The notes beneath the pieces are model-generated. The model saw only the letters and a program-made list of their open reading frames with translations. It did no database searches and was not told the DNA's origin. The position numbers and the translations under genes were made by a program. Shown one piece after another: positions 1 through 64,000 of a stretch of 64,000 bases of DNA. Positions within the stretch are counted from its first letter, which is position 1. Every line of letters begins with the position of its first letter. Origin of the DNA: Mustelus asterias (lineage: Eukaryota); contig NC_135808.1 of the NCBI RefSeq assembly GCF_964213995.1, positions 13,516,001-13,580,000 on the forward strand, given 5' to 3'.

Positions 1-1042
1 AACCAATGCCACTTTTCATGCCTGCTCCCCAGATCCCTTGGACAGAATTTTGCACGGGCCAGATTTCGGGGCACCGTGATGGGGCCATAAAATTCCACCT
101 TTGATTCTCTGAGAGACCAAAAGTCTGTCTGTCCCACCCTCGAATGTATTCCAGGGCTTGCTGGCTACAGAAGAACCCAGACACTGGTGCACACGAGCCA
201 GTGTGTATCACTGCTGGTTCCCCACCTCCGATAAACCGGAAGGCTTTGCGGCAGCATGGGCAGCTAGTCTTTAAACCAACCCCCAAAATGATATGAAAAT
301 GTGCAACCAGCATTGACCATCCCAATGTAACATAGACAAAACAAAACGACACTCCTGAGTTCAGACAAGATACAACACTAACACTCGCCAAGTTCCAACA
401 GCATGCTGGTCAATTTAATGCATCTGTTAAGGTGTCTAAATGATTTCCAATACTGTATTGATAGCTGTAAATATTTGTATTTGTATTTATTGTGTTTACT
501 GACTGCCTCATTGTTAATTAAATCAGTTGCTTTATTACTTGTACCATGCCTATTATTTATTCCACCTCTTATTTTGCTCCCCATCTCATGACCCAGGTTT
601 GAAATTTTCACCCTTGGTTTGAAATCCCTTCATTTCGCCTCCTCCGATCTCCTCCAGCTTTGCATTTAACGTCTCCATGCTCCTCCAAAAATGGGCTGAT
701 TTTACGTGAGCCAAGTAATAATTCACTCGTCACACGGGCAAAACGGGTGGACCAGCAGTACGCTTTCATCAACTTGTCATCCAAGGGCGGGAGGGATAAA
801 ACCTCCTTGGAGTACAAGCACATTTCATTCTTCTTGTGAGTTTGCTGCTGTCTCAGATCAGAGTTGTAGCAGATTTCTTTTTGATTTTGATAATATTTCA
901 AGCCTGACTAGCTTTGTTTCAGGACCTCATCTTCCCTGGAAGGTTAGCTTAAGAATTCTGCACAGTGCATCCTTAATTATAAGGCATGTGCCCTTGTGCA
1001 TCTTGTCTACTGGGGACAGTGTACTCAGCTGGTGGAACCTTC

Positions 1043-1290
1043 TTGAAGAGGAAGAGAGGGGCAGGAGGGGTATTGAGCATCTCACCACCCATTCTTCAAT
1101 GCTCCGCCGCATTGTGGCTTCTCCTCCTGATATAGAATTCGACACTGGTCTCCCTCTCCCTGAAGGTCCATTCCAGCTTGTACTCCCCCTCCCCCCCCAC
1201 CCCTTACCTACTGCCATTAGTAGGGCACATCACACTGGCACAACTCATCCATGCACTGACACCAAGCATGCTGACATCACAGCCTTGGCA
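1043..1290 (+). repeat. Left arm of 248-bp inverted duplication (partner 4163-4410)
   Basis: Reverse complement of 4163-4410; the ORF track shows the same peptides on opposite strands (MAVGKGWGG... at 927-1217 minus and 4236-4436 plus). Confidence 0.92.
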
Positions 1291-1909
1291 GTACAGGGCA
1301 CCCGACTAGACCTCTCCATACAGTTCCATGCCACCTCCACACTTACCCTTGATGATCGCAGAAGATCATTGAACCTTTTGCATCACTGAAGTCACGTGTG
1401 GCACACCATGTCACACGTGACCCCTGCCCGTGCCTTTTTAGTCAATTAGGGCAGCATTCTCTTGCCGTCCCGGTTATGAGTATGTCCTGCCTGGCACTGA
1501 CCTCTTCCATCAGGACTCCCATGGCTCTCATCCAAAATCTATTGTTCATGTTTCTCACAACTCCCTCTGCTTCTCCACGTGCAGTGGATGCCAGAACATT
1601 AAACAATTTAAGGAGGAGATAGATTAATTAGTAGTGGGATGATAGGTTATGGGGAGCGACCAGGAGAGTAGACAGTGGAGATGAGGCTGAGATGAGATCA
1701 GCCATAATCATATTGAATAGTGGAGCAGGCTCGAGGGGCTGAATTGCCGACTCCTACTCCTCGTTGTCATGACCTTATAAAAAGCACGTAGACGTATGTG
1801 CTAGAAATAGAAAAGTGTACCAGTCATTCACTGAATAACTAGGTGCCACAATAGAAGAAAGGGTTCCATCAAACAATAACCTTAGTACTGCAAACAGATG
1901 GGGCGATGG

Positions 1910-2480
1910 CATAATCCAGAGGTCCAGGTGAATGCACTGGGGACATGTGTTCAAATCACAGCAGCTGGTAGTATTTAAGTACCATTCATGACATTTGGAA
2001 AATAAAATTTGTCTCAGTAATGGCGACAATTAAACTGCCATCAAATATCAATACAAAGCCCACCTGCTTTAACTAAGATGTGGAGATGCCGGCATTGGAC
2101 TGGGGTTGGCACAGTGAGAAGTCTCACAACACCAAGTTAAAGTCCAACAGATTTATTTGGTAGCACGTGCTTTCGAAATGCTGCTCCTTCATCAGGTGAG
2201 TGGAGACTCACTTGATGAAGGGGCCGCGCTCCGAAAACTTGTGCGACCAAATAAACCTGTTGGACTTTAACCTGGTGTGTGAGACTTGTTATTGTGCTTT
2301 AACTAAAGTCCTTGAAGGAAGTCTGTAGAGCTCTGGCCTACATGTGACTCCAGGCCCCCAGCAATGTGGTTGACTCTTAACTGCTGTGTGCAATGGCTTC
2401 GTGTCCCTTTCAGTTCAAGGGCAGTTAGGGATCGGCAGCAAAGATTTGCATTGAGTGACAATGTCAGCCACATCTCAGGA
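1910..2480 (+). mobile_element. Degenerate tRNA-derived SINE (family 2) interrupted by a Penelope foldback insertion
   Basis: Matches the 20514-20865 SINE (ctggcctacatgtgactccag...gcaatgtggttgactctt...agggcagttaggga); split at 2077-2294. Confidence 0.7.
2077..2294. mobile_element. Penelope-like terminal-repeat foldback insertion with 12-bp TSD
   Basis: Two head-to-head copies of the PLE terminal repeat centred near 2200, each with a degenerate hammerhead; flanked by tgctttaactaa at 2065-2076 and 2295-2306. Confidence 0.85.
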
Positions 2481-2561
2481 AGAAATAAAATAAGATGCAA
2501 ATTTCTCAGATATGCTGATTGTTGACTCTTTTAACTTCTGCCAGAAAATTCTCAATTCAGT

Positions 2562-2785
2562 TTAAAGTTTATTTATTAGTGTCACAAGTAGGCTCACATT
2601 AACATTGCAATGAACTTACTGTGAAAATCCCTTAGTCGCCACACTCCAGCATCTGTTTGGGTACACTGAGAGAGAATTTAGCATGGCCAATGCACCCTAA
2701 CCTGCACATCTTTCAGACTGTGGGAGGAAACTGGAGCACCCGGAGGATAACCACACAGACACGGGGAGAACGCGCAGATTCTGCA
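2562..2785 (-). mobile_element. HE1/V-SINE, tail type B, partial
   Basis: V-domain core plus ...cacagtaagttcattgcaatgttaatgtgagcctacttgtgacactaataaata tail on the minus strand. Confidence 0.85.
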
Positions 2786-4162
2786 ATTAAAACATTGATG
2801 TTTGAAAGATCAGAAGCTTCTTGAATACTTTATATAAAACTATTCTTCTGATGTGGATCAAAGTGGCTAAAGATTCAAGTAATTCACGTCTCTTGAATAC
2901 AACAGAGTCAAATGGTCATTTGAATTTTTTGTCCGCAGACAGCTGGGAGGGAGTTAGGAGTGGAACTGATGAGTGTGGGGGGCCGGTGGAAGGCGAGGAC
3001 AGGGCTGTGAGGAGAGGGGAAGTGGTAGTGAGGATTTCGCAATGAGAGAAGGGACAGAATGTTCCCAATTTTAGGCAGAGTGGTGTAGCAGGTGGGAAAA
3101 GCGGCGTGGAATTTGCCGACTCCAGCTGGTGCTTTCTCCATCATGTTGTTCAACTCATAGCCGAGAAAAGATTAAGAGGGTGGGACCCACAACATAACAC
3201 TGGATCAACCCGCCAACAACTTGGGTTTAAAAAGCTCGGGGGGTCCTTTTACAAAAAATTTAAATTCGCACCCTGCCCCCCTATTCCAACAACCTCACCC
3301 CAAGCCAACAGGCATCTCTCCTTCCCCTTCTCCACCCTGAACTCCCTCCCCTCATGGAACACACTTCCCCATGGAGTTAAGATCAGAAGACCATAAGACA
3401 TTGGAGCAGAATTAGGCCACTCGGCCCATCGAGTCTGCTCCGCCATTCAATCCTGGCTGATATTTTTCACCTCCCCCTGCAATGATCATCCCCCGCTGGC
3501 ACTCCCTCCTCCCGGCACTGCCTCCTGGCACTGCCCAGGCATGACCTTCCCCCTCCACCCCCAAAGCGATGAACTCACCTGAACCCCTCTGGCAGGTTCT
3601 GCTCAGCAGGTGTACACCGTACAAGGCCTGGCCTGATCCAATTGTTGTCTCTTCACACCAACAGGAATGGCTGATCTAATGGGGGCAGTGGGGGGTTTAT
3701 CTGGAGCAGAGGCCTGATAATTACATTTAAATTTATCCTCATGGTATCCTGACATTGATCATTGGGATTCCCGATACATCATTGGCGGTCCGGGGACCAC
3801 GGCTATTCCCTAAATCATGTTTCGGGCCTCCAGAGGGATTTTCTCCTCCCACCCCTTGAAAGCAGGAGTGGAAAATTTTAACCAAGTCGTGGCGAAAGAA
3901 GGCAAGGAGTTAGGGGAAGGTGGGGAAGGAGAGGGGGAGGCGAGGTGGGCAGTTGAAGAGAAGGTTGAGGATGTGGGGGTGATGAGGGGAGGCAGGGTCT
4001 TGAGGAGGTGAGGAGTTGAGGGGAAGGTGCCAAGATGCAGTGAGATGTGAGGAATGGAGAGGCAGAGAGGGATGGGCCGGAGAGAAAGCAGAGGGACCGA
4101 GAGGGTGAGGGAGGAAGCGATGTGTTCGTGGAGGAAAAGAGTTGGGAGCAGGGAAGGAGTAG

Positions 4163-4410
4163 TGCCAAGGCTGTGATGTCAGCATGCTTGGTGTCAGTGC
4201 ATGGATGAGTTGTGCCAGTGTGATGTGCCCTACTAATGGCAGTAGGTAAGGGGTGGGGGGGGAGGGGGAGTACAAGCTGGAATGGACCTTCAGGGAGAGG
4301 GAGACCAGTGTCGAATTCTATATCAGGAGGAGAAGCCACAATGCGGCGGAGCATTGAAGAATGGGTGGTGAGATGCTCAATACCCCTCCTGCCCCTCTCT
4401 TCCTCTTCAA
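4163..4410 (-). repeat. Right arm of 248-bp inverted duplication (partner 1043-1290)
   Basis: No mismatch seen by eye against the left arm; both arms are 248 bp. Confidence 0.92.
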
Positions 4411-4439
4411 AAAGGGGTGAGCAGAGAGCGAGATGAGAA

Positions 4440-5480
4440 ACGGAGGTAGAGGAGGAGAGGGTGGGAGGTAGAGGAGGAGAGGGTGGGAGGGGAGGAGAGG
4501 GTGGGAGGGGAGGAGAGGGTGGGAGGGGAGGAGAGGGTGGGAGGGGAGGAGAGGGTGGGAAGCAAGGAGAGGGTGCGAGTGGCTAGTGGGATCAGGGCGG
4601 GGGAGATGGGGGTGGGTAAGGTTATCAGGGATGGGGGTGGGTAAGGGTATCAGGGAGGGGGAATGGGGAGTGGGTAAGGGTATCAGGGAGGGGGGATGGG
4701 AGTGGGTAAGGGTATCAGGGAGGGGGGATGGGAGTGGGTAAGGGTATCAGGGAGGGGAGATGCGGGTGGGTAAGGGTATCAGGGAGGAGGGATGGGGAGT
4801 GGGTAAGGGTATCAGGGAGGGGGGATGGGAGTGGGTAAGGGTATCAGGGAGGGGGGATGGGAGTGGGTAAGGGTATCAGGGAGGGGAGATGGGGGTGGGT
4901 AAGGGTATCAGGGAGGGGAGATGGGGGTGGGTAAGGGTATCAGGGAGGGGAGATGCGGGTGGGTAAGGGTATCAGGGAGGGGGGATGGGGGTGGGTAAGG
5001 GTATCAGGGAGGGGGGATGGGGAGTGGGTAAGGGTATCAGGGAGGGGGGATGGGGAGTGGGTAAGGGTATCAGGGAGGGGGGATGGGGAGTGGGTAAGGG
5101 TATCAGGGAGGGGGGATGGGGTGGGTAAGGGTATCAGGGAGGGGGGATGGGGGTGGGTAAGGGTATCAGGGATGGGGGTGGGTAATGGTATCGGAGGGGG
5201 CAAGGGGGTGGGTAAGGGTATCAGGGAGAGGGGATGGGGAGTGGGTAAGGGTATCAGGGAGGGGGGGATGGGGAGTGGGTAAGGGTATCAGGGAGGGGGG
5301 ATGGGGGTGGGTAAGGGTATCAGGGAGGAGGGATGGGGAGTGGGTAAGGGTATCAGGGAGGGGGCATGGGAGTGGGTAAGGGTATCAGGGAGGGGGCATG
5401 GGAGTGGGTAAGGATATCAGGGAGGGGATGGGGAGTGGGTAAGGGTATCAGGGAGGGGAGATCGGGGTGTGTAAGGGTAA
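4440..5480 (+). repeat. G-rich minisatellite: 18-bp gggaggagagggtgggag units, then roughly 28 copies of a 31-32 bp unit gggtaagggtatcagggaggggggatgggg(a)gt
   Basis: Direct reading; produces the low-complexity ORFs at 4940-5547. Copy number is an estimate. Confidence 0.95.
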
Positions 5481-6207
5481 GAATAAGGAGGGGTGTCTGA
5501 GACCCAGTGTTCCTTTCAATTGCTGCAATAAGGCTTTTTTTCTTCATTTTTGTGTCATTATCAAAGCCTGGGGGAGAGGAATCAGAGCACAGGCCATTGT
5601 TACTGCCGCACCGCTCAGTGAAAGGTCATAATTAACAGAGAATCCGCCTATATCAACACGCACAAGCCCCTCCAGCCTGCTCCGACAGTAAGTTTGATCT
5701 GATCCGCTCTGTGTATCCCATAACCTGGCCATAGCAGGAAGCTACCGGGAGTGCTCGCTCTGTGTATATATAATACGTTGTAAATAATGAAGCTTGGTGA
5801 CGGGACTTTCGCCTCCATAGAGTTATTTCAGTGTTGTCACATGGGCAGCTGTTCTGCATTAGTAACCTCTGCTCCTACACCCCCTCCCCAGCCTGTGTGT
5901 GCTCCTGACCTAACTGCAGCTCCAATCCACACTGATCCATCCAGGGATTGGCCCTTCCTCCTTTTAATTCTCAGAATGCTGTTTCTCTCCAGCAGTGTGG
6001 GGTGATCACATTGAGATTGAAAGCAGCTCAAGTGTGTCTGGAATTGGTGGTTGAACAGTTTGTGGAGGGCCTGTTTTTTCTGAATTTCTGTATTCCTGTG
6101 TTTCCACTGCTGCACGATGGGAGTGACGTTTAAATTAAATGTGTTTCTCCAATAAAGATTCTAACATAGCTCTGGTACACAGTTCGGGGGAGAGGTTGAG
6201 GCCCATC

Positions 6208-6532
6208 GGGGCAGCACGGTGGCACAGTGGTTAGCACTGCTGCCTCACAGCGCCAGGGACCCCGGGGTCGTTTCCGGGCTCGGGTTACTGTCTGTGCGGA
6301 GTTTGTACATTCTCCCCGTGTCTGTGTGGGTTTCCTCCGGGTGCTCCGGTTTCCTCTCACACTCCCAAGATGTGTGGGTTAGGTTGATTTGGCCATGGCA
6401 AATTGCCCCTTCGTGTCAGAGGGACTAGCAGGCTAAATACATGGGGTTAAGTGGATAGGGCCTGGGTGGAATTGTGGTAGTGCAGGCTCGATGGGCCAAA
6501 TGGCCTCCGTCTGCACTGTAGTGATTCTACAA
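6208..6532 (+). mobile_element. HE1/V-SINE, full length, CR1-like tail (type A)
   Basis: tRNA-like head ggcagcacggtggcacagtggttagcactgctgcctcacagcgccagggaccc, V-core gtgggtttcctccgggtgctccggtttcctc, tail gatgggccaaatggcctcc. Confidence 0.9.
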
Positions 6533-6864
6533 TACTGGATTTAAATCATCGGTTGTTTTCTTTATATGATCTGTTCTTTGCTGCCTTACAGGAAAGCTTC
6601 TGTCTGGAATAAACCAGAAAATTTCAAAAATAAATGAGCAGTTTAAATTCCAACCACATTTATTTTTGGAATTTTCTGTCATGCGATGATTATACTAAGC
6701 TGCTGATTTCAGTCAAATACTAACAGCCATGATTAATGTTCCCCATCACAAACTTCCTTAATGTCATTCTGCAAATGTGTTTCTTCTCTCATTTTGTTTC
6801 TTTCCCTGGGGCATGAACCGTCGCTGGGAGATTGGATTACACAGAATTTAAAGTTTAAAACTTT

Positions 6865-7137
6865 AATGTTTATTTATTTATGAGTCACAAGTAAGGCTCA
6901 CATTAACACTGCAATGAAGCCACTGTGAAATTCGCCCAGTCGACAGACTTCGGTGCCTGTTTGGGTCAATACGCCTAACCAGCACATCTTCTGGACTATG
7001 GGAGGAAACCAGAGCATCCAGAGAAAACTCATGCAGTCATAGGGAGAACATGCAAACTCCGCACAGACAGTGACCCAAGTTGGGAATCAAACCCAGGTTC
7101 CTGGTGCTGTGAGGCAGCAGTGCGAACCACTGTGCAA
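6865..7137 (-). mobile_element. HE1/V-SINE, type B tail
   Basis: Head, V-core and type B tail on the minus strand. Confidence 0.85.
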
Positions 7138-7899
7138 CCAAATACAGAAACAGGCCCTTCGGCCCCAATGAAGTATCTTTCATGCTCCACATGATTTAGC
7201 TCCGACATTATATCCTGGAGCACAGCTATAAACTCCCCCCTCCTCCCCACCCCGCCCCCCCTTCCACCTTTCCACTCCCAGAGGAACAACAAGTAGTCAC
7301 AGGGAAGGGCAGCGTGGCTAATTCCGTCATCGCTTCACAATATATGCTCATCCACAGGCCACCGGAATACCTTGCTTCCTCGCTTAGCGGCACTGAGGAC
7401 CATTCTGGAAAAACTCAGCAGGGATGTAACAGGCTGTATGAGCGAGGTATCCTTCGCTCTAGAAACCAGCATTATCCTTTTCAAAACAATGTCTAACAAG
7501 GCAATAGGGGGGCCAGCTTTCCCCCTTCCACTTCCTGCATGTCCAGTTACACAATTGGCAAGCTCAGAAGCATAAATATTCAACAACTGTAAGCTTCCAG
7601 GAAACTGGTGAAAACAGGTCAGTTAGTCCCGCCCATATAGAAGCCACCCCAACAGAAACTGCCATGATGATGAGAGCTGTAGTTAAAGTAGAAGCAGGCA
7701 AATTCTGCTCAATGCAGAAGCTGTTCTCCAATCTGACCCTGTTTTAACAATTGAAAATTAAGATGACCCCAGAATCCAGTAATAAAGCAACAAGGTAACA
7801 CTCAGTATATAATCCTTAAAGTTTGTGTTTCATAGATCAACTTGAGTTTTGAAGTAATTTGTAAAATATATTATTTTATATTTTCATGTAGTTTCATAT

Positions 7900-8345
7900 T
7901 TTCATATGAGGAGCGATCAAGTTGGTGAGGATTACATTCACTGGAGTTTAGAAGAGTGAGAGGGGAATCTCATAGAAACTTATAAAATTCTAACAGGGTT
8001 AGACAGGGTAGATTCAGAAGGAATGTTCCCAATGGTGGGGGAGACCAGAACTAGGGGGTCACAGTTTGAGGATAACGGGTAAACCTTTTAGGGCTGAGGT
8101 GAGGAGAAATTTCTTCACCCGGAGGGTGGTGAATGTGTGGAATTCACAACCACAGAGAGTAGTTGAGGCCAAAATGTTGTCTGATTTCAAGGAGAAATTT
8201 GATATAGCTCTTGGGGCTAAAGGGTTCAAGCGGGGGGGAAGGGGGATCAGAATATTGAATTTGATGATCAGCCATGATCAAAATGAATGACGGAGCAGAC
8301 TTGAAGGGCCAAATGGTCTACTCCTGCTTTTAGTTTCTATGTTTT
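7900..8345 (+). mobile_element. CR1-clade LINE 3' fragment
   Basis: ORF2 C-terminal motif RRNFFTRRVVNVWNS and typical 3' UTR (gatcagccatgat...ggtctactcctgct). Confidence 0.85.
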
Positions 8346-8640
8346 AGCCGATATCTCTATATTCCTGAGTAAGGGAAGACTCAGTGTATACTCCCACCTC
8401 ACATACTGTGATCAGCCCATTTCCCCATTAAATATCACTCATGTTCTGCCAGTTTGGACGTTTCTGCCGCCTTTCCAATTACCTCGTGAAGGGCGGACTC
8501 CTGCTCCAATCTCTCTGCTGGGACATCAAGAACATGGAGACATCATTAGTGAAAGAAATTCTCTGCTGCTGTGTTGATATTACTGTCCGCCATGGTTCAA
8601 TAGGTGGTACATTTGCTCTCTGTTTTAAAGGTGTGGACAT

Positions 8641-8920
8641 GGGTACAGTAGCACAGTGGTTAACACTGCTTCCTCACGGTGCCAGGGACTCAGGTTCGAT
8701 TCCCAGTTTGGGTCACTGTCTGTGCAGAGTTCTCCCTGTGTCTGCGTGGATTTCTTCTGGGTGCTCCGGTTTCCTCCCACAACCGAAAGACATCCTGGTT
8801 AGGTGCATCGGCCATGCTAAATTCTCCCTCAATGTACCTGAACAGGCACCAGAGTGTGGCGACTAGGGGATTTTCACAGTAACTTCATTGCAGTGTAAAT
8901 GTAAGCCTACTTGTGACAAT
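8641..8920 (+). mobile_element. HE1/V-SINE, type B tail
   Basis: Head, V-core and ggattttcacagtaacttcattgcagtgtaaatgtaagcctacttgtgaca tail. Confidence 0.88.
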
Positions 8921-9777
8921 CTATTCTGACACTCTCAGTGCCAAACTGCAGGGGCGCTGCACTGCCTAAGGTACTGTCTTTCAGATGAGACTAAAACTGT
9001 GGCATTGCCCACATTCCCAGGTCGATATAAAAGATCCCTCAGTAATATTTGGAGGAAGAGGAAGAGGTTTCTCTGATGTGGAACATTTATTTCTCAACTG
9101 ACCATTAAAAATAGAAATAAACAGAAATGCTTCATTGGTCATAAGGGTAATCCTAAGGTTGTGGAGGGCGCTAAATAAATGCAAGCTCTGTCTTAGGTTC
9201 TGATCTCCTTCCAGCTCTGAACCCATGACCTCCTGAGACAGAGGCTGAGAGTACAACTCACTGATCCATAGCTGACAATTAGTGAGGCTTTACATGCTGA
9301 CTGCTGCAGGAAAACAGAGCCGCTGTTTGGACAGTCACAAAGGTGAGGTTTGGTGGAATATTGCTCTGTGCCAGCAGCGGGATCCCTGTGAATTGACAAC
9401 CTGTTCCTATCCTTTGTGCTGTTTGCTTTTCCGATGGGTTCAGTGGAAAGAAAATGGGAATCCATGAGTTGGTCCAATGTTGCTGCTGCAGACAAATCTC
9501 AACAGAAATGTAATCAGTTGTAACTTCCATCCCCGTTCCCCTTAGACTGAATGACGCCTCGGCATCTGGTGATTGTTTGTGTTGCTAAGTGTAACGCCAG
9601 CGTTTCCCAGCTTCAAACCTATCCGTTCCACCTGTTATTGTCACAGACACACATCTTTTATTTATTGCTGATAAGACAGCCCTGCTGTTTAATCCACAGG
9701 ATTTAGGATTCAGACAGTTGGCAATTGTTCGGGGGGGAGATGCGAGGGGGTGGTACTGCGGGAGGCATATTGTGTGG

Positions 9778-10125
9778 ACAGCCTCAAACGGGATCTTGGG
9801 TTCATGTCACACTATCTGTAACCCCCACGACTTGCCTGGACTTGCAAAATCTCACTAGCTGTCCTGTCTGGAGACAATACGCATCTCTTTAACCTGTGCT
9901 TAATGCTCTCTCCACTTCCATTGTCTGTACCTTTAAGACTTGATTACCTGTAAAGAATCGCATTCCAATCATTATTCTGTAAATTGAGTTTGTGTCTCTG
10001 TGCCCTGTTTGTGAGCAGATCTCCCACTCCACCTGATGAAGGAGCAGCGCTCCGAAAGCTAGTGTGGCTTTTGCTACCAAATAAACCTGTTGGACTTTAA
10101 CCTGGTGTTGTTAAACTTCTTACTG
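9778..10125 (+). mobile_element. Penelope-like element 3' end (end of GIY-YIG ORF plus terminal repeat)
   Basis: Near-identical to 30880-31226. Confidence 0.88.
10030..10064 (+). ncRNA. Minimal type I hammerhead ribozyme motif in PLE terminal repeat
   Basis: CAC-CTGATGA-A-GGAGC-agc-GCTCC-GAAA-GC-TA^GTG: stem I CAC/GTG, core CUGANGA and GAAA, stem II 5 bp, palindromic AGCT stem III. Confidence 0.8.
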
Positions 10126-10371
10126 TTTTTAGACTTCACATTGTTCACAGTTCTTTCAACAAAAAGATATAGAACCTTAAAGTGGTTAAAAACAGAAAGG
10201 AAGGCTATTCTTCAATCGTGCCCATGTTAGTCCTCTACAGGAGCAAACCCCTCCCCACCCCCCACCCCCACTACCCACTGTTACTCTATGTTATTGCCAC
10301 CAATTTCCGATTTAATGTCATGTTGAATTTGCCTCCGACACACAGGCAGTGCAGTTCCAATCCTAACCCTT

Positions 10372-10475
10372 CACACTCACACCACCACACAAACTCCACA
10401 CACACACTCCACTCATACACACACACACTCACACATACACTCCACTCACACACACTCCACTCACGCACACACACA
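10372..10475 (+). repeat. Degenerate (CA)n microsatellite abutting the assembly gap
   Basis: Direct reading. Confidence 0.9.
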
Positions 10476-10638
10476 NNNNNNNNNNNNNNNNNNNNNNNNN
10501 NNNNNNNNNNNNNNNNNNNNNNNNNNNNNNNNNNNNNNNNNNNNNNNNNNNNNNNNNNNNNNNNNNNNNNNNNNNNNNNNNNNNNNNNNNNNNNNNNNNN
10601 NNNNNNNNNNNNNNNNNNNNNNNNNNNNNNNNNNNNNN
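10476..10638. other. Assembly gap (163 N)
   Basis: Run of n characters. Confidence 0.99.
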
Positions 10639-11234
10639 AAAATCTGTCTGCATAACTGAAGTCCTTCATCCATGGAACTGACCTTAATAATCTTTTCAGC
10701 ACCTTCTCCAAAGACTTCGTATTCTTCTGAAAGTGAGATGTCCAGAATCGGACAAAATACTCAAAAAAGGTTCCTTTGGCAGCACCTTCCAAACCCATGG
10801 CCACCATCATCTAGGAGGACACATGGGAACACCCCCACCTGGAAGTTCCCCACCAGGTCACTCACCATCCAAACTTGGAAATATATTGACCATTCCTTCA
10901 ATGTCGCCGGGTCAAAATCCTGGGTGGGATTTTGGAGAGGGTCTGGGTGGAACTTTTTTTGGAGAGTCAGTACAGGCTTGGTGGGCCGAATGGCCTCTTT
11001 CTGGACTGTAAGGATTCTATGAATTAGAGATAAGCAAAAAAATGCTGGCTTAGACCAGTGAAGCCCTTGAATGAATAAAACAGAAATTCCTGCTATCCAA
11101 GAGGTTAAGTGCAACTCTTTTGCTAGTCTCACTCTCTAAGTATAAAGCTCAGGATTCTGTTTGCCTTTGAAAACACTTTCTCAGCTGCCCCTCCACTTTC
11201 TCCGATTTGTGCACATGTACCCCGAGATCTATCT

Positions 11235-11345
11235 ACCCCTCCCTTCACTGCGGCCACGATTGTGGCTGGGTAGCCCGAGAGCGGGAGGATACGGTATCCA
11301 CCAGCACGCTTCAGGCCTTCCACTGGAAGCTGGAGTGCATCATCA
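11235..11345 (+). mobile_element. Degenerate Tx1/L1-clade ORF2 C-terminal fragment
   Basis: Resembles the ...LEAFRDRWAPQGLECII end also seen at 57282-57471. Confidence 0.5.
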
Positions 11346-11349
11346 GGTA

Positions 11350-12750
11350 ACTATAGTCCGGTTAGCTTAACTTCTGCAGTAGGGAAAATGCTTGAATCTA
11401 TCATCAAGGAAGAAATAGCGAGACATCTGGATACAAATTGTCCCATTGGTAAGACGCAGCATGGGTTCATGAAGGGCAGGTCATGTTTGACTAATTTGGT
11501 GGAATTCTTTGAGAACATTGCATGTGTAGTGGACAATGGGGAACCTGTGGATGTGTATCTGGATTTCCAGAAGGCATTTGACAAAGTGCCACACCAAAGA
11601 CTGCTTCATAAGATAAAGGTGCACAGTGTTATGGGTAATATATTAGCATGGATAGAAGATTGGTTAACGAACAGAAAGCAAAGAGTGGGAGTAAATGGGT
11701 GTTTTTTTGGTTGGCGATCAGTGACTAGTGGTGTGCCTCAGGGATCAGTGTTGGAACCGCAATTGTTTACGATTTACAGAGATGATTTGGAGTTGGGGAC
11801 CAAGTGTAGTGTGTCAAAATTCCCAGATGGCACTAAGATGGGTGGAAGAGCAAAGTGTGCAGAGGATGCTGAAAGTCTGCAAAGGGATATAGATAGTTTA
11901 AGTGAGTGGGCAAGGGTCTAGCAGATGGAGTACAATGTTGGTAAGTATGCGGTCATCCATTTTGGTAGGAATAACAGCAAAATGGACTATTATTTAAATG
12001 GCAAAATATTGCAGCATGCTGCTGTGCAGAGGGACCTGGGTGTCCTTGTGCAGGAATCTCAAGGAGTTGGTTTGCAGGTGCAGCAGGTAATTAAGAAGGC
12101 AAATGGAATTTTGTCCTTCATTGCTAGAGGGATGGTGTTTAAAAACAGTGAGATTATGTTGCAGCTGCATAAAGTGCTGGTGAGGCCACACCTGGAGTAC
12201 TGTGTACAGTTTTGGTCTCCGAACTTGAGAAAGGATATACTGGCACTGGTGGGGGTGCAGAGGAAATTCACTAGGTTGATTCCGGAGTTGAGAGGGTTGG
12301 CTTATGAGGAGAGACTGAGTAGAATGGGGCTATGCTCATTGGAATTCAGAAGAATGAGAGGAGAGCTTATAGAAACATATAAGATTATGAAGGGAATAGA
12401 TAAGATAGAAGCAGGGAAGTTGTTTCCACTGGCGGGTGAAACTAGAACTAGGGGGCATAGCCTCAAAATAAAGGGAAGCAGATTTAGGACTGAGTTGAGG
12501 AGGAACTTCTTCACACACAGGGTTGTGAATCTGTGGCATTCCCTGCCCAGTGAAGCAGTTGAGGCTACCTCATTGAATGTTTTTAAGGCAAGAATAGATA
12601 AATTTTTGAACTGTAAAGGAATTAAGGGTTATGGTGAGCGGGCGGGTAAGTGGAGCTGAGTCCACAAAAAGATCAGCCATGATCTTATTGAATGGCGCGG
12701 CAGGCTCGAGGGGCCAGATGGCCTACTCCTGCTCCTAGTTCTTATGTTCC
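11350..12750 (+). mobile_element. CR1-clade LINE, 5'-truncated, RT region with in-frame stop
   Basis: ORFs 11388-11921 and 11925-12659: QHGFMKGRSCLTNL, YLDFQKAFDKVPH, GVPQGSVL, LVRPHLEYCVQFWSP; tail gttcttatgttcctat. Confidence 0.95.
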
Positions 12751-13214
12751 TATCACACACCGCTCCCCCCACCCCCAGGCCCACCTTCCCCCGAGAAATT
12801 ACATTTTGGTTTCGTTACTTAAGTTTCCTTTGACGTGTTGTTTTAGTTGCAATGCCCCACTGGGGATTGCATCATTTTTGTTTCCCACTATATGGACCCT
12901 CACCATTGGGAATCCCGGAGCAGGGTTTCGCTGTCGGCAGGACTGAAAGATCCGGCTGGCGGGAATGGCTGGAATTTTCTGTCCAATGGAATAGACCATG
13001 AATTGTATTAAAATTTCCCTTTTTGCAATAAAAACAAAAACCTTTTGTAAATAGAAGGTGAGGCAGTGATACGATCAGGAGAGGTCAGATCCCAGAGTAA
13101 AATAGGGTTTGATAGATCTAGATTTCTGTTTACGGAGGTAATTTACTGAACAAATTGACAGCAGTCTGCTGATGAGATTTCAACATAAACAGTAAAACCT
13201 TCAACACCATTAAA

Positions 13215-14298
13215 CAGTAAAGCCGTCAACACCATTATTCCCACGAAGCTTATCTCTGAACTCCATGGCCTGGACCTTGGCACTTCCCTCTGCGACTGGA
13301 TCCTGAGCTTCCTAACTCACAGACCAAAATCAGTAAGGATAGGCAACAACACCTCCTTCACGATCATCCTCAACACCGGTGCCCCACAAGGCTGTGTTCT
13401 CAGCCCCCTACTTTACTCCTTATACACCTATGGCTGTGTGGCCAAATTCCCCTCCATTTCGATTTTCAAGTTTGCTGACGACACCACCGTGGTGGGTCGA
13501 ATCTCAAACAATGACAAGACAGAGTACAGGAATGAGATAGAGAATCTAGTGAACTGATGCGGCAACAATAGTCTCTCCCTCAATGTCAACAAAACGAAGG
13601 AGATTGTCATCGACTTCAGGAAGCATAAAGACTCCTGTCTACATCAAAAGGACAAAGTAGAAAGGGTCGCGAGCTTCAAGTTTTTAGATGTCCAGATCAC
13701 CAACAACCTGTCCTGGTCCCCCCATGCTGACACTATAGTTAAGAAAGCTACCAATGCCTCTACTTTCTCAGAAGACTAAGGAAATTTGGCATGTCAGCTA
13801 CAAATCTCACCAACTTTTACAGATGCACCATAGAAAGTATATTTTCTGGTTGTATCACATCTTGGTATGGCTCCTGGTCTGCCCAAGACTGCAAGGAACT
13901 ATAAAAGGTTGTGAATGTAGCCCAGTCCATCACGCAAACCAGCCTCCCATCCATTGACTCTGTCTACACTTCCTGCTGCCTCGGCAAAGCAGCCAGCATA
14001 ATTAAGGACCCCAGGCACCCCGGACAGTCTCTCTTCCACCTTCTTCCGTTGGGAAAAAGATACAAGTGTCTGAGGTCACGTACCAACCGACTCAAGAACA
14101 GCTTCTTCCCTGCTGCCATCAGACTTTTGAATGGACCTACCTCACATTAAGTTGATCTCTCTCTACACTCTGCACTCTCTCCTTCTCTATGAATGGTATG
14201 CTTTGTCTGTATAGCGTGCAAGAAACAATACTTTTCACTGTATGTTAATACATGTGACAGTAATAAATCAAATCAAATCAAATCTAAAATCAAATCAA
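13215..14298 (+). mobile_element. Rex1/Babar non-LTR retrotransposon, 5'-truncated, decayed
   Basis: [45 protein letters not shown]; (aaatc)n tail. Confidence 0.88.
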
Positions 14299-15799
14299 AA
14301 ACCTTTATTAAACAAGAACAATGAATGATATTACACCAGACACAAAGTTCGAAAGATCCCAACACAAACCACAGGAAAATTATTCAAATACTTTATTTCT
14401 TTACAGGCACAAACAAATTCAGAAAGACAAAACAATTTACCATATCTGGTTTACACTCTAATTAGCAAGCAAACTATGGTCAGACACATTATATTTCAAA
14501 GTAAATGACAGATGCAACTTGAGCAAATTCCATGGATTTTTCAACAACACTCTCAGACATTATTGGACAACGAGTCTCACTTAAATTTTATCTTTCTCAT
14601 AAGGGTCTCCAATCTCCACAATTCAAGAACTGTCCTTGGAATTCTCTCCAAATGCCATCAACAAGGATCCACCTCCAGAGTTTCAATCGCACAGTCTGAA
14701 ATTTCTTTCCACTGGACCTCCGAGTACAATCAAGCTTCACCTTTCAAGCACATTTTCAGAAATGTGGCTGTGCCAAGCAGAACACCCCTGCTGCAAAGGT
14801 CTAGTGTACAGAATCACGAGCCTTTGGCTACCCCCTCAGATCTCTGTGGCCTCTGACAAACCTACTTCGCTTCAAGTCTGCTCACTGTGCTCTCTCTAAT
14901 AGTTAGAGCCTATTTCTCTGTTCCTTACTATCAACTGTACTTGAGAGGAGCTGTGTCTGATCTCAGTGCTTGCCCCCTTCCTGAGACCTTCTTCTGAGAC
15001 CTCTTTCTGTCCCATTCTTTCTTGGATTGTGTTCTTTTTTGTGGTTTGGGACATTCTCTCTCTGCCCCTCTCCTAGCGTCTTGCTCCTTGGGACACTCTC
15101 TCTGGAACGGTGCTTCATTTCAGCTCACCTAACATGAAATCTTGATTTTCTTTTTGCTTCATTTTTATTCCCAATCAAAAGATGCAAAAATCAACAAACT
15201 GAGCATGTGTGGCACCTTCCTGTCTAGCCCATGCACAGGGGTCCCGAGGCCCCCTCTGGGACTGTAGATCTTGGTCCCTGAACCCCCACCGACCTCGGAC
15301 TGCCGATTGAGGTAAGAATAGGAACTGGTTACAGCCCCATGTGTGGAGAGAATAAAACAAAGTTAACTTTTCAGCTTGATTACCTTTCATAGGGGGAGGG
15401 GGAGGGGGGGGGTGGCGGGGGTGGGGGGGGAGGGCAGGAAAACAAACCAAAAGCAGGAGTAAAACTAAAAAAGCCTGCAAAGAAAAAGGAACCAAAATGG
15501 GGAAAGGGATGTGAAATTGTTGAAATGACTGTTGAATCTGGGAGGGCCTAATCTAAAGATGAAGTGCCTGATTTGGCAATAAACCTCATTGGGACACTAG
15601 TGCAGGCTGAGGACAGAGAGATCAGAATGAGAGCGAGATGGGGAAGTAAAATGGCTGAAGCTAAAGGTCATGCTTCTAGACTGAGAGGAAGTCTTCTGCA
15701 AAGCTTCACCCGGTCTGCATATGGTGTCCCCAGTGTAGGCCAACATCACGAGCATCTAAAACAACATGCAAAATTGAAAGAATGGCTGTTTCACCTGGA

Positions 15800-16122
15800 A
15801 AGAATCATGGAATCATAGAATCCCGACAGTGCAGAAGGAGGCCATTCAGCCCATTGAGTCTGCACCGGTCACAATCCCACCCAGCCCCTATCCCCATGCA
15901 TTTGCCCTAGCTCGTCCCCCTGACACTGAAGGGCAATTTAGTATGGCCAATCCCCCTAACCCGCACATCTTTGGACTGTGGGAGGAAACCGGAGCACCCA
16001 GAGAAAACCCACGCAGACACGGGGATAATGTGCAGGCTCCACACAGACAGTGACCCAAGCTGGGAATCGAACCCGGGTCCCTGGCGCTGAGGCAGCAATG
16101 CTAACCACTGTGCCACCGTGCC
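15800..16122 (-). mobile_element. HE1/V-SINE type A
   Basis: Complete head, core and (attctatg)n tail on the minus strand. Confidence 0.9.
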
Positions 16123-16191
16123 AAACCTAAAGAGTGTTTAGGGTTTTGCACTTTGAGAAGAGAAGAATTTCTCCATCTCTGTACTTGCACA

Positions 16192-16462
16192 AGGGCAGCT
16201 CGGTGACACAATGGTTAGCACTGCTGCCTCACAGTGCCAGGGACTGGGGTCCAATTCCAGGCTTGGGTTACTGTCTGTGTGGAGTTTGCACATTCTCCCC
16301 ATATCCACGTGAGTATCCTCCCCCTGTCCAAAGATGTGCAGGTTAGGTGGATTAGCCATGCTAAAATTGGTGTCCAGGTGGGTTTGGGTAAGATGCTCTT
16401 TTGGAGAGTCAGTGCAGACATAATGGGCCAAATGACCTTCATCTGCACTGTAGGGATTCTAT
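16192..16462 (+). mobile_element. HE1/V-SINE type A with internal deletions
   Basis: Head and tail recognisable; head-to-head with the 15800-16122 copy. Confidence 0.85.
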
Positions 16463-17278
16463 TTGATTTGATTTGATTTGATTTGTTATTGTCACATTCA
16501 TTAATATACAGTGAAAATGATTGTATTTTGTGCACTATACAGTCAAAATATACTGTTCATAGAGTACATTGGGGAGAAGGAAAGGAGAGGGTGCAGAATA
16601 TAATGTTACAATCATAGCTAGGGTGTAGAGAAAGATCAACATAATGTCAAGTGGGTCCATTCAAAAGTCCAATGGCAGCAGGGAAGACTTTTGTATCTTT
16701 CTCCCAACAGAAGAGGTGGAAGAGAGAATGTCCGGGGTGTGTGGGGTCATTGATTATGCTGGTTGCTTTTCCAAGCGGGAAGTGTAGACGGAGTCAATGG
16801 ATGGGAGGCTGGTTTGCGTGATGGACTGGGCTTCGTTCATGATCCTTTGTAGTTTCTTGCAATCCTGGTCAAAGCAGGATCCATACCAAGCTGTGATACA
16901 TCCAGAAAGCATGCTTTCTATGGTGCATCTGCAAACATTGCCAAATTTCCTTAGCCTCCTGAGAACGTAGAGACATTGGTGGGCTTTCTTAACTATAGCG
17001 TCAGCATGGGGGGACCAGGACAGGTTGTTGGTGATCTGGACACCCAAAAATGTGAAGATCTTGACCATTTCCACTTCATCGCCAATATGGTTCCTGAAGT
17101 CGATGACCATCTCCTTTGTTTTGCTGACATTGTGGGAGAGATTATTGTCATTACACCATTTCACCAGATTTTCTACATCGTTCTGTACTCCGTCTCGTCA
17201 TTGTTTGAGATCCGACCCACGGCAGTGGTGTCATCAGCAAACCTGAAAATGGAGTTGCAGGGGAATTTGACCACTATT
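16463..17278 (-). mobile_element. Rex1/Babar fragment
   Basis: ORF 16754-17164: KKAHQCLYVLRRLRKFG...IESMLSGCITAWYG; (aaatc)n tail. Confidence 0.88.
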
Positions 17279-17289
17279 TGGTTTCTATG

Positions 17290-17775
17290 AATGGGAGACT
17301 GGGAGAATTTGAAGGACGGACAAGTGTGCTGAAGCGGGAACAATCCCCTCAGGATGGAAAGAGGACACGGGGAGATGTGTTTGGAGGTAGCAGGAAGTGG
17401 CAGTAATGGCGGAGGACAACTCATTGAATGAGACAGCTGATGGGGTGGGAAGATGAGGAAAGGGGAAACGCTATCATGATTCTGGGGAAAGATGGTGAGA
17501 GCAGAAGTGTGGTAAATGTGATGGTCACAGTTAAAGACATTGTAGGATTTTGGGGTGGGGGATGTGTGAGGGAATAAGGAAGACATATCGTAAAACAAAT
17601 TATATTTGTGTGAAAGATATTGCATTCGAAGATATGTGACAGAGATGGGGGGAAACTGGGAGAATGGAACGGAATCCCGATGGGAAGCAGGGTGTAAATA
17701 AACTGTAAAACCTTTGTTCTTCATCACAGATGCTGCCTGACCTGCTGAATATTATCAACATTTTCTTTGGTTTTT
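17290..17775 (-). mobile_element. Old second Penelope-like family fragment
   Basis: Degenerate HPASHRDSVPFSQF...MSSLF (PLE RT thumb-like) plus cacagatgctgcctgacctgctga terminal motif. Confidence 0.55.
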
Positions 17776-17779
17776 AGTA

Positions 17780-18102
17780 TTGAAGCTATTTAAGGGGTTT
17801 TGTCTATGGCAATGGATTTGGTTTGATTGGAACACAGTAGATAACTTCGTTAAAAGTTATACATTATAATGGTTGTTGTGTTCCTTGTTTGTAATTGATA
17901 AAGGTTCTTGCTAATTTTCTTACTATACATGTTGACTATATTCTTAAATAAACTTTGTTTGATAAAAGCTCCCTAGTGGATCATTTGAATCAAACTTGAA
18001 GTGAAACCTATCATGCTTATCCAAGCCAAATTCAAGATGCAAAACTTATGATCCAGGCGGGCTCCATAAAGCACTTTGGAGTTTCTGACCTGAACCATAA
18101 CA
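17780..18102 (+). mobile_element. 3' part of an LTR-like repeat (same family as 34791-37836)
   Basis: Strong similarity to 37580-37836 (gataaaagctccctagtgg...cttatgatccaggc...tttggagtttctga...ataaca); ends in CA. Confidence 0.6.
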
Positions 18103-18924
18103 ACGGCCATAAAATTCTGGCCAATATATCCCACTTACCCCACAGACAGACAATTCGAGTTTAACTATTGGGTAGGTCCAGAACAGCTCCCCAAATCTGA
18201 TGATGGTTGCAGTTCCGCAGGATACTCTGCATTTTCATGGTGCAATCCTTTGAAATCCTTGCTGGGGGAGTGGAGGGTGGGGGGGGGTAACCTTTTCAAA
18301 TTGTTTAGATCAGTGCTTCCTAAACTTTGTCCGAGTGTGACCCCTTTTTAATTGTCCCAAAACTGGAAAATCCCACCCGAGATCAATGGACCTTTTCATG
18401 GTCCACCCCTCGTCTGCTACAATTCCCATGGTGGGCGGAACGGGAAAATTTGCCCCCATGTGAAAAATTTAGGAGGTCGCTTTGGGTGTTTGGGAAACCT
18501 TAATTGTCGAGGGGGTGGGGAGCTTGCAGAGGCTTCCGTGGTGGAGTGGGGTGGCTTCATTTGATCATTGGAGGTGCTTTAGTTTTTGACCTAGGAAGTG
18601 GAGAGAACAGGAGTTCAACATCGGGAGGAGTTGATGAAAAGGTTTTGGCAAACAAAATGAGCAATTATCTTTTCATGGGCTTATTTTGCAGCAGCAATGG
18701 GGCCTCAGGAAACAGTCCATGTGGGGCTGGCCCATCAGTGGAAAATAAAGAGGATTTAAAGGTGTTGTCAGTAATTAGCCCAAACTCCACAGCAGCCAAT
18801 GCTGGGGGTCACGACTCACGGTTTGGGAAACCCTAGTTTATATTCTTCACTCCTCTTTCAACAGTTAAAAAGACCCAACAGTTGATAATCTATGTACATA
18901 TATCTACATACTCACAAACTTACC

Positions 18925-20030
18925 AATTAGGAGCAGGAGTAGGCCGCTCTACCCCTCGAGCCTGCTCCCCCCATTCAATAAGCTGATCTGATTGTAACCT
19001 CAACCCCACATTCCTGCCCACCCGCAATAACTTTTCACCCCCTTTTGAATCAAGAATCTATCTAACGCTGCCTGAAAAATATTCAAAGATACTGCTCCAC
19101 TGCCTTTTGAGGAGGAGAGTTCCAGATATTCATGACCCTCATATGGGCAGCACGGTGGCACAGTGGTTAGCATTGCTGCCTCAAAGCACCAAGGACCCAG
19201 GTTCAATTTCTTGGGTCACTGTCTGTGCGGAGTCTAAACGTTCTCCCCGTATCTGCATGCTTTCCTCCTGGTGCTCTGATTTCCTCCCACGGTCCAAAGG
19301 ATGTGCAGGTTAGGTGGATTGGCCGTGCTAAATTGCCCCTTAGCGTCTCAAGATGTGTAGGTTATGGGAATTAGCGGGTTAAATACATGGGGTTGTGGGA
19401 AAAGGGCTTTGTCTGAGAGTTGGTGCAGACTTGATAGGCCAAAAGGCTATTTTCTGCATTGTAGGGATTCTGCACTGTGTGGGTTACCTCCGGGTGCTCT
19501 GGCTTCCTCCCGCAGTCTGAAAGACGTGCTGGTTAGGTGCATTGGCCGTGCTAAATTCTCCCTCAGTGTACCCCAACAGGTGCCGGAGTGTGGCAACTAG
19601 GGGATTTTCACAGTAACGTCATTGCAGTGTTAACGTAAGCCGACTTGTGACACTGATAATAAAGCTAAAAGCCTTCTGAGAGAAATTAATTCTCTTCATC
19701 TGCATCTTAAATGAACGACCCCTTATTTTTAAACAGTGACTTCTTGATTCTCTGACAAGAGGAAACACCCTCTCCACATCCACCCTCCCAATACCCCTTA
19801 GGATCTTAAAGGGGTCGATCAAATCTTCTGAACTCTAATGGATACAAATCAAACATCTCTAATCTTTCTTCATGAGACAATCCATCCTTTCCTGGTATTA
19901 ATCTAGTGAACCTTCTCTGAACTGCTTTTAATGCATTTACATCTTTCCTTAAAGAAATAGACCAACATGTACACAATACCCCAGATGTGGTCTCATCAAT
20001 ATCCTGCACAACTGAAGCATAACCTCCCAA
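18925..20030 (-). mobile_element. Decayed CR1 3' region interrupted by HE1 SINEs (19145-19470 type A, 19476-19662 type B, both plus strand)
   Basis: CR1 motifs RKDVNALKAVQRRFTRLIPG and 3' UTR on the minus strand; two SINE copies nested inside. Confidence 0.8.
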
Positions 20031-20513
20031 TTCCCCTCACAATAAATGATGACATTGTATTCGATTTCTTAGTAGCTCCAGCGGAGGAAAGTAAATGTAA
20101 TTATCTGATGGTAGATTTATAGTTAGTGGGGCCGTGCCTCAGCTTAATCTGTGTCCTCCACTCCCGGAACCTAAAGGTCAAAGCCAAGAAAATACACAAA
20201 TTGATTAGTGCTTCTTCATTTGTGGAAACATGCCTGTGAAAGGGTTAATAATCATACAAGTTTAAAAATCATGTAAGCTGTAAGCTACACGCAAACAAAG
20301 CTGAAAGCCCAGGCCTTTGTTAAAGCAGATCCGGGTAAGTGTCAAGGACCATAAAGGGAGGCTTTAGTCACACAGTATTCACACAAGAATCCAACTGAAT
20401 GATGTGCAGCTGCATCATCCAACTGAATGATGTGCAGCTCATGTGTGTCCATTAGAACAAGGAACAATGGAAATGGGAGGACATCGGATGTTGATATTCC
20501 ATTGGTCATTGAG

Positions 20514-20865
20514 GGGGAGGCAATGGCCTAGTGATATTATCACTAGACTATTAATCCAGAAACTCGGCTAATGCTCCGGGGATCTGCGTTCGAATCCAGC
20601 TATGGCAGATGGTGGAATTTGAATTCAAATAAAAAATCTGGAATGAAGAAACTACTGATGACCCTGAAACCATTGCCGATTGTTGGAAAAACCATCTGGT
20701 TCACTAATGTCCTTTAGGGAAGGAAATCTGGCTTCCTTACCTGGTCTGGCCCACATGTGACTCCAGAGCCACAGCAATGTGGTTGACTCTTAACTGCCTT
20801 TGGGCGACTAGGGATGGGCAATAAATGCTGGTCAGCCAGCGATGCCCAAATGAATAAAAGAAAAA
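20514..20865 (+). mobile_element. tRNA-derived SINE family 2, full length
   Basis: A-box tggcctagtga, B-box gttcgaatcc; 3' tail agggatgggcaataaatgctggtcagccagcgatgccc shared with the LINE 3' end at 58870-59175. Confidence 0.85.
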
Positions 20866-20888
20866 GACATACTTGTGCCTGGAGGATC

Positions 20889-22767
20889 CATAGAACCATA
20901 GAAAATTACAGCTCAGAAACAGGCCTTTTGGCCCTTCTTGTCTGTGCCGAACCATTTTATGCCTAGTCCCACTGACCTGCACTTGGACCATATCCCTCCA
21001 CACCCCTCTCATCCATGAACCCGTCCAAGTTTTTCTTAAATGTTAAAAGTGACCCCGCATTTACCACTTTATCCGGCAGCTCATTCCACACTCCCACCAC
21101 TCTCTGCGTGAAGAAGCCCCCCCCTAATATTCCCTTTAAAGTTTTCTCCTTTCACCCTTAACCCATGCCCTCTGGTTTTTTTCTCCCCTAGCCTCAGTGG
21201 AAAAAGCCTGCTTGCATTCATTCTATCTATACCCATCAAAATCTTATACACCTCTATCAAATCTCCCCTCAATCGTCTACGCTCCAGGGAATAAAGTCCC
21301 AACCTATTCAATCTCTCTCTGTAACTCAGCTTCTCAAGTCCCGGCAACATCCTTGTGAACCTTCTCTGCACTCTTTCAATCTTATTTACATCCTTCCTGT
21401 AACTAGGTGACCAAAACTGTACACAATACTCCAAATTCGGCCTCACCAATGCCTTATATAACCTTACCATAACACTCCAACTTTTATACTCGATACTCCG
21501 ATTTATAAAGGCCAATGTACCAAAGGCACTCTTTACGACCCTATCCACCTGTGACGTCACTTTTAGGGAATTCTGTACCTGTATTCCCAGATCCCTCTGT
21601 TCAACTGCACTCTTCAGAGTCCTACCATTTACCGAGTACGTTCTTCTTTGGTTTGTCCTTCCAAAGTGCAATATCTCACACTTGTCTGCGTTAAATTCCA
21701 TTTGCCATTTTCCAGCCCATTTTTCTAGTTGGTCCAAATCCCTCTGCAAGCTTTGAAAACCTTCCTCACTGTCCACTACACCTCCAATCTTTGTATCATC
21801 AGCAAACTTGCTGATCCAATTGACCACATTATCATCCAGATCATTGATATAGATGACAAACAACAATGGACCCAACACCGATCCCTGCGGCACACCACTA
21901 GTCACAGGCCTCCACTCAGAGAAGCAATCCTCCACAACCACTCTCTGGCTTCTTCCATTGAGCCAGTGTCTTATCCAATTTACTACCTCCCCATGTATAC
22001 CTAGCGACTGAACCTTCCTAACTAACCTCCCATGAGGGACCTTGTCAAAGGCCTTGCTGAAATCCAGGTAGACAACATCCACCGCCTTCCCTTCATCCAC
22101 TTTCCTGGTAACCTCCTCGAAAAACTCCAATAGATTGGTCAAACATGACCTACCACGCACAAAGCCATGTTGACTCTCCCTAATAAGTCCTTGTCTATCC
22201 AAATATTTGTAGATCCTATCCCTTATCATACCTTCCAATAACTTGCCCACCACTGACGTCAAACTTACTGGCCTATAATTTCCCGGATTTCTTTCGGAAC
22301 CTTTTTTAAACAACGGAACAACATGAGCCACCCTCCAATCATCCGGCACCTCCCCCGTGAATACTGACATTTTAAATATGTCTGCCAGGGCCCCTGCAAG
22401 TTCAACACTAGCTTCTCTCAAGGTCCGTGGGAATACCCTGTCCGGTCCTGGGGATTTATCCACTCTGATTTGCCTCAAGACAGCGAGCACCTCCTCCCCT
22501 TTAATCTGTAAAGGTTCCATGGCCTCCCTACCAGTTTGCCCTATTTCTGTAGACTCCATGCCCGTTTCCTCAGTAAATACGGATGCAAAAAAAACATTTA
22601 GTATCTCCCCCATACACAGTCTACCACTCTGGTCTTCAAGAGGACCAATTTTATCCCTCACTATCCTTTTGCTCCTAACATACCTATAGAAGCTCTTTGG
22701 ATTTTCCTTCACTCTGTCTGCCAAAGCAACCTCATGTCTTCTTTTAGCCCTCCTGATTTCCCTCTTT
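20889..22767 (-). mobile_element. Young 5'-truncated CR1-clade LINE with long open RT region
   Basis: ORF 21081-22790 (569 aa): KSPGPD, NYRPVSLTS, SQHGF, DFSKAFDKVPH, GVPQGSVLGP, KFADDTK; frameshift only near the C-terminus. Confidence 0.97.
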
Positions 22768-23284
22768 CGTGGATAGTAAAAACAAAACACTTGCGGGATG
22801 ATATTATAATTAGGTAGACGTGCACAAATTGGACAACTATATCCTTATGTATACCGAATTAATAGTTGTGAGTGGACATAGATTACTTCTATACAAATGT
22901 ACGTCTCTGATTGGTGTATGCTAATTAGTTGTAATCAAATCTGGAAGTATATATGTTTGTGTAAGTCTGTATCCAATGCTCTGGACCACGCCATCATCTG
23001 GGTCAGTTGGAGCTATTGCTATAGATAGTAAATAAACAGGTGATGTTCAACTCCAAAATTCTTCAGGTGGAATTTTCCAGCCATTCACGCTGGCAGGATT
23101 TTCTGGTCCTGCTGCAGTGAATGGAGATTTGGCTGGGTGCCAAATTTCCTGTCTTGCTGCTTTGGGACCGTGGCGTGAACATTCGGTAAGATCGCGCACT
23201 AAGTCTGGTTAGTTGAAAGAAACAAATTCTGGAACAAGCTGAACCCATAAGAGCCCCACAACACTAGTATGAATAATAACCTTA

Positions 23285-23642
23285 GGAGAGGTGGTGGCGC
23301 AGTGGTATTGTCACTAGACTAGGATTCAGAAACCAAAGATAATGCGCTGGGGACCCAAGTTTGAATCCTGCCACGGCAGATGGTGAAATGTGAATTTAGT
23401 AAAAACTTGGAATTTAAAAAAAGGCTACTAATGACCATGAAACCATTGTCGATTGTCGGAAAAACCCATCTCGTTCACTAATGTCCTTTAGGGAAGGAAA
23501 TCTGCTGTCCTTACCCAGTCTGGTCGACATGTTGTGACTCCAGATCCACAGCAATGTGGTTGATTCTCAAATTCCCTCTGAAATGGAGGGCAATTAGGGG
23601 TGGGCAACAAATGCTGGCCCAGCCAGCAATGCTCACATCCTG
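23285..23642 (+). mobile_element. SINE family 2
   Basis: Homologous to 20514-20865. Confidence 0.85.
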
Positions 23643-24044
23643 TAAAACAAATATTTTAAAAAGCCTTGGTGAAATCCAAGCTTACCTCTTGTCTGAATGA
23701 TGGTAAATATTGCGCCGTGAGGTGAGGTAACATGGACCTTGCTGACGAGAAACAAGATGGATGAATCAGCTGATGACATCACTGCAGCGCCAAGGCAGCA
23801 AATGCAGATTGTTCTAGAAAACTGGTACCTGAGCAACCTGGAAATACACTCATTTATTCACAGTTTATTTTACCTGCGCTTTGTATGATTTGTGAGGAAA
23901 TGAAAACCATGTGACTATGTACATAGAATCATCTTGAATGGTCAAGTCCATTGTAAGATCATTTTAATTAAATATGATAAACGATCTGTGCAGCTAATAT
24001 AAACATTGCTTGGCAACTCTTTCTCTAAAGATTCATCCATCACA

Positions 24045-24292
24045 TAGAAACATAGGAACTAGAAGCAGGAGTAGGCCATTTGGCCTAATTTTGATCATGG
24101 CTGATCATCGAATTCAATATCCTGATCCCCCCCTTCCTCCCATTTCCTTTGATCCCTTTATGCCCAAAAGCTATATCTAATTTCTTCTTGAAGTCACACA
24201 ACGGTTTGGCCTCAACTACATTCTGTGGTTGTGAATTCCACACATTCACCACCCTCTGGGTGAAAAAATTTCCCCTCGCCTCAGATCTAAAT
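24045..24292 (-). mobile_element. CR1 3' fragment
   Basis: Same subfamily as 7900-8345, reverse orientation. Confidence 0.8.
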
Positions 24293-24987
24293 TAGGGTCA
24301 TGGTTAGGATTTGTTCAGACTGAGTCAAGTGAAGGTCTGTTAAGAACCCCTCTGATGTTAAATGCGAGGGTATCTCAAAACCCAGGAGGTAATTTGAACA
24401 CCAGCTCTTAGTGGTGTATATTTTCAATTTGGTATACTGTGAGAAAAGATATAAAACCAGGGAGGAACAGAAGGACCATGTTGTGATTAATTAATAAAGA
24501 ATATTTATTCACTTAAATTGGAAAACACACAAGAAGGACTATAATACACTACAACAGTACACTTAATTACATTGATGGCCATACACACACAGTATTAAAT
24601 GAAGTTGTCCCTTTGTTCCCCACTACTTACATATCCTGTGCTCTGAGACACCTCTTTTCCCAAACAACATCCAATACTATATAACTCTATGACCTAAATC
24701 CAGTGGATAATTACATCTGGGTGTGGCTGTAATAATAGCTGCTACTGCATGTCTTTTTCTAGTTACTGTGCTATGGATATATCGGCCATGATCTTACCTT
24801 TTCGCCCTGTCAGCCAATGGATGGGACAAGCCAGTAAGATCGCCTGATTTCTCGCCTCTCGCGATCTTACAGCACCGGATATCCAGTGGCATCAATATTT
24901 AAATTTATTGAAATTAGAATTTAAATATTATAACTGAGCCTTGCCCCCTCCACCGCTGGTGAGAAAGGGTTGGCTTCGTTTTTTTTT

Positions 24988-25240
24988 GATTGGAGATGCC
25001 GGCGTTGGACTGGGGTAAACACAGTAAGAAGTCTCACAACACCAGGTTAAAGTCCAACCTGTCAATATGCGCGATCTTCTTGGAGATCCTCTCCACTTGG
25101 AGCCGGCAGTTTGCGGTGTCGATGGTAGTCATGATGTGGAGATGCTGGCGTTGGACTGGGATAAACACAGTAAGAAGTCTCACAACACCAGGTTAAAGGC
25201 CAACGTTGGACTTTGACCTGGTGTTGTGAGACTTCTTACT
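24988..25240 (-). mobile_element. Rearranged Penelope terminal fragments including the start of the PLE ORF
   Basis: Two copies of the PLE terminal extension; between them the minus strand reads ATG ACT ACC ATC GAC... = MTTIDTANCRLQVERISKKIAHID; flanked by a duplicated cttcgtttttttttga. Confidence 0.75.
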
Positions 25241-26691
25241 TCGTTTTTTTTTGACAGAGTTATGTAAGACTGGATTTTTAACTTGTCCAAAAAAGGCGAG
25301 AATTTCTCCCATTTTCACCCTCGTCTGGCACTTAGAGTTTTTTTTGTAAAATTGCCCTGATCATCTTTTCCCTTTGATGTTTCCCACCCTGTGGACCTGA
25401 TTTTTAGCATATAAATGCCAATTCCCTAATCTGTCCACTTTGAGGTCAACTCTTCTCCATCTCATCATTCTCCCCAAGACACATAGGTAAACACTTGCTT
25501 TTCTCACTGGCATGCTAATTCACATATCAAGACCCACTTCAGACAGCTGTCCTAATCAATTCCCCTTTTTATTTTACCCCAATTGCATTTTTTAATCTTA
25601 ATTTTCCACAATTCTTAACAAGGAGCAAACACTCCAATCATCAAGATACATAAGCTGCTACTCACTACATTTCTCAGATTCTCATCCAGTTTGAAAAATG
25701 AGAGCTAACTTCCTCTGAAGAAATAAAATAAAAAGTATTGACATTAAGTTACATGAGTATAGTCCAGTGAGTCCAGGTTCAATTTAAGGTGGCTTTGTCC
25801 AATAGCGTTTTGTTTCGATATTAAGACGTTCTGGGGAGATGGTGGTCAGAGCCAGACTGTTATCACAGAACTACCAACATGGGAACAGCTGATCAAACAT
25901 TTGATCAGCCCAACAGCTGTCCATGTTGAAAAACTGAATGTAAACAAGAGAATGTGGAAGAGGAACAGATTTTTTTTTCATAGAATCATAGAATCTTACA
26001 GTGCAGAAGGAGGCCATTCAGCCCATCGAGTCTGCACTGATCACAATCCCAGCCAAGCCCTATCCCCATAACCCAATGCATTTACCCCAGCTAGTCCCCC
26101 TGACACTAAGGGACAATTTAGCATGGCCAATCCACCTAACCTGTACATTTTTTACTTCATACGTTGTTGGCACAACAATTTAGATAGCTTTTCTTCTACA
26201 CGTTTTCTTTTCAAAATTGTAATTACATCAGCGTAAGTAATATCCTGTAAAGAGGCACTTCCAATTGTCAATATTCCCGAATCTGTCAGATGTTCCTGAG
26301 TCATCACATTCACATAATTTTTAACTCTTCTCAATAAAAAAGAATGTTCATCAGAAGCATTGATGACATGTATTAACAATATTTTCAGAATGGTTTCCAC
26401 ATCTGGAAAGGTCCTTCCTGCAAACCGTCACGTACAAGTCCATACAAATCAACTGGTGAACTTGAACAACAGACCTCGTAGTATTCAATAAAATGAATAA
26501 AATGTTTTGCACCTTCTTCAAAAAGATATGTGTCTCTGTCCTCTTGATACAATTCATTTAATTTCTTACTGCAGTGGACTTTAGCAATTTTGTCCATGTC
26601 TCTGTCAAAACGTGTGAAAATATATCAACAGTTATTTTTAGAGCTTCACCTCTACTCTGTAATTGTACTATTATAGTGTCACAAATGACAT

Positions 26692-26820
26692 TGATGTGGA
26701 GATACCGGTGCTGGACTGGGGTGGGCACAGTAAGAAGTTTCACAACACCAGGTTAAAGTCCAACAGGTTTATTTCAAATCACGAGCTTTCAGAGTGCTTC
26801 TCCTTCATCAGGTGAGTGGA
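26692..26820 (-). mobile_element. Penelope terminal repeat fragment with degenerate hammerhead, inserted in the hAT fossil
   Basis: gatgtggagataccggtgctggactgggg...ccttcatcaggtgagtgg. Confidence 0.8.
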
Positions 26821-27033
26821 CAGTCTCAAACATGATCTCTTTTTCTTTGAAATTGCTTTTGTTGTCTCTACTTTCATCGAAAAATAACTTCCTGCTTCTT
26901 TTACACTCCTCATCAGATCATTTTTCAAAAAGTTTTTTAACTCCATTCTCAAAGTTGCAAGGCCAATGCTCAGAGTGGATTGGACAAACCCGAATCCATC
27001 CCGTGCTTGCTCCATTTTCTGTTAATGTTGGTA

Positions 27034-27312
27034 AAGTTTATTTATTAGTCACAGGTAAGGCTTAAATTAACACTATAATGAAGTTATTGTGAAATTCCTC
27101 TGGTTGCCACACCACAGCACCTGTTCGGGTCACTGCACCTAACCAGCATGTCTTTCAGACTGTGGGAGGAAACCGGCGCACCCGGAGGAAACCCACGCAG
27201 ACACGGAGAGAACGTGCAAACTCCACACAGCGAGTAATTCAAGCTGGGAATCGAACCCAGGTCCCTGGTGCGGTGAGACAGTAGTGCTAACCACTGTGCC
27301 ACCGTGCCACCC
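27034..27312 (-). mobile_element. HE1/V-SINE type B
   Basis: Head, core and tail on the minus strand. Confidence 0.88.
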
Positions 27313-27599
27313 CATTGCCTCTAATTCCACTGAGCTGTCGTCAATTTGAACTTCCAGGACAAACCTTTTAACTGAGGCTAACAATTCTGCAGCATTCAAA
27401 AAAAAGTATCAATTGTTTGCAGCAATTTGCAGGTGATTTTCAGAAAGACTTGCTGAATTCTCCCTCAGTGTACCCGGACAGGGGCCGGAGTGTGGCAACT
27501 AGGGGATTTTCACAGTAACTTCATTGCAGTGTTAGTGTAAGCCTATTTGTGACACTAATAAGTAAACTTTAAAACATGGCATTAATTATTTGAAGTGAA

Positions 27600-27938
27600 C
27601 ATAGAATCATAGAAACCCTACAGCACAGAAAGAGGCCATTCGGCCCATCGAGTCTGCACCGACCACAATCCCACCCAGGCCCTACCCCCATATATTTTAC
27701 CCACTAATCCCTTTAACCTACGCATCTCAGGACACTAAGAGCAATTTTAGCATGGCCAATCAACCTAACCCGCACATCTTTGGACTGTGGGAGGAAACTG
27801 GAGCACCCGGAGGAAACCCACGCAGACACGAGGAGAATGTGCAAACTCCACACAGACAGTGACCCAAGCCGGGAATCGAACCCAGGTCCCTGGAGCTGTG
27901 AAGCAGCAGTGCTAACCACTGTGCTACCGTGCCGCCCC
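27600..27938 (-). mobile_element. HE1/V-SINE type A
   Basis: Near-consensus copy. Confidence 0.92.
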
Positions 27939-28536
27939 ACAAACAGTTCCTTCTGTTAGGGATTTGCTTCAGATTTTACATGTGCTTTTGTTCTGAATTA
28001 GTTGCGGCCATGTAAAATAAGGTTTTCTTTACATCATCATAGTTCATTTTCAAAGCCAAAACAGCATTTGCATGAGCAGACCACCTGGTGTCACAAATTC
28101 TTCCAACCGTCAAATGTTTTTTCCTTTGCTCACTCCAAGCGAGATGTAACAAACTCCACCGACGCGAGGAAAGTGAAGAAAAGGCAGGCATGTTTTGAAC
28201 AAAGTTTAAAATTGTGTGGCTCCCTCACATTTCTCAAAGATTCTGTGACTATTTTGAACTCCGCCTCACCCTCTCCCCCGGCGTGCTTCATTGTACATCA
28301 CCCTTTGTTTAACCATCTGTTGTTTTTGCTTTGAAGTTACCATTGAAAAGAAAGGCTGAGAATTGTTCAGGGTGGGCGTGGGGGATTTGTTGATAGCTGA
28401 GTATTTCACAATGGAAAATCCCTGGCAAGCTCCCTATAGAATGGCTTCTGCTATTCAATTAGACATCAAACAAAGGATCAGTAAAGTTCCAGAAAAACAC
28501 TCAGTGCTTCCCTCTGCTGTCCATGCCTCACACATT

Positions 28537-31226
28537 CATGATGTGAAGATGCCAGCATTGGACTGGGGTCAACACAGTAAGAAGTCTCACAACACCAGGT
28601 TAAAGTCCAACAGGTTTATTTGGTAGCACAAGCCACTAGCTTTCGGAGCGCTGTTCCTTTGTCAGGTGAGTGGGAGTTCTGTTCACAAACAGGGCATATA
28701 AAGACACAAACTCAATTTACAAAATAATGATTGGAATGTGAGTCTTTACAGATAATCAAGTCTTAAAGGTGCAGTCAATGTGAGTGGAGAGAGCGTTAAG
28801 CACAGGTTAAAGTGATGTGTATTGTCTCCAGACAGGACAGTTAGTGAGATTTTGCAAGTCCAGGCAAGTCGTGGGGGTTACAGATAGTGTGACATGAACC
28901 CAATATCCCGGTTGAGGCCGTCCTCATGGAACTTGGCTATCAGTCTCCGCTCGAAGAGGAAAGAGTCGAATTGGACTCCTCCAGAAGGCCGCTGCCCTCA
29001 ACTTGACATGTCTGCCCAAGCCATCAGGAGGAGCGTCAACACCAGATTCATCAGCCGCACTCACAAGACAGCCCTGAACATCACCCAAGCACAACGCAAC
29101 GCCATCCACGCTCTCAAGACCAACCGCAACATTGTCATCAAACCAGCAGACAAGGGAGGGGCCATCGTCATACTGAACAGAACGGATTACTGCAAAGAAG
29201 TGTACCGACAACTGAACAACGAGGAACACTACAGTTACCCACAGATCCGACCAAAGAACACACCCGTCAACTCAACACTCTGATCAAGACCTTTGGTCCG
29301 GACCTTCAGAGCACCCTCCGTGCTCTCATCCCACGCACTCCCCACGTTGGAGATCTCTACTGTCTCCCGAAGATACACAAGGCAAACACACCCGGCCGTC
29401 CCATTGTATCGGGCAATGGGACCCTGTGCAAGAACCTCTCCGGCTATGTCGAGGGCATCCTAAAACCCATTGTACAAAGAATCCCCAGCTTTTGTCGCGA
29501 CACTACGGACTTCCTACAGAAACTCAGCACACATGGAGCAGTTGAACCAGGTGCACTCCTCATCACAATGGATGTCTCGGCACTCTACACCAGCATCCCC
29601 CATGATGATGGCATTGCTGCAACGGCCTCAGTACTCAACGCCGACAACTGCCAGTTTCCAGATGCAATTTGACAACTCATCCGCTTCATCCTGGACCACA
29701 ATGTCTTCACCTTCAACAACCAGTTCTTCATCCAGACACATGGAACAGCCATGGGGACCAAATTCGCACCTCAATATGCCAGCATCTTCATGCACAGGTT
29801 CGAACAAGACTTCTTCACCGCACGGGACCTTCAACCGATGCTATACACTAGATACATTGATGACATTTTCTTCCTTTGGCCTCATGGTGAACAATCACTG
29901 AAACAACTCTATGATGACATCAACAAGTTCCATCCCACCATCGGACTCACAATGGACTACTCTCCGGAATTGGTTGCATTCTTGGACACACGCATCTCCA
30001 TCACCTCAGCACTTCACTGTACGTAAGCCCACGGATAACCTCACGATGTTCCACTTCTCCAGCTTCCACCCTAAACATGTTAAAGAAGTCTTCACCTACG
30101 GACAAGCCCTCCGTATACACAGGATCTGCTCAGATGTGGAAGATCGCAACAGACACCTCCAGACGCTGAAAGATGCCCACATAAGAACAGAATATGGCGC
30201 TCGAGTCATCGATCAACAGTTCCAACACTCTACAGCGAAAAACCGCACCGACTCCTCAGAAGACAAACACGGGACACGGTGGACAGAGTACCCTTCGTCG
30301 TCCAGTACTCCCCCGGAGCGGAGAAGCTACGACATCTTCTCCGGAGCCTTCAACATGTCATTGATGAAGATGAACATCTCGCCAAGGCCATCCCCACACC
30401 CCCACTTCTTGCCTTCAAACAATCGCACAACCTCAAACAGACCATTGTCCGCTGCAAAGTACCCAGCCTTCAGGAGAACAGTGACCACAACGCCACACAA
30501 CCCTGCCACAGCAACCTCTGCAAGACGTGCCGGATCATTGACACGGATGCCATCATCATAACGTGAGAACACCATCCACCAGGTACACGGTACATACTCT
30601 TGCAACTCGGCCAACATTGTCTACCTGATACCCTGCAGGACAGGATGTCCCGAGGCATGATAAATTGGGGAGACCATGCAGACGCTATGACAACGGATGA
30701 ATGAACACCGCTCGACAATCACCAGGCAAGAGTGTTCTCTTCCTGTTGGGGAACACTTCAGCGGTCACGGGCATTCGGCCTCTGATCTTCAGGTAAGTGT
30801 TCTCCAAGGTGGCCTTCACGACACATGACAGCGCAGAGTCACTGAGCAGAGACTGATAGCCAAGTTCCGCACACATGAGGACGGCCTAAACTGGGATATT
30901 GGGTTCATGTCACACTATCTGTAACCCCCACGACTTGCCTAGACTTGCAAAATCTCACTGACTGTCCTGTCTGGAGATAATACACATCTGTTTAACCTGT
31001 GCTTAATGCTCTCTCCACTCACATTGTCTGTACCTTTAAGACTTGATTACCTGTAAAGTCTCGCATTCCAATCATTATTTTGTAAATTGAGTTTGTGTCT
31101 TTATATACCCTGTTTGTGAACAGAACTCCCACTCACCTGACGAAGGGGCAGCGCTCCGAAAGCTAGTGGATTTTGCTACGAAATAAACCTGTTGGACTTT
31201 AACCTGGTATTGTGAGACTTCTTACT
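28537..31226 (+). mobile_element. Penelope-like element (RT plus GIY-YIG endonuclease), 5'-truncated, with inverted copy of its 3' end at 28537-28952
   Basis: IVIKPADKGGAIVILNR, LPKIHK, MDVSALYT, GTAMGTKFAPQYA, RYIDDIF, CHSNLCKTC, RMNEHRSTI, HEDGLN; several frameshifts; 28575-28952 is the reverse complement of about 30842-31226. Confidence 0.93.
31134..31168 (+). ncRNA. Minimal hammerhead ribozyme motif
   Basis: CAC-CTGACGA-A-GGGGC-agc-GCTCC-GAAA-GC-TA^GTG. Confidence 0.8.
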
Positions 31227-31449
31227 GGATTTTACATGACAGGATATAGCTGCAGGTTACCAGTAATCACTGTTCTCAAGCAGTAAATTGGCAGCAACTT
31301 TCAAGGTCCAGCGGAAATCATGAGTTGCCCAGTTCCTCCACAAGTTTACCACAGGGGTATATCATTGAGATACTGAGCATTTGTGAATACAATGAGATGA
31401 ATTTTGAGCCCATTTTTGGTCGTCAGCACGAATGGCAATAAATCTTTAT

Positions 31450-32030
31450 TTAATTTGATTTATTATTGTCACGTGTATTAGTATACAGTGAAAAGTATTG
31501 CTTTTTGTGTGCTATACAGACAAGGTAAGAAGTCTCACAACACCAGGTTAAAGTCCAACAGGTTTATTTGGTATCACAAACTTTCAGACTGCTGCTCCTT
31601 CATCAGATGAGTCAGTACAGGCAAAACATACCGTTCATAGAGTACACAGGGGAGAAGGAAAGGAGAGGGGGCAGGATATAGTGTCACAGTCACAGCTAGG
31701 GTGGAGGTGCCGGCGTTGGACTGGGGTGGACACACACATAGAGACTTCTTACTGTGCCTAGTTAGAGTGTACAGAAAGAGCAACTTAATTTAAGGTAGGT
31801 CCATTCAAACGTCTGATGGCAGCAGGGAAGAAGCTGTTCTTGAATGAGTTGGTACATGTCCTCAGACTTTTGTATCTTTTTCCCAACTGAAGAAGGTGGA
31901 AGAGAATTTGTCCGGGGTGCGTAGGATCCTTGACTATGCTGGCTGCTTTTCCAAGGCAGCGGTAAATGTAGGCAGAGTCAATAGATGGGAGGCTGGTTTG
32001 TGTGATGGACTGAGTTACATTCATAATCCT
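31450..32030 (-). mobile_element. Rex1/Babar 3' end containing Penelope terminal fragments (31525-31615, 31700-31757)
   Basis: ORF 31785-32033 TQTSLPSIDS...KNSFFPAAIRRLN; PLE motifs inside the 3' UTR. Confidence 0.82.
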
Positions 32031-32584
32031 CATTTCCTGATTTTCCCCACCCCTTGTCCTTGATGCAATGAGGTGTGTTGTGGGGTGGAGTTGCCTGTGA
32101 GTGGGGGGGCCATTTGCCCGATACCTGAGTGGTGGACGTCACCCTGATAGCAGTGTGATAGGACAGGAGGAAACCATGCTTGTGTTGCAGGGGGATCACC
32201 GATACCTTTGTGGTGGGTGGGGTTGCCGTGTGGAATGAGGGAGGGAGGGAGTTAATTTTTATTGTAAAGCATGTGCCCTTTAAAGATGGTGCCCCGATCT
32301 CTTGCCAGCTCTAACAGGCTCGCCCTGCCCCGCCAGAATGATGGTGAAAACCACACTCCCTAATTCCCTGTGTACCAAGTGCCAGAATATCTGGAGTGAA
32401 AACTCAGCTGTGCAGCTGGAGAGAGACACATGGCGGTGTGCAGTCTGAACCTGACACTGTGCCAGATTCCGCTCCTAAAGCTGCAGATTTTGCCTTTGGT
32501 CATCCACTAAACAAAGCAGGAAAAGCTGGAGCCTGCGCATTCAAGTGTGGAGTCTATTTCTTCAAGTTTTAATTCATGTTGACA

Positions 32585-32880
32585 CTCCTAAACTCCCTCC
32601 CTCTCCCTAACTCTCCAACTCTCATGTACTCCCTCCCTCTAACTTTTCCTCACTTCTAAATCTCCCTCACTCCCTCCCTCCCTGCCGAACTCCCTCCTTC
32701 TCTTTTCCTAACTCTCTAACTCTCCCTCACTCCCTGCCTAACCCCCTCCCTCTCTCTAACACTTCCTAATTCTCTAACACTCCCTCACTCCCTTCCTCCC
32801 TAACTCCCTCCCTCTAACTCTTCCTAATTCTCGAACTCTCCCTCACTCCCTCCTCGCCTAACTCCCTCTCATCCCCTTTT
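32585..32880 (+). repeat. Pyrimidine-rich degenerate tandem repeat (ctccctcactccct.../ctctaac)
   Basis: Direct reading. Confidence 0.8.
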
Positions 32881-32944
32881 TCTATTTGAGATATTTGTCT
32901 GCCAATTTTAATTTTCCTTTCATTCCTACCTTTCTGTTTTTTAA

Positions 32945-33960
32945 AGTTTGGCAGCTAGATTACAAGGTGGGAAAGTGTGAGGTTGTCCATTTTGTCTGGA
33001 AAAATGGAGAAGCAGAATATTATTTAAGTGGAGAAAGTCTGCAGAATGCTGTGGTACAGAGGGATCTGGGTGTCCTTGTGCATGAATCGCAAAAGGCTAG
33101 CATGCAGGTACAGCAAGTCATTAGGAAGACAAGTGGAATGTTGGCTTTTTTGCAAATGGAATGGGATACAGAAGTAAGGAAGTCTTGCTACAGCTATGCA
33201 GGTCAGACCACAGTGGTGTAGTAATGTTATCGCTGGACTAGTAATTCACAGACCCAGGGCAAGATCTGGGGACCCATGTTTGAATCCCACCATGGTAGAT
33301 GGTGAAATTTGAATTCAATAACAATCAAGTCTGATGCCCATGGAACCATTGTCGATTATTGTAAAAATCTATCTGGTGACTAATGCCCTTTAGGGAAGAA
33401 AATCTGCTGTCCTTACTTGGTCTGGCTTACATGTGACTCCAGAGCCACAGCAATGTGGTTGACGTTCAAACACCCTCTGCAATGAAGAGAAATTAGGGAT
33501 GGGCAATAAATGCTGACCCAGCTAGCGATACCCACATCCTGTAAATGAATTTCAAAAAAGACCTATATTACTGTGTACAGCTTTAGTCTCCTTAAGGAAG
33601 GATATTTTTGCTTTGGAATCAGATCAGAGAAGGTTCGTTGGACTGATTCTTGGGATGGAGGGGTTATCTTATGAGGAAAGGTTGGGCAGGTTGTACCTAT
33701 ATTCATTGGAATTTAGGAGACTGGGAGCAGGTCTTTATTGAAAGATATAAGATTCTGTGGGGGTTTTGGCAGGGTTGATGTTGGGAGAATCTGAAGGAAT
33801 TGAAAATTAGGGTACACAGTTCACAAAGTGAGCTCTCCCAATTGAAGATGATAACGAGAAGGAGATCCTTCTCCGAGAATTCTCTTCCACACGGAGCAGC
33901 GGAGACCGGGTCATTGAATATAGTCAAGGCTGAGCCAGACTGATTTCTGATTGACAAAGG
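32945..33960 (+). mobile_element. Old CR1 fragment interrupted by a family 2 SINE (about 33210-33545)
   Basis: WQLDYKVGKCEVVHF...QRDLGVLVHESQK; CR1 sequence resumes after the SINE. Confidence 0.8.
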
Positions 33961-35228
33961 GGGGGGGGGGTGTTTCTTCAGAAGGAACTCTTCAAACGCA
34001 GCCAATAAAAAATATAACAAAACGTACTCCAACTTACAAATCAAAGAAAACTTTTAATAAAGAAAATTCATTTCTCCAAACTTGGGGCCTCACCCTGGGC
34101 CAATCCAAGTTCCCCTACAATTCCCAGAAGGTTCTTATTTATACTGAGTCAGCAGGTCAGCTGACCATCACATCATTCTGTAATTGGTTCCATGGTTTAT
34201 TGGGTCAGCTGACCCTTACAGCTTGTTACCATTGGTCACATTACATCCGATACAAAATTGTCACTGGTTACATTCTAACAGTTGGCACGAAAATGGAGTT
34301 GGGGCCACATTCAGATCAGTTGTGATGGTATTGAGTGGCAGGGCTGGTTCGATGTGCGGAATTGCCTGTCCAACTCCTGTTTCTTGTCATCTCAGCAACT
34401 CAGTATTGCAACAGACATTTCCTGGTTCCGAGTCTGTCTGCCACGATAAGGGTTCACCAACTCGATGAGTTGAAGAGATGACTGCTTATCTGATTATGGC
34501 CTTAGCTCCACTTTCCTGTCTGCCCCAATAACCCTTAACACCCCTTACAGATCAGAGATCTGCCTAATTCAACCTCCAACATCTTCAATGGCCCAGCCTC
34601 CACTGCACAGTAGGCAAGAGAATTTCAAAGATTAAAAACAATTTTTAAAAAATATTCTTTCACAGGATGTGAGCATCGCTGGCAAGGCCAGCATTTATTG
34701 CCCATTCCTAATTGCCCTTGTGGTGAGCTGTTCTCTTGAAATGTTGCATTTCCTGAGGTGTAGGTGCACCCACACTTGCTCTCGTCATATTGTGATGTTA
34801 CTGTAGCTTAAAGAAATTTATTTTTTAATCACATGTTCGCTGCAGTTTATGAGCAAGCTCAGTTTTTTTCATTGTGGCACCAGCTGCCTGCTTGGAGATC
34901 CTTTTAATGCTGCTTCAATGGTTGAAATGGCATTTTGTTTATTTTTACTCTGGGCTTCATGCAGTGTCCGGGATTTTTAATGACTCTGAATTGTTGGAGG
35001 AAGAATGATTGACAGGTCAGGTGACAAATGTTCTTATTTTTCAGTTGTGGGTTGCAGGCTGCTGTTTTTAGTTTTGGAAGATGTTTTTACTTCAAGCTGG
35101 ATACAATGTTTTCTCTCTCTCTCTCCCTGGTGTTATAGATACTGCTGGTTAGCTGGAAGCAGGTCTCCTTGCCTTCCTGGAGTGAGAATTCTGTCTCTTA
35201 CCGTGGTTCACTGGCTAAAAGCTAGAGA

Positions 35229-35599
35229 TATTGGGTTTATGTCACACTATTTGTAACTCCCACAGTTGCGTGGACCTGCAGAGTTTCACTGGCTGTCTTG
35301 TCTGGAGACAATACACATCTTTTTAGCCTGTCTTGATGCTCTCTCCACTCCCATTGTTTTGTTTCTTAAAGACTTGATTAGTTGTAAGTATTCGCATTCC
35401 AACCATTATTCATATAAATTGAGTCTGTGTCTTTATAAGTTCTGTTTGTGAACAGAATTCCCACTCACCTGAAGAAGGGGCTCAGAGCCTCGAAAGCTTG
35501 TGTGGCTTTTGCTACCAAATAAACCTGTTGGACTTTAACCTGGTGTTGTTAAACTTCTTACTGTGTTTACCCCAGTCCAACGCCGGCATCTCCACATCA
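35229..35599 (+). mobile_element. Penelope 3' terminal repeat insertion with 13-bp TSD
   Basis: taaaagctagaga at 35216-35228 and 35600-35612; ends ...ggcatctccacatca. Confidence 0.88.
35466..35502 (+). ncRNA. Minimal hammerhead ribozyme motif
   Basis: CAC-CTGAAGA-A-GGGGCT-cag-AGCCTC-GAAA-GC-TT^GTG. Confidence 0.75.
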
Positions 35600-35776
35600 T
35601 AAAAGCTAGAGACCAGCAATGGCATTATCCCTACCTCAAGATCTGCTGGAAGTTTCAAAGCTGAGAAGTTAGAGTTTCAATTCTTCAACCAAAGGACTAA
35701 GTTCCAGCATTAGGTGAGCATTCTTATTTTCTGTGTTAAACCTGTGGCAGGGGTATGTTGATAAGGAGGTTTGTTT

Positions 35777-37570
35777 AGAACATAGAACATAGAACATAGA
35801 ACATTACAGCGCAGAACAGGCCCTTCGGCCCACGATGTTGCACCGACCAGTTAAAAAAAAAACTGTGACCCTCCAACCTAAACCAATTTCTTTTCATCCA
35901 TGAACCTATCTACGGATCTCTTAAACGCCCCCAAACTAGGCGCATTTACTACTGATGCTGGCAGGGCATTCCAATCCCTCACCACCCTCTGGGTAAAGAA
36001 CCTACCCCTGACATCGGTTCTATAACTACCCCCCCTCAATTTAAAGCCATGCCCCCTCGTGCTGGATTTCTCCATCAGAGGAAAAAGGCTATCACTATCC
36101 ACCCTATCTAAACCTCTAATCATCTTATATGTTTCAATAAGATCCCCTCTTAGCCGCCGCCTTTCCAGCGAAAACAATCCCAAATCCCTCAGCCTCTCCT
36201 CATAGGATCTCCCCTCCATACCAGGCAACATCCTGGTAAACCTCCTCTGCACCCTCTCCAAAGCCTCCACATCCTTCCTGTAATGTGGGGACCAGAACTG
36301 CACACAGTACTCCAAGTGCGGCCGCACCAGAGTTGTGTACAGTTGCAACATAACGCTACGACTCCTAAATTCAATCCCCCTACCAATAAACGCCAAGACA
36401 CCATATGCCTTCTTAACAACCTTATCTACTTGATTCCCAACTTTCAGGGATCTATGCACACATACACCTAGATCCCTCTGCTCCTCCACACTATTCAAAG
36501 TCCTCCCGTTAGCCCTATACTCAACACATCTGTTATTCCTACCAAAGTGAATTACCTCACACTTCTCCGCATTAAACTCCATCCGCCACCTCTCGGCCCA
36601 ACTTTGCAACCTGTCTAAGTCTTCCTGCAAACTACGACACCCTTCCTCACTGTCTACCACACCACCGACTTTGGTGTCATCAGCAAATTTGCTAATCCAC
36701 CCAACTATACCCTCATCCAGATCATTAATAAATATTACAAACAGCAGTGGCCCCAAAGCAGATCCCTGAGGTACACCACTTGTAACCGCACTCCATGATG
36801 AATATTTACTATCAACCACCACCCTCTGTTTCCTATCCGCTAGCCAATTCCTGATCCAATTTCCTAGATCACCCCCAATCCCATACATCTGCATTTTCTG
36901 CAGAAGCCTACCATGGTGAACCTTATCAAACGCCTTACTAAAATCCATATATACCACGTCCACTGCCTTGCCCCCATCCACCTCCTTGGTCACTTTCTCA
37001 AAAAACTCAATAAGGTTAGTAAGGCACGACCTACCTGCCACAAAACCATGCTGACTATCACCTATCAATTCATTACTCTCCAAATAACTATAAATCCTAT
37101 CCCTTATAATTTTTTCCAACATCTTGCCGACAACAGAAGTGAGACTCACCGGTCTATAATTCCCGGGGAAGTCTCTGTTCCCCTTCTTAAACAATGGGAC
37201 AACATTCGCTAACCTCCAATCTTCTGGTACTATACCAGAGGCCAACGACGACCTGAAGATCAGAGCCAGAGGCTCTGCAATCACTTCTCTTGCCTCCCAG
37301 AGAATCCTTGGATAAATCCCATCCGGACCAGGGGATTTATCTATTTTCAGACCCTCCAGAATATCCTGCACATCCTCCTTATCAACTGTAATACTGTCTA
37401 TTCTACTCCCTTGCAACCCAGTGTCCTCCTCAGCTATATTCATGTCCCCTTGCGTGAACACCGAAGAGAAATATTGGTTCAATGCTTCACCAATCTCCTC
37501 CGGTTCCACACATAACTTCCCTCTGCCATCTATAATTGGCCCTAAACTTGCCCTAACCAACCTTCTGTTC
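35777..37570 (-). mobile_element. Young 5'-truncated CR1-clade LINE with uninterrupted ORF2 3' half
   Basis: ORF 35878-37560 (560 aa, all RT motifs, intact to the stop); (gttctat)n tail; candidate TSD ttgttt at 35771-35776 and 37571-37576. Confidence 0.97.
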
Positions 37571-38009
37571 TTGTTTGGTTGGGAGATTTCATATAATTGT
37601 TAAGGTTATACAATATCATCGTTGTTTCTTTCTCGAGTTTGCAATTGGTAAAAGTTATTGCTATGTTAACTATATTCTTAAATAATCTTTGTTTGATAAA
37701 AGCTCCCTAGTGGGTCATTCGAATCATACCTGAAGTGAAACATCTCATGCTCGCCCGTGGCAAATTCAAATTGGAAAACTTATGATCCAGGCAGACTTCG
37801 TAAAACATTTTGGAGTTTCTGATGTGAATTATAACAATGTGAAAATCCCGCCATCCCAGGAACAAGTCTGGTGAACCTTCACTGCAATCCTTCCATGGCA
37901 ATAATATTCCGAAGGCAAAGGGATCAAAATTGCACACAGTACTGTGGGCGTGGTCTAACCGAGGATCTATATAGCAGGACTATATAGCAGGGGATCTATA
38001 CAGCAGGAC

Positions 38010-38255
38010 TTTTGTTAATGCATTCAAGGGATGCGGGCATCGCTGGCTCGGCAGCATTCATTACCCATCCCTAATTGCCCCTGAGAAGGTGGTGGTGAGC
38101 TGCCTTCTTGAACCACTGCAGTCCCTGTGATGTAGCTACACCCACAGTGCTGTTCGGGAGGGAGTTCCAGAATTTTGACCCACTGATTGTGAAAGAACGG
38201 TGATATATTTCCAAGTCAGAACGGTGAGTGTCTTGGAGCGGAACTTGTAGGTTGT
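38010..38255 (-). mobile_element. 3' end of the LINE partner of SINE family 2
   Basis: Reverse complement of the 58870-59175 type sequence. Confidence 0.7.
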
Positions 38256-38619
38256 GGCATCGAGAGAGGAAATTCCCCCTTTCTCTATCTTAAATGGGAG
38301 CCCCCTTATTGAAATTGTGCTCTCTAATTCTAGATTCTCGCACGAGGGGAAACGTCCTTACAATTACTTACCCTGTCAATTCCACCCAGAATCCTGTATA
38401 CTTCAACAAGATGATACCTCTAACAACTGTCATGCTGCCCTAAACTATTCATTATTGGCCTTAACTTTCCGTTGCTAGTTCAATGATGAATTAATGCAGC
38501 AATTTCATGGTGAGGTTAAATGTGAGCTGTTGTTATCACAAGGCGAATAGTGGAATCATTCAGCAACATGGAAAGGTTCACAATGCATCGTGTGTTCTTC
38601 CTTATCGTAAGATGCCCCC

Positions 38620-40840
38620 CCCACAGCCCCCACCCCATACCATGCAGGCATGAGGGTGACACAATCCGATCTCCGGACTCCCCAGAGCTCTCCCTCCCCT
38701 CTGAGGCCCCACACATCCCCCCTCCCCTCCTCCCTCAGACCCCCCCACAGTCCCCCTCAGCTCCCCTCCTCCCTCAGACCCCCCACAGTCCCCCTCCCAC
38801 CAGACGCCTACTCCACCCCCTCAGACCCCCACTCAGCCCCCCTCCCCCCTCAGACACCCCACTCAGCCACTCAACCCCCCTCCCCATGCCAGCCCCCTCC
38901 CCCTCCCACTCCCTCTTCCCCTCTCAGACCCAGCACAGTCCACCATTTACCCTCAACACCCCACTCAGCCCCACACCCCCTCAGGCCACCCACTCAGCCC
39001 CACACCCCCCTCAGACCACCCACTCAGCTCCTCCTTTCAGACCCACCCACTCAGACCTCATCTCCCCTCAAATCACTCCCCCCTCAGCCCCACTCCCCTC
39101 AGCCCCACTCCCCCTCAGCCCCACTCCCCCTCAGCCCCACTCCCCCTCAGCCCCACTCCCCCTCAGCCCCACTCCCCCCCTCAGACTCCCACTCAGACCA
39201 CCCAACTCAGGCCCCTCCCCCTTCAGAACCCACTTGAAGGCCATGCACCTTAGCAGTGCCATCAGTGCACTGCTGCCTGCCACCCTGGCATTAGCACCCT
39301 GTCCAGGCACATTGGGCCCGAAGAAGGGTCAAGGAGGTAGTTCCAATGGCCATTTGGCCGTCTGTCGCTGTCAGGCATCAGAGAAAGGGTCCCTCCAGAG
39401 TCTGAGGGGTTGGGTTGGCTCTGATTGGGGGCAGGTTATTGACCTCACCACTCTCCACTGGGATGGGGGTGTCACAGCTGGACTGCCCCTTTAAGCCCTG
39501 GCAGACATCCCCTGGCTTGGTGATTTCAGGCAGCCCTGTGATCAACATCCGCAATCCCCACGACAGCTGTAAATAATTTCAAAGTGGCCAGGTCACTCCA
39601 GCTGTGAACTCAGCCCCAACGTATGCAAACAGCTTTGATTTGAAGATCCTGAGGCTTCCTAGCGAGCTGAAACCTTTGAAACCCTCTCTGTTCCATTGGA
39701 ATATCTTGTTCTGTCATTTTCAAAGTTCAGCACTGTGCGAGAGGCTGCGATTGACAGCTGTGTTCATTGACCTTTTCCTCCACGCTTGAATGCATCTCAA
39801 AACCTCCATTGATCCCAACTGCAATGTTTACAAAGATTCAGAGCTTGATTGACAGCCTGTGGTTTCTACAGAAGGAATAAGTGTTCTCGCTTATCGGGAA
39901 GCCTCTGAAATTTCAAATCAAAGCTGTGTGCATACACTGGGACTGAGTGCACAGCTGTGAAAAAAGGCACCCAGCCCCCAGTGCATTCCCCCCCTCCCCC
40001 CCCCCCCCCCCCCCGCCCCTGCCACCGCCACCCCCCTCCACTTGTGGAAATTGACTTCTCCGCTCCTAACACCCAGGACCCTTGAGGGATCCTTCCTCTG
40101 CAGCCTGGGAGTAGCAGAGGGGCAAATGGCCACTGGACTTTCTCCTTGACCCCCTTCGGGGCCAGAGGAACCAGACTAGGGTGCCAGTGTCAGGGTGGCA
40201 GGGGTAGTCCTCTGATGGCACTGCCAAGGTGAATGGCCTGAATGGGGGTGGGGCCTGAGTGGGGGAGTATGAGGGGTCAGAGTGGGCGCAGAGTGCTGAG
40301 GAACGATATGAGGAGGGGAAGGGGGCCTGTGTTGGGTGCCGGAGGGGGAGATCAGTTGATTGGGGAAGGAGTGCTGAGGGGGTCTGGGGGGGAGGGGGGC
40401 CTGAGTGGGGAAGGAGTGCTGAGGGGGGTCTATGGGGGGGTGGGTGAGAGGATGCCTGAGTGGGGGGGCGGAGGGTTGGGTCACTCTCATGCCTGAATGG
40501 TGTGGAGGGGAGGATGCCCCTCTTTGCTGAGGGATTGGTGGTGCTCCCCTGGACCCTCGGGGTCCAGCACACCATCTTTCCACTTGTGATTGGCAACAGT
40601 TAAGCCCACCCAGTGCAGTCCCCACTGGACGGGGCCGGGTGCATGGCTTGTGAATAGGCTTTCAAACCGGCTAATGGTGTTACAGTTGTGGATGGTAATC
40701 CAATCACGGTGGGCAGTGCAGGTTGGATGAATCCCAATTGCCTTGTTGCCTGTTTGGAATCCTGTTTTTTGGCCGATGCCCCATTTTGTGGGTCATCGGG
40801 ATCCCCACAAGTTGTTTCACGAGGCTGGAGAATCCCGGTC
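38620..40840. mobile_element. Large foldback (long inverted-arm) non-autonomous element with C-rich and G-rich repeats in the arms
   Basis: Three homologous blocks in mirror order (see findings); 16-bp ccccactccccctcag repeats at 39075-39185. Confidence 0.6.
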
Positions 40841-40849
40841 AGAATTATT

Positions 40850-41185
40850 TTTATTCATCTGTGGGACATGGGCGTCACTCGCTGGCCAGCATTTACTGCC
40901 CATCCTTAGTTGCCCTTGGAGGGCAGTTGAGAGTCAACCACATTGCTGTGGCTCTGGAGTCACATGTAGGCCAGACCGGGTAAGGATGGCAGATTTCCTT
41001 CCCTAAAGGGCATTAATGTCCCAGATGGGTTTTTGCTTTCAGTAAATCCTTAATTCCAGATATTTTTTATTGAATTCAAATTCCACCATCTGCTGTGGCG
41101 GGATTCGAACCCGGGTCCCCAGAACATTAGCTGAGTTTCTGGATTAATAGTGTAGTGATAATACCACTAGGCCATCGCCTCCCCT
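40850..41185 (-). mobile_element. SINE family 2
   Basis: Reverse complement homologue of 20514-20865. Confidence 0.88.
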
Positions 41186-41238
41186 TGTTCATTGGTAATA
41201 AGGCCTTTTGTTCTTAAGCCTCATTGAGTCACCCTTGA

Positions 41239-41244
41239 TTTATT
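41239..41244 (-). promoter_or_regulatory. Possible polyadenylation signal (AATAAA) of the Ig receptor gene
   Basis: AATAAA on the minus strand about 1.4 kb downstream of the stop, at the end of a mostly unique stretch; positional argument only. Confidence 0.3.
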
Positions 41245-41952
41245 ACAATTATTATGTAATTATATACAACTGAGAGTCAATTTCAGATACAGGACTCAGA
41301 GAGAGAGGGGGAGGGGGCTGATCCAATCAAAAAAACATGCTCAGGTACAATATTAATATTGTTAATGCTGGTGATCATTTCTTTGTTCAGTCTCATGCAG
41401 ATACAAAGTAGGAAAGTTATTTTGCTCCATGCCATTCGCTCAGAGCTCCTCCAGCTCCTGCTCCAGAGTCCAATGGAAGACTTAACAGCCTCAGATGTTG
41501 GATGAACTGCCTATACTCCTGTCCAGTTATCAATGGAGTAGAACATTGTACGAGGGGTGCTATAAGGATAGTATTTGCAATATCAGCCATTTGACGCCAA
41601 CCAAAAGTTACGATTTCCCCCGTTGAAACTGAATAGAATAGTGGTGAGGATCGTTACACTTCCAAGCAGAACGACTGGATGTAAGACTGGGAGATGGGAG
41701 ATGATCTCGCTCACTGTTCGTGCAGGGACTGACTGAGAGCTTAGGAAGAGCAAGTGTCAGAAACTCCTGCTCCTTCTGCTAACTGGGCCGTGAATGATTC
41801 CGCGGATAATGTGAAATGAGAGCTGGAGCTCCCTGTCACACCTCTCCTGATTTTTACTTCATTGGAGTTAATGGGGAGAGAGGAGGCAGACTTCCTGTCA
41901 CCTGATCATCGTGCCCCTCTCCCCGACCCCCCCACTATGCTGAGAGATATCA

Positions 41953-42275
41953 GGGTGGCACTATTGCACAGTGGTTAGCACTGCTGCCTCACAGCGCCAG
42001 GAACCCGGGTTCGATTCCAGCCTCGGGTAACTGTGTGGAGTTTGCACGTTCTCCCCGTGTCTGCGTGGGTTTCCTCCGGGTACTCCAGTTTCCTTCCACA
42101 GTCCAAAGATGTGCATGTCAGGTGGATTGGCCATGCTAAATTGCCCCTCTGTCAGGGACTGGCAGGGTAAATACGTATGGTTACGGGGCTAGGGCCTGGG
42201 TGGGATGGTTGTTGGTGCAGGCTGGATGGGCTGAATGGCCTCCTTCTGCACCGTAGGGATTCTATGAATCTATGA
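41953..42275 (+). mobile_element. HE1/V-SINE type A, antisense within the putative 3' UTR of the Ig receptor
   Basis: Head, core and tail recognisable. Confidence 0.9.
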
Positions 42276-42616
42276 TCATGGCCATAGAGGCCCCGATACT
42301 GTGACTAAATTCTGAGGAACCTCAGGGTCCCTGGCTATGTGCTATTATCACATTGTTACATTCCAGGGACTGTCGGGATCCTTTCACTGGATCTGCTCAA
42401 GATTCCTGACTACATTTGGTACTTGTTTGCACAGTGTATCCCGAGGAAGACCCCTCTTTGGACCTGCATGAGGTCCTGTAATGTTCCATAGAGTTCAAGA
42501 CCGTTAATGTCAGGCTAATCGTCACATGTCTGCCTCCCGCAGCCCACTGTCCATCTTTTCCTGCTGAGTGATGGATGTTGATCCAGTTTCCTGTTAAACT
42601 CTTAACCTCAGGCACT

Positions 42617-42754
42617 TCAGCTGCAGTCTGTCCTCTGTGCTAAAGCGTATATGGTCTCTTGAGGTCTCACATGTGTGTTAGGATGCAGTCTGGGCCCAGA
42701 CCACTGTAGAAAGGAGTATGTGAGCTCGCTGCCGTTCGATAGGGATCCCTCATT
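42617..42754 (-). CDS. Terminal coding exon with ITIM (LTYSFL) and ITSM-like (TIYALA) motifs
   Basis: Acceptor tcttttctgttctgtgcag|, phase 0; NEGSLSNGSELTYSFLQWSGPRLHPNTHVRPQETIYALAQRTDCS then TGA at 42619-42617. Confidence 0.85.
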   Translation of the reverse strand, partial: NEGSLSNGSELTYSFLQWSGPRLHPNTHVRPQETIYALAQRTDCS

Positions 42755-43090
42755 CTGCACAGAACAGAAAAGACCAGTTTATAGCAAGTGAAAAATAAAA
42801 AGCAGAGAAAGAAAACCATTGAAAATACACAACAGGTTAGTGAGCATCTACAGGGAGAAGGAGAGGTCTCTGTTTCAGTTCATGCTTTCTCTTCCTGAAA
42901 CTCCGATGTGGAAAGCTTTCGAACAAGACAGTAAAAATGGCTTAGATTTTAGTTGCCTGTTCCTGTGAGGAACACTTGGAACAGGATGAGGCCATTCAGC
43001 CCCAGGGTCTGTTCAATGAGATCATGGCTAATCTGCGTTCCAACTCCATTTACTTTTCTCCATATCTCTCCACGCCCTTACACAACAGAG

Positions 43091-43423
43091 ATCATAGAAT
43101 CATAGAATCCTACAGTGCAGAAGGAGGCCATTCGGCCCATCGAGTCTGCACCAAACACAATCCCACCCAGGCCCTATATCCGTAACCCCCATGCATTTAC
43201 CCTAGCTAGTCCCCCTGACACTAAGGGCAATTTAGCACGGCCAATCCGCCAAACCCGCACACTTTTGGAGTGTGGGAGGAAACCGGAGCACCCGGAGGAA
43301 ACCCAATCAGACACGGGGAGAATGTGCAGATTCTGCACAGACAGTGACCTAAGTCGGGATTCGAACCCGGGTCCCTGGCACTGTGAGGCAGCTGTGCTAA
43401 CCACTGTGCCACCGTGCCGCCCC
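43091..43423 (-). mobile_element. HE1/V-SINE type A (intronic)
   Basis: Full-length copy. Confidence 0.92.
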
Positions 43424-43869
43424 AAAGATCACTCCAATAAAAACAGAAAATGCAGGATCAGTGGAGAGAGAGAAACAGTTAACATTTTGAATCCGTTTCC
43501 CTCTTCTTCAAATCTCTCCATCCCGGTCTTGAAAACACCAATTGATTTCAACATCCTGTCTCACGCTGATTTTGGTTGACGTAAATATTGGTCAGGCCAC
43601 TGGGTGGAAATTCCCTGCTTTTTTTCCTAAAACAGTACTGTTATAAAACAGTTTAACCACTCAGTCAGCTTGCCTGTCTGTTGGAGCGCGCTTTGCATAA
43701 ATTTGGCTGCCACATTTCCTACACTATTAGAGACAATATACCTCATAAATGCCTCCTGGCACTGCTTGGGAGGTCTTATTTACACAATGTGTTCACGCAG
43801 GTGGTGATATCATTAAATGCTGTCAGGAACTAAGCTCAATTAATTGATAGAGATCAGTGACAGATACCA

Positions 43870-44199
43870 CAGAATCCCTGCAGTGCAAAAAGAGGCCATT
43901 CGGCCCATCGAGTCTGCACCCACTCTCTGAAAGAGCAACCCACGCGATCCCTGTAATCCCACGCATTTTTCCATGGCCAATCCACATAACCTACACATCT
44001 TAGAACACGAAGAGAGAATTCAACGTGGCCAATCCACTTAACCCGCACATCTTTGGACTGTGGGAGGAAACCAGAGCACCTGGAGGAAACCCACGCAGAC
44101 ACAGGGAGAACATACAAATTCCACACAGACAGTCACCCGAGGCCGGAATTGAACCGAGGTCCCTGGCACTATGAGGCAGCAGTGCTAACCACTGTGCCA
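43870..44199 (-). mobile_element. HE1/V-SINE type A (intronic)
   Basis: Near full-length copy. Confidence 0.9.
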
Positions 44200-44887
44200 T
44201 TTGCTATTCCCATGCTTTCTGTCAGAGCAAAGGCATTAGATCAAGATGTCTGACATTTTCAGTGATGAGACAGTGTGGGGAGAGTCCTCATTACATCTAA
44301 CGCAGGAAAGTTTTCAAACAACCATAACAAATCGCTGAAAGCAGATGTGTCGGGGATTAGTGTCATGAACCGAGCAAGATGGTTTCTTTTAGTTCGAGAA
44401 TTGGAAAGTCTAAGATGGAGTGCAGATCAGCCTTTGGCAGCACCAGTTTCCAGAACAATTTGGATTCATTCCAAAAATCACTTCTTATTGCTTTTTATAT
44501 TTCAATATCTATTGTCAAGCATAATTCCACTGCAGCTTATGACTTCCAATTGTGCCACTTAGAATCACTGGCCTAGTCATTCAGAGAGGCTAAAAATCTG
44601 GGAGTGCTAGTTCGAATCCTATCACATTAATTGGTGGAACTTAAATTGAATTCATGAATGAATTATTCAGCCAGAATTTGTTCCCTCTCTGAGAGAAATA
44701 GATAGATTTAGTAGTAAGAAATCAAAACCTTCAAGAGAAAAGTGTAGACAATTAACAAGTGAAATTTCTATAATGTGAAACACCGTGATGGGTCAGATCT
44801 GATGCTTTTTGTGACAATTGACAAGATTTACCTTCCCTATTTTCCTTTGCAAGAACCTTGACTCACAATAACCCAGTCCCTTCTTAC

Positions 44888-44967
44888 CTCAGCCAAGTCT
44901 TGTCTTGTTTCGCCAATAGGCTGAGCAGATATTTCCATGAGAGCCAAATCCTGTTGTCGCTGGCAAC
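44888..44967 (-). CDS. Short cytoplasmic exon of the Ig receptor
   Basis: Acceptor tgtttcaattcag| and donor GAG|gtaaga; 80 bp, phase 1 to 0, which bridges the TM exon to the last exon: GCQRQQDLALMEISAQPIGETRQDLAE. Confidence 0.8.
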
Positions 44968-45119
44968 CTGAATTGAAACACTCAATCAGTAACAGAATTG
45001 TTTACACTGTGTGTGAAAGATAAAATGCAAAGCTATTTAAAACACGATGAAGAGACAACAGGAAGAGCCTGCTAATGCTTTTAAATTGGACACTGCAAGC
45101 TCCAATTTTGTATTTAGTT

Positions 45120-45900
45120 CAAAGAACAAAGAAAGTTACAACATAGGAACAGGCCCTTCGGCCCTCCAAGCCTGCACCGACCATGCTGCCCAACTGAACT
45201 AACACCCCTACCCTTCCAGGGACCATATCCCTCCATTCCCATCCTATTCATATATTTGTCCAGACGCCCTTTAAAAGTCACTATCGTATCTGCTTCCACT
45301 ACCTCCCCCGGCAACGAGTTCCAGGCACCCACCACCGTGTGTGTAAAAATACTTGCCTCGTACATCCCCTTTAAACCTTGCCCCTCGCACCTTAAACCTA
45401 TGCCCCCTAGTAATTGACTCTTCCACCCTGGGAAAAAAGCTTCTGACTATCCACTCTGTCCATGCTCCTCATAATCTTGTAGACGTCTATCAGGTCGCTC
45501 CCCTCAACCTTCATCGTACCAGTGAGAACAAACCAAGTTACTCCAACCTCTCCTCATAGCTAATGCCCTCCATACCAGGGAACATCCTGGTAAATCCTTT
45601 CTGTACCCTCTCCAAAGCCTCCACGTCCTTCTGGTAGTGTGGCGACCAGAATTGAACACTATATTTCAAGTGCGGCCTAACTAAGGTTCTATGAAGCTGA
45701 AACATGACTTGCCAATTTTTAAACTCAATGTCCTGGCCGATGAAGGTAAGCATGCCGTATGCCTTCTTGACTACCTTCTCCACAAGCGTTGCCACTTTCA
45801 CTGATCTGTGTACCTGTACACCCTTTGCCTATCAATACTCTGAAGGGTTCTGCCATTTACTGTATATTTCCCATCTGTATTGGACCTTCCAAAATGCATT
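45120..45900 (-). mobile_element. CR1 3' fragment
   Basis: LVRPHLKYSVQFWSPHYQKDVEALERVQK; CR1 tail. Confidence 0.9.
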
Positions 45901-46036
45901 AATAATTTGACTTATTTTGATTTTTTCACCATGAAGAGCATAGTCTGAGAATCTGACTGGTTAATTACAGACACCAAAGCCCCAATCCTTGAGTTTACAC
46001 TGACAGTTAGTGATTTAAAATCTGTAAAAGGAAACA

Positions 46037-46842
46037 CCCTGAGCAGACTGTCACTGTCATTTGGCAGAATGCCTCATCACCAGAACTCACAAACAAGCAC
46101 CAAGACCTGGCTTGGCTGGTGGTGAGAAGGGCACTCCCCGTCAGATCCTTTATGCACGCCCGAGGTCTCAACATCACCGCACGCTGCCCTCGAAGCGGCT
46201 GCGGGGGTGATGAGGCGGTCGCACACCTCCTTGTGGAATGTGCCTTTACAAAGAAGGTCTGGAGTGAGGTGTAGTGGTATTTGTCGCGGTTCGTCCCGAG
46301 CAGTTCGGTGACGCAGGACTCTGTGCTCTACGGGCTGTTTGCGGGGACGCACACCGAGACAAATATCAACTGCTGCTGGAGGGTCATCAACTCGGTGAAG
46401 GATGTGCTTTGGTCCGCCCAAAACACGCTGATCTTCCAGTTGAAAGATTTGTCCTCGACCGAGTGTTACAGACTGGCACATTCCAAGGTCCAGGACTACG
46501 TGCTGAGGGACGCGCTCAAGCTTGGGGCAGCCGCCGCAAAGGCACAATGGGGAAAGGCCACCGTGTAAAGCCTTTCAACCGAGGCAGACCGAGGGCCCGG
46601 TAACTGTAGAATGCCCTCGGCCTGCGTAACTGTGTGCCAACCTGAAAAATAACGGCACTCTGATGTATGTATATAGTTTTTAAGTACTGAAATGTAATTA
46701 ATGTAATGTCGTGTAAATAAGCATAGTATTGTACTGTAAAAATGATTCTTTTTGCACCAATTGTAATTTTTGGATCTGTTGTTTTGCAATGGTTTGTTTG
46801 AGAGTTTTTTTTATGAATAAAGTATATTTTTGAAATTTAAAA
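46037..46842 (+). mobile_element. Tx1/L1-clade LINE 3' end with zf-RVT-like region, poly(A) and 20-bp TSD
   Basis: IWQNASSPELTNKHQDLAWLVVRRALPVR...CPRSGCGGDEAVAHLLVEC; AATAAA plus A tail; aaaatctgtaaaaggaaaca at 46017-46036 and 46843-46862. Confidence 0.88.
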
Positions 46843-47175
46843 AAAATCTGTAAAAGGAAACAAAGTCCAGCCAGATTGTCAGAACTTCCAGGAGTTGATG
46901 AAATCATTCTACATATTGTGCACGCATTATTTAAAAACACACAAAAAAATTGGTGAGAGTTCAGAAAACCCCAAATTAAATCCCCCTGTTGGCCAATAAA
47001 CATGACATACGTTCGTGATGTAATTCTGCTTTTACATTTTAGAAGTATCATGAACATTGTAAATATGTAAACTCATGGTGCCAAGCACTGTAAATCATTA
47101 ATGCACGAGCAGTTATACAAATCAATGCTGTACGTCAATTAGTCATGGAAATCAATAGGTAGAACTGGCTAGTGC

Positions 47176-47490
47176 GCAGCACTGTGGCACAGTGGTTAGC
47201 ACTGCTGCCTCACAGCGCCAGAGACCCTCGTTCGATTCCCAGTTTGGGTCACTGTCTGTCTGGAGTTTGCACATTCTCCCCATGTCTGCATGGGTTTCCT
47301 CCGTGTGCTCTGGTTTCCTCGCACAGAGGAAAGACTGAAAGGCTTGCTGGTTAGGCACTTTGGCCATGCTAAATTCTCCCTCAGTGTACCCCAACAGGCG
47401 CCAGAATGTGGCGACTAGGGGATCTTCACAGTAACTTCATTGCAGTGTTAATGTAAGCCGACTTGCGACTCATAAATAAACTTTACTTTT
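47176..47490 (+). mobile_element. HE1/V-SINE type B
   Basis: Full-length copy. Confidence 0.9.
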
Positions 47491-47642
47491 AATGGCATAA
47501 ATAAATGGTTTGTGCCGATGAGTCCTTCAAATCAATGGTTTGCATTTGATTTGTCATTGAAAACAGTACGTTCACATCCAGAAATTGTGCAAATCAGTTG
47601 TTGCTGTCCAGCAATCATGTAAATCAATGACTCACGTCTATT

Positions 47643-47940
47643 GGGCGGCACGGTGGTGCAGTGGTTAGCACCGCTGCCTCGCAGTGCCAGGGACCCGTGT
47701 TTGATTCCCTGGGTCACTGTCTATATGGAGTCTGCACGTTCTCCCAGTGGGTTTCCTCTGGGTGCTCCGGTTTCCTCCCACAGTCTAAAAGACGTGTGGG
47801 TTAGGTGGATTGGCCAGGCTAAATTCTCCCCAGTATACCCGAACAGGTGCCGGAGTGTGGCGACTAGGGATTTTCACAGTCACTTCATTGCAGTGTTAAT
47901 GTAAGCCGACTTGTCACGGTAACAAATACATTTAAAACTT
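47643..47940 (+). mobile_element. HE1/V-SINE type B
   Basis: Full-length copy. Confidence 0.9.
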
Positions 47941-48359
47941 CAACTATTCCATTAGATAAATGTTTAAGGTCTCTACCAGACTGACAGAAAGCTGCCTTAT
48001 GTGAAATATTCATTCTTCTAGTAACAGGAATCTATCTTATTTCTTCATGACTGACTCCCTCTGCTGATAGACCTCTGCTACAAGCCATCATTCTATCACT
48101 GAACACCAGCTCACACTGAAGAGGATAATTAGATGGTGTAATGAGACAGATTGCAAACTACAATGGCAGCTAAAGTGTAACGTGTTTGGTCCATGCATTC
48201 TCCACCATTCAACCATTATCCCCAACTCTTCCTCCTTTCCCCAGAGGTGTCAGTGTGGAAAGAGAGCCCTCCATCCTGCCTGGAGACACTCAGAGAAATA
48301 ACTGGGATGGGGAGAAGGATTCGCAGAGCAGCACAAATCAGATACATGTGAAGTTGGAG

Positions 48360-48717
48360 TTTATTTTTGTCACAAGTAGGCCTACATTAACACTGCTATG
48401 AAGTTACTGTGAAAATCCCCTCGTTGCCACACTCCGGTGCCTGTTCGGGTACACTGAGGGAGAATTTAGCATGGCCAAAGCACCTAACTAGCACGTCTTT
48501 TGGACTGAGGAGGAAACCGGAGCACTCGGAGGAAACCCATTTAGCAATTCGACTTATTTTGATTTCTTCACCATGCATTTCCTGAGAATTTAGCATGGCC
48601 AATGCACTGAGTCGGCATGGAGACCGTGCAGACTCTGCACAGACAGTGACCCAATCTGGGAATTGAACCCGGGTCCCTGGTGCTGTGAGGCAACAGTGCC
48701 AACCATTGCACCACCGT
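48360..48717 (-). mobile_element. HE1/V-SINE type B, internally rearranged
   Basis: Duplicated gaatttagcatggccaa block and a foreign segment at about 48540-48585. Confidence 0.8.
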
Positions 48718-49066
48718 GGGGGCGGGGGGAGGATGCGGGCAGTGCAAGAATTGAATGTCCCACATTTTCCGGAATGGTAGTTTGGCCGTTGATTCATTCA
48801 GTGACTGGACTATAGTTTGTACTTTTGACTGTGATCAATACTGTAAAAACCAGTGATATGAAATTAACTGTCCAGTATATCCCTGTCCAACTTCCCTCAA
48901 TATTGAACTCAATAGAAGTGAAGATTGGACAGCCAGCTGAATCAAAATGACACATCTTAGTCCCTCGCCCATAGTTGAAATTTACCACCTATTAATCCAG
49001 CTGAAGCCACGATCAGGCCTCTTTCCCATCTAACAGTCAGTCCCATCAGTCAGAGCAGCCACATAC

Positions 49067-49225
49067 CTGTGTGTTTCTTGGTCATCAGCAAGTGCAAGCA
49101 GACGAGGATAATGAGGAGACTCACAGCAGCAGCAGAGACACCGATCATTATGACATTCTCCACCTTGCCAGTTGTTGTGCTTATATGTGTTGAGGCTGAA
49201 ACAGTAGCGGTAGACGTCTCGCTGT
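49067..49225 (-). CDS. Exon encoding Ser/Thr-rich stalk plus transmembrane helix of the Ig receptor
   Basis: Acceptor ttgttttgttacag| and donor CAG|gtatgt; 159 bp, phase 1-1, in frame with the IgV exon: DSETSTATVSASTHISTTTGKVENVIMIGVSAAAVSLLIILVCLHLLMTKKHT (hydrophobic run followed by KK stop-transfer). Confidence 0.88.
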
Positions 49226-49605
49226 CTGTAACAAAACAATTTGATTATTCTAACAATAGAGACCCAAAAAAGCCAGAATTTAAGTAGAAATGGCCATTGG
49301 TCTAATAATTGACAATGACATTATTTATAGTTAAACCCAATTAACATTTGAACATTGGAGTTAGTTTGATTTTTTCAAAATGAAATAGAAGTATGAAAAC
49401 AAAATTAAAAATACGTTGGACATGTGCAGTGATACAACATGGGCAGAATTTTATTAAGCACCCATTATATAGCCTGCCCCATACTCTGTATGTATTGGAT
49501 TCAATTGTATCTCCTCCAGTCCCTTTATGTTCTCTTTTATAACATGGAGATCAGAACTGTTTACAATCCTCCAAATGTGGTGTAACCAAGACTCTGTCCA
49601 AATTT

Positions 49606-49924
49606 CATAGAATCCCTGCAGTGCACAAGGAGGCCATTTGGCCCATCAGGTCTACACCAACACCAATCCCACCCAGGCCCTATCCCTGTCAACCCACATA
49701 TTTACCCTGCTCATCCCTCTAACCAACACGTCCCAGGACACTAAGGGGCAATTTAGCAAGGTCAATCACCTGACCCACGTATCTTTGGAGTGTGGGAGGA
49801 AATCTATGCAGACATGGGGAGAATGTGCAAATTCCGCACAGACAGTGACTCAAGCCAGGAATCGAACCCAGCTCCCTGGAGCTGTGTGGCAGCAGTGCTA
49901 ACCACTGTGCCACCGTGCTGCCCC
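49606..49924 (-). mobile_element. HE1/V-SINE type A
   Basis: Full-length copy. Confidence 0.88.
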
Positions 49925-50389
49925 TCCACTTATGTAACTATTGATTTTCAATTTGATCCAATGCTGTTTCACCCCCAATTGCTGCATTTGGTTTATTTAT
50001 GGCCTTATTAGCCACTGTCTTGTGATCTTTGTATCTATACCCCAAGATCCTTTCATTCTTCTATCACTTGTGGACAATTCCTTTCCAAACAGCTTGTGTA
50101 AATGTAGCACCTATTAGCTAGGTTGAAGTTTATTTGCCAGTGATACACTCATTCTGCAAGTTGGTTAGTTACAGCTGGGAGCACAGCAGGTGGTCCAGGA
50201 GTTCAACAGGAACAAAACAGTGGTGGCAGAGACAAACAGACAGACAAAGAAACAGCGAGAGCAGCTGGAGTTCCAGCTGTACAGCGGGAAATCAAACACC
50301 GGCAGAGAGAGCGAGAAAGTACTGAGAGAACTGTGGGAGTGTGGGAATAAAGCAGCAACAAAGAAGAACCGCAGCACTGTGAGAAGAAT

Positions 50390-50582
50390 GGGAGGCCTAA
50401 GAGAGGGGACAGTGGCAGAGAGAGAGAGAGCACTGTGAGAAGAGTGGGAGGTTTGAGAGAGAAAGCAGACAGTGGCAGAGAGAGAGAGAGCACTGAGAGA
50501 AGAGTGGGAGGTTTGAGAGAGAAAGCACACAGTGGCAGAGAGAGAGAGAGCACTGTGAGAAGAATGGGAGGTCTGAGAGAGA
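50390..50582 (+). repeat. 60-bp tandem repeat, about 3 copies, containing (GA)n
   Basis: Lines 50401, 50461 and 50521 align: acagtggcagagagagagagagcactg(t/a)gagaagagtgggagg. Confidence 0.92.
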
Positions 50583-50814
50583 GGATAGTGGGGATAAACA
50601 GTGGCTGACAGAGAGCGTGCTATGGTTTGAGAGCACAGTGACTTCTGTGCAGAGGTAGTGGAGAGAGGGAGACCACTGTGAGATCAACTAAAAAAATACT
50701 GAGTAATGTCACAGGGCAACAATTGGCGAATTGATTCATGAAAATTGAAGTCCTTTTGCTGTAAGTCGGGTAGTGGATTAAACTCGGACTGAGATGTGAT
50801 AAAGTATTGCATTT

Positions 50815-51050
50815 ATAGCTGCAGACACTGTTTAACAGGTATAACATGCTCACTACCTATGAGGAAAAGGAGGAAAGCTGCAGGGGTAACAGCCACAGTG
50901 CAGACTAATACACTGTGTCTCAGAAAGCTGTCCAGTGGGGGGCAATGTAAGAGCAGTATAGAAATGGTAGTAATCAGGACCTCCATGATTTAGAGAATAT
51001 ATCGACCTCTGCAGTCAAGAATGTGAATCTCAGAGTGTGTGCTGCCAACT
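50815..51050 (+). mobile_element. Decayed CR1 ORF1 (SGNH esterase-like) remnant
   Basis: FNRYNML...VVIRTSMI...LCSQECESQSVCC resembles the CR1 ORF1 pattern SNRY...VVGDSIVR...CCLPGA. Confidence 0.5.
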
Positions 51051-51299
51051 GTAGGCTAATTCCAACACCCCCACCCTCCCTCCACCCTCCCGCCACCCCG
51101 CTTTCAAAGGGTGGTGAAAACCTTGGAGTTGGCGAACGAGGTGCACTTGACCGTGCCTGAAGGGGCAAGGAAGGCAGAGATAGTTTCAGTGATAGTTCAG
51201 CATTTAAATTTGTCAGGGGACACAGTGTGTAACATTGGAATTGGCTAAAATTCAATTCTAAATAAAACAGTTGCAATAAGAAAAAGAATTGAAACAGTT

Positions 51300-51866
51300 G
51301 AAACAGACTTAAAGAAATGAAGCAGTGTGAGCCAGTGGGGGTTGTTTAACTGGCAAAGGAAATTATGGTTGAATCTGAAGGAGATGCAAATGAATGGACG
51401 GCCTGCTCAGAAGTTGGTTGATAAGCAAGTATCAGATCTTTTTGAAGATTTTAATTGTGTGGGTAAGGTTTACTCATGTTAATCAATCTTTCATAGTGAG
51501 AAACTCAATCTTTCATGGTGAGAGATGAGGAGATATATGGTTCGGAAGGAGTATTGCCAGAAAAGGTGGTCATATGTGGAAGTGCTGAAGATAGTAACGT
51601 TCTATTATGTAAAGTAAGGTTAGAGAGTCCGGAGAAAAGTGGTGAAGTGGTGGTCGGAGTAATTCAGACAGGGAGACAGTTTACCCTGGGCAACAATATA
51701 GCTGGATTACAGGGGGTTACTGTGGAAAATCAAACAACTGAGGTGTTGCAGGAAGCGTATCATGGGATGTTTCCCGACTGTGCAGTAACAAGATCACAAA
51801 GACACAGGTTGAGGCAGGAGGAGGAGGAATTAAGGAGAAAAGATAAGGAGGCTGAGGTTCCGTTAT
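51300..51866 (+). mobile_element. Gypsy LTR retrotransposon protease-region remnant
   Basis: ORF 51515-51868: PEKVVICG...KVRLESPEKSGEVVVGV...LGNNIAG...FPDCAVTRSQ. Confidence 0.7.
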
Positions 51867-52240
51867 AAGAACATAAGAACATAAGAAATAGGAGCAGGAG
51901 TAGGCCATCTAGCCCCTCGAGCCTGCCCCGCCATTCAATAAGATCATGGCTGATCTGACGTGGATCAGTACCACTTACCCACCTGATCCCCATAACCCTT
52001 AATTCCCTTACCGATCAGGAATCCATCCATCCGCGCTTTAAACATATTCAGCAAGGTAGCATCCACCACCTCAGTGGGCAGAGAATTCCAGAGATTCACC
52101 ACCCTCTGGGAGAAGAAGTTCCTCCTCAACTCTGTCTTAAACCGACCCCCCTTTATTTTGAGGCTGTGTCCTCTAGTTTTAACTTCCTTACTAAGTGGAA
52201 AGAATCTCTCCGCCTCCACCCTATCCTGCCCCCGCATTAT
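51867..52240 (-). mobile_element. CR1 3' end
   Basis: TRGHSLKIKGGRFKTELRRNFFSQRVVNLWNSLP; (ttcttatg)n tail. Confidence 0.92.
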
Positions 52241-52293
52241 CAGAAACAATCTTTCACCTGCTGGGTGATAATGAACAAGAACAGGTGGAGGAC

Positions 52294-53039
52294 GTCATGA
52301 CACCACACAACCCTGCCACAGCAACCTCTGCAAGACGTGCCGGATCATCGACACGGATGCCATCATCTCACGTGAGAACACCATCCACCAGGTACACGGT
52401 ACATACTCTTGCAATTCGGCCAACGTTGTCTACCTGATACGCTGCAAGAAAGGATGTCCCGAGGCATGGTACATTGGGGAAACTATGCAGACGCTGCGAC
52501 AACGGATAAATGAACACCGCTCGACAATCACCAGGCAAGACTGTTCTCTTCCTGTTGGGGAGCACTTCAGCGGTCACGGGCATTCGGCCTCTGATATTCG
52601 GGTAAGCGTTCTCCAAGGCGGCCTTCGCGACACACGACAGCGCAGAGTCGCTGAGCAGAAACTGATAGCCAAGTTCCGCACACACGAGGACGGCCTCAAC
52701 CGGGATATTGGGTTCATGTCACACTATTTGTAACTCCCACAGTTGCGTGGACCTGCAGAGTTTCACTGGCTGTCTTGTCTGGAGCCAATACACATCTTTT
52801 TAGCCTGTCTTGATGCTCTCTCCACTCACATTGTTTCGTTTCTTAAAGACTTGATTAGTTGTAAGTATTCGCATTCCAACCATTATTCATGTAAATTGAG
52901 TTTGTGTCTTTATAAGCTCTGTTTGTGAACAGAATTCCCACTCACCTGAAGAAGGGGCTAAGAGCTCCGAAAGCTTGTGTGGCTTTTGCTACCAAATAAA
53001 CCTGTTGGACTTTAACCTGGTGTTGTTAAACTTCTTACT
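52294..53039 (+). mobile_element. Penelope-like element 3' part (GIY-YIG domain plus terminal repeat)
   Basis: NVVYLIRCKKGCPEAWYIGETMQTLRQRINEH...HEDGLNRDIGFMSHYL. Confidence 0.92.
52943..52979 (+). ncRNA. Minimal hammerhead ribozyme motif
   Basis: CAC-CTGAAGA-A-GGGGCT-aag-AGCTCC-GAAA-GC-TT^GTG. Confidence 0.8.
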
Positions 53040-53319
53040 CTCTTCTGCAACACCCATCCTCCTGTGCCCACCCTCCCTGGCCTCACCCAATCAACCTGCC
53101 CTAAGACCCCCCACATTTTCCTGGTCCAGGACCCCAGGGACTGGGATTGTGGGCAGTGCTTCCAGTCCCAGTCCTGTCCACTACAGCTTTAGATGTTGCG
53201 GGGCCGAGGGAGCTGAGAGACAATCTGATCGGCCTGCAGCTCTCTGAGGCGGAGGGGCAGAAGTCACTGTTTTAAAGCAACACAAAACTAAACTAATCCA
53301 ACAGGAACACAGCCCCTTC

Positions 53320-54732
53320 AAAGAGCAAAGAACAAAGAACAATACAGCACAGGAACAGGCCCTTCGGCCCTCCAAGCCTGCACCGATCATGTGTTCCTAA
53401 CTAGACCATCCGTTTGTATCCCTCTATTCCCAGTCTGTTCATGGGGCTATCTAGATAAGTCTTAAATGATCCTAGTGTGTCTGCCTCAACCACCTTGCTT
53501 GGTAGTGCATTCCAGGCCCCCACCACTCTCTGTGTAAAATATGTCCCCCGCATATCTGTATTGAACCTTGAACTTCTGACCCCTTGTGTTTGTCATTTCT
53601 GACCTGGGAAAAAGCTTCCAACTGTTCATCCTATCTATGCCCTTCATAATTTTATAAACTTCTATCAGGTCGCCCCTCAACCTCCGTCTTTCCAGGGAGA
53701 ACAACCCTAGTTTACTCAATCTCACCTCATAGCTAATACACTCCATACCAGGCAACATCCTGGTAAACCTTTTCTGCACTCTCTCCAAAGCCTCCACGTC
53801 CTTCTGGTAGTGTGGCGACCAGAACTGGACGCAGTATTCCAAATGTGGCCTAACCAACGTTCAATATAACTGTAACATCGTATGCCAACTGTTATACTCT
53901 ATGCCCCTTCCAATAAAGGCAAGCATGCCATATGCCTTCTTCACCACCTTTTCCACCTGTGCTGCCACCTTTAAGGATCTGTGGACTTGCACATCCAGAT
54001 CCCTCTATGTGTCTATACTCTTGATGGTTCTGCCATTTATTGTATAGCTCCCCTTTACATTAGATCTACCAAAATGCACCACTTCACATTTATCTGGATT
54101 AAATTCCATCTGCCATTTCTCTGCCCAATTTTCCAGCCTATCTATATCCTGCTGTATTCTCTGACAATGTTCATCACTATCCGCAACTCCTGCAATCTTT
54201 GTGTCGTCCGCAAACTTACTAATCAGACCAGCTACATCTTCTTCCAAATCATTTATATATATCACAAATGGCAGAGGTCCCAGTACAGAGCCCTGTGGAA
54301 CACTACTAATCACAGACCTCCAATCAGAAAAAGACCCCTCCACTGCTACCCTCTGTCTTCTATGGCCAAGCCAGTTCTGTACCCATCTAGCTAGTTCACC
54401 TTTGATCCCGTGAGATTTAACCTTTTGCACCAGCCTGCCATGAGGGACTAAAATCCATGTTGGTGACATCCACAGCCCTTCCCTCGTCAATCATTTTTGT
54501 CACCTCCTCAAAAAACTCAACCAAATTTGTGAGGCATGACCTCCCTCGTACAAAACCATGTTGTCTATCGCTAATGAGACTATTCAGTTCTAAATGTGTG
54601 TAGATCCTATCTCAAAGAATCTTCTCCAACAATTTCCCTACCACGGCGTCAAGCTCACTGGCCTATAATTACCCGAGTTATCCTTGCTACCCTTCTTAAA
54701 TAACGGGACCACATTTGCTATCCTCCAATCCT
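53320..54732 (-). mobile_element. CR1-clade LINE, 5'-truncated, decayed
   Basis: ORFs 54005-54490 (VPQGSVLGP, KFADDTK) and 53486-53857. Confidence 0.93.
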
Positions 54733-55172
54733 GCAGTTTAATCAAGCCATCTTTGGGGTAGTATACTTGAACCTGGGGTATCCTCTTGTTTTATGTGGGT
54801 TATTTAAAGGTTAATAGTGTTGTTATTAATAAACTTGTTGAACCTTTACTTGTGTTTGTCCTTTGTCCATCTTGCAAATAAGGGCACCGGGGTAAAACCT
54901 TGTAGTAAGCAAACTGGTCGAAAGTATCTGAGAATTAACAGGTACAACAGTGGCGACCCAAGTGGGACTTAGATAAGAAGTGATACGTTGCTCCGAAGTC
55001 GAACCTTCAACCCGGTATTCTCCAACACTCTGTCTGAGCCTGAATTAAGAGGGCAGCTGCCCCATGTGACGGCCAGTCTTAAGTGAGTGAAGGACTAATA
55101 CAGATTCGACCAGTAAATTGGGCCATAAACCTGGTGTCTGTAACACAAGGTGGACAAACTGTGTAGTTAGAA

Positions 55173-55824
55173 TTATCTACCAGGTACACGGTACATACTC
55201 TTGCAACTCGGCCAATGTTGTCTACCCGATACGCTGCAGGAAAGGATGTCCCGAGGCATGGTACATTGGGGAAACCATGCAGACGCTACGACAACGGATG
55301 AATGAACACCGCTCAACAATCACCAGGCAAGACTGTTCTCTTCCTGTGGCGGAGCACTTCAGCAGTCACGGACATTCAGCCTTGGATCTTCAGGTAAGCG
55401 TTCTCCAAGGCGGCCTTCACGACACACGACAGCGCAGAGTCGCTGAGCAGAAACTGATAGCCAAGTTCCGCACACATGAGGACGGCCTAAACCGGGATGT
55501 TGGACTTATGTCACATTATCAGTAACCCCCACAGCTTTCACCCTGATCTTGCAGAATCTTACTAGCTGTTCTGTCTGGAGACAATATACATATTGTCTCC
55601 AGACAATGTTCCCTCCACCCACATTATCTGTACCTTTAAGACCTGGCTGGCTGTAGAGATTTGCATTCTAATTAGTATTCTGTAACTTGATTTCTGTGTC
55701 TCTGTGCACTGTTGGAGAACAGATTTTCACTCCATCTGACGAAGGGGCAGCGCTCCGAAAGCTTATGGTATTTGCTACCAAATAAACCTGTTGGACTTTA
55801 ACCTGGTGTTGTGAGACTTCTCAC
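55173..55824 (+). mobile_element. Penelope-like 3' part with 11-bp TSD
   Basis: GIY-YIG ORF 55118-55525 (WYIGETMQTLRQRMNEH); tgtagttagaa at 55162-55172 and 55825-55835. Confidence 0.9.
55732..55768 (+). ncRNA. Minimal hammerhead ribozyme motif with covaried stem I
   Basis: CCAT-CTGACGA-A-GGGGC-agc-GCTCC-GAAA-GC-TT^ATGG. Confidence 0.82.
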
Positions 55825-57281
55825 TGTAGTTAGAACTAGAACAGTCTAGGGAATTTGGGTAAAGTCTAAGGGCGGGAATTTAGTGAAAACCGGACCCCTA
55901 CCCCGATCCCTTACCTATACTCAAGTGACGAATCCTAAAAGGAAATAATTATGGCCAGTCATGCTGAACGGGAGGAAGTTCTCTGTTTATATTTGAACCA
56001 CAAGTGGCCAAATGGGTGACGCCCATCCCCACCCCAGTGAGTGGGGATATATACTCCACTCACTCATCCAATGGCAGGAAGGGAAATGCTAAATAAATAT
56101 CCCGGCCAGGGTCTGTTTCCCTTGAAAAGTGAAGGTTAAAGGGGAACTAATGGAGGCATTAAAATTATCAAAAGTTAAAATGCATGTGGGGAGAGCTCCC
56201 TCTTGTGGGGAAAGAGCATAACTAAAGGCCATCAATGTAAAACTGCCAAGATTTCAGAAGACATGTCCTGACCCAAAGAGTGGTGAGAATGTGGAACTTG
56301 CTATCACAGGGAATGTTTGAAGCAAATAATTTAGATGCATTTAAGAGAAAGCCAGGAAAGTGTTTGAGAGAGATGGTTACAATGATAGGTTTAAATAAGG
56401 AAAAGTGGGAGGAGGTTTCAGTGGAGCAGAAACACCAGCATGCACGGTGTGGACCGAGTTATCATCCACATATTTTGAATTTGTATTCCGAATTTCACTG
56501 TTCAGGTTATTTATGCAAATTCTGGACAGCAGTAATCCCAGCACTGATCCTTGGTGAACACAACACCGCACCTTTCGTCTGTTCAGCTAACCAGCGTCAG
56601 CCCCTTGCTCAGTTTTCTGTTTTGTAGTTACCTTGCTATGCATTCTGCTACTTTTCACTGGCTCCATGGATTTCCCATCCCATTGCTGAAAGAGATGCTG
56701 CAAAACTCATTCCATTTGAGGTGGAATTTCTAACCCCTGCCTGTGTTTTACAGGGTGGGCTGGGGGTTGGGAGGGGAGGGGGGGGGGGGGGGGGGGGGTG
56801 GTGTACTGCTTGCCCCGCTCCCAGAAGAAAAGTTGGTCCAGAACTCACTGACGCCACCCCACATAATGTGCCCTGAGTACCTTTTAAGGTGGTGAGGGTC
56901 GGGATTTGTCCCTCAGTTATGGGGCTCAATAGTCCAAACGGCAAGCAGCCTATAGTGGGTGCCACTTGCCACCCATATTTTGGGGAGCAGGGTGAGCGGG
57001 AAGGCAGTGAGCCAGATAGCCAACCTATCTGTCCTGACCCATCGCTCTGTGAGAAACACACCCAACCGGGTTCTGTGGTGAGCTAAGGGCACAGATTGTG
57101 CTCCGATTGGATGTGGTCAGTTCCTGAAGGGAGGAGCTGGAGGAGGGAGGGGAGGGGAATTCTCAGCACAGCCAGGGTAGGAGGTGGGAAAGACACTCCC
57201 AACATTTCACACCCCTCCCCCCAGGGGAACATCACTGTGCCCACATTTTCCCACCTTCCTCATCAGGCTCATATCTGGTAT

Positions 57282-57471
57282 TTCTTTTGATACCAATCAA
57301 GTAAACGAACTCAAATTAACTTAGGGACAAAGTAAAAGGGGCGGCTCCCCAAAAGGAAGGGGGGAACAGCCCGAACCAAAAACAAAGTCGAAAGCAAACT
57401 TAAAACGTCAAACCAAAAGGTGATTATCGGGGTCGATAATACACCCCAGCCCCTGCGGCGCCCAGCGGTCG
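57282..57471 (-). mobile_element. Very short Tx1/L1-clade 3' end with 12-bp TSD
   Basis: Minus strand DRWAPQGLGCIIDPDNHLLV* plus T-rich UTR; catatctggtat at 57270-57281 and 57472-57483. Confidence 0.75.
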
Positions 57472-57582
57472 CATATCTGGTATCTTACTCAAAGCCTTTC
57501 AGAAATTTCAATAGTTTGAAACAGTTTAACTAATTTTCCAGAATCCCCTTCCTGAAAGGAAGAGTTTAATGTGAATTCTTAC

Positions 57583-57975
57583 CTGTCCCGTTATAGACTG
57601 TCAGAGTCACATTGCCTTTTCTGGTTGTGCCCTCAGCATTAATATAAACAGAGATCACATAGACCCCACTGTCATTCGTCTGTACATTCCGCAATAACAA
57701 GGATCCATTGTCTGGATAGAGGTGAACTCGGTCCTGGTAGGAAGGAGATGTCACCAGGTGAACTGAACACTTATACCCGGATCTGTCAGGGTCTGGAGAG
57801 CAGTTTGATCGGATCAGTGTCAAAAGTGCAGTGTTCCCGGGGAATAAACTCCACTCTAACCTTAAAGAGGAGTTGTGTAGAGGAGTGGAATAGGAGACAG
57901 GGAGAAGGACAGACTGGTTCACTGTCCCATTCACTTCCCTCTGATGGACCGTCACAGTAACACTGCTTCCCGAGG
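57583..57975 (-). CDS. Exon encoding an Ig V-set domain (CD2/SLAM/CEACAM/HEPACAM-like, no canonical B-F Cys pair) of an ITIM-bearing receptor gene
   Basis: Acceptor ttttcctttctgttgttgcag| and donor CAG|gtaaga; 393 bp, phase 1-1. Translation SGSSVTVTVHQREVNGTVNQSVLLPVSY...LEWSL...YQDRVHLYPDNGSLLLRNVQTNDSGVYVISV...GNVTLTVYNGT has V-set hallmarks (C-strand W, D-strand R, NGSLLL, DSGxY). Overlaps ORF 57566..57955. Confidence 0.92.
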
Positions 57976-58299
57976 CTGCAACAACAGAAAGGAAAAGTGA
58001 ATTAGTTTTCAGTCACATTCGACAGTATTCCCCGTCAGTAAATTAAACTCTGCACAAAAAGAGAAATGGGAGTGAACTGAGACAAGTGGAAATTGAGGCA
58101 ACATCTGTGGAGAATTTAGCGTGGCCAATGCACCTAACCAGCATGTTTCTCGGACTGTGGGAGGAAACTGGAGCACCCAGAGGAAACTCACGCTATTATT
58201 GAGATATTGCAGAAAGTGTAGCATTGAATAGAAAGGGAATAAGGGGAAGGGGAAATAGAATACACAGTAATCCCACACCGGGAAAGTAATGGAATAGTC

Positions 58300-58750
58300 T
58301 GTTAAAGGGTTAATAGTCACACAAGTTTAAAAATCACACAGGGTGAAAAACAAAGGTCTTCTGATAAGAGCCTTCACAGACAGACAGCAAGGCCATTAGC
58401 CTGGCAAAGCACATAAATCAGACATCTGTAACTAGAAAATGGGAGTGATCCACATACAGAAACGAGCTGTACTATCAAGTTTTCTTACTGATTGGATATT
58501 ATAATGAAGCAAGCGTAAAGTGATTGTGATTGGTTTATGCTAATTACTTGTAATCGATTTTGAAAACTTTAATAGCCTTCGTATTTTGGAATACGCCACT
58601 CTGGCTAGCGACAGAGATGTGAACTGTAGCTTCCCAGCGTCCTTGCTATAGTTTGTATTAAAACAGCTGTTTAAAAGAACTCTGTTACTTATCTTGTTAC
58701 TCGAAGGGTAAGGTTGTGATCAATTAAAAGGCTGACATCAAAGCCCGCAA
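58300..58750 (+). mobile_element. LTR-like repeat (same family as 20235-23065)
   Basis: tgttaaagggttaatagtcacacaagtttaaaaatca start; gattggtttatgctaattacttgtaatc block; ends near caaca. Confidence 0.55.
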
Positions 58751-58869
58751 CAATCGGAAAATCTGAGATAGAAATCAAAGGCATTTTCAGGTAGGACTTG
58801 ACTTTATGTAACATTGCTGCTCTAAAACCGGTGTTAGTGATCCATTCACAGAAATTCACCAAAAATCCT

Positions 58870-59175
58870 TAGAAAGCACCTTCCAACCCAAGACCACTTC
58901 CATCTAGAAGGGCAGCAGATATATAGCAACACCACCACCTACAAATTTTCCTCCAAGCCACTCACTACCCTGACTTGGAAATATATCGCCATTCCATCTC
59001 AGTTGCTGGGTCAAAATCTTAGAATTCTCTCCCTAATGGCAAAGTGGGTAAACCCACAGCACGTGGACTGCAGCGATTCAAGAAGGCAGCTCACTGCACC
59101 TTCTCAAGGGCAACTGGGGATGGGCAATAAATGCTGGCCAGCCAGTAATGCCTCTGTCCCATGAATGAATGAGAA
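58870..59175 (+). mobile_element. LINE 3' end sharing its tail with SINE family 2 (second copy 59780-59930)
   Basis: GSKSWNSLPNGIVG...GLQRFKKAAHHLLLKGN* followed by ggatgggcaataaatgctggcc. Confidence 0.75.
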
Positions 59176-60312
59176 AAAACTCTCTCAATCCTAATTTCCA
59201 TTGGCTTCAATAAATAAAAGAAGTTGCCAACTCACACAAAACCAAGACTTGTATATTGTGAATGCCTCTCAATTCTCCAATCGTTACATCACCCACCTCC
59301 TACCTATATCACTCTGACATTTAACAATCTCCTGTGCTTCACTTAACGTACTCTGGTGTTGCCCTGTGTGTGCATTTTCTCACATTTCTCTTGTCCTATC
59401 TCTTTGTAACTGCTTTATCATCTCTATTATATTTCAGTTTGGAGACAATTGCCCTATTCTTGGGGCCTGAGTAGTTATTGCCAATCTCTAGTTGTCTGAA
59501 GACAGTGCTAGCGGTTTAAGATTTGATATGATTGAGTGGCTTCAGAGGGCAGTTCAGAGTGAACCATGCTATTGAGAGACTGCAGTCATATATAAGTCCA
59601 GACAGGGAATGGCGAAGCTGTTATGTTGTTATGAATTCATATTGATTATTACTGATACCCACTTTTGATTGCTACCTTTTGAAATTAAATTCAAATTTTC
59701 AAACTGCCATGGTGAGACTTAAACCCCCATCCTCAGAATTATTAATCCAGGCATCTGGAAGTAGCAATTCTAATAATACACATCCCTTCGCAGTCTCTGG
59801 GTCAAAATCCTGGAATTCCCTCCCTAATGGCATTGTGGGTCAACTCACAACACGTGGACTGCAGCGATTCAAGAAGGCGGCTCACCACCTCCTTCTCAAG
59901 GGCAACTAGGGATGGGCAATAAATGCTCTATACCCAAAAGTCCAACTGGCTTGTGTTCCCTTCTGCAAAAAACGACTGATGTTTGTTGTTCAAATGTTTT
60001 ACGGATATGGGGCAAGTTTGGAACAGGAAACTGGAACAGGTTTGAGGGTCTAAACAGTATCCTCCTGTTCTTACGTTCTAGTAATTCCTGCATTTGCTTT
60101 TTGTTTTGGGGAGGTTGCCCACATTGACAGGAAAAATAGAAAATTTGTATGCTAATTAATGAGAGGGATTGCAAAACTCAGTGGAACAGAAGGATTCTGG
60201 TATCGCAAATGGAATGTTGACATTTACTGTCAAGATAATTGAATATAACACGAGGGATATTTTACTGCAGCTGTTAATGCCCTGGTTATGGGGGGAAGAT
60301 AGGTATCATGGA

Positions 60313-60634
60313 ATAGAATCATAGAATCCCTACAGTGCAGAAGGAGGTCATTCAGCCTATTGAGTCTGCATCGACCACAATCTCACCCAGGCCCTAATCC
60401 GGTAACCCCATATATTTATTCTGCTAATCCCCCCAACCTCCGGTCAATTTAGCATGGCCAATCAACCTAATCTGCGCATCTTTGGACTGTGGGAGGAAAC
60501 CGGAGCACCTGGAGGAAATCCATGCAGACACGGGGAGAATGTGCAAACTCCACACAGGCAGTGAGGTCGGAATTGGACCCAGGTCCCTGGCGCTGTGAGG
60601 CAGCAGTGCTAACCACTGTGCCACCGTGCCGCCC
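60313..60634 (-). mobile_element. HE1/V-SINE type A
   Basis: Full-length copy. Confidence 0.9.
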
Positions 60635-60921
60635 TGGAAAATGCAAATTGGAGTTGAGACCACAATCACATAAGCCATGATCTTAATGAATTCCTATGTT
60701 CCGAAATGCTGGATAAACTCAGCAGGTCTGGCAGCATCCGTGGAGAGAGAAACGGAATTAACCTTTTGAACCTGTATGACTCTTCTTCAGAACTCTAGAT
60801 CTTCAGTTTATGGCCTATTGTCTCAGGAGGTAGCAATAAGTTGGGATGGTTTCTCTGCCTTCATGCTACTGAACACCTTCAGAATTTCCTTTCAACAAAC
60901 AAGGTCCACTAATGGAATATG

Positions 60922-61292
60922 AAAGCAAATTACTGCGGATGCTGGAATCTGAAACAAAAACAGAAAATGCTGGAAAATCGCAGCAGGTCGGCCAGCATCT
61001 GTGGAGAGTGAGCAAAGCTGGTGTTTCAAATCTGAGTGGCTCTTCAGAGCTCATGACAAAAAAGTCATCCAGAGTTGAAACGTTAGCTCCTGGCCAGAAT
61101 TCTCCAAACTTGCCCATGGCTGGGATTCTCCAGTCCCACTGCAGTGAATGGAGATTCGGCCAAATTCTCCATTCTCGCTGGCAACAGTGGCGAGGTGTGA
61201 ACAGCCAGAGAACTCCAGCCATTAACCCTGCTTCTCTCTCCACAGATGCTGTCAGATCTGCTGAGATTTTCCAGCATTTTCTGTTTTTGTTC
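60922..61292. mobile_element. Foldback of the second PLE-type terminal repeat with a small MITE (61092-61220) inserted
   Basis: aaacagaaaatgctggaaaatcgcagcaggtc...catctgtggagag mirrored by ctctccacagatgctgtcagatctgctgagattttccagcattttctgttttt; related pieces at 60703-60792 and 63018-63170. Confidence 0.65.
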
Positions 61293-61419
61293 TAATAAAG
61301 CAACGTTTTCCAGCAGTTTTATATTTTATTCACCGTGATCATTGCTACTAAACAGCATCAAATCAAGATGTTGCCAAACAGCTTTGAAAACAAGTGATTA
61401 CCTATTACATTTGGTGTAG

Positions 61420-62295
61420 TCTGGTGAACTGGTGTGGCAAAAATAATCTCTCCCTCAATGTCAACAAAGTGAAGGAAATAGCCATCGACTTCAGGAAGGA
61501 GAACATGCTCCTGTCTACATCAATGGGGACGAAGTGGAAATGGTCGAGAGCTTCAAGTTTTTAGGTGTCCAGATCACCAACAACCTGTCCTGGTCTCCCC
61601 ATGCTGACACTATATTTAAGAAAGCCTACCAACGTCTCTACTTTCTCAGAAGACTAAGGAAATTTGGCACATCAGCTACGACTCACACCAACTTTTATAG
61701 AAGCAGCATAGAAAGCATTCTTTCTGGCTGTATCACAGGTTGGTATGGCTCCTGCTCTGCCCAAGACCACAAGAAACTACAAAAGGTCGTGAATGTAGCC
61801 CAATCCATCACACAAACCAGCCTCCCATCCACTGACTCTGTCTACACTTCCTGCTGCCTCAGCAAAGCAGCCAGCATAATTAAGGACCCCACGCACCCCG
61901 GACATTCTCTCTTCCACCTTCTTCTATCGGGAAAAAGATACAAAAGTCTGAGGTCACGTACCAAACGACTCAAGAACAGCTTCTTCCCTGCTGCCATCAG
62001 ACTTTTGAATGGACGTACCTTGCATTAAGTTGATCTATCACCAGGGTGATAGGGAGTGGGGTAGCATGATCTTGGTTTCAGATAAAGCTCGGCACAACAT
62101 CGTGAGCCGAAGGGCCTGTTCTGTGCTGTACTGTTCTATGTTGTATGTTTCTCTACACCATAGCTATGACTGTAACACTACATCCTGCACCCTCTCGTTT
62201 TCTTCTCTATGAACTGTATGCTCTGTATAATGTGCAAGAAACAATACTTTTCACTGTATGCTAATACACGTGACAACAATAAATCACATCAAATC
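61420..62295 (+). mobile_element. Rex1/Babar 3' part with a CR1 tail fragment (about 62040-62150) in its UTR
   Basis: ORF 61534-62028: KKAYQRLYFLRRLRKFG...KNSFFPAAIRLLN. Confidence 0.9.
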
Positions 62296-62615
62296 ATTTT
62301 AAACAGGTAAGCTGGAATATCGTGCGAACATTTTGGTTGCAATGTGCATTCAGGGAATTGCATGCTGATTAGCATATTAATAAGGGCGTTTGTTGTTTGC
62401 ACACTGAGTTTTTTCCAGTAAGTTTTGCTAGTTTCCTTATTTTCTATTGTTACATCTTACCCGAACACCTTTTATTTCTCTAATAGTGATTGAATAGAGA
62501 ATGTTTCCAGTTTCCACCAACCACTGTGTCCAAACGGGTTTCTTCTCGATGTCACTCCAGAATAGTCTATCTCTATTCTAAAATTTGCACTCCTTACTCT
62601 GAATTCCCGCTTCAG

Positions 62616-62937
62616 AGAATCATAGAATAGAATCATAGAATCTGTACAGTGCAGAAGGAGGCCATTTGGCCCAAAGAGACCGCACCGACCACAATCTCAC
62701 CCAGGCCCCATTCCTATAACCCCACATATTTACCCTGCTAATCCCCCTGTCACTAGGGTCAATTTAGCATGGCCAATCAACCCAACTTGCACATCTTTGG
62801 ACTGTGGAAGAAAACCAGAGCACCCGGAGGAAACCCACGCAGATTCCACACAGACATTGACCCAAGGCTAGAATTGAACCCGAGTCCTTGGCGCTGTGAG
62901 GAAGTGGTGCTAACTACTGTGCCACCGTGCTGCCCCC
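62616..62937 (-). mobile_element. HE1/V-SINE type A
   Basis: Full-length copy with small deletion. Confidence 0.9.
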
Positions 62938-63589
62938 TAAGGGTGTCGTTTCTCTGCCAATCCATTCACAATTTTAAACATCTCGATTAGATTACCCCTC
63001 AATGAAATAAAAGCCCCAAATACTGCAGATGGTGGAAATCTGAAACAAAGGGGCAGAATGTTGGAAATACTCAGCAAGCCAGGCAGAGTTGGCGAGGAGA
63101 GAACGATTTCTAGTCAATATGACTTCAGTTCTGAAGAAGAATCACATTCAGCTCGAATCGATTTGATTCCACTGACAATCTCAGGACTTAACTCCCATTA
63201 GTTTAAAGTCACAAAACACCTGCATTTTCATCAAAGAGTGAGGTTGTGAGAATTTACACGTTCGCACCTTTTTTCCTTTGTCTGCCAACCCAAAACTACT
63301 TTAGTTTGCAAAAGAACAATGACTGCACTTCAAAAATAGCAAACACCACAACCAATTTGTCCACAGACTATAACTTGGCTTTGTATAATGCCTTGCACAC
63401 CATTCAAGATATTTGCAAGTCCTTTACAGCTGATACTAAGCAGTTTCTGATCACGATTGTCATTCAGGAAATACAACAAACAATTTACAAACAGTAAGAT
63501 CCCACAAGTAGCATTGTGATCATGTCTGAATAATGCTGGTTGAGAATTAACGATTAGTCAGGGTCCCAGGGATATGTCCCTTGCATCTT

Positions 63590-63835
63590 ATCCTGGCTGG
63601 TCTCCAATATTCTACCCTCCATTAGCTTAAACTTATCAAAAACTCTGCTGCCTGTGTTTTAACTTTCAGCAAGTCCCCGTTCCTCTATTGCCCTTGTTCT
63701 CACTGACCTACACTGGCTCCCAGTCAAGAAATTTTAAAACTCTCATCCTTAATTTCAATTCCCTCCATGGCTTTCCATCCCTATCTGTGTAATCTCCTCT
63801 CGCTCCACAATCCTGAGATATTTATGCTACTCTCA
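63590..63835 (+). mobile_element. L2-clade LINE remnant
   Basis: LAGL...LIKNSAACVL...DLHWLPV...FKTLIL...SLHG motif typical of the L2 ORF2 C-terminus. Confidence 0.7.
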
Positions 63836-63844
63836 TTTTGATTT

Positions 63845-64000
63845 TTCTTTATTCATTCATGGGACATGGGCATCGCTGGCTGGCCAGCATTTATTGCTGT
63901 CCGTAGTTGCCCTTGTTCAGAGGGCAGTTGAGAGTCAACCACATTGTTGTGGGTCTGGAGTCACATGTAGGCCAGACCAGGTAAGGACGGCAGATTTCCT
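63845..64000 (-). mobile_element. SINE family 2, 3' part, runs off the window
   Basis: Reverse complement of the 20720-20860 sequence. Confidence 0.85.

What the first reader, a model, noticed from the sequence alone, without database searches (positions are those of the whole stretch)
42617..57975. Hidden spliced gene: single-IgV inhibitory receptor with ITIM plus ITSM-like tail and PD-1-like exon phasing
Seen: four unique-sequence islands among TEs have GT-AG sites and phases 1-1, 1-1, 1-0 and 0-stop (393, 159, 80, 138 bp) that join into one open frame of about 256 aa: IgV, stalk, TM, cytoplasmic tail. The tail has LTYSFL (ITIM consensus S/I/V/LxYxxI/V/L) and, 23 residues later, TIYALA (ITSM consensus TxYxxV/I, off at the last position; human SLAMF1 has a similar TIYVAA). 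The TM has no Lys/Arg/Asp/Glu, so there is no sign of DAP12 or FcR-gamma coupling. Established: human PDCD1 has the same layout and intron phases (IgV, stalk+TM, short phase 1-0 exon, ITIM/ITSM exon), and tandem motifs like these recruit SHP-1/SHP-2. Inference: a cartilaginous-fish inhibitory receptor combining a PD-1-like tail with a CD2/CEACAM-type V domain, possibly undescribed.
Basis: partly seen in the sequence, partly recalled or inferred. Interest (0 to 1): 0.85.

Follow-up and report, generated by a model that had tools for sequence, protein, structure and literature searches.

The report
Shark single-IgV ITIM receptor gene
The four exons are real and form an already annotated but unstudied smooth-hound shark gene for a one-domain inhibitory immune-type receptor, which looks more like the CEACAM family than like PD-1.

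Summary
Observation confirmed. Four minus-strand exons (393, 159, 80 and 138 bp) have AG/GT borders and the stated phases. They encode a V-set domain, a stalk plus uncharged TM, a linker, and a tail with LTYSFL and, 23 residues on, TIYALA.

The gene is not hidden. RefSeq XP_078073544.1, "uncharacterized protein LOC144496850 [Mustelus asterias]" (280 aa), holds all four exon translations in order, plus a 25-residue leader whose exon lies outside the window. Contigs from two public runs of related organisms stop at the IgV exon borders and run on unlike the introns.

Interpretation partly supported. An ITIM-type inhibitory receptor is likely: both tyrosines are kept in shark and ray orthologues. 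PD-1 kinship is not supported. The best named sequence matches are CEACAM N domains, though CEACAM membership is unproven because synteny could not be tested.

In three other shark species an Arg-TM, short-tailed partner has a V domain 92-98% identical to the ITIM form, which marks a paired-receptor family. Differences from relatives in the V exon are mostly non-synonymous.

I found no paper on this family. The scan noted the V domain before (s1-893041).

The parts
57583..57975 (-). IgV (V-set) exon, 393 bp, phase 1-1. It encodes 130 full codons with 8 N-glycosylation sequons. There are no Cys at the canonical B and F strand positions.
   Evidence: PF07686, E 2.8e-9; 8 sequons; AG/GT. AlphaFold2 model pLDDT 89.5, pTM 0.82. 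V-set fold: Z 16.9 to VCBP3 V domain, rmsd 2.2 over 123 residues. Contigs of runs X1 and X2 end at 57583 and 57976.
57767..57802 (-). Private Cys pair (exon residues 58 and 69, in the predicted C' and C'' strands) within SNCSPDPDRSGYKCS.
   Evidence: these are the only two Cys in the exon. Both are invariant in 13 of 13 ITIM-type orthologues (C83 and C94 of the 280-aa protein). That they form a disulfide is inferred.
57812..57841 (-). C-C' loop and start of the C' strand (exon residues 45-54). Amino-acid changes against two related organisms cluster here.
   Evidence: In X1, 8 of its 21 changed codons lie here and 7 of those 8 are non-synonymous. In X2, 4 of its 8 changed codons lie here and all 4 are non-synonymous.
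49067..49225 (-). Stalk plus TM exon, 159 bp, phase 1-1. The stalk has 12 Ser/Thr in its first 20 residues.
   Evidence: RefSeq isoforms in 4 other species skip exactly the equivalent segment.
49083..49154 (-). Transmembrane segment VIMIGVSAAAVSLLIILVCLHLLM. It has no K/R/D/E.
   Evidence: Hydropathy scan, (mean 2.6).
44888..44967 (-). First cytoplasmic exon, 80 bp, phase 1-0.
   Evidence: Conserved in orthologues (G209, D215 and E220 invariant or nearly so).
42617..42754 (-). Last coding exon, 135 bp coding plus TGA. It holds both tyrosine motifs.
42707..42724 (-). ITIM LTYSFL, followed by QW (aromatic residue at +5).
   Evidence: The tyrosine is invariant in 13 of 13 orthologues (Y248).
42638..42655 (-). 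Membrane-distal motif TIYALA. It is ITSM-like but has Ala at +3.
   Evidence: The tyrosine is kept in at least 90% of 13 orthologues (Y271). The shark consensus is ETIYAFAQK. Rays have [IV]IY[ST]APRK.

Best explanation
The locus is the Mustelus asterias gene LOC144496850. It encodes a 280-residue type I membrane glycoprotein. Its parts are a signal peptide (exon outside the window), one heavily N-glycosylated V-set domain, an O-glycosylation-type stalk, an uncharged TM and an 80-residue tail. The V-set domain lacks the canonical disulfide but has its own conserved Cys pair.

The likely mechanism is inferred from the motifs and not shown here. Ligand binding on the C-C'-C''-F-G face clusters the receptor. 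Src-family kinases then phosphorylate the conserved ITIM tyrosine (LTYSFLQW) and the distal TIY tyrosine. The tandem SH2 phosphatases SHP-1/SHP-2 are recruited and dampen activating signals.

The gene belongs to a family found across sharks and rays. In at least three other species this family also has an Arg-in-TM, short-tailed member with a nearly identical V domain, so it is a paired inhibitory/activating receptor family. Its V domain is nearest by sequence to CEACAM-type N domains, and its V exon changes mainly at the amino-acid level between relatives. That pattern is usual for receptors under pathogen or ligand pressure.
For: Gene model:
- The exon translations are exact substrings of XP_078073544.1.
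- X1 contig: 1063 letters, of which 552-945 lie on 57583-57976. X2 contig: 414 letters, of which 1-296 lie on 57681-57976. Both leave the genome at the exon borders, although 583 and 524 flanking bases were offered.
- TM-less isoforms in 4 species are cut at the same exon borders.

Inhibitory type:
- ITIM consensus is present, the TM is uncharged, and Y248 is invariant and Y271 nearly so in 13 orthologues from sharks and rays.
- The aromatic residue at +5 and Ala at +1 of the second motif fit the SHP-2 SH2 preferences described in PMC12151841 (passages).

Paired family:
- V-domain identity between the ITIM and Arg-TM forms within a species is 92.3% (Hemiscyllium), 92.9% (S. canicula) and 97.7% (C. 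punctatum).
- Same-type identity between Hemiscyllium and Chiloscyllium is 85.4% and 83.8%.
- The C. punctatum pair clusters at 100/96 support.

CEACAM-like V domain:
- 29 of 55 PDB matches are CEACAMs and they head the list.
- With the family profile, CEACAM6 scores 6e-9, CEACAM1 4e-7 and CEACAM8 7e-7.
- Named distant hits are CEACAM5-like, CEACAM3-like, CEACAM1 and PSG22-like.

Diversification:
- X1: 19 of 21 changed codons are non-synonymous (24 of its 30 differences were listed).
- X2: 6 of 8 changed codons are non-synonymous (9 of 9 listed). The exon has 292 non-synonymous and 98 synonymous sites.
Against: - No binding or expression data exist.
- Neither run is on record as RNA. Only the IgV exon borders were laid, so the other three junctions rest on the RefSeq model and on conservation.
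- The second motif misses the ITSM consensus at +3.
- YSFL is also a YxxPhi sorting motif.
- No Arg-TM partner was found in M. asterias: none in the window and none among database candidates. Both searches are limited.
- The CEACAM link is weak. PDB alignments cover only the C''-G half. JAML ties with CEACAM6 (6.1e-9). Structure searches give only a generic V-set fold, and CEACAM is not in the top 50 of either.
- The tail profile reaches Tupaia CEACAM1 only at E 0.021 among 170 sequences, and BLASTP finds nothing.
- The activating partners use a TM Arg, not an ITAM tail.
- If the 6 unlisted X1 differences were all synonymous, dN/dS would be about 0.9, not above 1.
- Orthology of the X1 and X2 contigs is not shown.
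Confidence: 0.65

Rival explanations
1. It is a relative of PD-1 (CD28/CTLA-4/PD-1 group), as the exon layout and the tandem ITIM/ITSM-like tail suggested to the first reader.
For: It has one IgV, a stalk+TM exon, a short phase 1-0 exon, and a last exon with two tyrosine motifs about 23 residues apart.
Against: - The V domain lacks the canonical Cys pair.
- No PD-1 chain appears among 55 PDB matches at E<=1 or among the best 60 of 212 with the profile.
- The tail does not fit the PD-1 consensus of PMC12151841. It has T at -1 instead of D/E, S at +1 instead of G, I at -1 instead of E, and LA at +2/+3 instead of TI.
- That paper reports a separate true PD-1 in cartilaginous fish.
Confidence: 0.03
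2. It is a SLAM/CD2-family member that has lost its C2 domain, signalling through SAP-type adaptors at the TIY motif.
For: - The V domain is disulfide-less.
- The TIY core has a hydrophobic residue at -1, as in the CD150 motif discussed in PMC12151841.
- SLAMF5 scores 4.9e-5 and CD48 3.8e-4 with the family profile.
- Pfam Receptor_2B4 scores E 0.13.
- CD48 gives Z 14.2, rmsd 2.1 over 94 residues.
Against: - There is no C2 exon. The RefSeq protein has one Ig domain, and no Ig family was found in the two longest minus-strand open segments of intron 1.
- The first motif is an ITIM, and +3 of the second is Ala or Pro, not Val or Ile, across the family.
- CEACAM chains score better than SLAM chains.
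Confidence: 0.1
3. It is mainly an adhesion or trafficking molecule of HEPACAM-like type. The tyrosine motifs serve endocytosis and sorting (YxxPhi), not phosphatase recruitment.
For: Automatic names of some relatives are HEPACAM-like or HEPACAM2-like. YSFL fits YxxPhi. Heavy glycosylation and a mucin-like stalk suit an adhesion molecule.
Against: - Conservation extends beyond YxxPhi: L/V at -2, L at +3 and an aromatic residue at +5.
- A second conserved tyrosine lies at tandem-SH2 spacing.
- Arg-TM partners with near-identical V domains are typical of immune paired receptors.
- The HEPACAM names are pipeline labels, and no HEPACAM chain appears in the PDB lists shown.
Confidence: 0.15
4. It is a chance set of open frames or a dead gene among transposons.
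For: The introns are full of transposon remains: RVT_1 at 54008-54490 and GIY-YIG at 52275-52730 and 55091-55522.
Against: The frame is intact, with consensus splice sites. It is identical to a RefSeq model. Orthologues exist in 12 other species. Spliced-looking contigs come from two runs.
Confidence: 0.01

Closest known systems
CEACAM1 (mammalian, long-tail form; e.g. Tupaia chinensis CEACAM1, P0109; PDB N domains of CEACAM1/5/6/8)
   Same: - The N-terminal V-type domain lacks the canonical disulfide.
- CEACAM N domains give the best PDB sequence matches.
- The tail has an ITIM of the xxYSxLx[FW] type followed by ETIY near the C-terminus. Compare the P0109 tail. The colinear 40-residue profile match has E 0.021.
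- A cytoplasmic exon whose length is not a multiple of three. From the bases, skipping the 80-bp exon would put a stop two codons after the TM exon. This recalls the short-tail CEACAM1 form, a comparison made from memory.
- Both families are paired, with V-exon homogenisation and non-synonymous change on the CC'C''FG face, as described for Xenopus Ceacams in PMC5112662 (passages).
   Different: - It has no IgC-type domains.
- It has a private Cys pair in C'/C''.
[quoted passage not shown]
- +3 of the second motif is Ala or Pro.
- The activating partners carry a TM Arg and a short tail instead of an ITAM tail.
- Sharks also have separate 'PSG22-like' multi-Ig genes with ITAM-type tails (P0034, P0054).
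- Synteny was not tested.
Unnamed single- or multi-V receptors of birds, turtles, amphibians and chimaera (Anas P0001/P0133, Calidris P0052, Pangshura P0063, Pelobates P0013, Callorhinchus P0086)
   Same: - They are 35-45% identical in the V domain and are the best non-elasmobranch hits.
- Birds show the same NCS...CS Cys pair region.
- Tails carry two tyrosine motifs.
- Amphibian members have Arg-TM and short tails.
   Different: - A branch with 100/99 support separates these 16 rows from the 20 elasmobranch rows.
- Motif order differs in birds and turtles: TIYARI comes first, then xxYTSI.
- The pipeline names disagree (CEACAM-like versus HEPACAM2-like).
- PMC13278318 reports no complete CEACAM1 in ducks and chicken. 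The duck and chicken hits may therefore be another family.
PD-1 (PDCD1)
   Same: One IgV, an uncharged TM, a tandem tyrosine-motif tail in the last exon, and probable SHP-2-type signalling.
   Different: PD-1 has the canonical disulfide and its own conserved motif consensus (PMC12151841). There is no detectable sequence match. A true shark PD-1 is reported.
SLAM/CD2 family
   Same: A disulfide-less V domain, a TIY core, and weak profile matches to SLAMF5 and CD48.
   Different: No C2 domain, an ITIM as the first motif, and no TxYxx[VI] motif.
Other paired Ig-like receptor families with TM-Arg/Lys activating forms (KIR, LILR, SIRP, PILR, NITR; recalled, not tested)
   Same: The same logic applies: an ITIM form and a charged-TM short-tailed form share almost the same ectodomain.
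   Different: The V-domain sequence is not close to them in the searches shown. PILRA appears only as a fold match, Z 14.4.

Membership tests
CEACAM family | N-terminal IgV-like domain without the canonical B-F disulfide | tested here: met
   The exon has only two Cys, at residues 58 and 69, in the C'/C'' region. The model has the full V-set strand set.
CEACAM family | N domain closer in sequence to CEACAM N domains than to other Ig families | tested here: inconclusive
   29 of 55 PDB matches are CEACAMs and they lead the list. With the profile, CEACAM6 scores 6e-9 but JAML 6.1e-9, and alignments cover only the C''-G half. Named distant hits are CEACAM/PSG-like, while others are named HEPACAM-like. 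Fold searches do not discriminate.
CEACAM family | [quoted passage not shown] | tested here: not met
   Residues 1-25 of the 280-aa protein are not encoded in the IgV exon. That exon supplies only two bases of residue 25, and the 130 full codons it encodes start at residue 26, SGSS....
CEACAM family | Position in the CEACAM locus (markers such as LIPE, TOMM40, BCL3, CNFN, PAFAH1B3; PMC3628338 and PMC13278318 passages) | not testable with these tools
No other gene was recognised in the window.
CEACAM family | CEACAM1-type ITIM/ITSM tail | tested here: inconclusive
   The ITIM is present, and the second motif has the ETIY core but Ala at +3. The tail profile matches Tupaia CEACAM1 at E 0.021 among 170 sequences. 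BLASTP finds no alignment.
PD-1 | Canonical IgV disulfide and detectable similarity to PD-1 V domains | tested here: not met
   No canonical Cys. No PD-1 among 55 PDB matches at E<=1.
PD-1 | Tail consensus (I/V)(D/E)YG(E/V)L(D/E)F and (T/V)EYATIx(F/Y) (PMC12151841) | tested here: not met
   The window has LTYSFLQW and TIYALAQR. The family consensus is LTYSLLQW and TIYAFAQK.
PD-1 | Exon layout and intron phases like PDCD1 | not tested
The PDCD1 phases stand in a figure of PMC12151841 that is not held. The layout is common among Ig-superfamily receptors (my knowledge).
SLAM/CD2 family | V domain followed by a C2 domain | tested here: not met
   The 280-aa protein has one Ig domain. No Ig family was found in the two longest minus-strand open segments of intron 1. 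Shorter segments were read by eye only.
SLAM/CD2 family | One or more ITSM TxYxx[VI] | tested here: not met
   No match in the tail of the window's gene or of the ITIM-type orthologues.
ITIM-bearing inhibitory receptors (functional class) | [SILV]xYxx[ILV] in the cytoplasmic tail, with an uncharged TM | tested here: met
   The tyrosine is invariant in 13 of 13 orthologues.
ITIM-bearing inhibitory receptors (functional class) | Phosphotyrosine-dependent recruitment of SHP-1/SHP-2/SHIP | not testable with these tools
   Needs a bench assay.
Paired receptors | An activating-type counterpart with a nearly identical ectodomain | tested here: inconclusive
   Met in Hemiscyllium (92.3%), S. canicula (92.9%) and C. 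punctatum (97.7%). No counterpart was found for M. asterias in the window or in two database searches, and both are limited in reach.

The most novel reading that the evidence does not exclude
This gene represents an undescribed receptor family found across sharks and rays and related to CEACAMs. In it, a single-V ITIM receptor and an Arg-TM partner keep their V exons alike within each species, probably by gene conversion, while the ligand face diversifies between species. On this reading the receptor/decoy arms-race logic known from CEACAM1/CEACAM3 was already in place in cartilaginous fish, but was wired through a charged-TM adaptor route instead of an ITAM tail.
Probability: 0.4. Interest if true: 0.6.

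Novelty: new member of a known kind. Interest (0 to 1): 0.42.

Why it matters
Paired inhibitory/activating Ig-like receptors are a recurring product of host-pathogen conflict. Their history before bony vertebrates is poorly charted. For CEACAMs in cartilaginous fish, the papers I could read cite only little skate ESTs (PMC3628338, PMC4079198; passages).

This is a compact family with clear orthologues from sixgill sharks to rays. It has an invariant ITIM tyrosine, a conserved non-canonical TIYAxA/P second motif and Arg-TM partners. That gives a simple system for asking three questions:
- How old is receptor/decoy pairing?
- Which SH2 proteins read a TIYxxA motif?
- What ligands or pathogens drive V-domain change in sharks?

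As a gene finding it is ordinary, because the model is already in RefSeq.

Tried and rejected
- Paralogous exons in the window: tblastn of the four exon translations against the window found only the exons themselves.
- Leader exon: not in the window. I therefore dropped the plan to lay reads upstream to find the leader junction.
- Extra Ig exon in the introns: minus-strand open segments of 70 aa or more were listed. Ten segments were scanned with Pfam. They gave RVT_1, GIY-YIG and ALKBH8_N (transposon-type) or nothing, and no Ig domain.
- Structure as a family test: Foldseek and VIA-align gave generic V-set neighbours (VCBP3, VSIG4, B7-H3, MPZ, nectins, TIGIT, PD-L1, CAR). Neither CEACAM nor PD-1 is in the top 50 of either, so structure does not help decide.
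- ESM Atlas: generic V-set clusters (VSIG10L2, TIGIT, CD200R-like, 2B4, CD22-like). This does not decide either.
- Tail homology to CEACAM1: BLASTP found nothing. The profile match is weak, E 0.021.
- Arg-TM partner in M. asterias: not found. The word index and length limits mean this blank says little.
- Literature: five searches found no paper on this family. Subscription journals are not covered.
- Supplementary files were not opened. Additional file 1 of PMC5112662 (phases of Ceacam cytoplasmic exons), the supplementary figures of PMC13278318 and Supplementary File 1B of PMC12151841 (shark PD-1 sequences) may bear on the exon-phase and PD-1 comparisons.
- The statements on human SLAMF1 TIYVAA, PDCD1 phases, CEACAM1 short and long forms, and FcR-gamma/DAP12 pairing are recalled and come from no call.

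Full report
THE OBSERVATION

The first three have GT on the 3' side, and the fourth ends in TGA. The lengths are 393, 159, 80 and 138 bp.

Read in the stated phases, they give four products:
- a 130-residue domain;
- a 52-residue Ser/Thr-rich stalk plus hydrophobic segment;
- a 26-residue linker;
- a 45-residue tail.

Pfam calls the first one V-set (E 2.8e-9, above the curated cut-off). The TM segment VIMIGVSAAAVSLLIILVCLHLLM has no K, R, D or E. The tail has LTYSFL and TIYALA, with the tyrosines 23 residues apart.

THE GENE IS ALREADY ANNOTATED

A search of the IgV exon against 1.84 billion representative proteins gave 436 hits at E<=0.001. One of them, P0002 (280 aa), is 100% identical to the exon. 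Each of the four exon translations is an exact substring of P0002, in order, at residues 26-155, 157-208, 210-235 and 236-280. The single residues D and G between them are what the split codons predict.

P0002 is XP_078073544.1, "uncharacterized protein LOC144496850 [Mustelus asterias]". So the window is from the starry smooth-hound, and the spliced model is already in RefSeq, unnamed. Its first 25 residues (the leader) are not encoded anywhere in the window. The gene therefore starts beyond position 64000.

TRANSCRIPT EVIDENCE

Two public runs hold part of the IgV exon. Neither is on record as RNA. I laid their contigs on 57000-58500:
- Run X1 has a contig of 1063 letters. Letters 552-945 lie on 57583-57976 with 30 differences and no gaps. 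The other 551 and 118 letters lie on nothing.
- Run X2 has a contig of 414 letters. Letters 1-296 lie on 57681-57976 with 9 differences. Another 118 letters run on.

The stretch offered 583 bases below and 524 bases above the exon. Even so, both contigs leave the genome at the exon borders. The one extra base at 57976 is expected: the leader exon must end in G, and the intron also ends in G. The 551 letters are enough for the 377 nt of the three downstream exons plus 174 nt of 3' UTR.

I take these for spliced transcripts of related organisms (92% and 97% alike). One caveat: at the 90% threshold a diverged intron of a relative would also fail to lie. But it would not end the match at both borders to within one base, nor in two runs at the same border. 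Only the IgV exon's borders were tested this way. The other three junctions rest on RefSeq and on conservation.

In addition, RefSeq isoforms of four other species (S. canicula, C. plagiosum, C. punctatum, Stegostoma) lack exactly the segment that matches the window's stalk/TM exon. This places the same two exon borders in those species.

THE FAMILY

Relatives, all called "uncharacterized" except one "hepatic and glial cell adhesion molecule-like", occur widely:
- Sharks: Scyliorhinus (2 species), Carcharodon, Cetorhinus, Heterodontus, Heptranchias, Hemiscyllium, Chiloscyllium (2 species) and Stegostoma.
- Rays: Pristis, Mobula and Narcine. Hemitrygon, Leucoraja and Amblyraja have members with other tails.

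In an alignment of 13 ITIM-type members:
- the ITIM tyrosine is invariant, with consensus LTYSLLQW;
- the second tyrosine is kept in at least 90% (sharks ETIYAFAQK, rays [IV]IY[ST]APRK);
- the two Cys of the V domain are invariant.

However, the second motif never has Val or Ile at +3, so it is not a canonical ITSM anywhere in the family.

PAIRED RECEPTORS

Some members have a different C-terminal half: an Arg inside the TM segment (LLLR...) and a short tail without tyrosine motifs. These are P0005 of S. canicula, P0154/P0009 of Hemiscyllium, P0166 of C. punctatum and P0018 of Leucoraja.

Within a species, their V domains are 92.3%, 92.9% and 97.7% identical to that of the ITIM member. The same-type genes of Hemiscyllium and Chiloscyllium are only 85.4% and 83.8% identical. 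In a tree of 37 V domains the C. punctatum pair joins at 100/96 support and the S. canicula pair at 82/48. For that tree I chose 40 of the 147 proteins with an extracted V domain, those whose names I knew. Three of the 40 (P0034, P0054, P0050) had no full-length V match and dropped out.

This is the pattern of paired inhibitory/activating receptors whose ectodomain exons are kept alike within a species. For M. asterias itself I found no such partner: not in the window and not among database candidates. These blanks are weak.

CHANGE IN THE V EXON

I classed the differences listed for the two contigs:
- X1: 24 of its 30 differences were listed. They change 21 codons, 19 of them non-synonymously.
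- X2: 9 of 9 differences were listed. They change 8 codons, 6 of them non-synonymously.

The exon has 292 non-synonymous and 98 synonymous sites. For the listed X1 changes, 22 of 24 altered letters fall in codons that change the residue. The chance of at least that many under neutrality is 0.039. If all six unlisted differences were synonymous, the ratio would fall to about 0.9.

Sixteen of the 19 changed residues lie at positions 45-81 and 111-112. In the model these are the C-C', C', C'' and F-G parts. This is the face on which CEACAM papers describe diversification (PMC5112662, passages).

The orthology of the contigs is not shown, so this is an indication and not a measurement.

WHICH KNOWN FAMILY

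Sequence searches point to CEACAM:
- 29 of the 55 PDB sequences matched at E<=1 are CEACAMs, and they lead the list.
- With a 29-sequence family profile the order is CEACAM6 6e-9, JAML 6.1e-9, CEACAM1 4e-7 and CEACAM8 7e-7. SLAMF5 follows at 4.9e-5 and CD48 at 3.8e-4.
- Of the 30 hits whose names I looked up, six carry CEACAM or PSG names: Anas acuta CEACAM5-like, Pelobates and Lissotriton CEACAM3-like, Tupaia CEACAM1, and two shark PSG22-like. The rest are uncharacterized or carry generic names.
- Some bird fragments in another search are labelled HEPACAM-like.
- The tail of Tupaia CEACAM1 (…VAYSSLNF…ETIYSEV…) resembles the shark tail. It is the best non-elasmobranch match of a tail profile, but only at E 0.021 among 170 sequences. 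BLASTP finds nothing.

Points against simple CEACAM membership:
- The alignments cover only the C''-G half of the domain.
- Fold searches are non-specific.
- The IgV exon does not carry part of the leader as CEACAM N exons do (PMC13278318).
- The activating partners use a TM Arg and not an ITAM tail.
- The elasmobranch family is split by a 100/99 branch from the chimaera, amphibian, bird, turtle and mammal rows.
- PMC13278318 reports no complete CEACAM1 in ducks and chicken, although intact duck and chicken proteins are among my hits. Those hits may therefore not be CEACAM1.
- Synteny could not be tested.

I file the gene as CEACAM-like by V-domain sequence, with membership unproven.

PD-1

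PD-1 is not supported:
- There is no sequence match.
- The V domain has no canonical disulfide.
- The tail does not fit the PD-1 consensus.
- A true PD-1 is reported in cartilaginous fish (PMC12151841, passages).

The shared exon layout is what most Ig-superfamily receptors have (my knowledge).

MECHANISM

What is shown: the protein's parts and their conservation.

What is inferred: the ITIM, with L at -2, L at +3 and W at +5, and the TIYA motif lie at tandem-SH2 spacing. After phosphorylation they recruit SHP-1/SHP-2 and inhibit activating receptors. The Arg-TM relatives pair with an acidic-TM adaptor and activate.

Also inferred, from the bases: skipping the 80-bp exon would give a stop two codons after the TM exon, that is, a short-tailed form.

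VERDICT

The gene is real and already annotated. The PD-1 reading fails. The CEACAM-like, paired-receptor reading is the best one, at moderate confidence.

Interest is moderate. This is an unstudied member of a well-known kind of receptor, from a family with clean features for evolutionary and signalling work.

Noticed in passing
window 52275-52730 (+), 55091-55522 (+), 54008-54490 (-), 61447-62025 (+): Transposon remains in and around intron 1. There are two GIY-YIG endonuclease-like open segments (E 2.9e-5 and 0.0013). Taking these for Penelope-like elements is my own inference. There is also an RVT_1 reverse transcriptase fragment (E 1.3e-16) and an ALKBH8_N-type match (E 8.2e-12), which I take for a LINE tail.
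   Followed up: partly
window 57255-57509 and 58071-58223: Hundreds of short contigs of runs X1, X2 and X4 pile up here, with summed depths in the thousands to hundreds of thousands. I take these for high-copy repeats (SINE-like) flanking the IgV exon. Similar translated repeats (…GTVAQWLALLPHSARDPG…) recur on both strands across the window.
   Followed up: no
window 50373-50582: A 60-bp tandem repeat, 3.6 copies, 90% matches, inside intron 1.
   Followed up: no
window 38722-39234 and 39988-40019: C-rich tandem repeats (periods 16-48) and a 32-base C run downstream of the gene. GC is 0.55 with strong negative skew.
   Followed up: no
window 3900-5400: A G-rich low-complexity block (GC 0.58, GC skew +0.58). 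It gives long repetitive open frames on both strands.
   Followed up: no
window 10476-10638: A run of 163 N.
   Followed up: no
orthologues P0170, P0161, P0160, P0015 (other species): RefSeq isoforms in four shark species skip the stalk/TM exon in frame. That would give a secreted V domain fused to the 'cytoplasmic' tail sequence. Whether these are real products is unknown.
   Followed up: partly
orthologues P0014, P0151-P0153 (Mobula hypostoma): The tail module is duplicated: two ITIMs (ITYTLL, LMYSLL) and two IIYSAPRK motifs.
   Followed up: no
hits P0034 (Scyliorhinus torazame) and P0054 (Heterodontus francisci): Sharks also have multi-Ig 'pregnancy-specific glycoprotein 22-like' genes whose tails fit an ITAM pattern (STYMGL…SVYSEL). 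This is a second CEACAM-like lineage.
   Followed up: no
hits P0013, P0032, P0043, P0099, P0114, P0142: Several hits have an Arg inside the TM segment and tails of only 3-10 residues. P0013 is from Pelobates. I did not look up the species of the other five. The shared TM pattern made me suspect amphibians.
   Followed up: no
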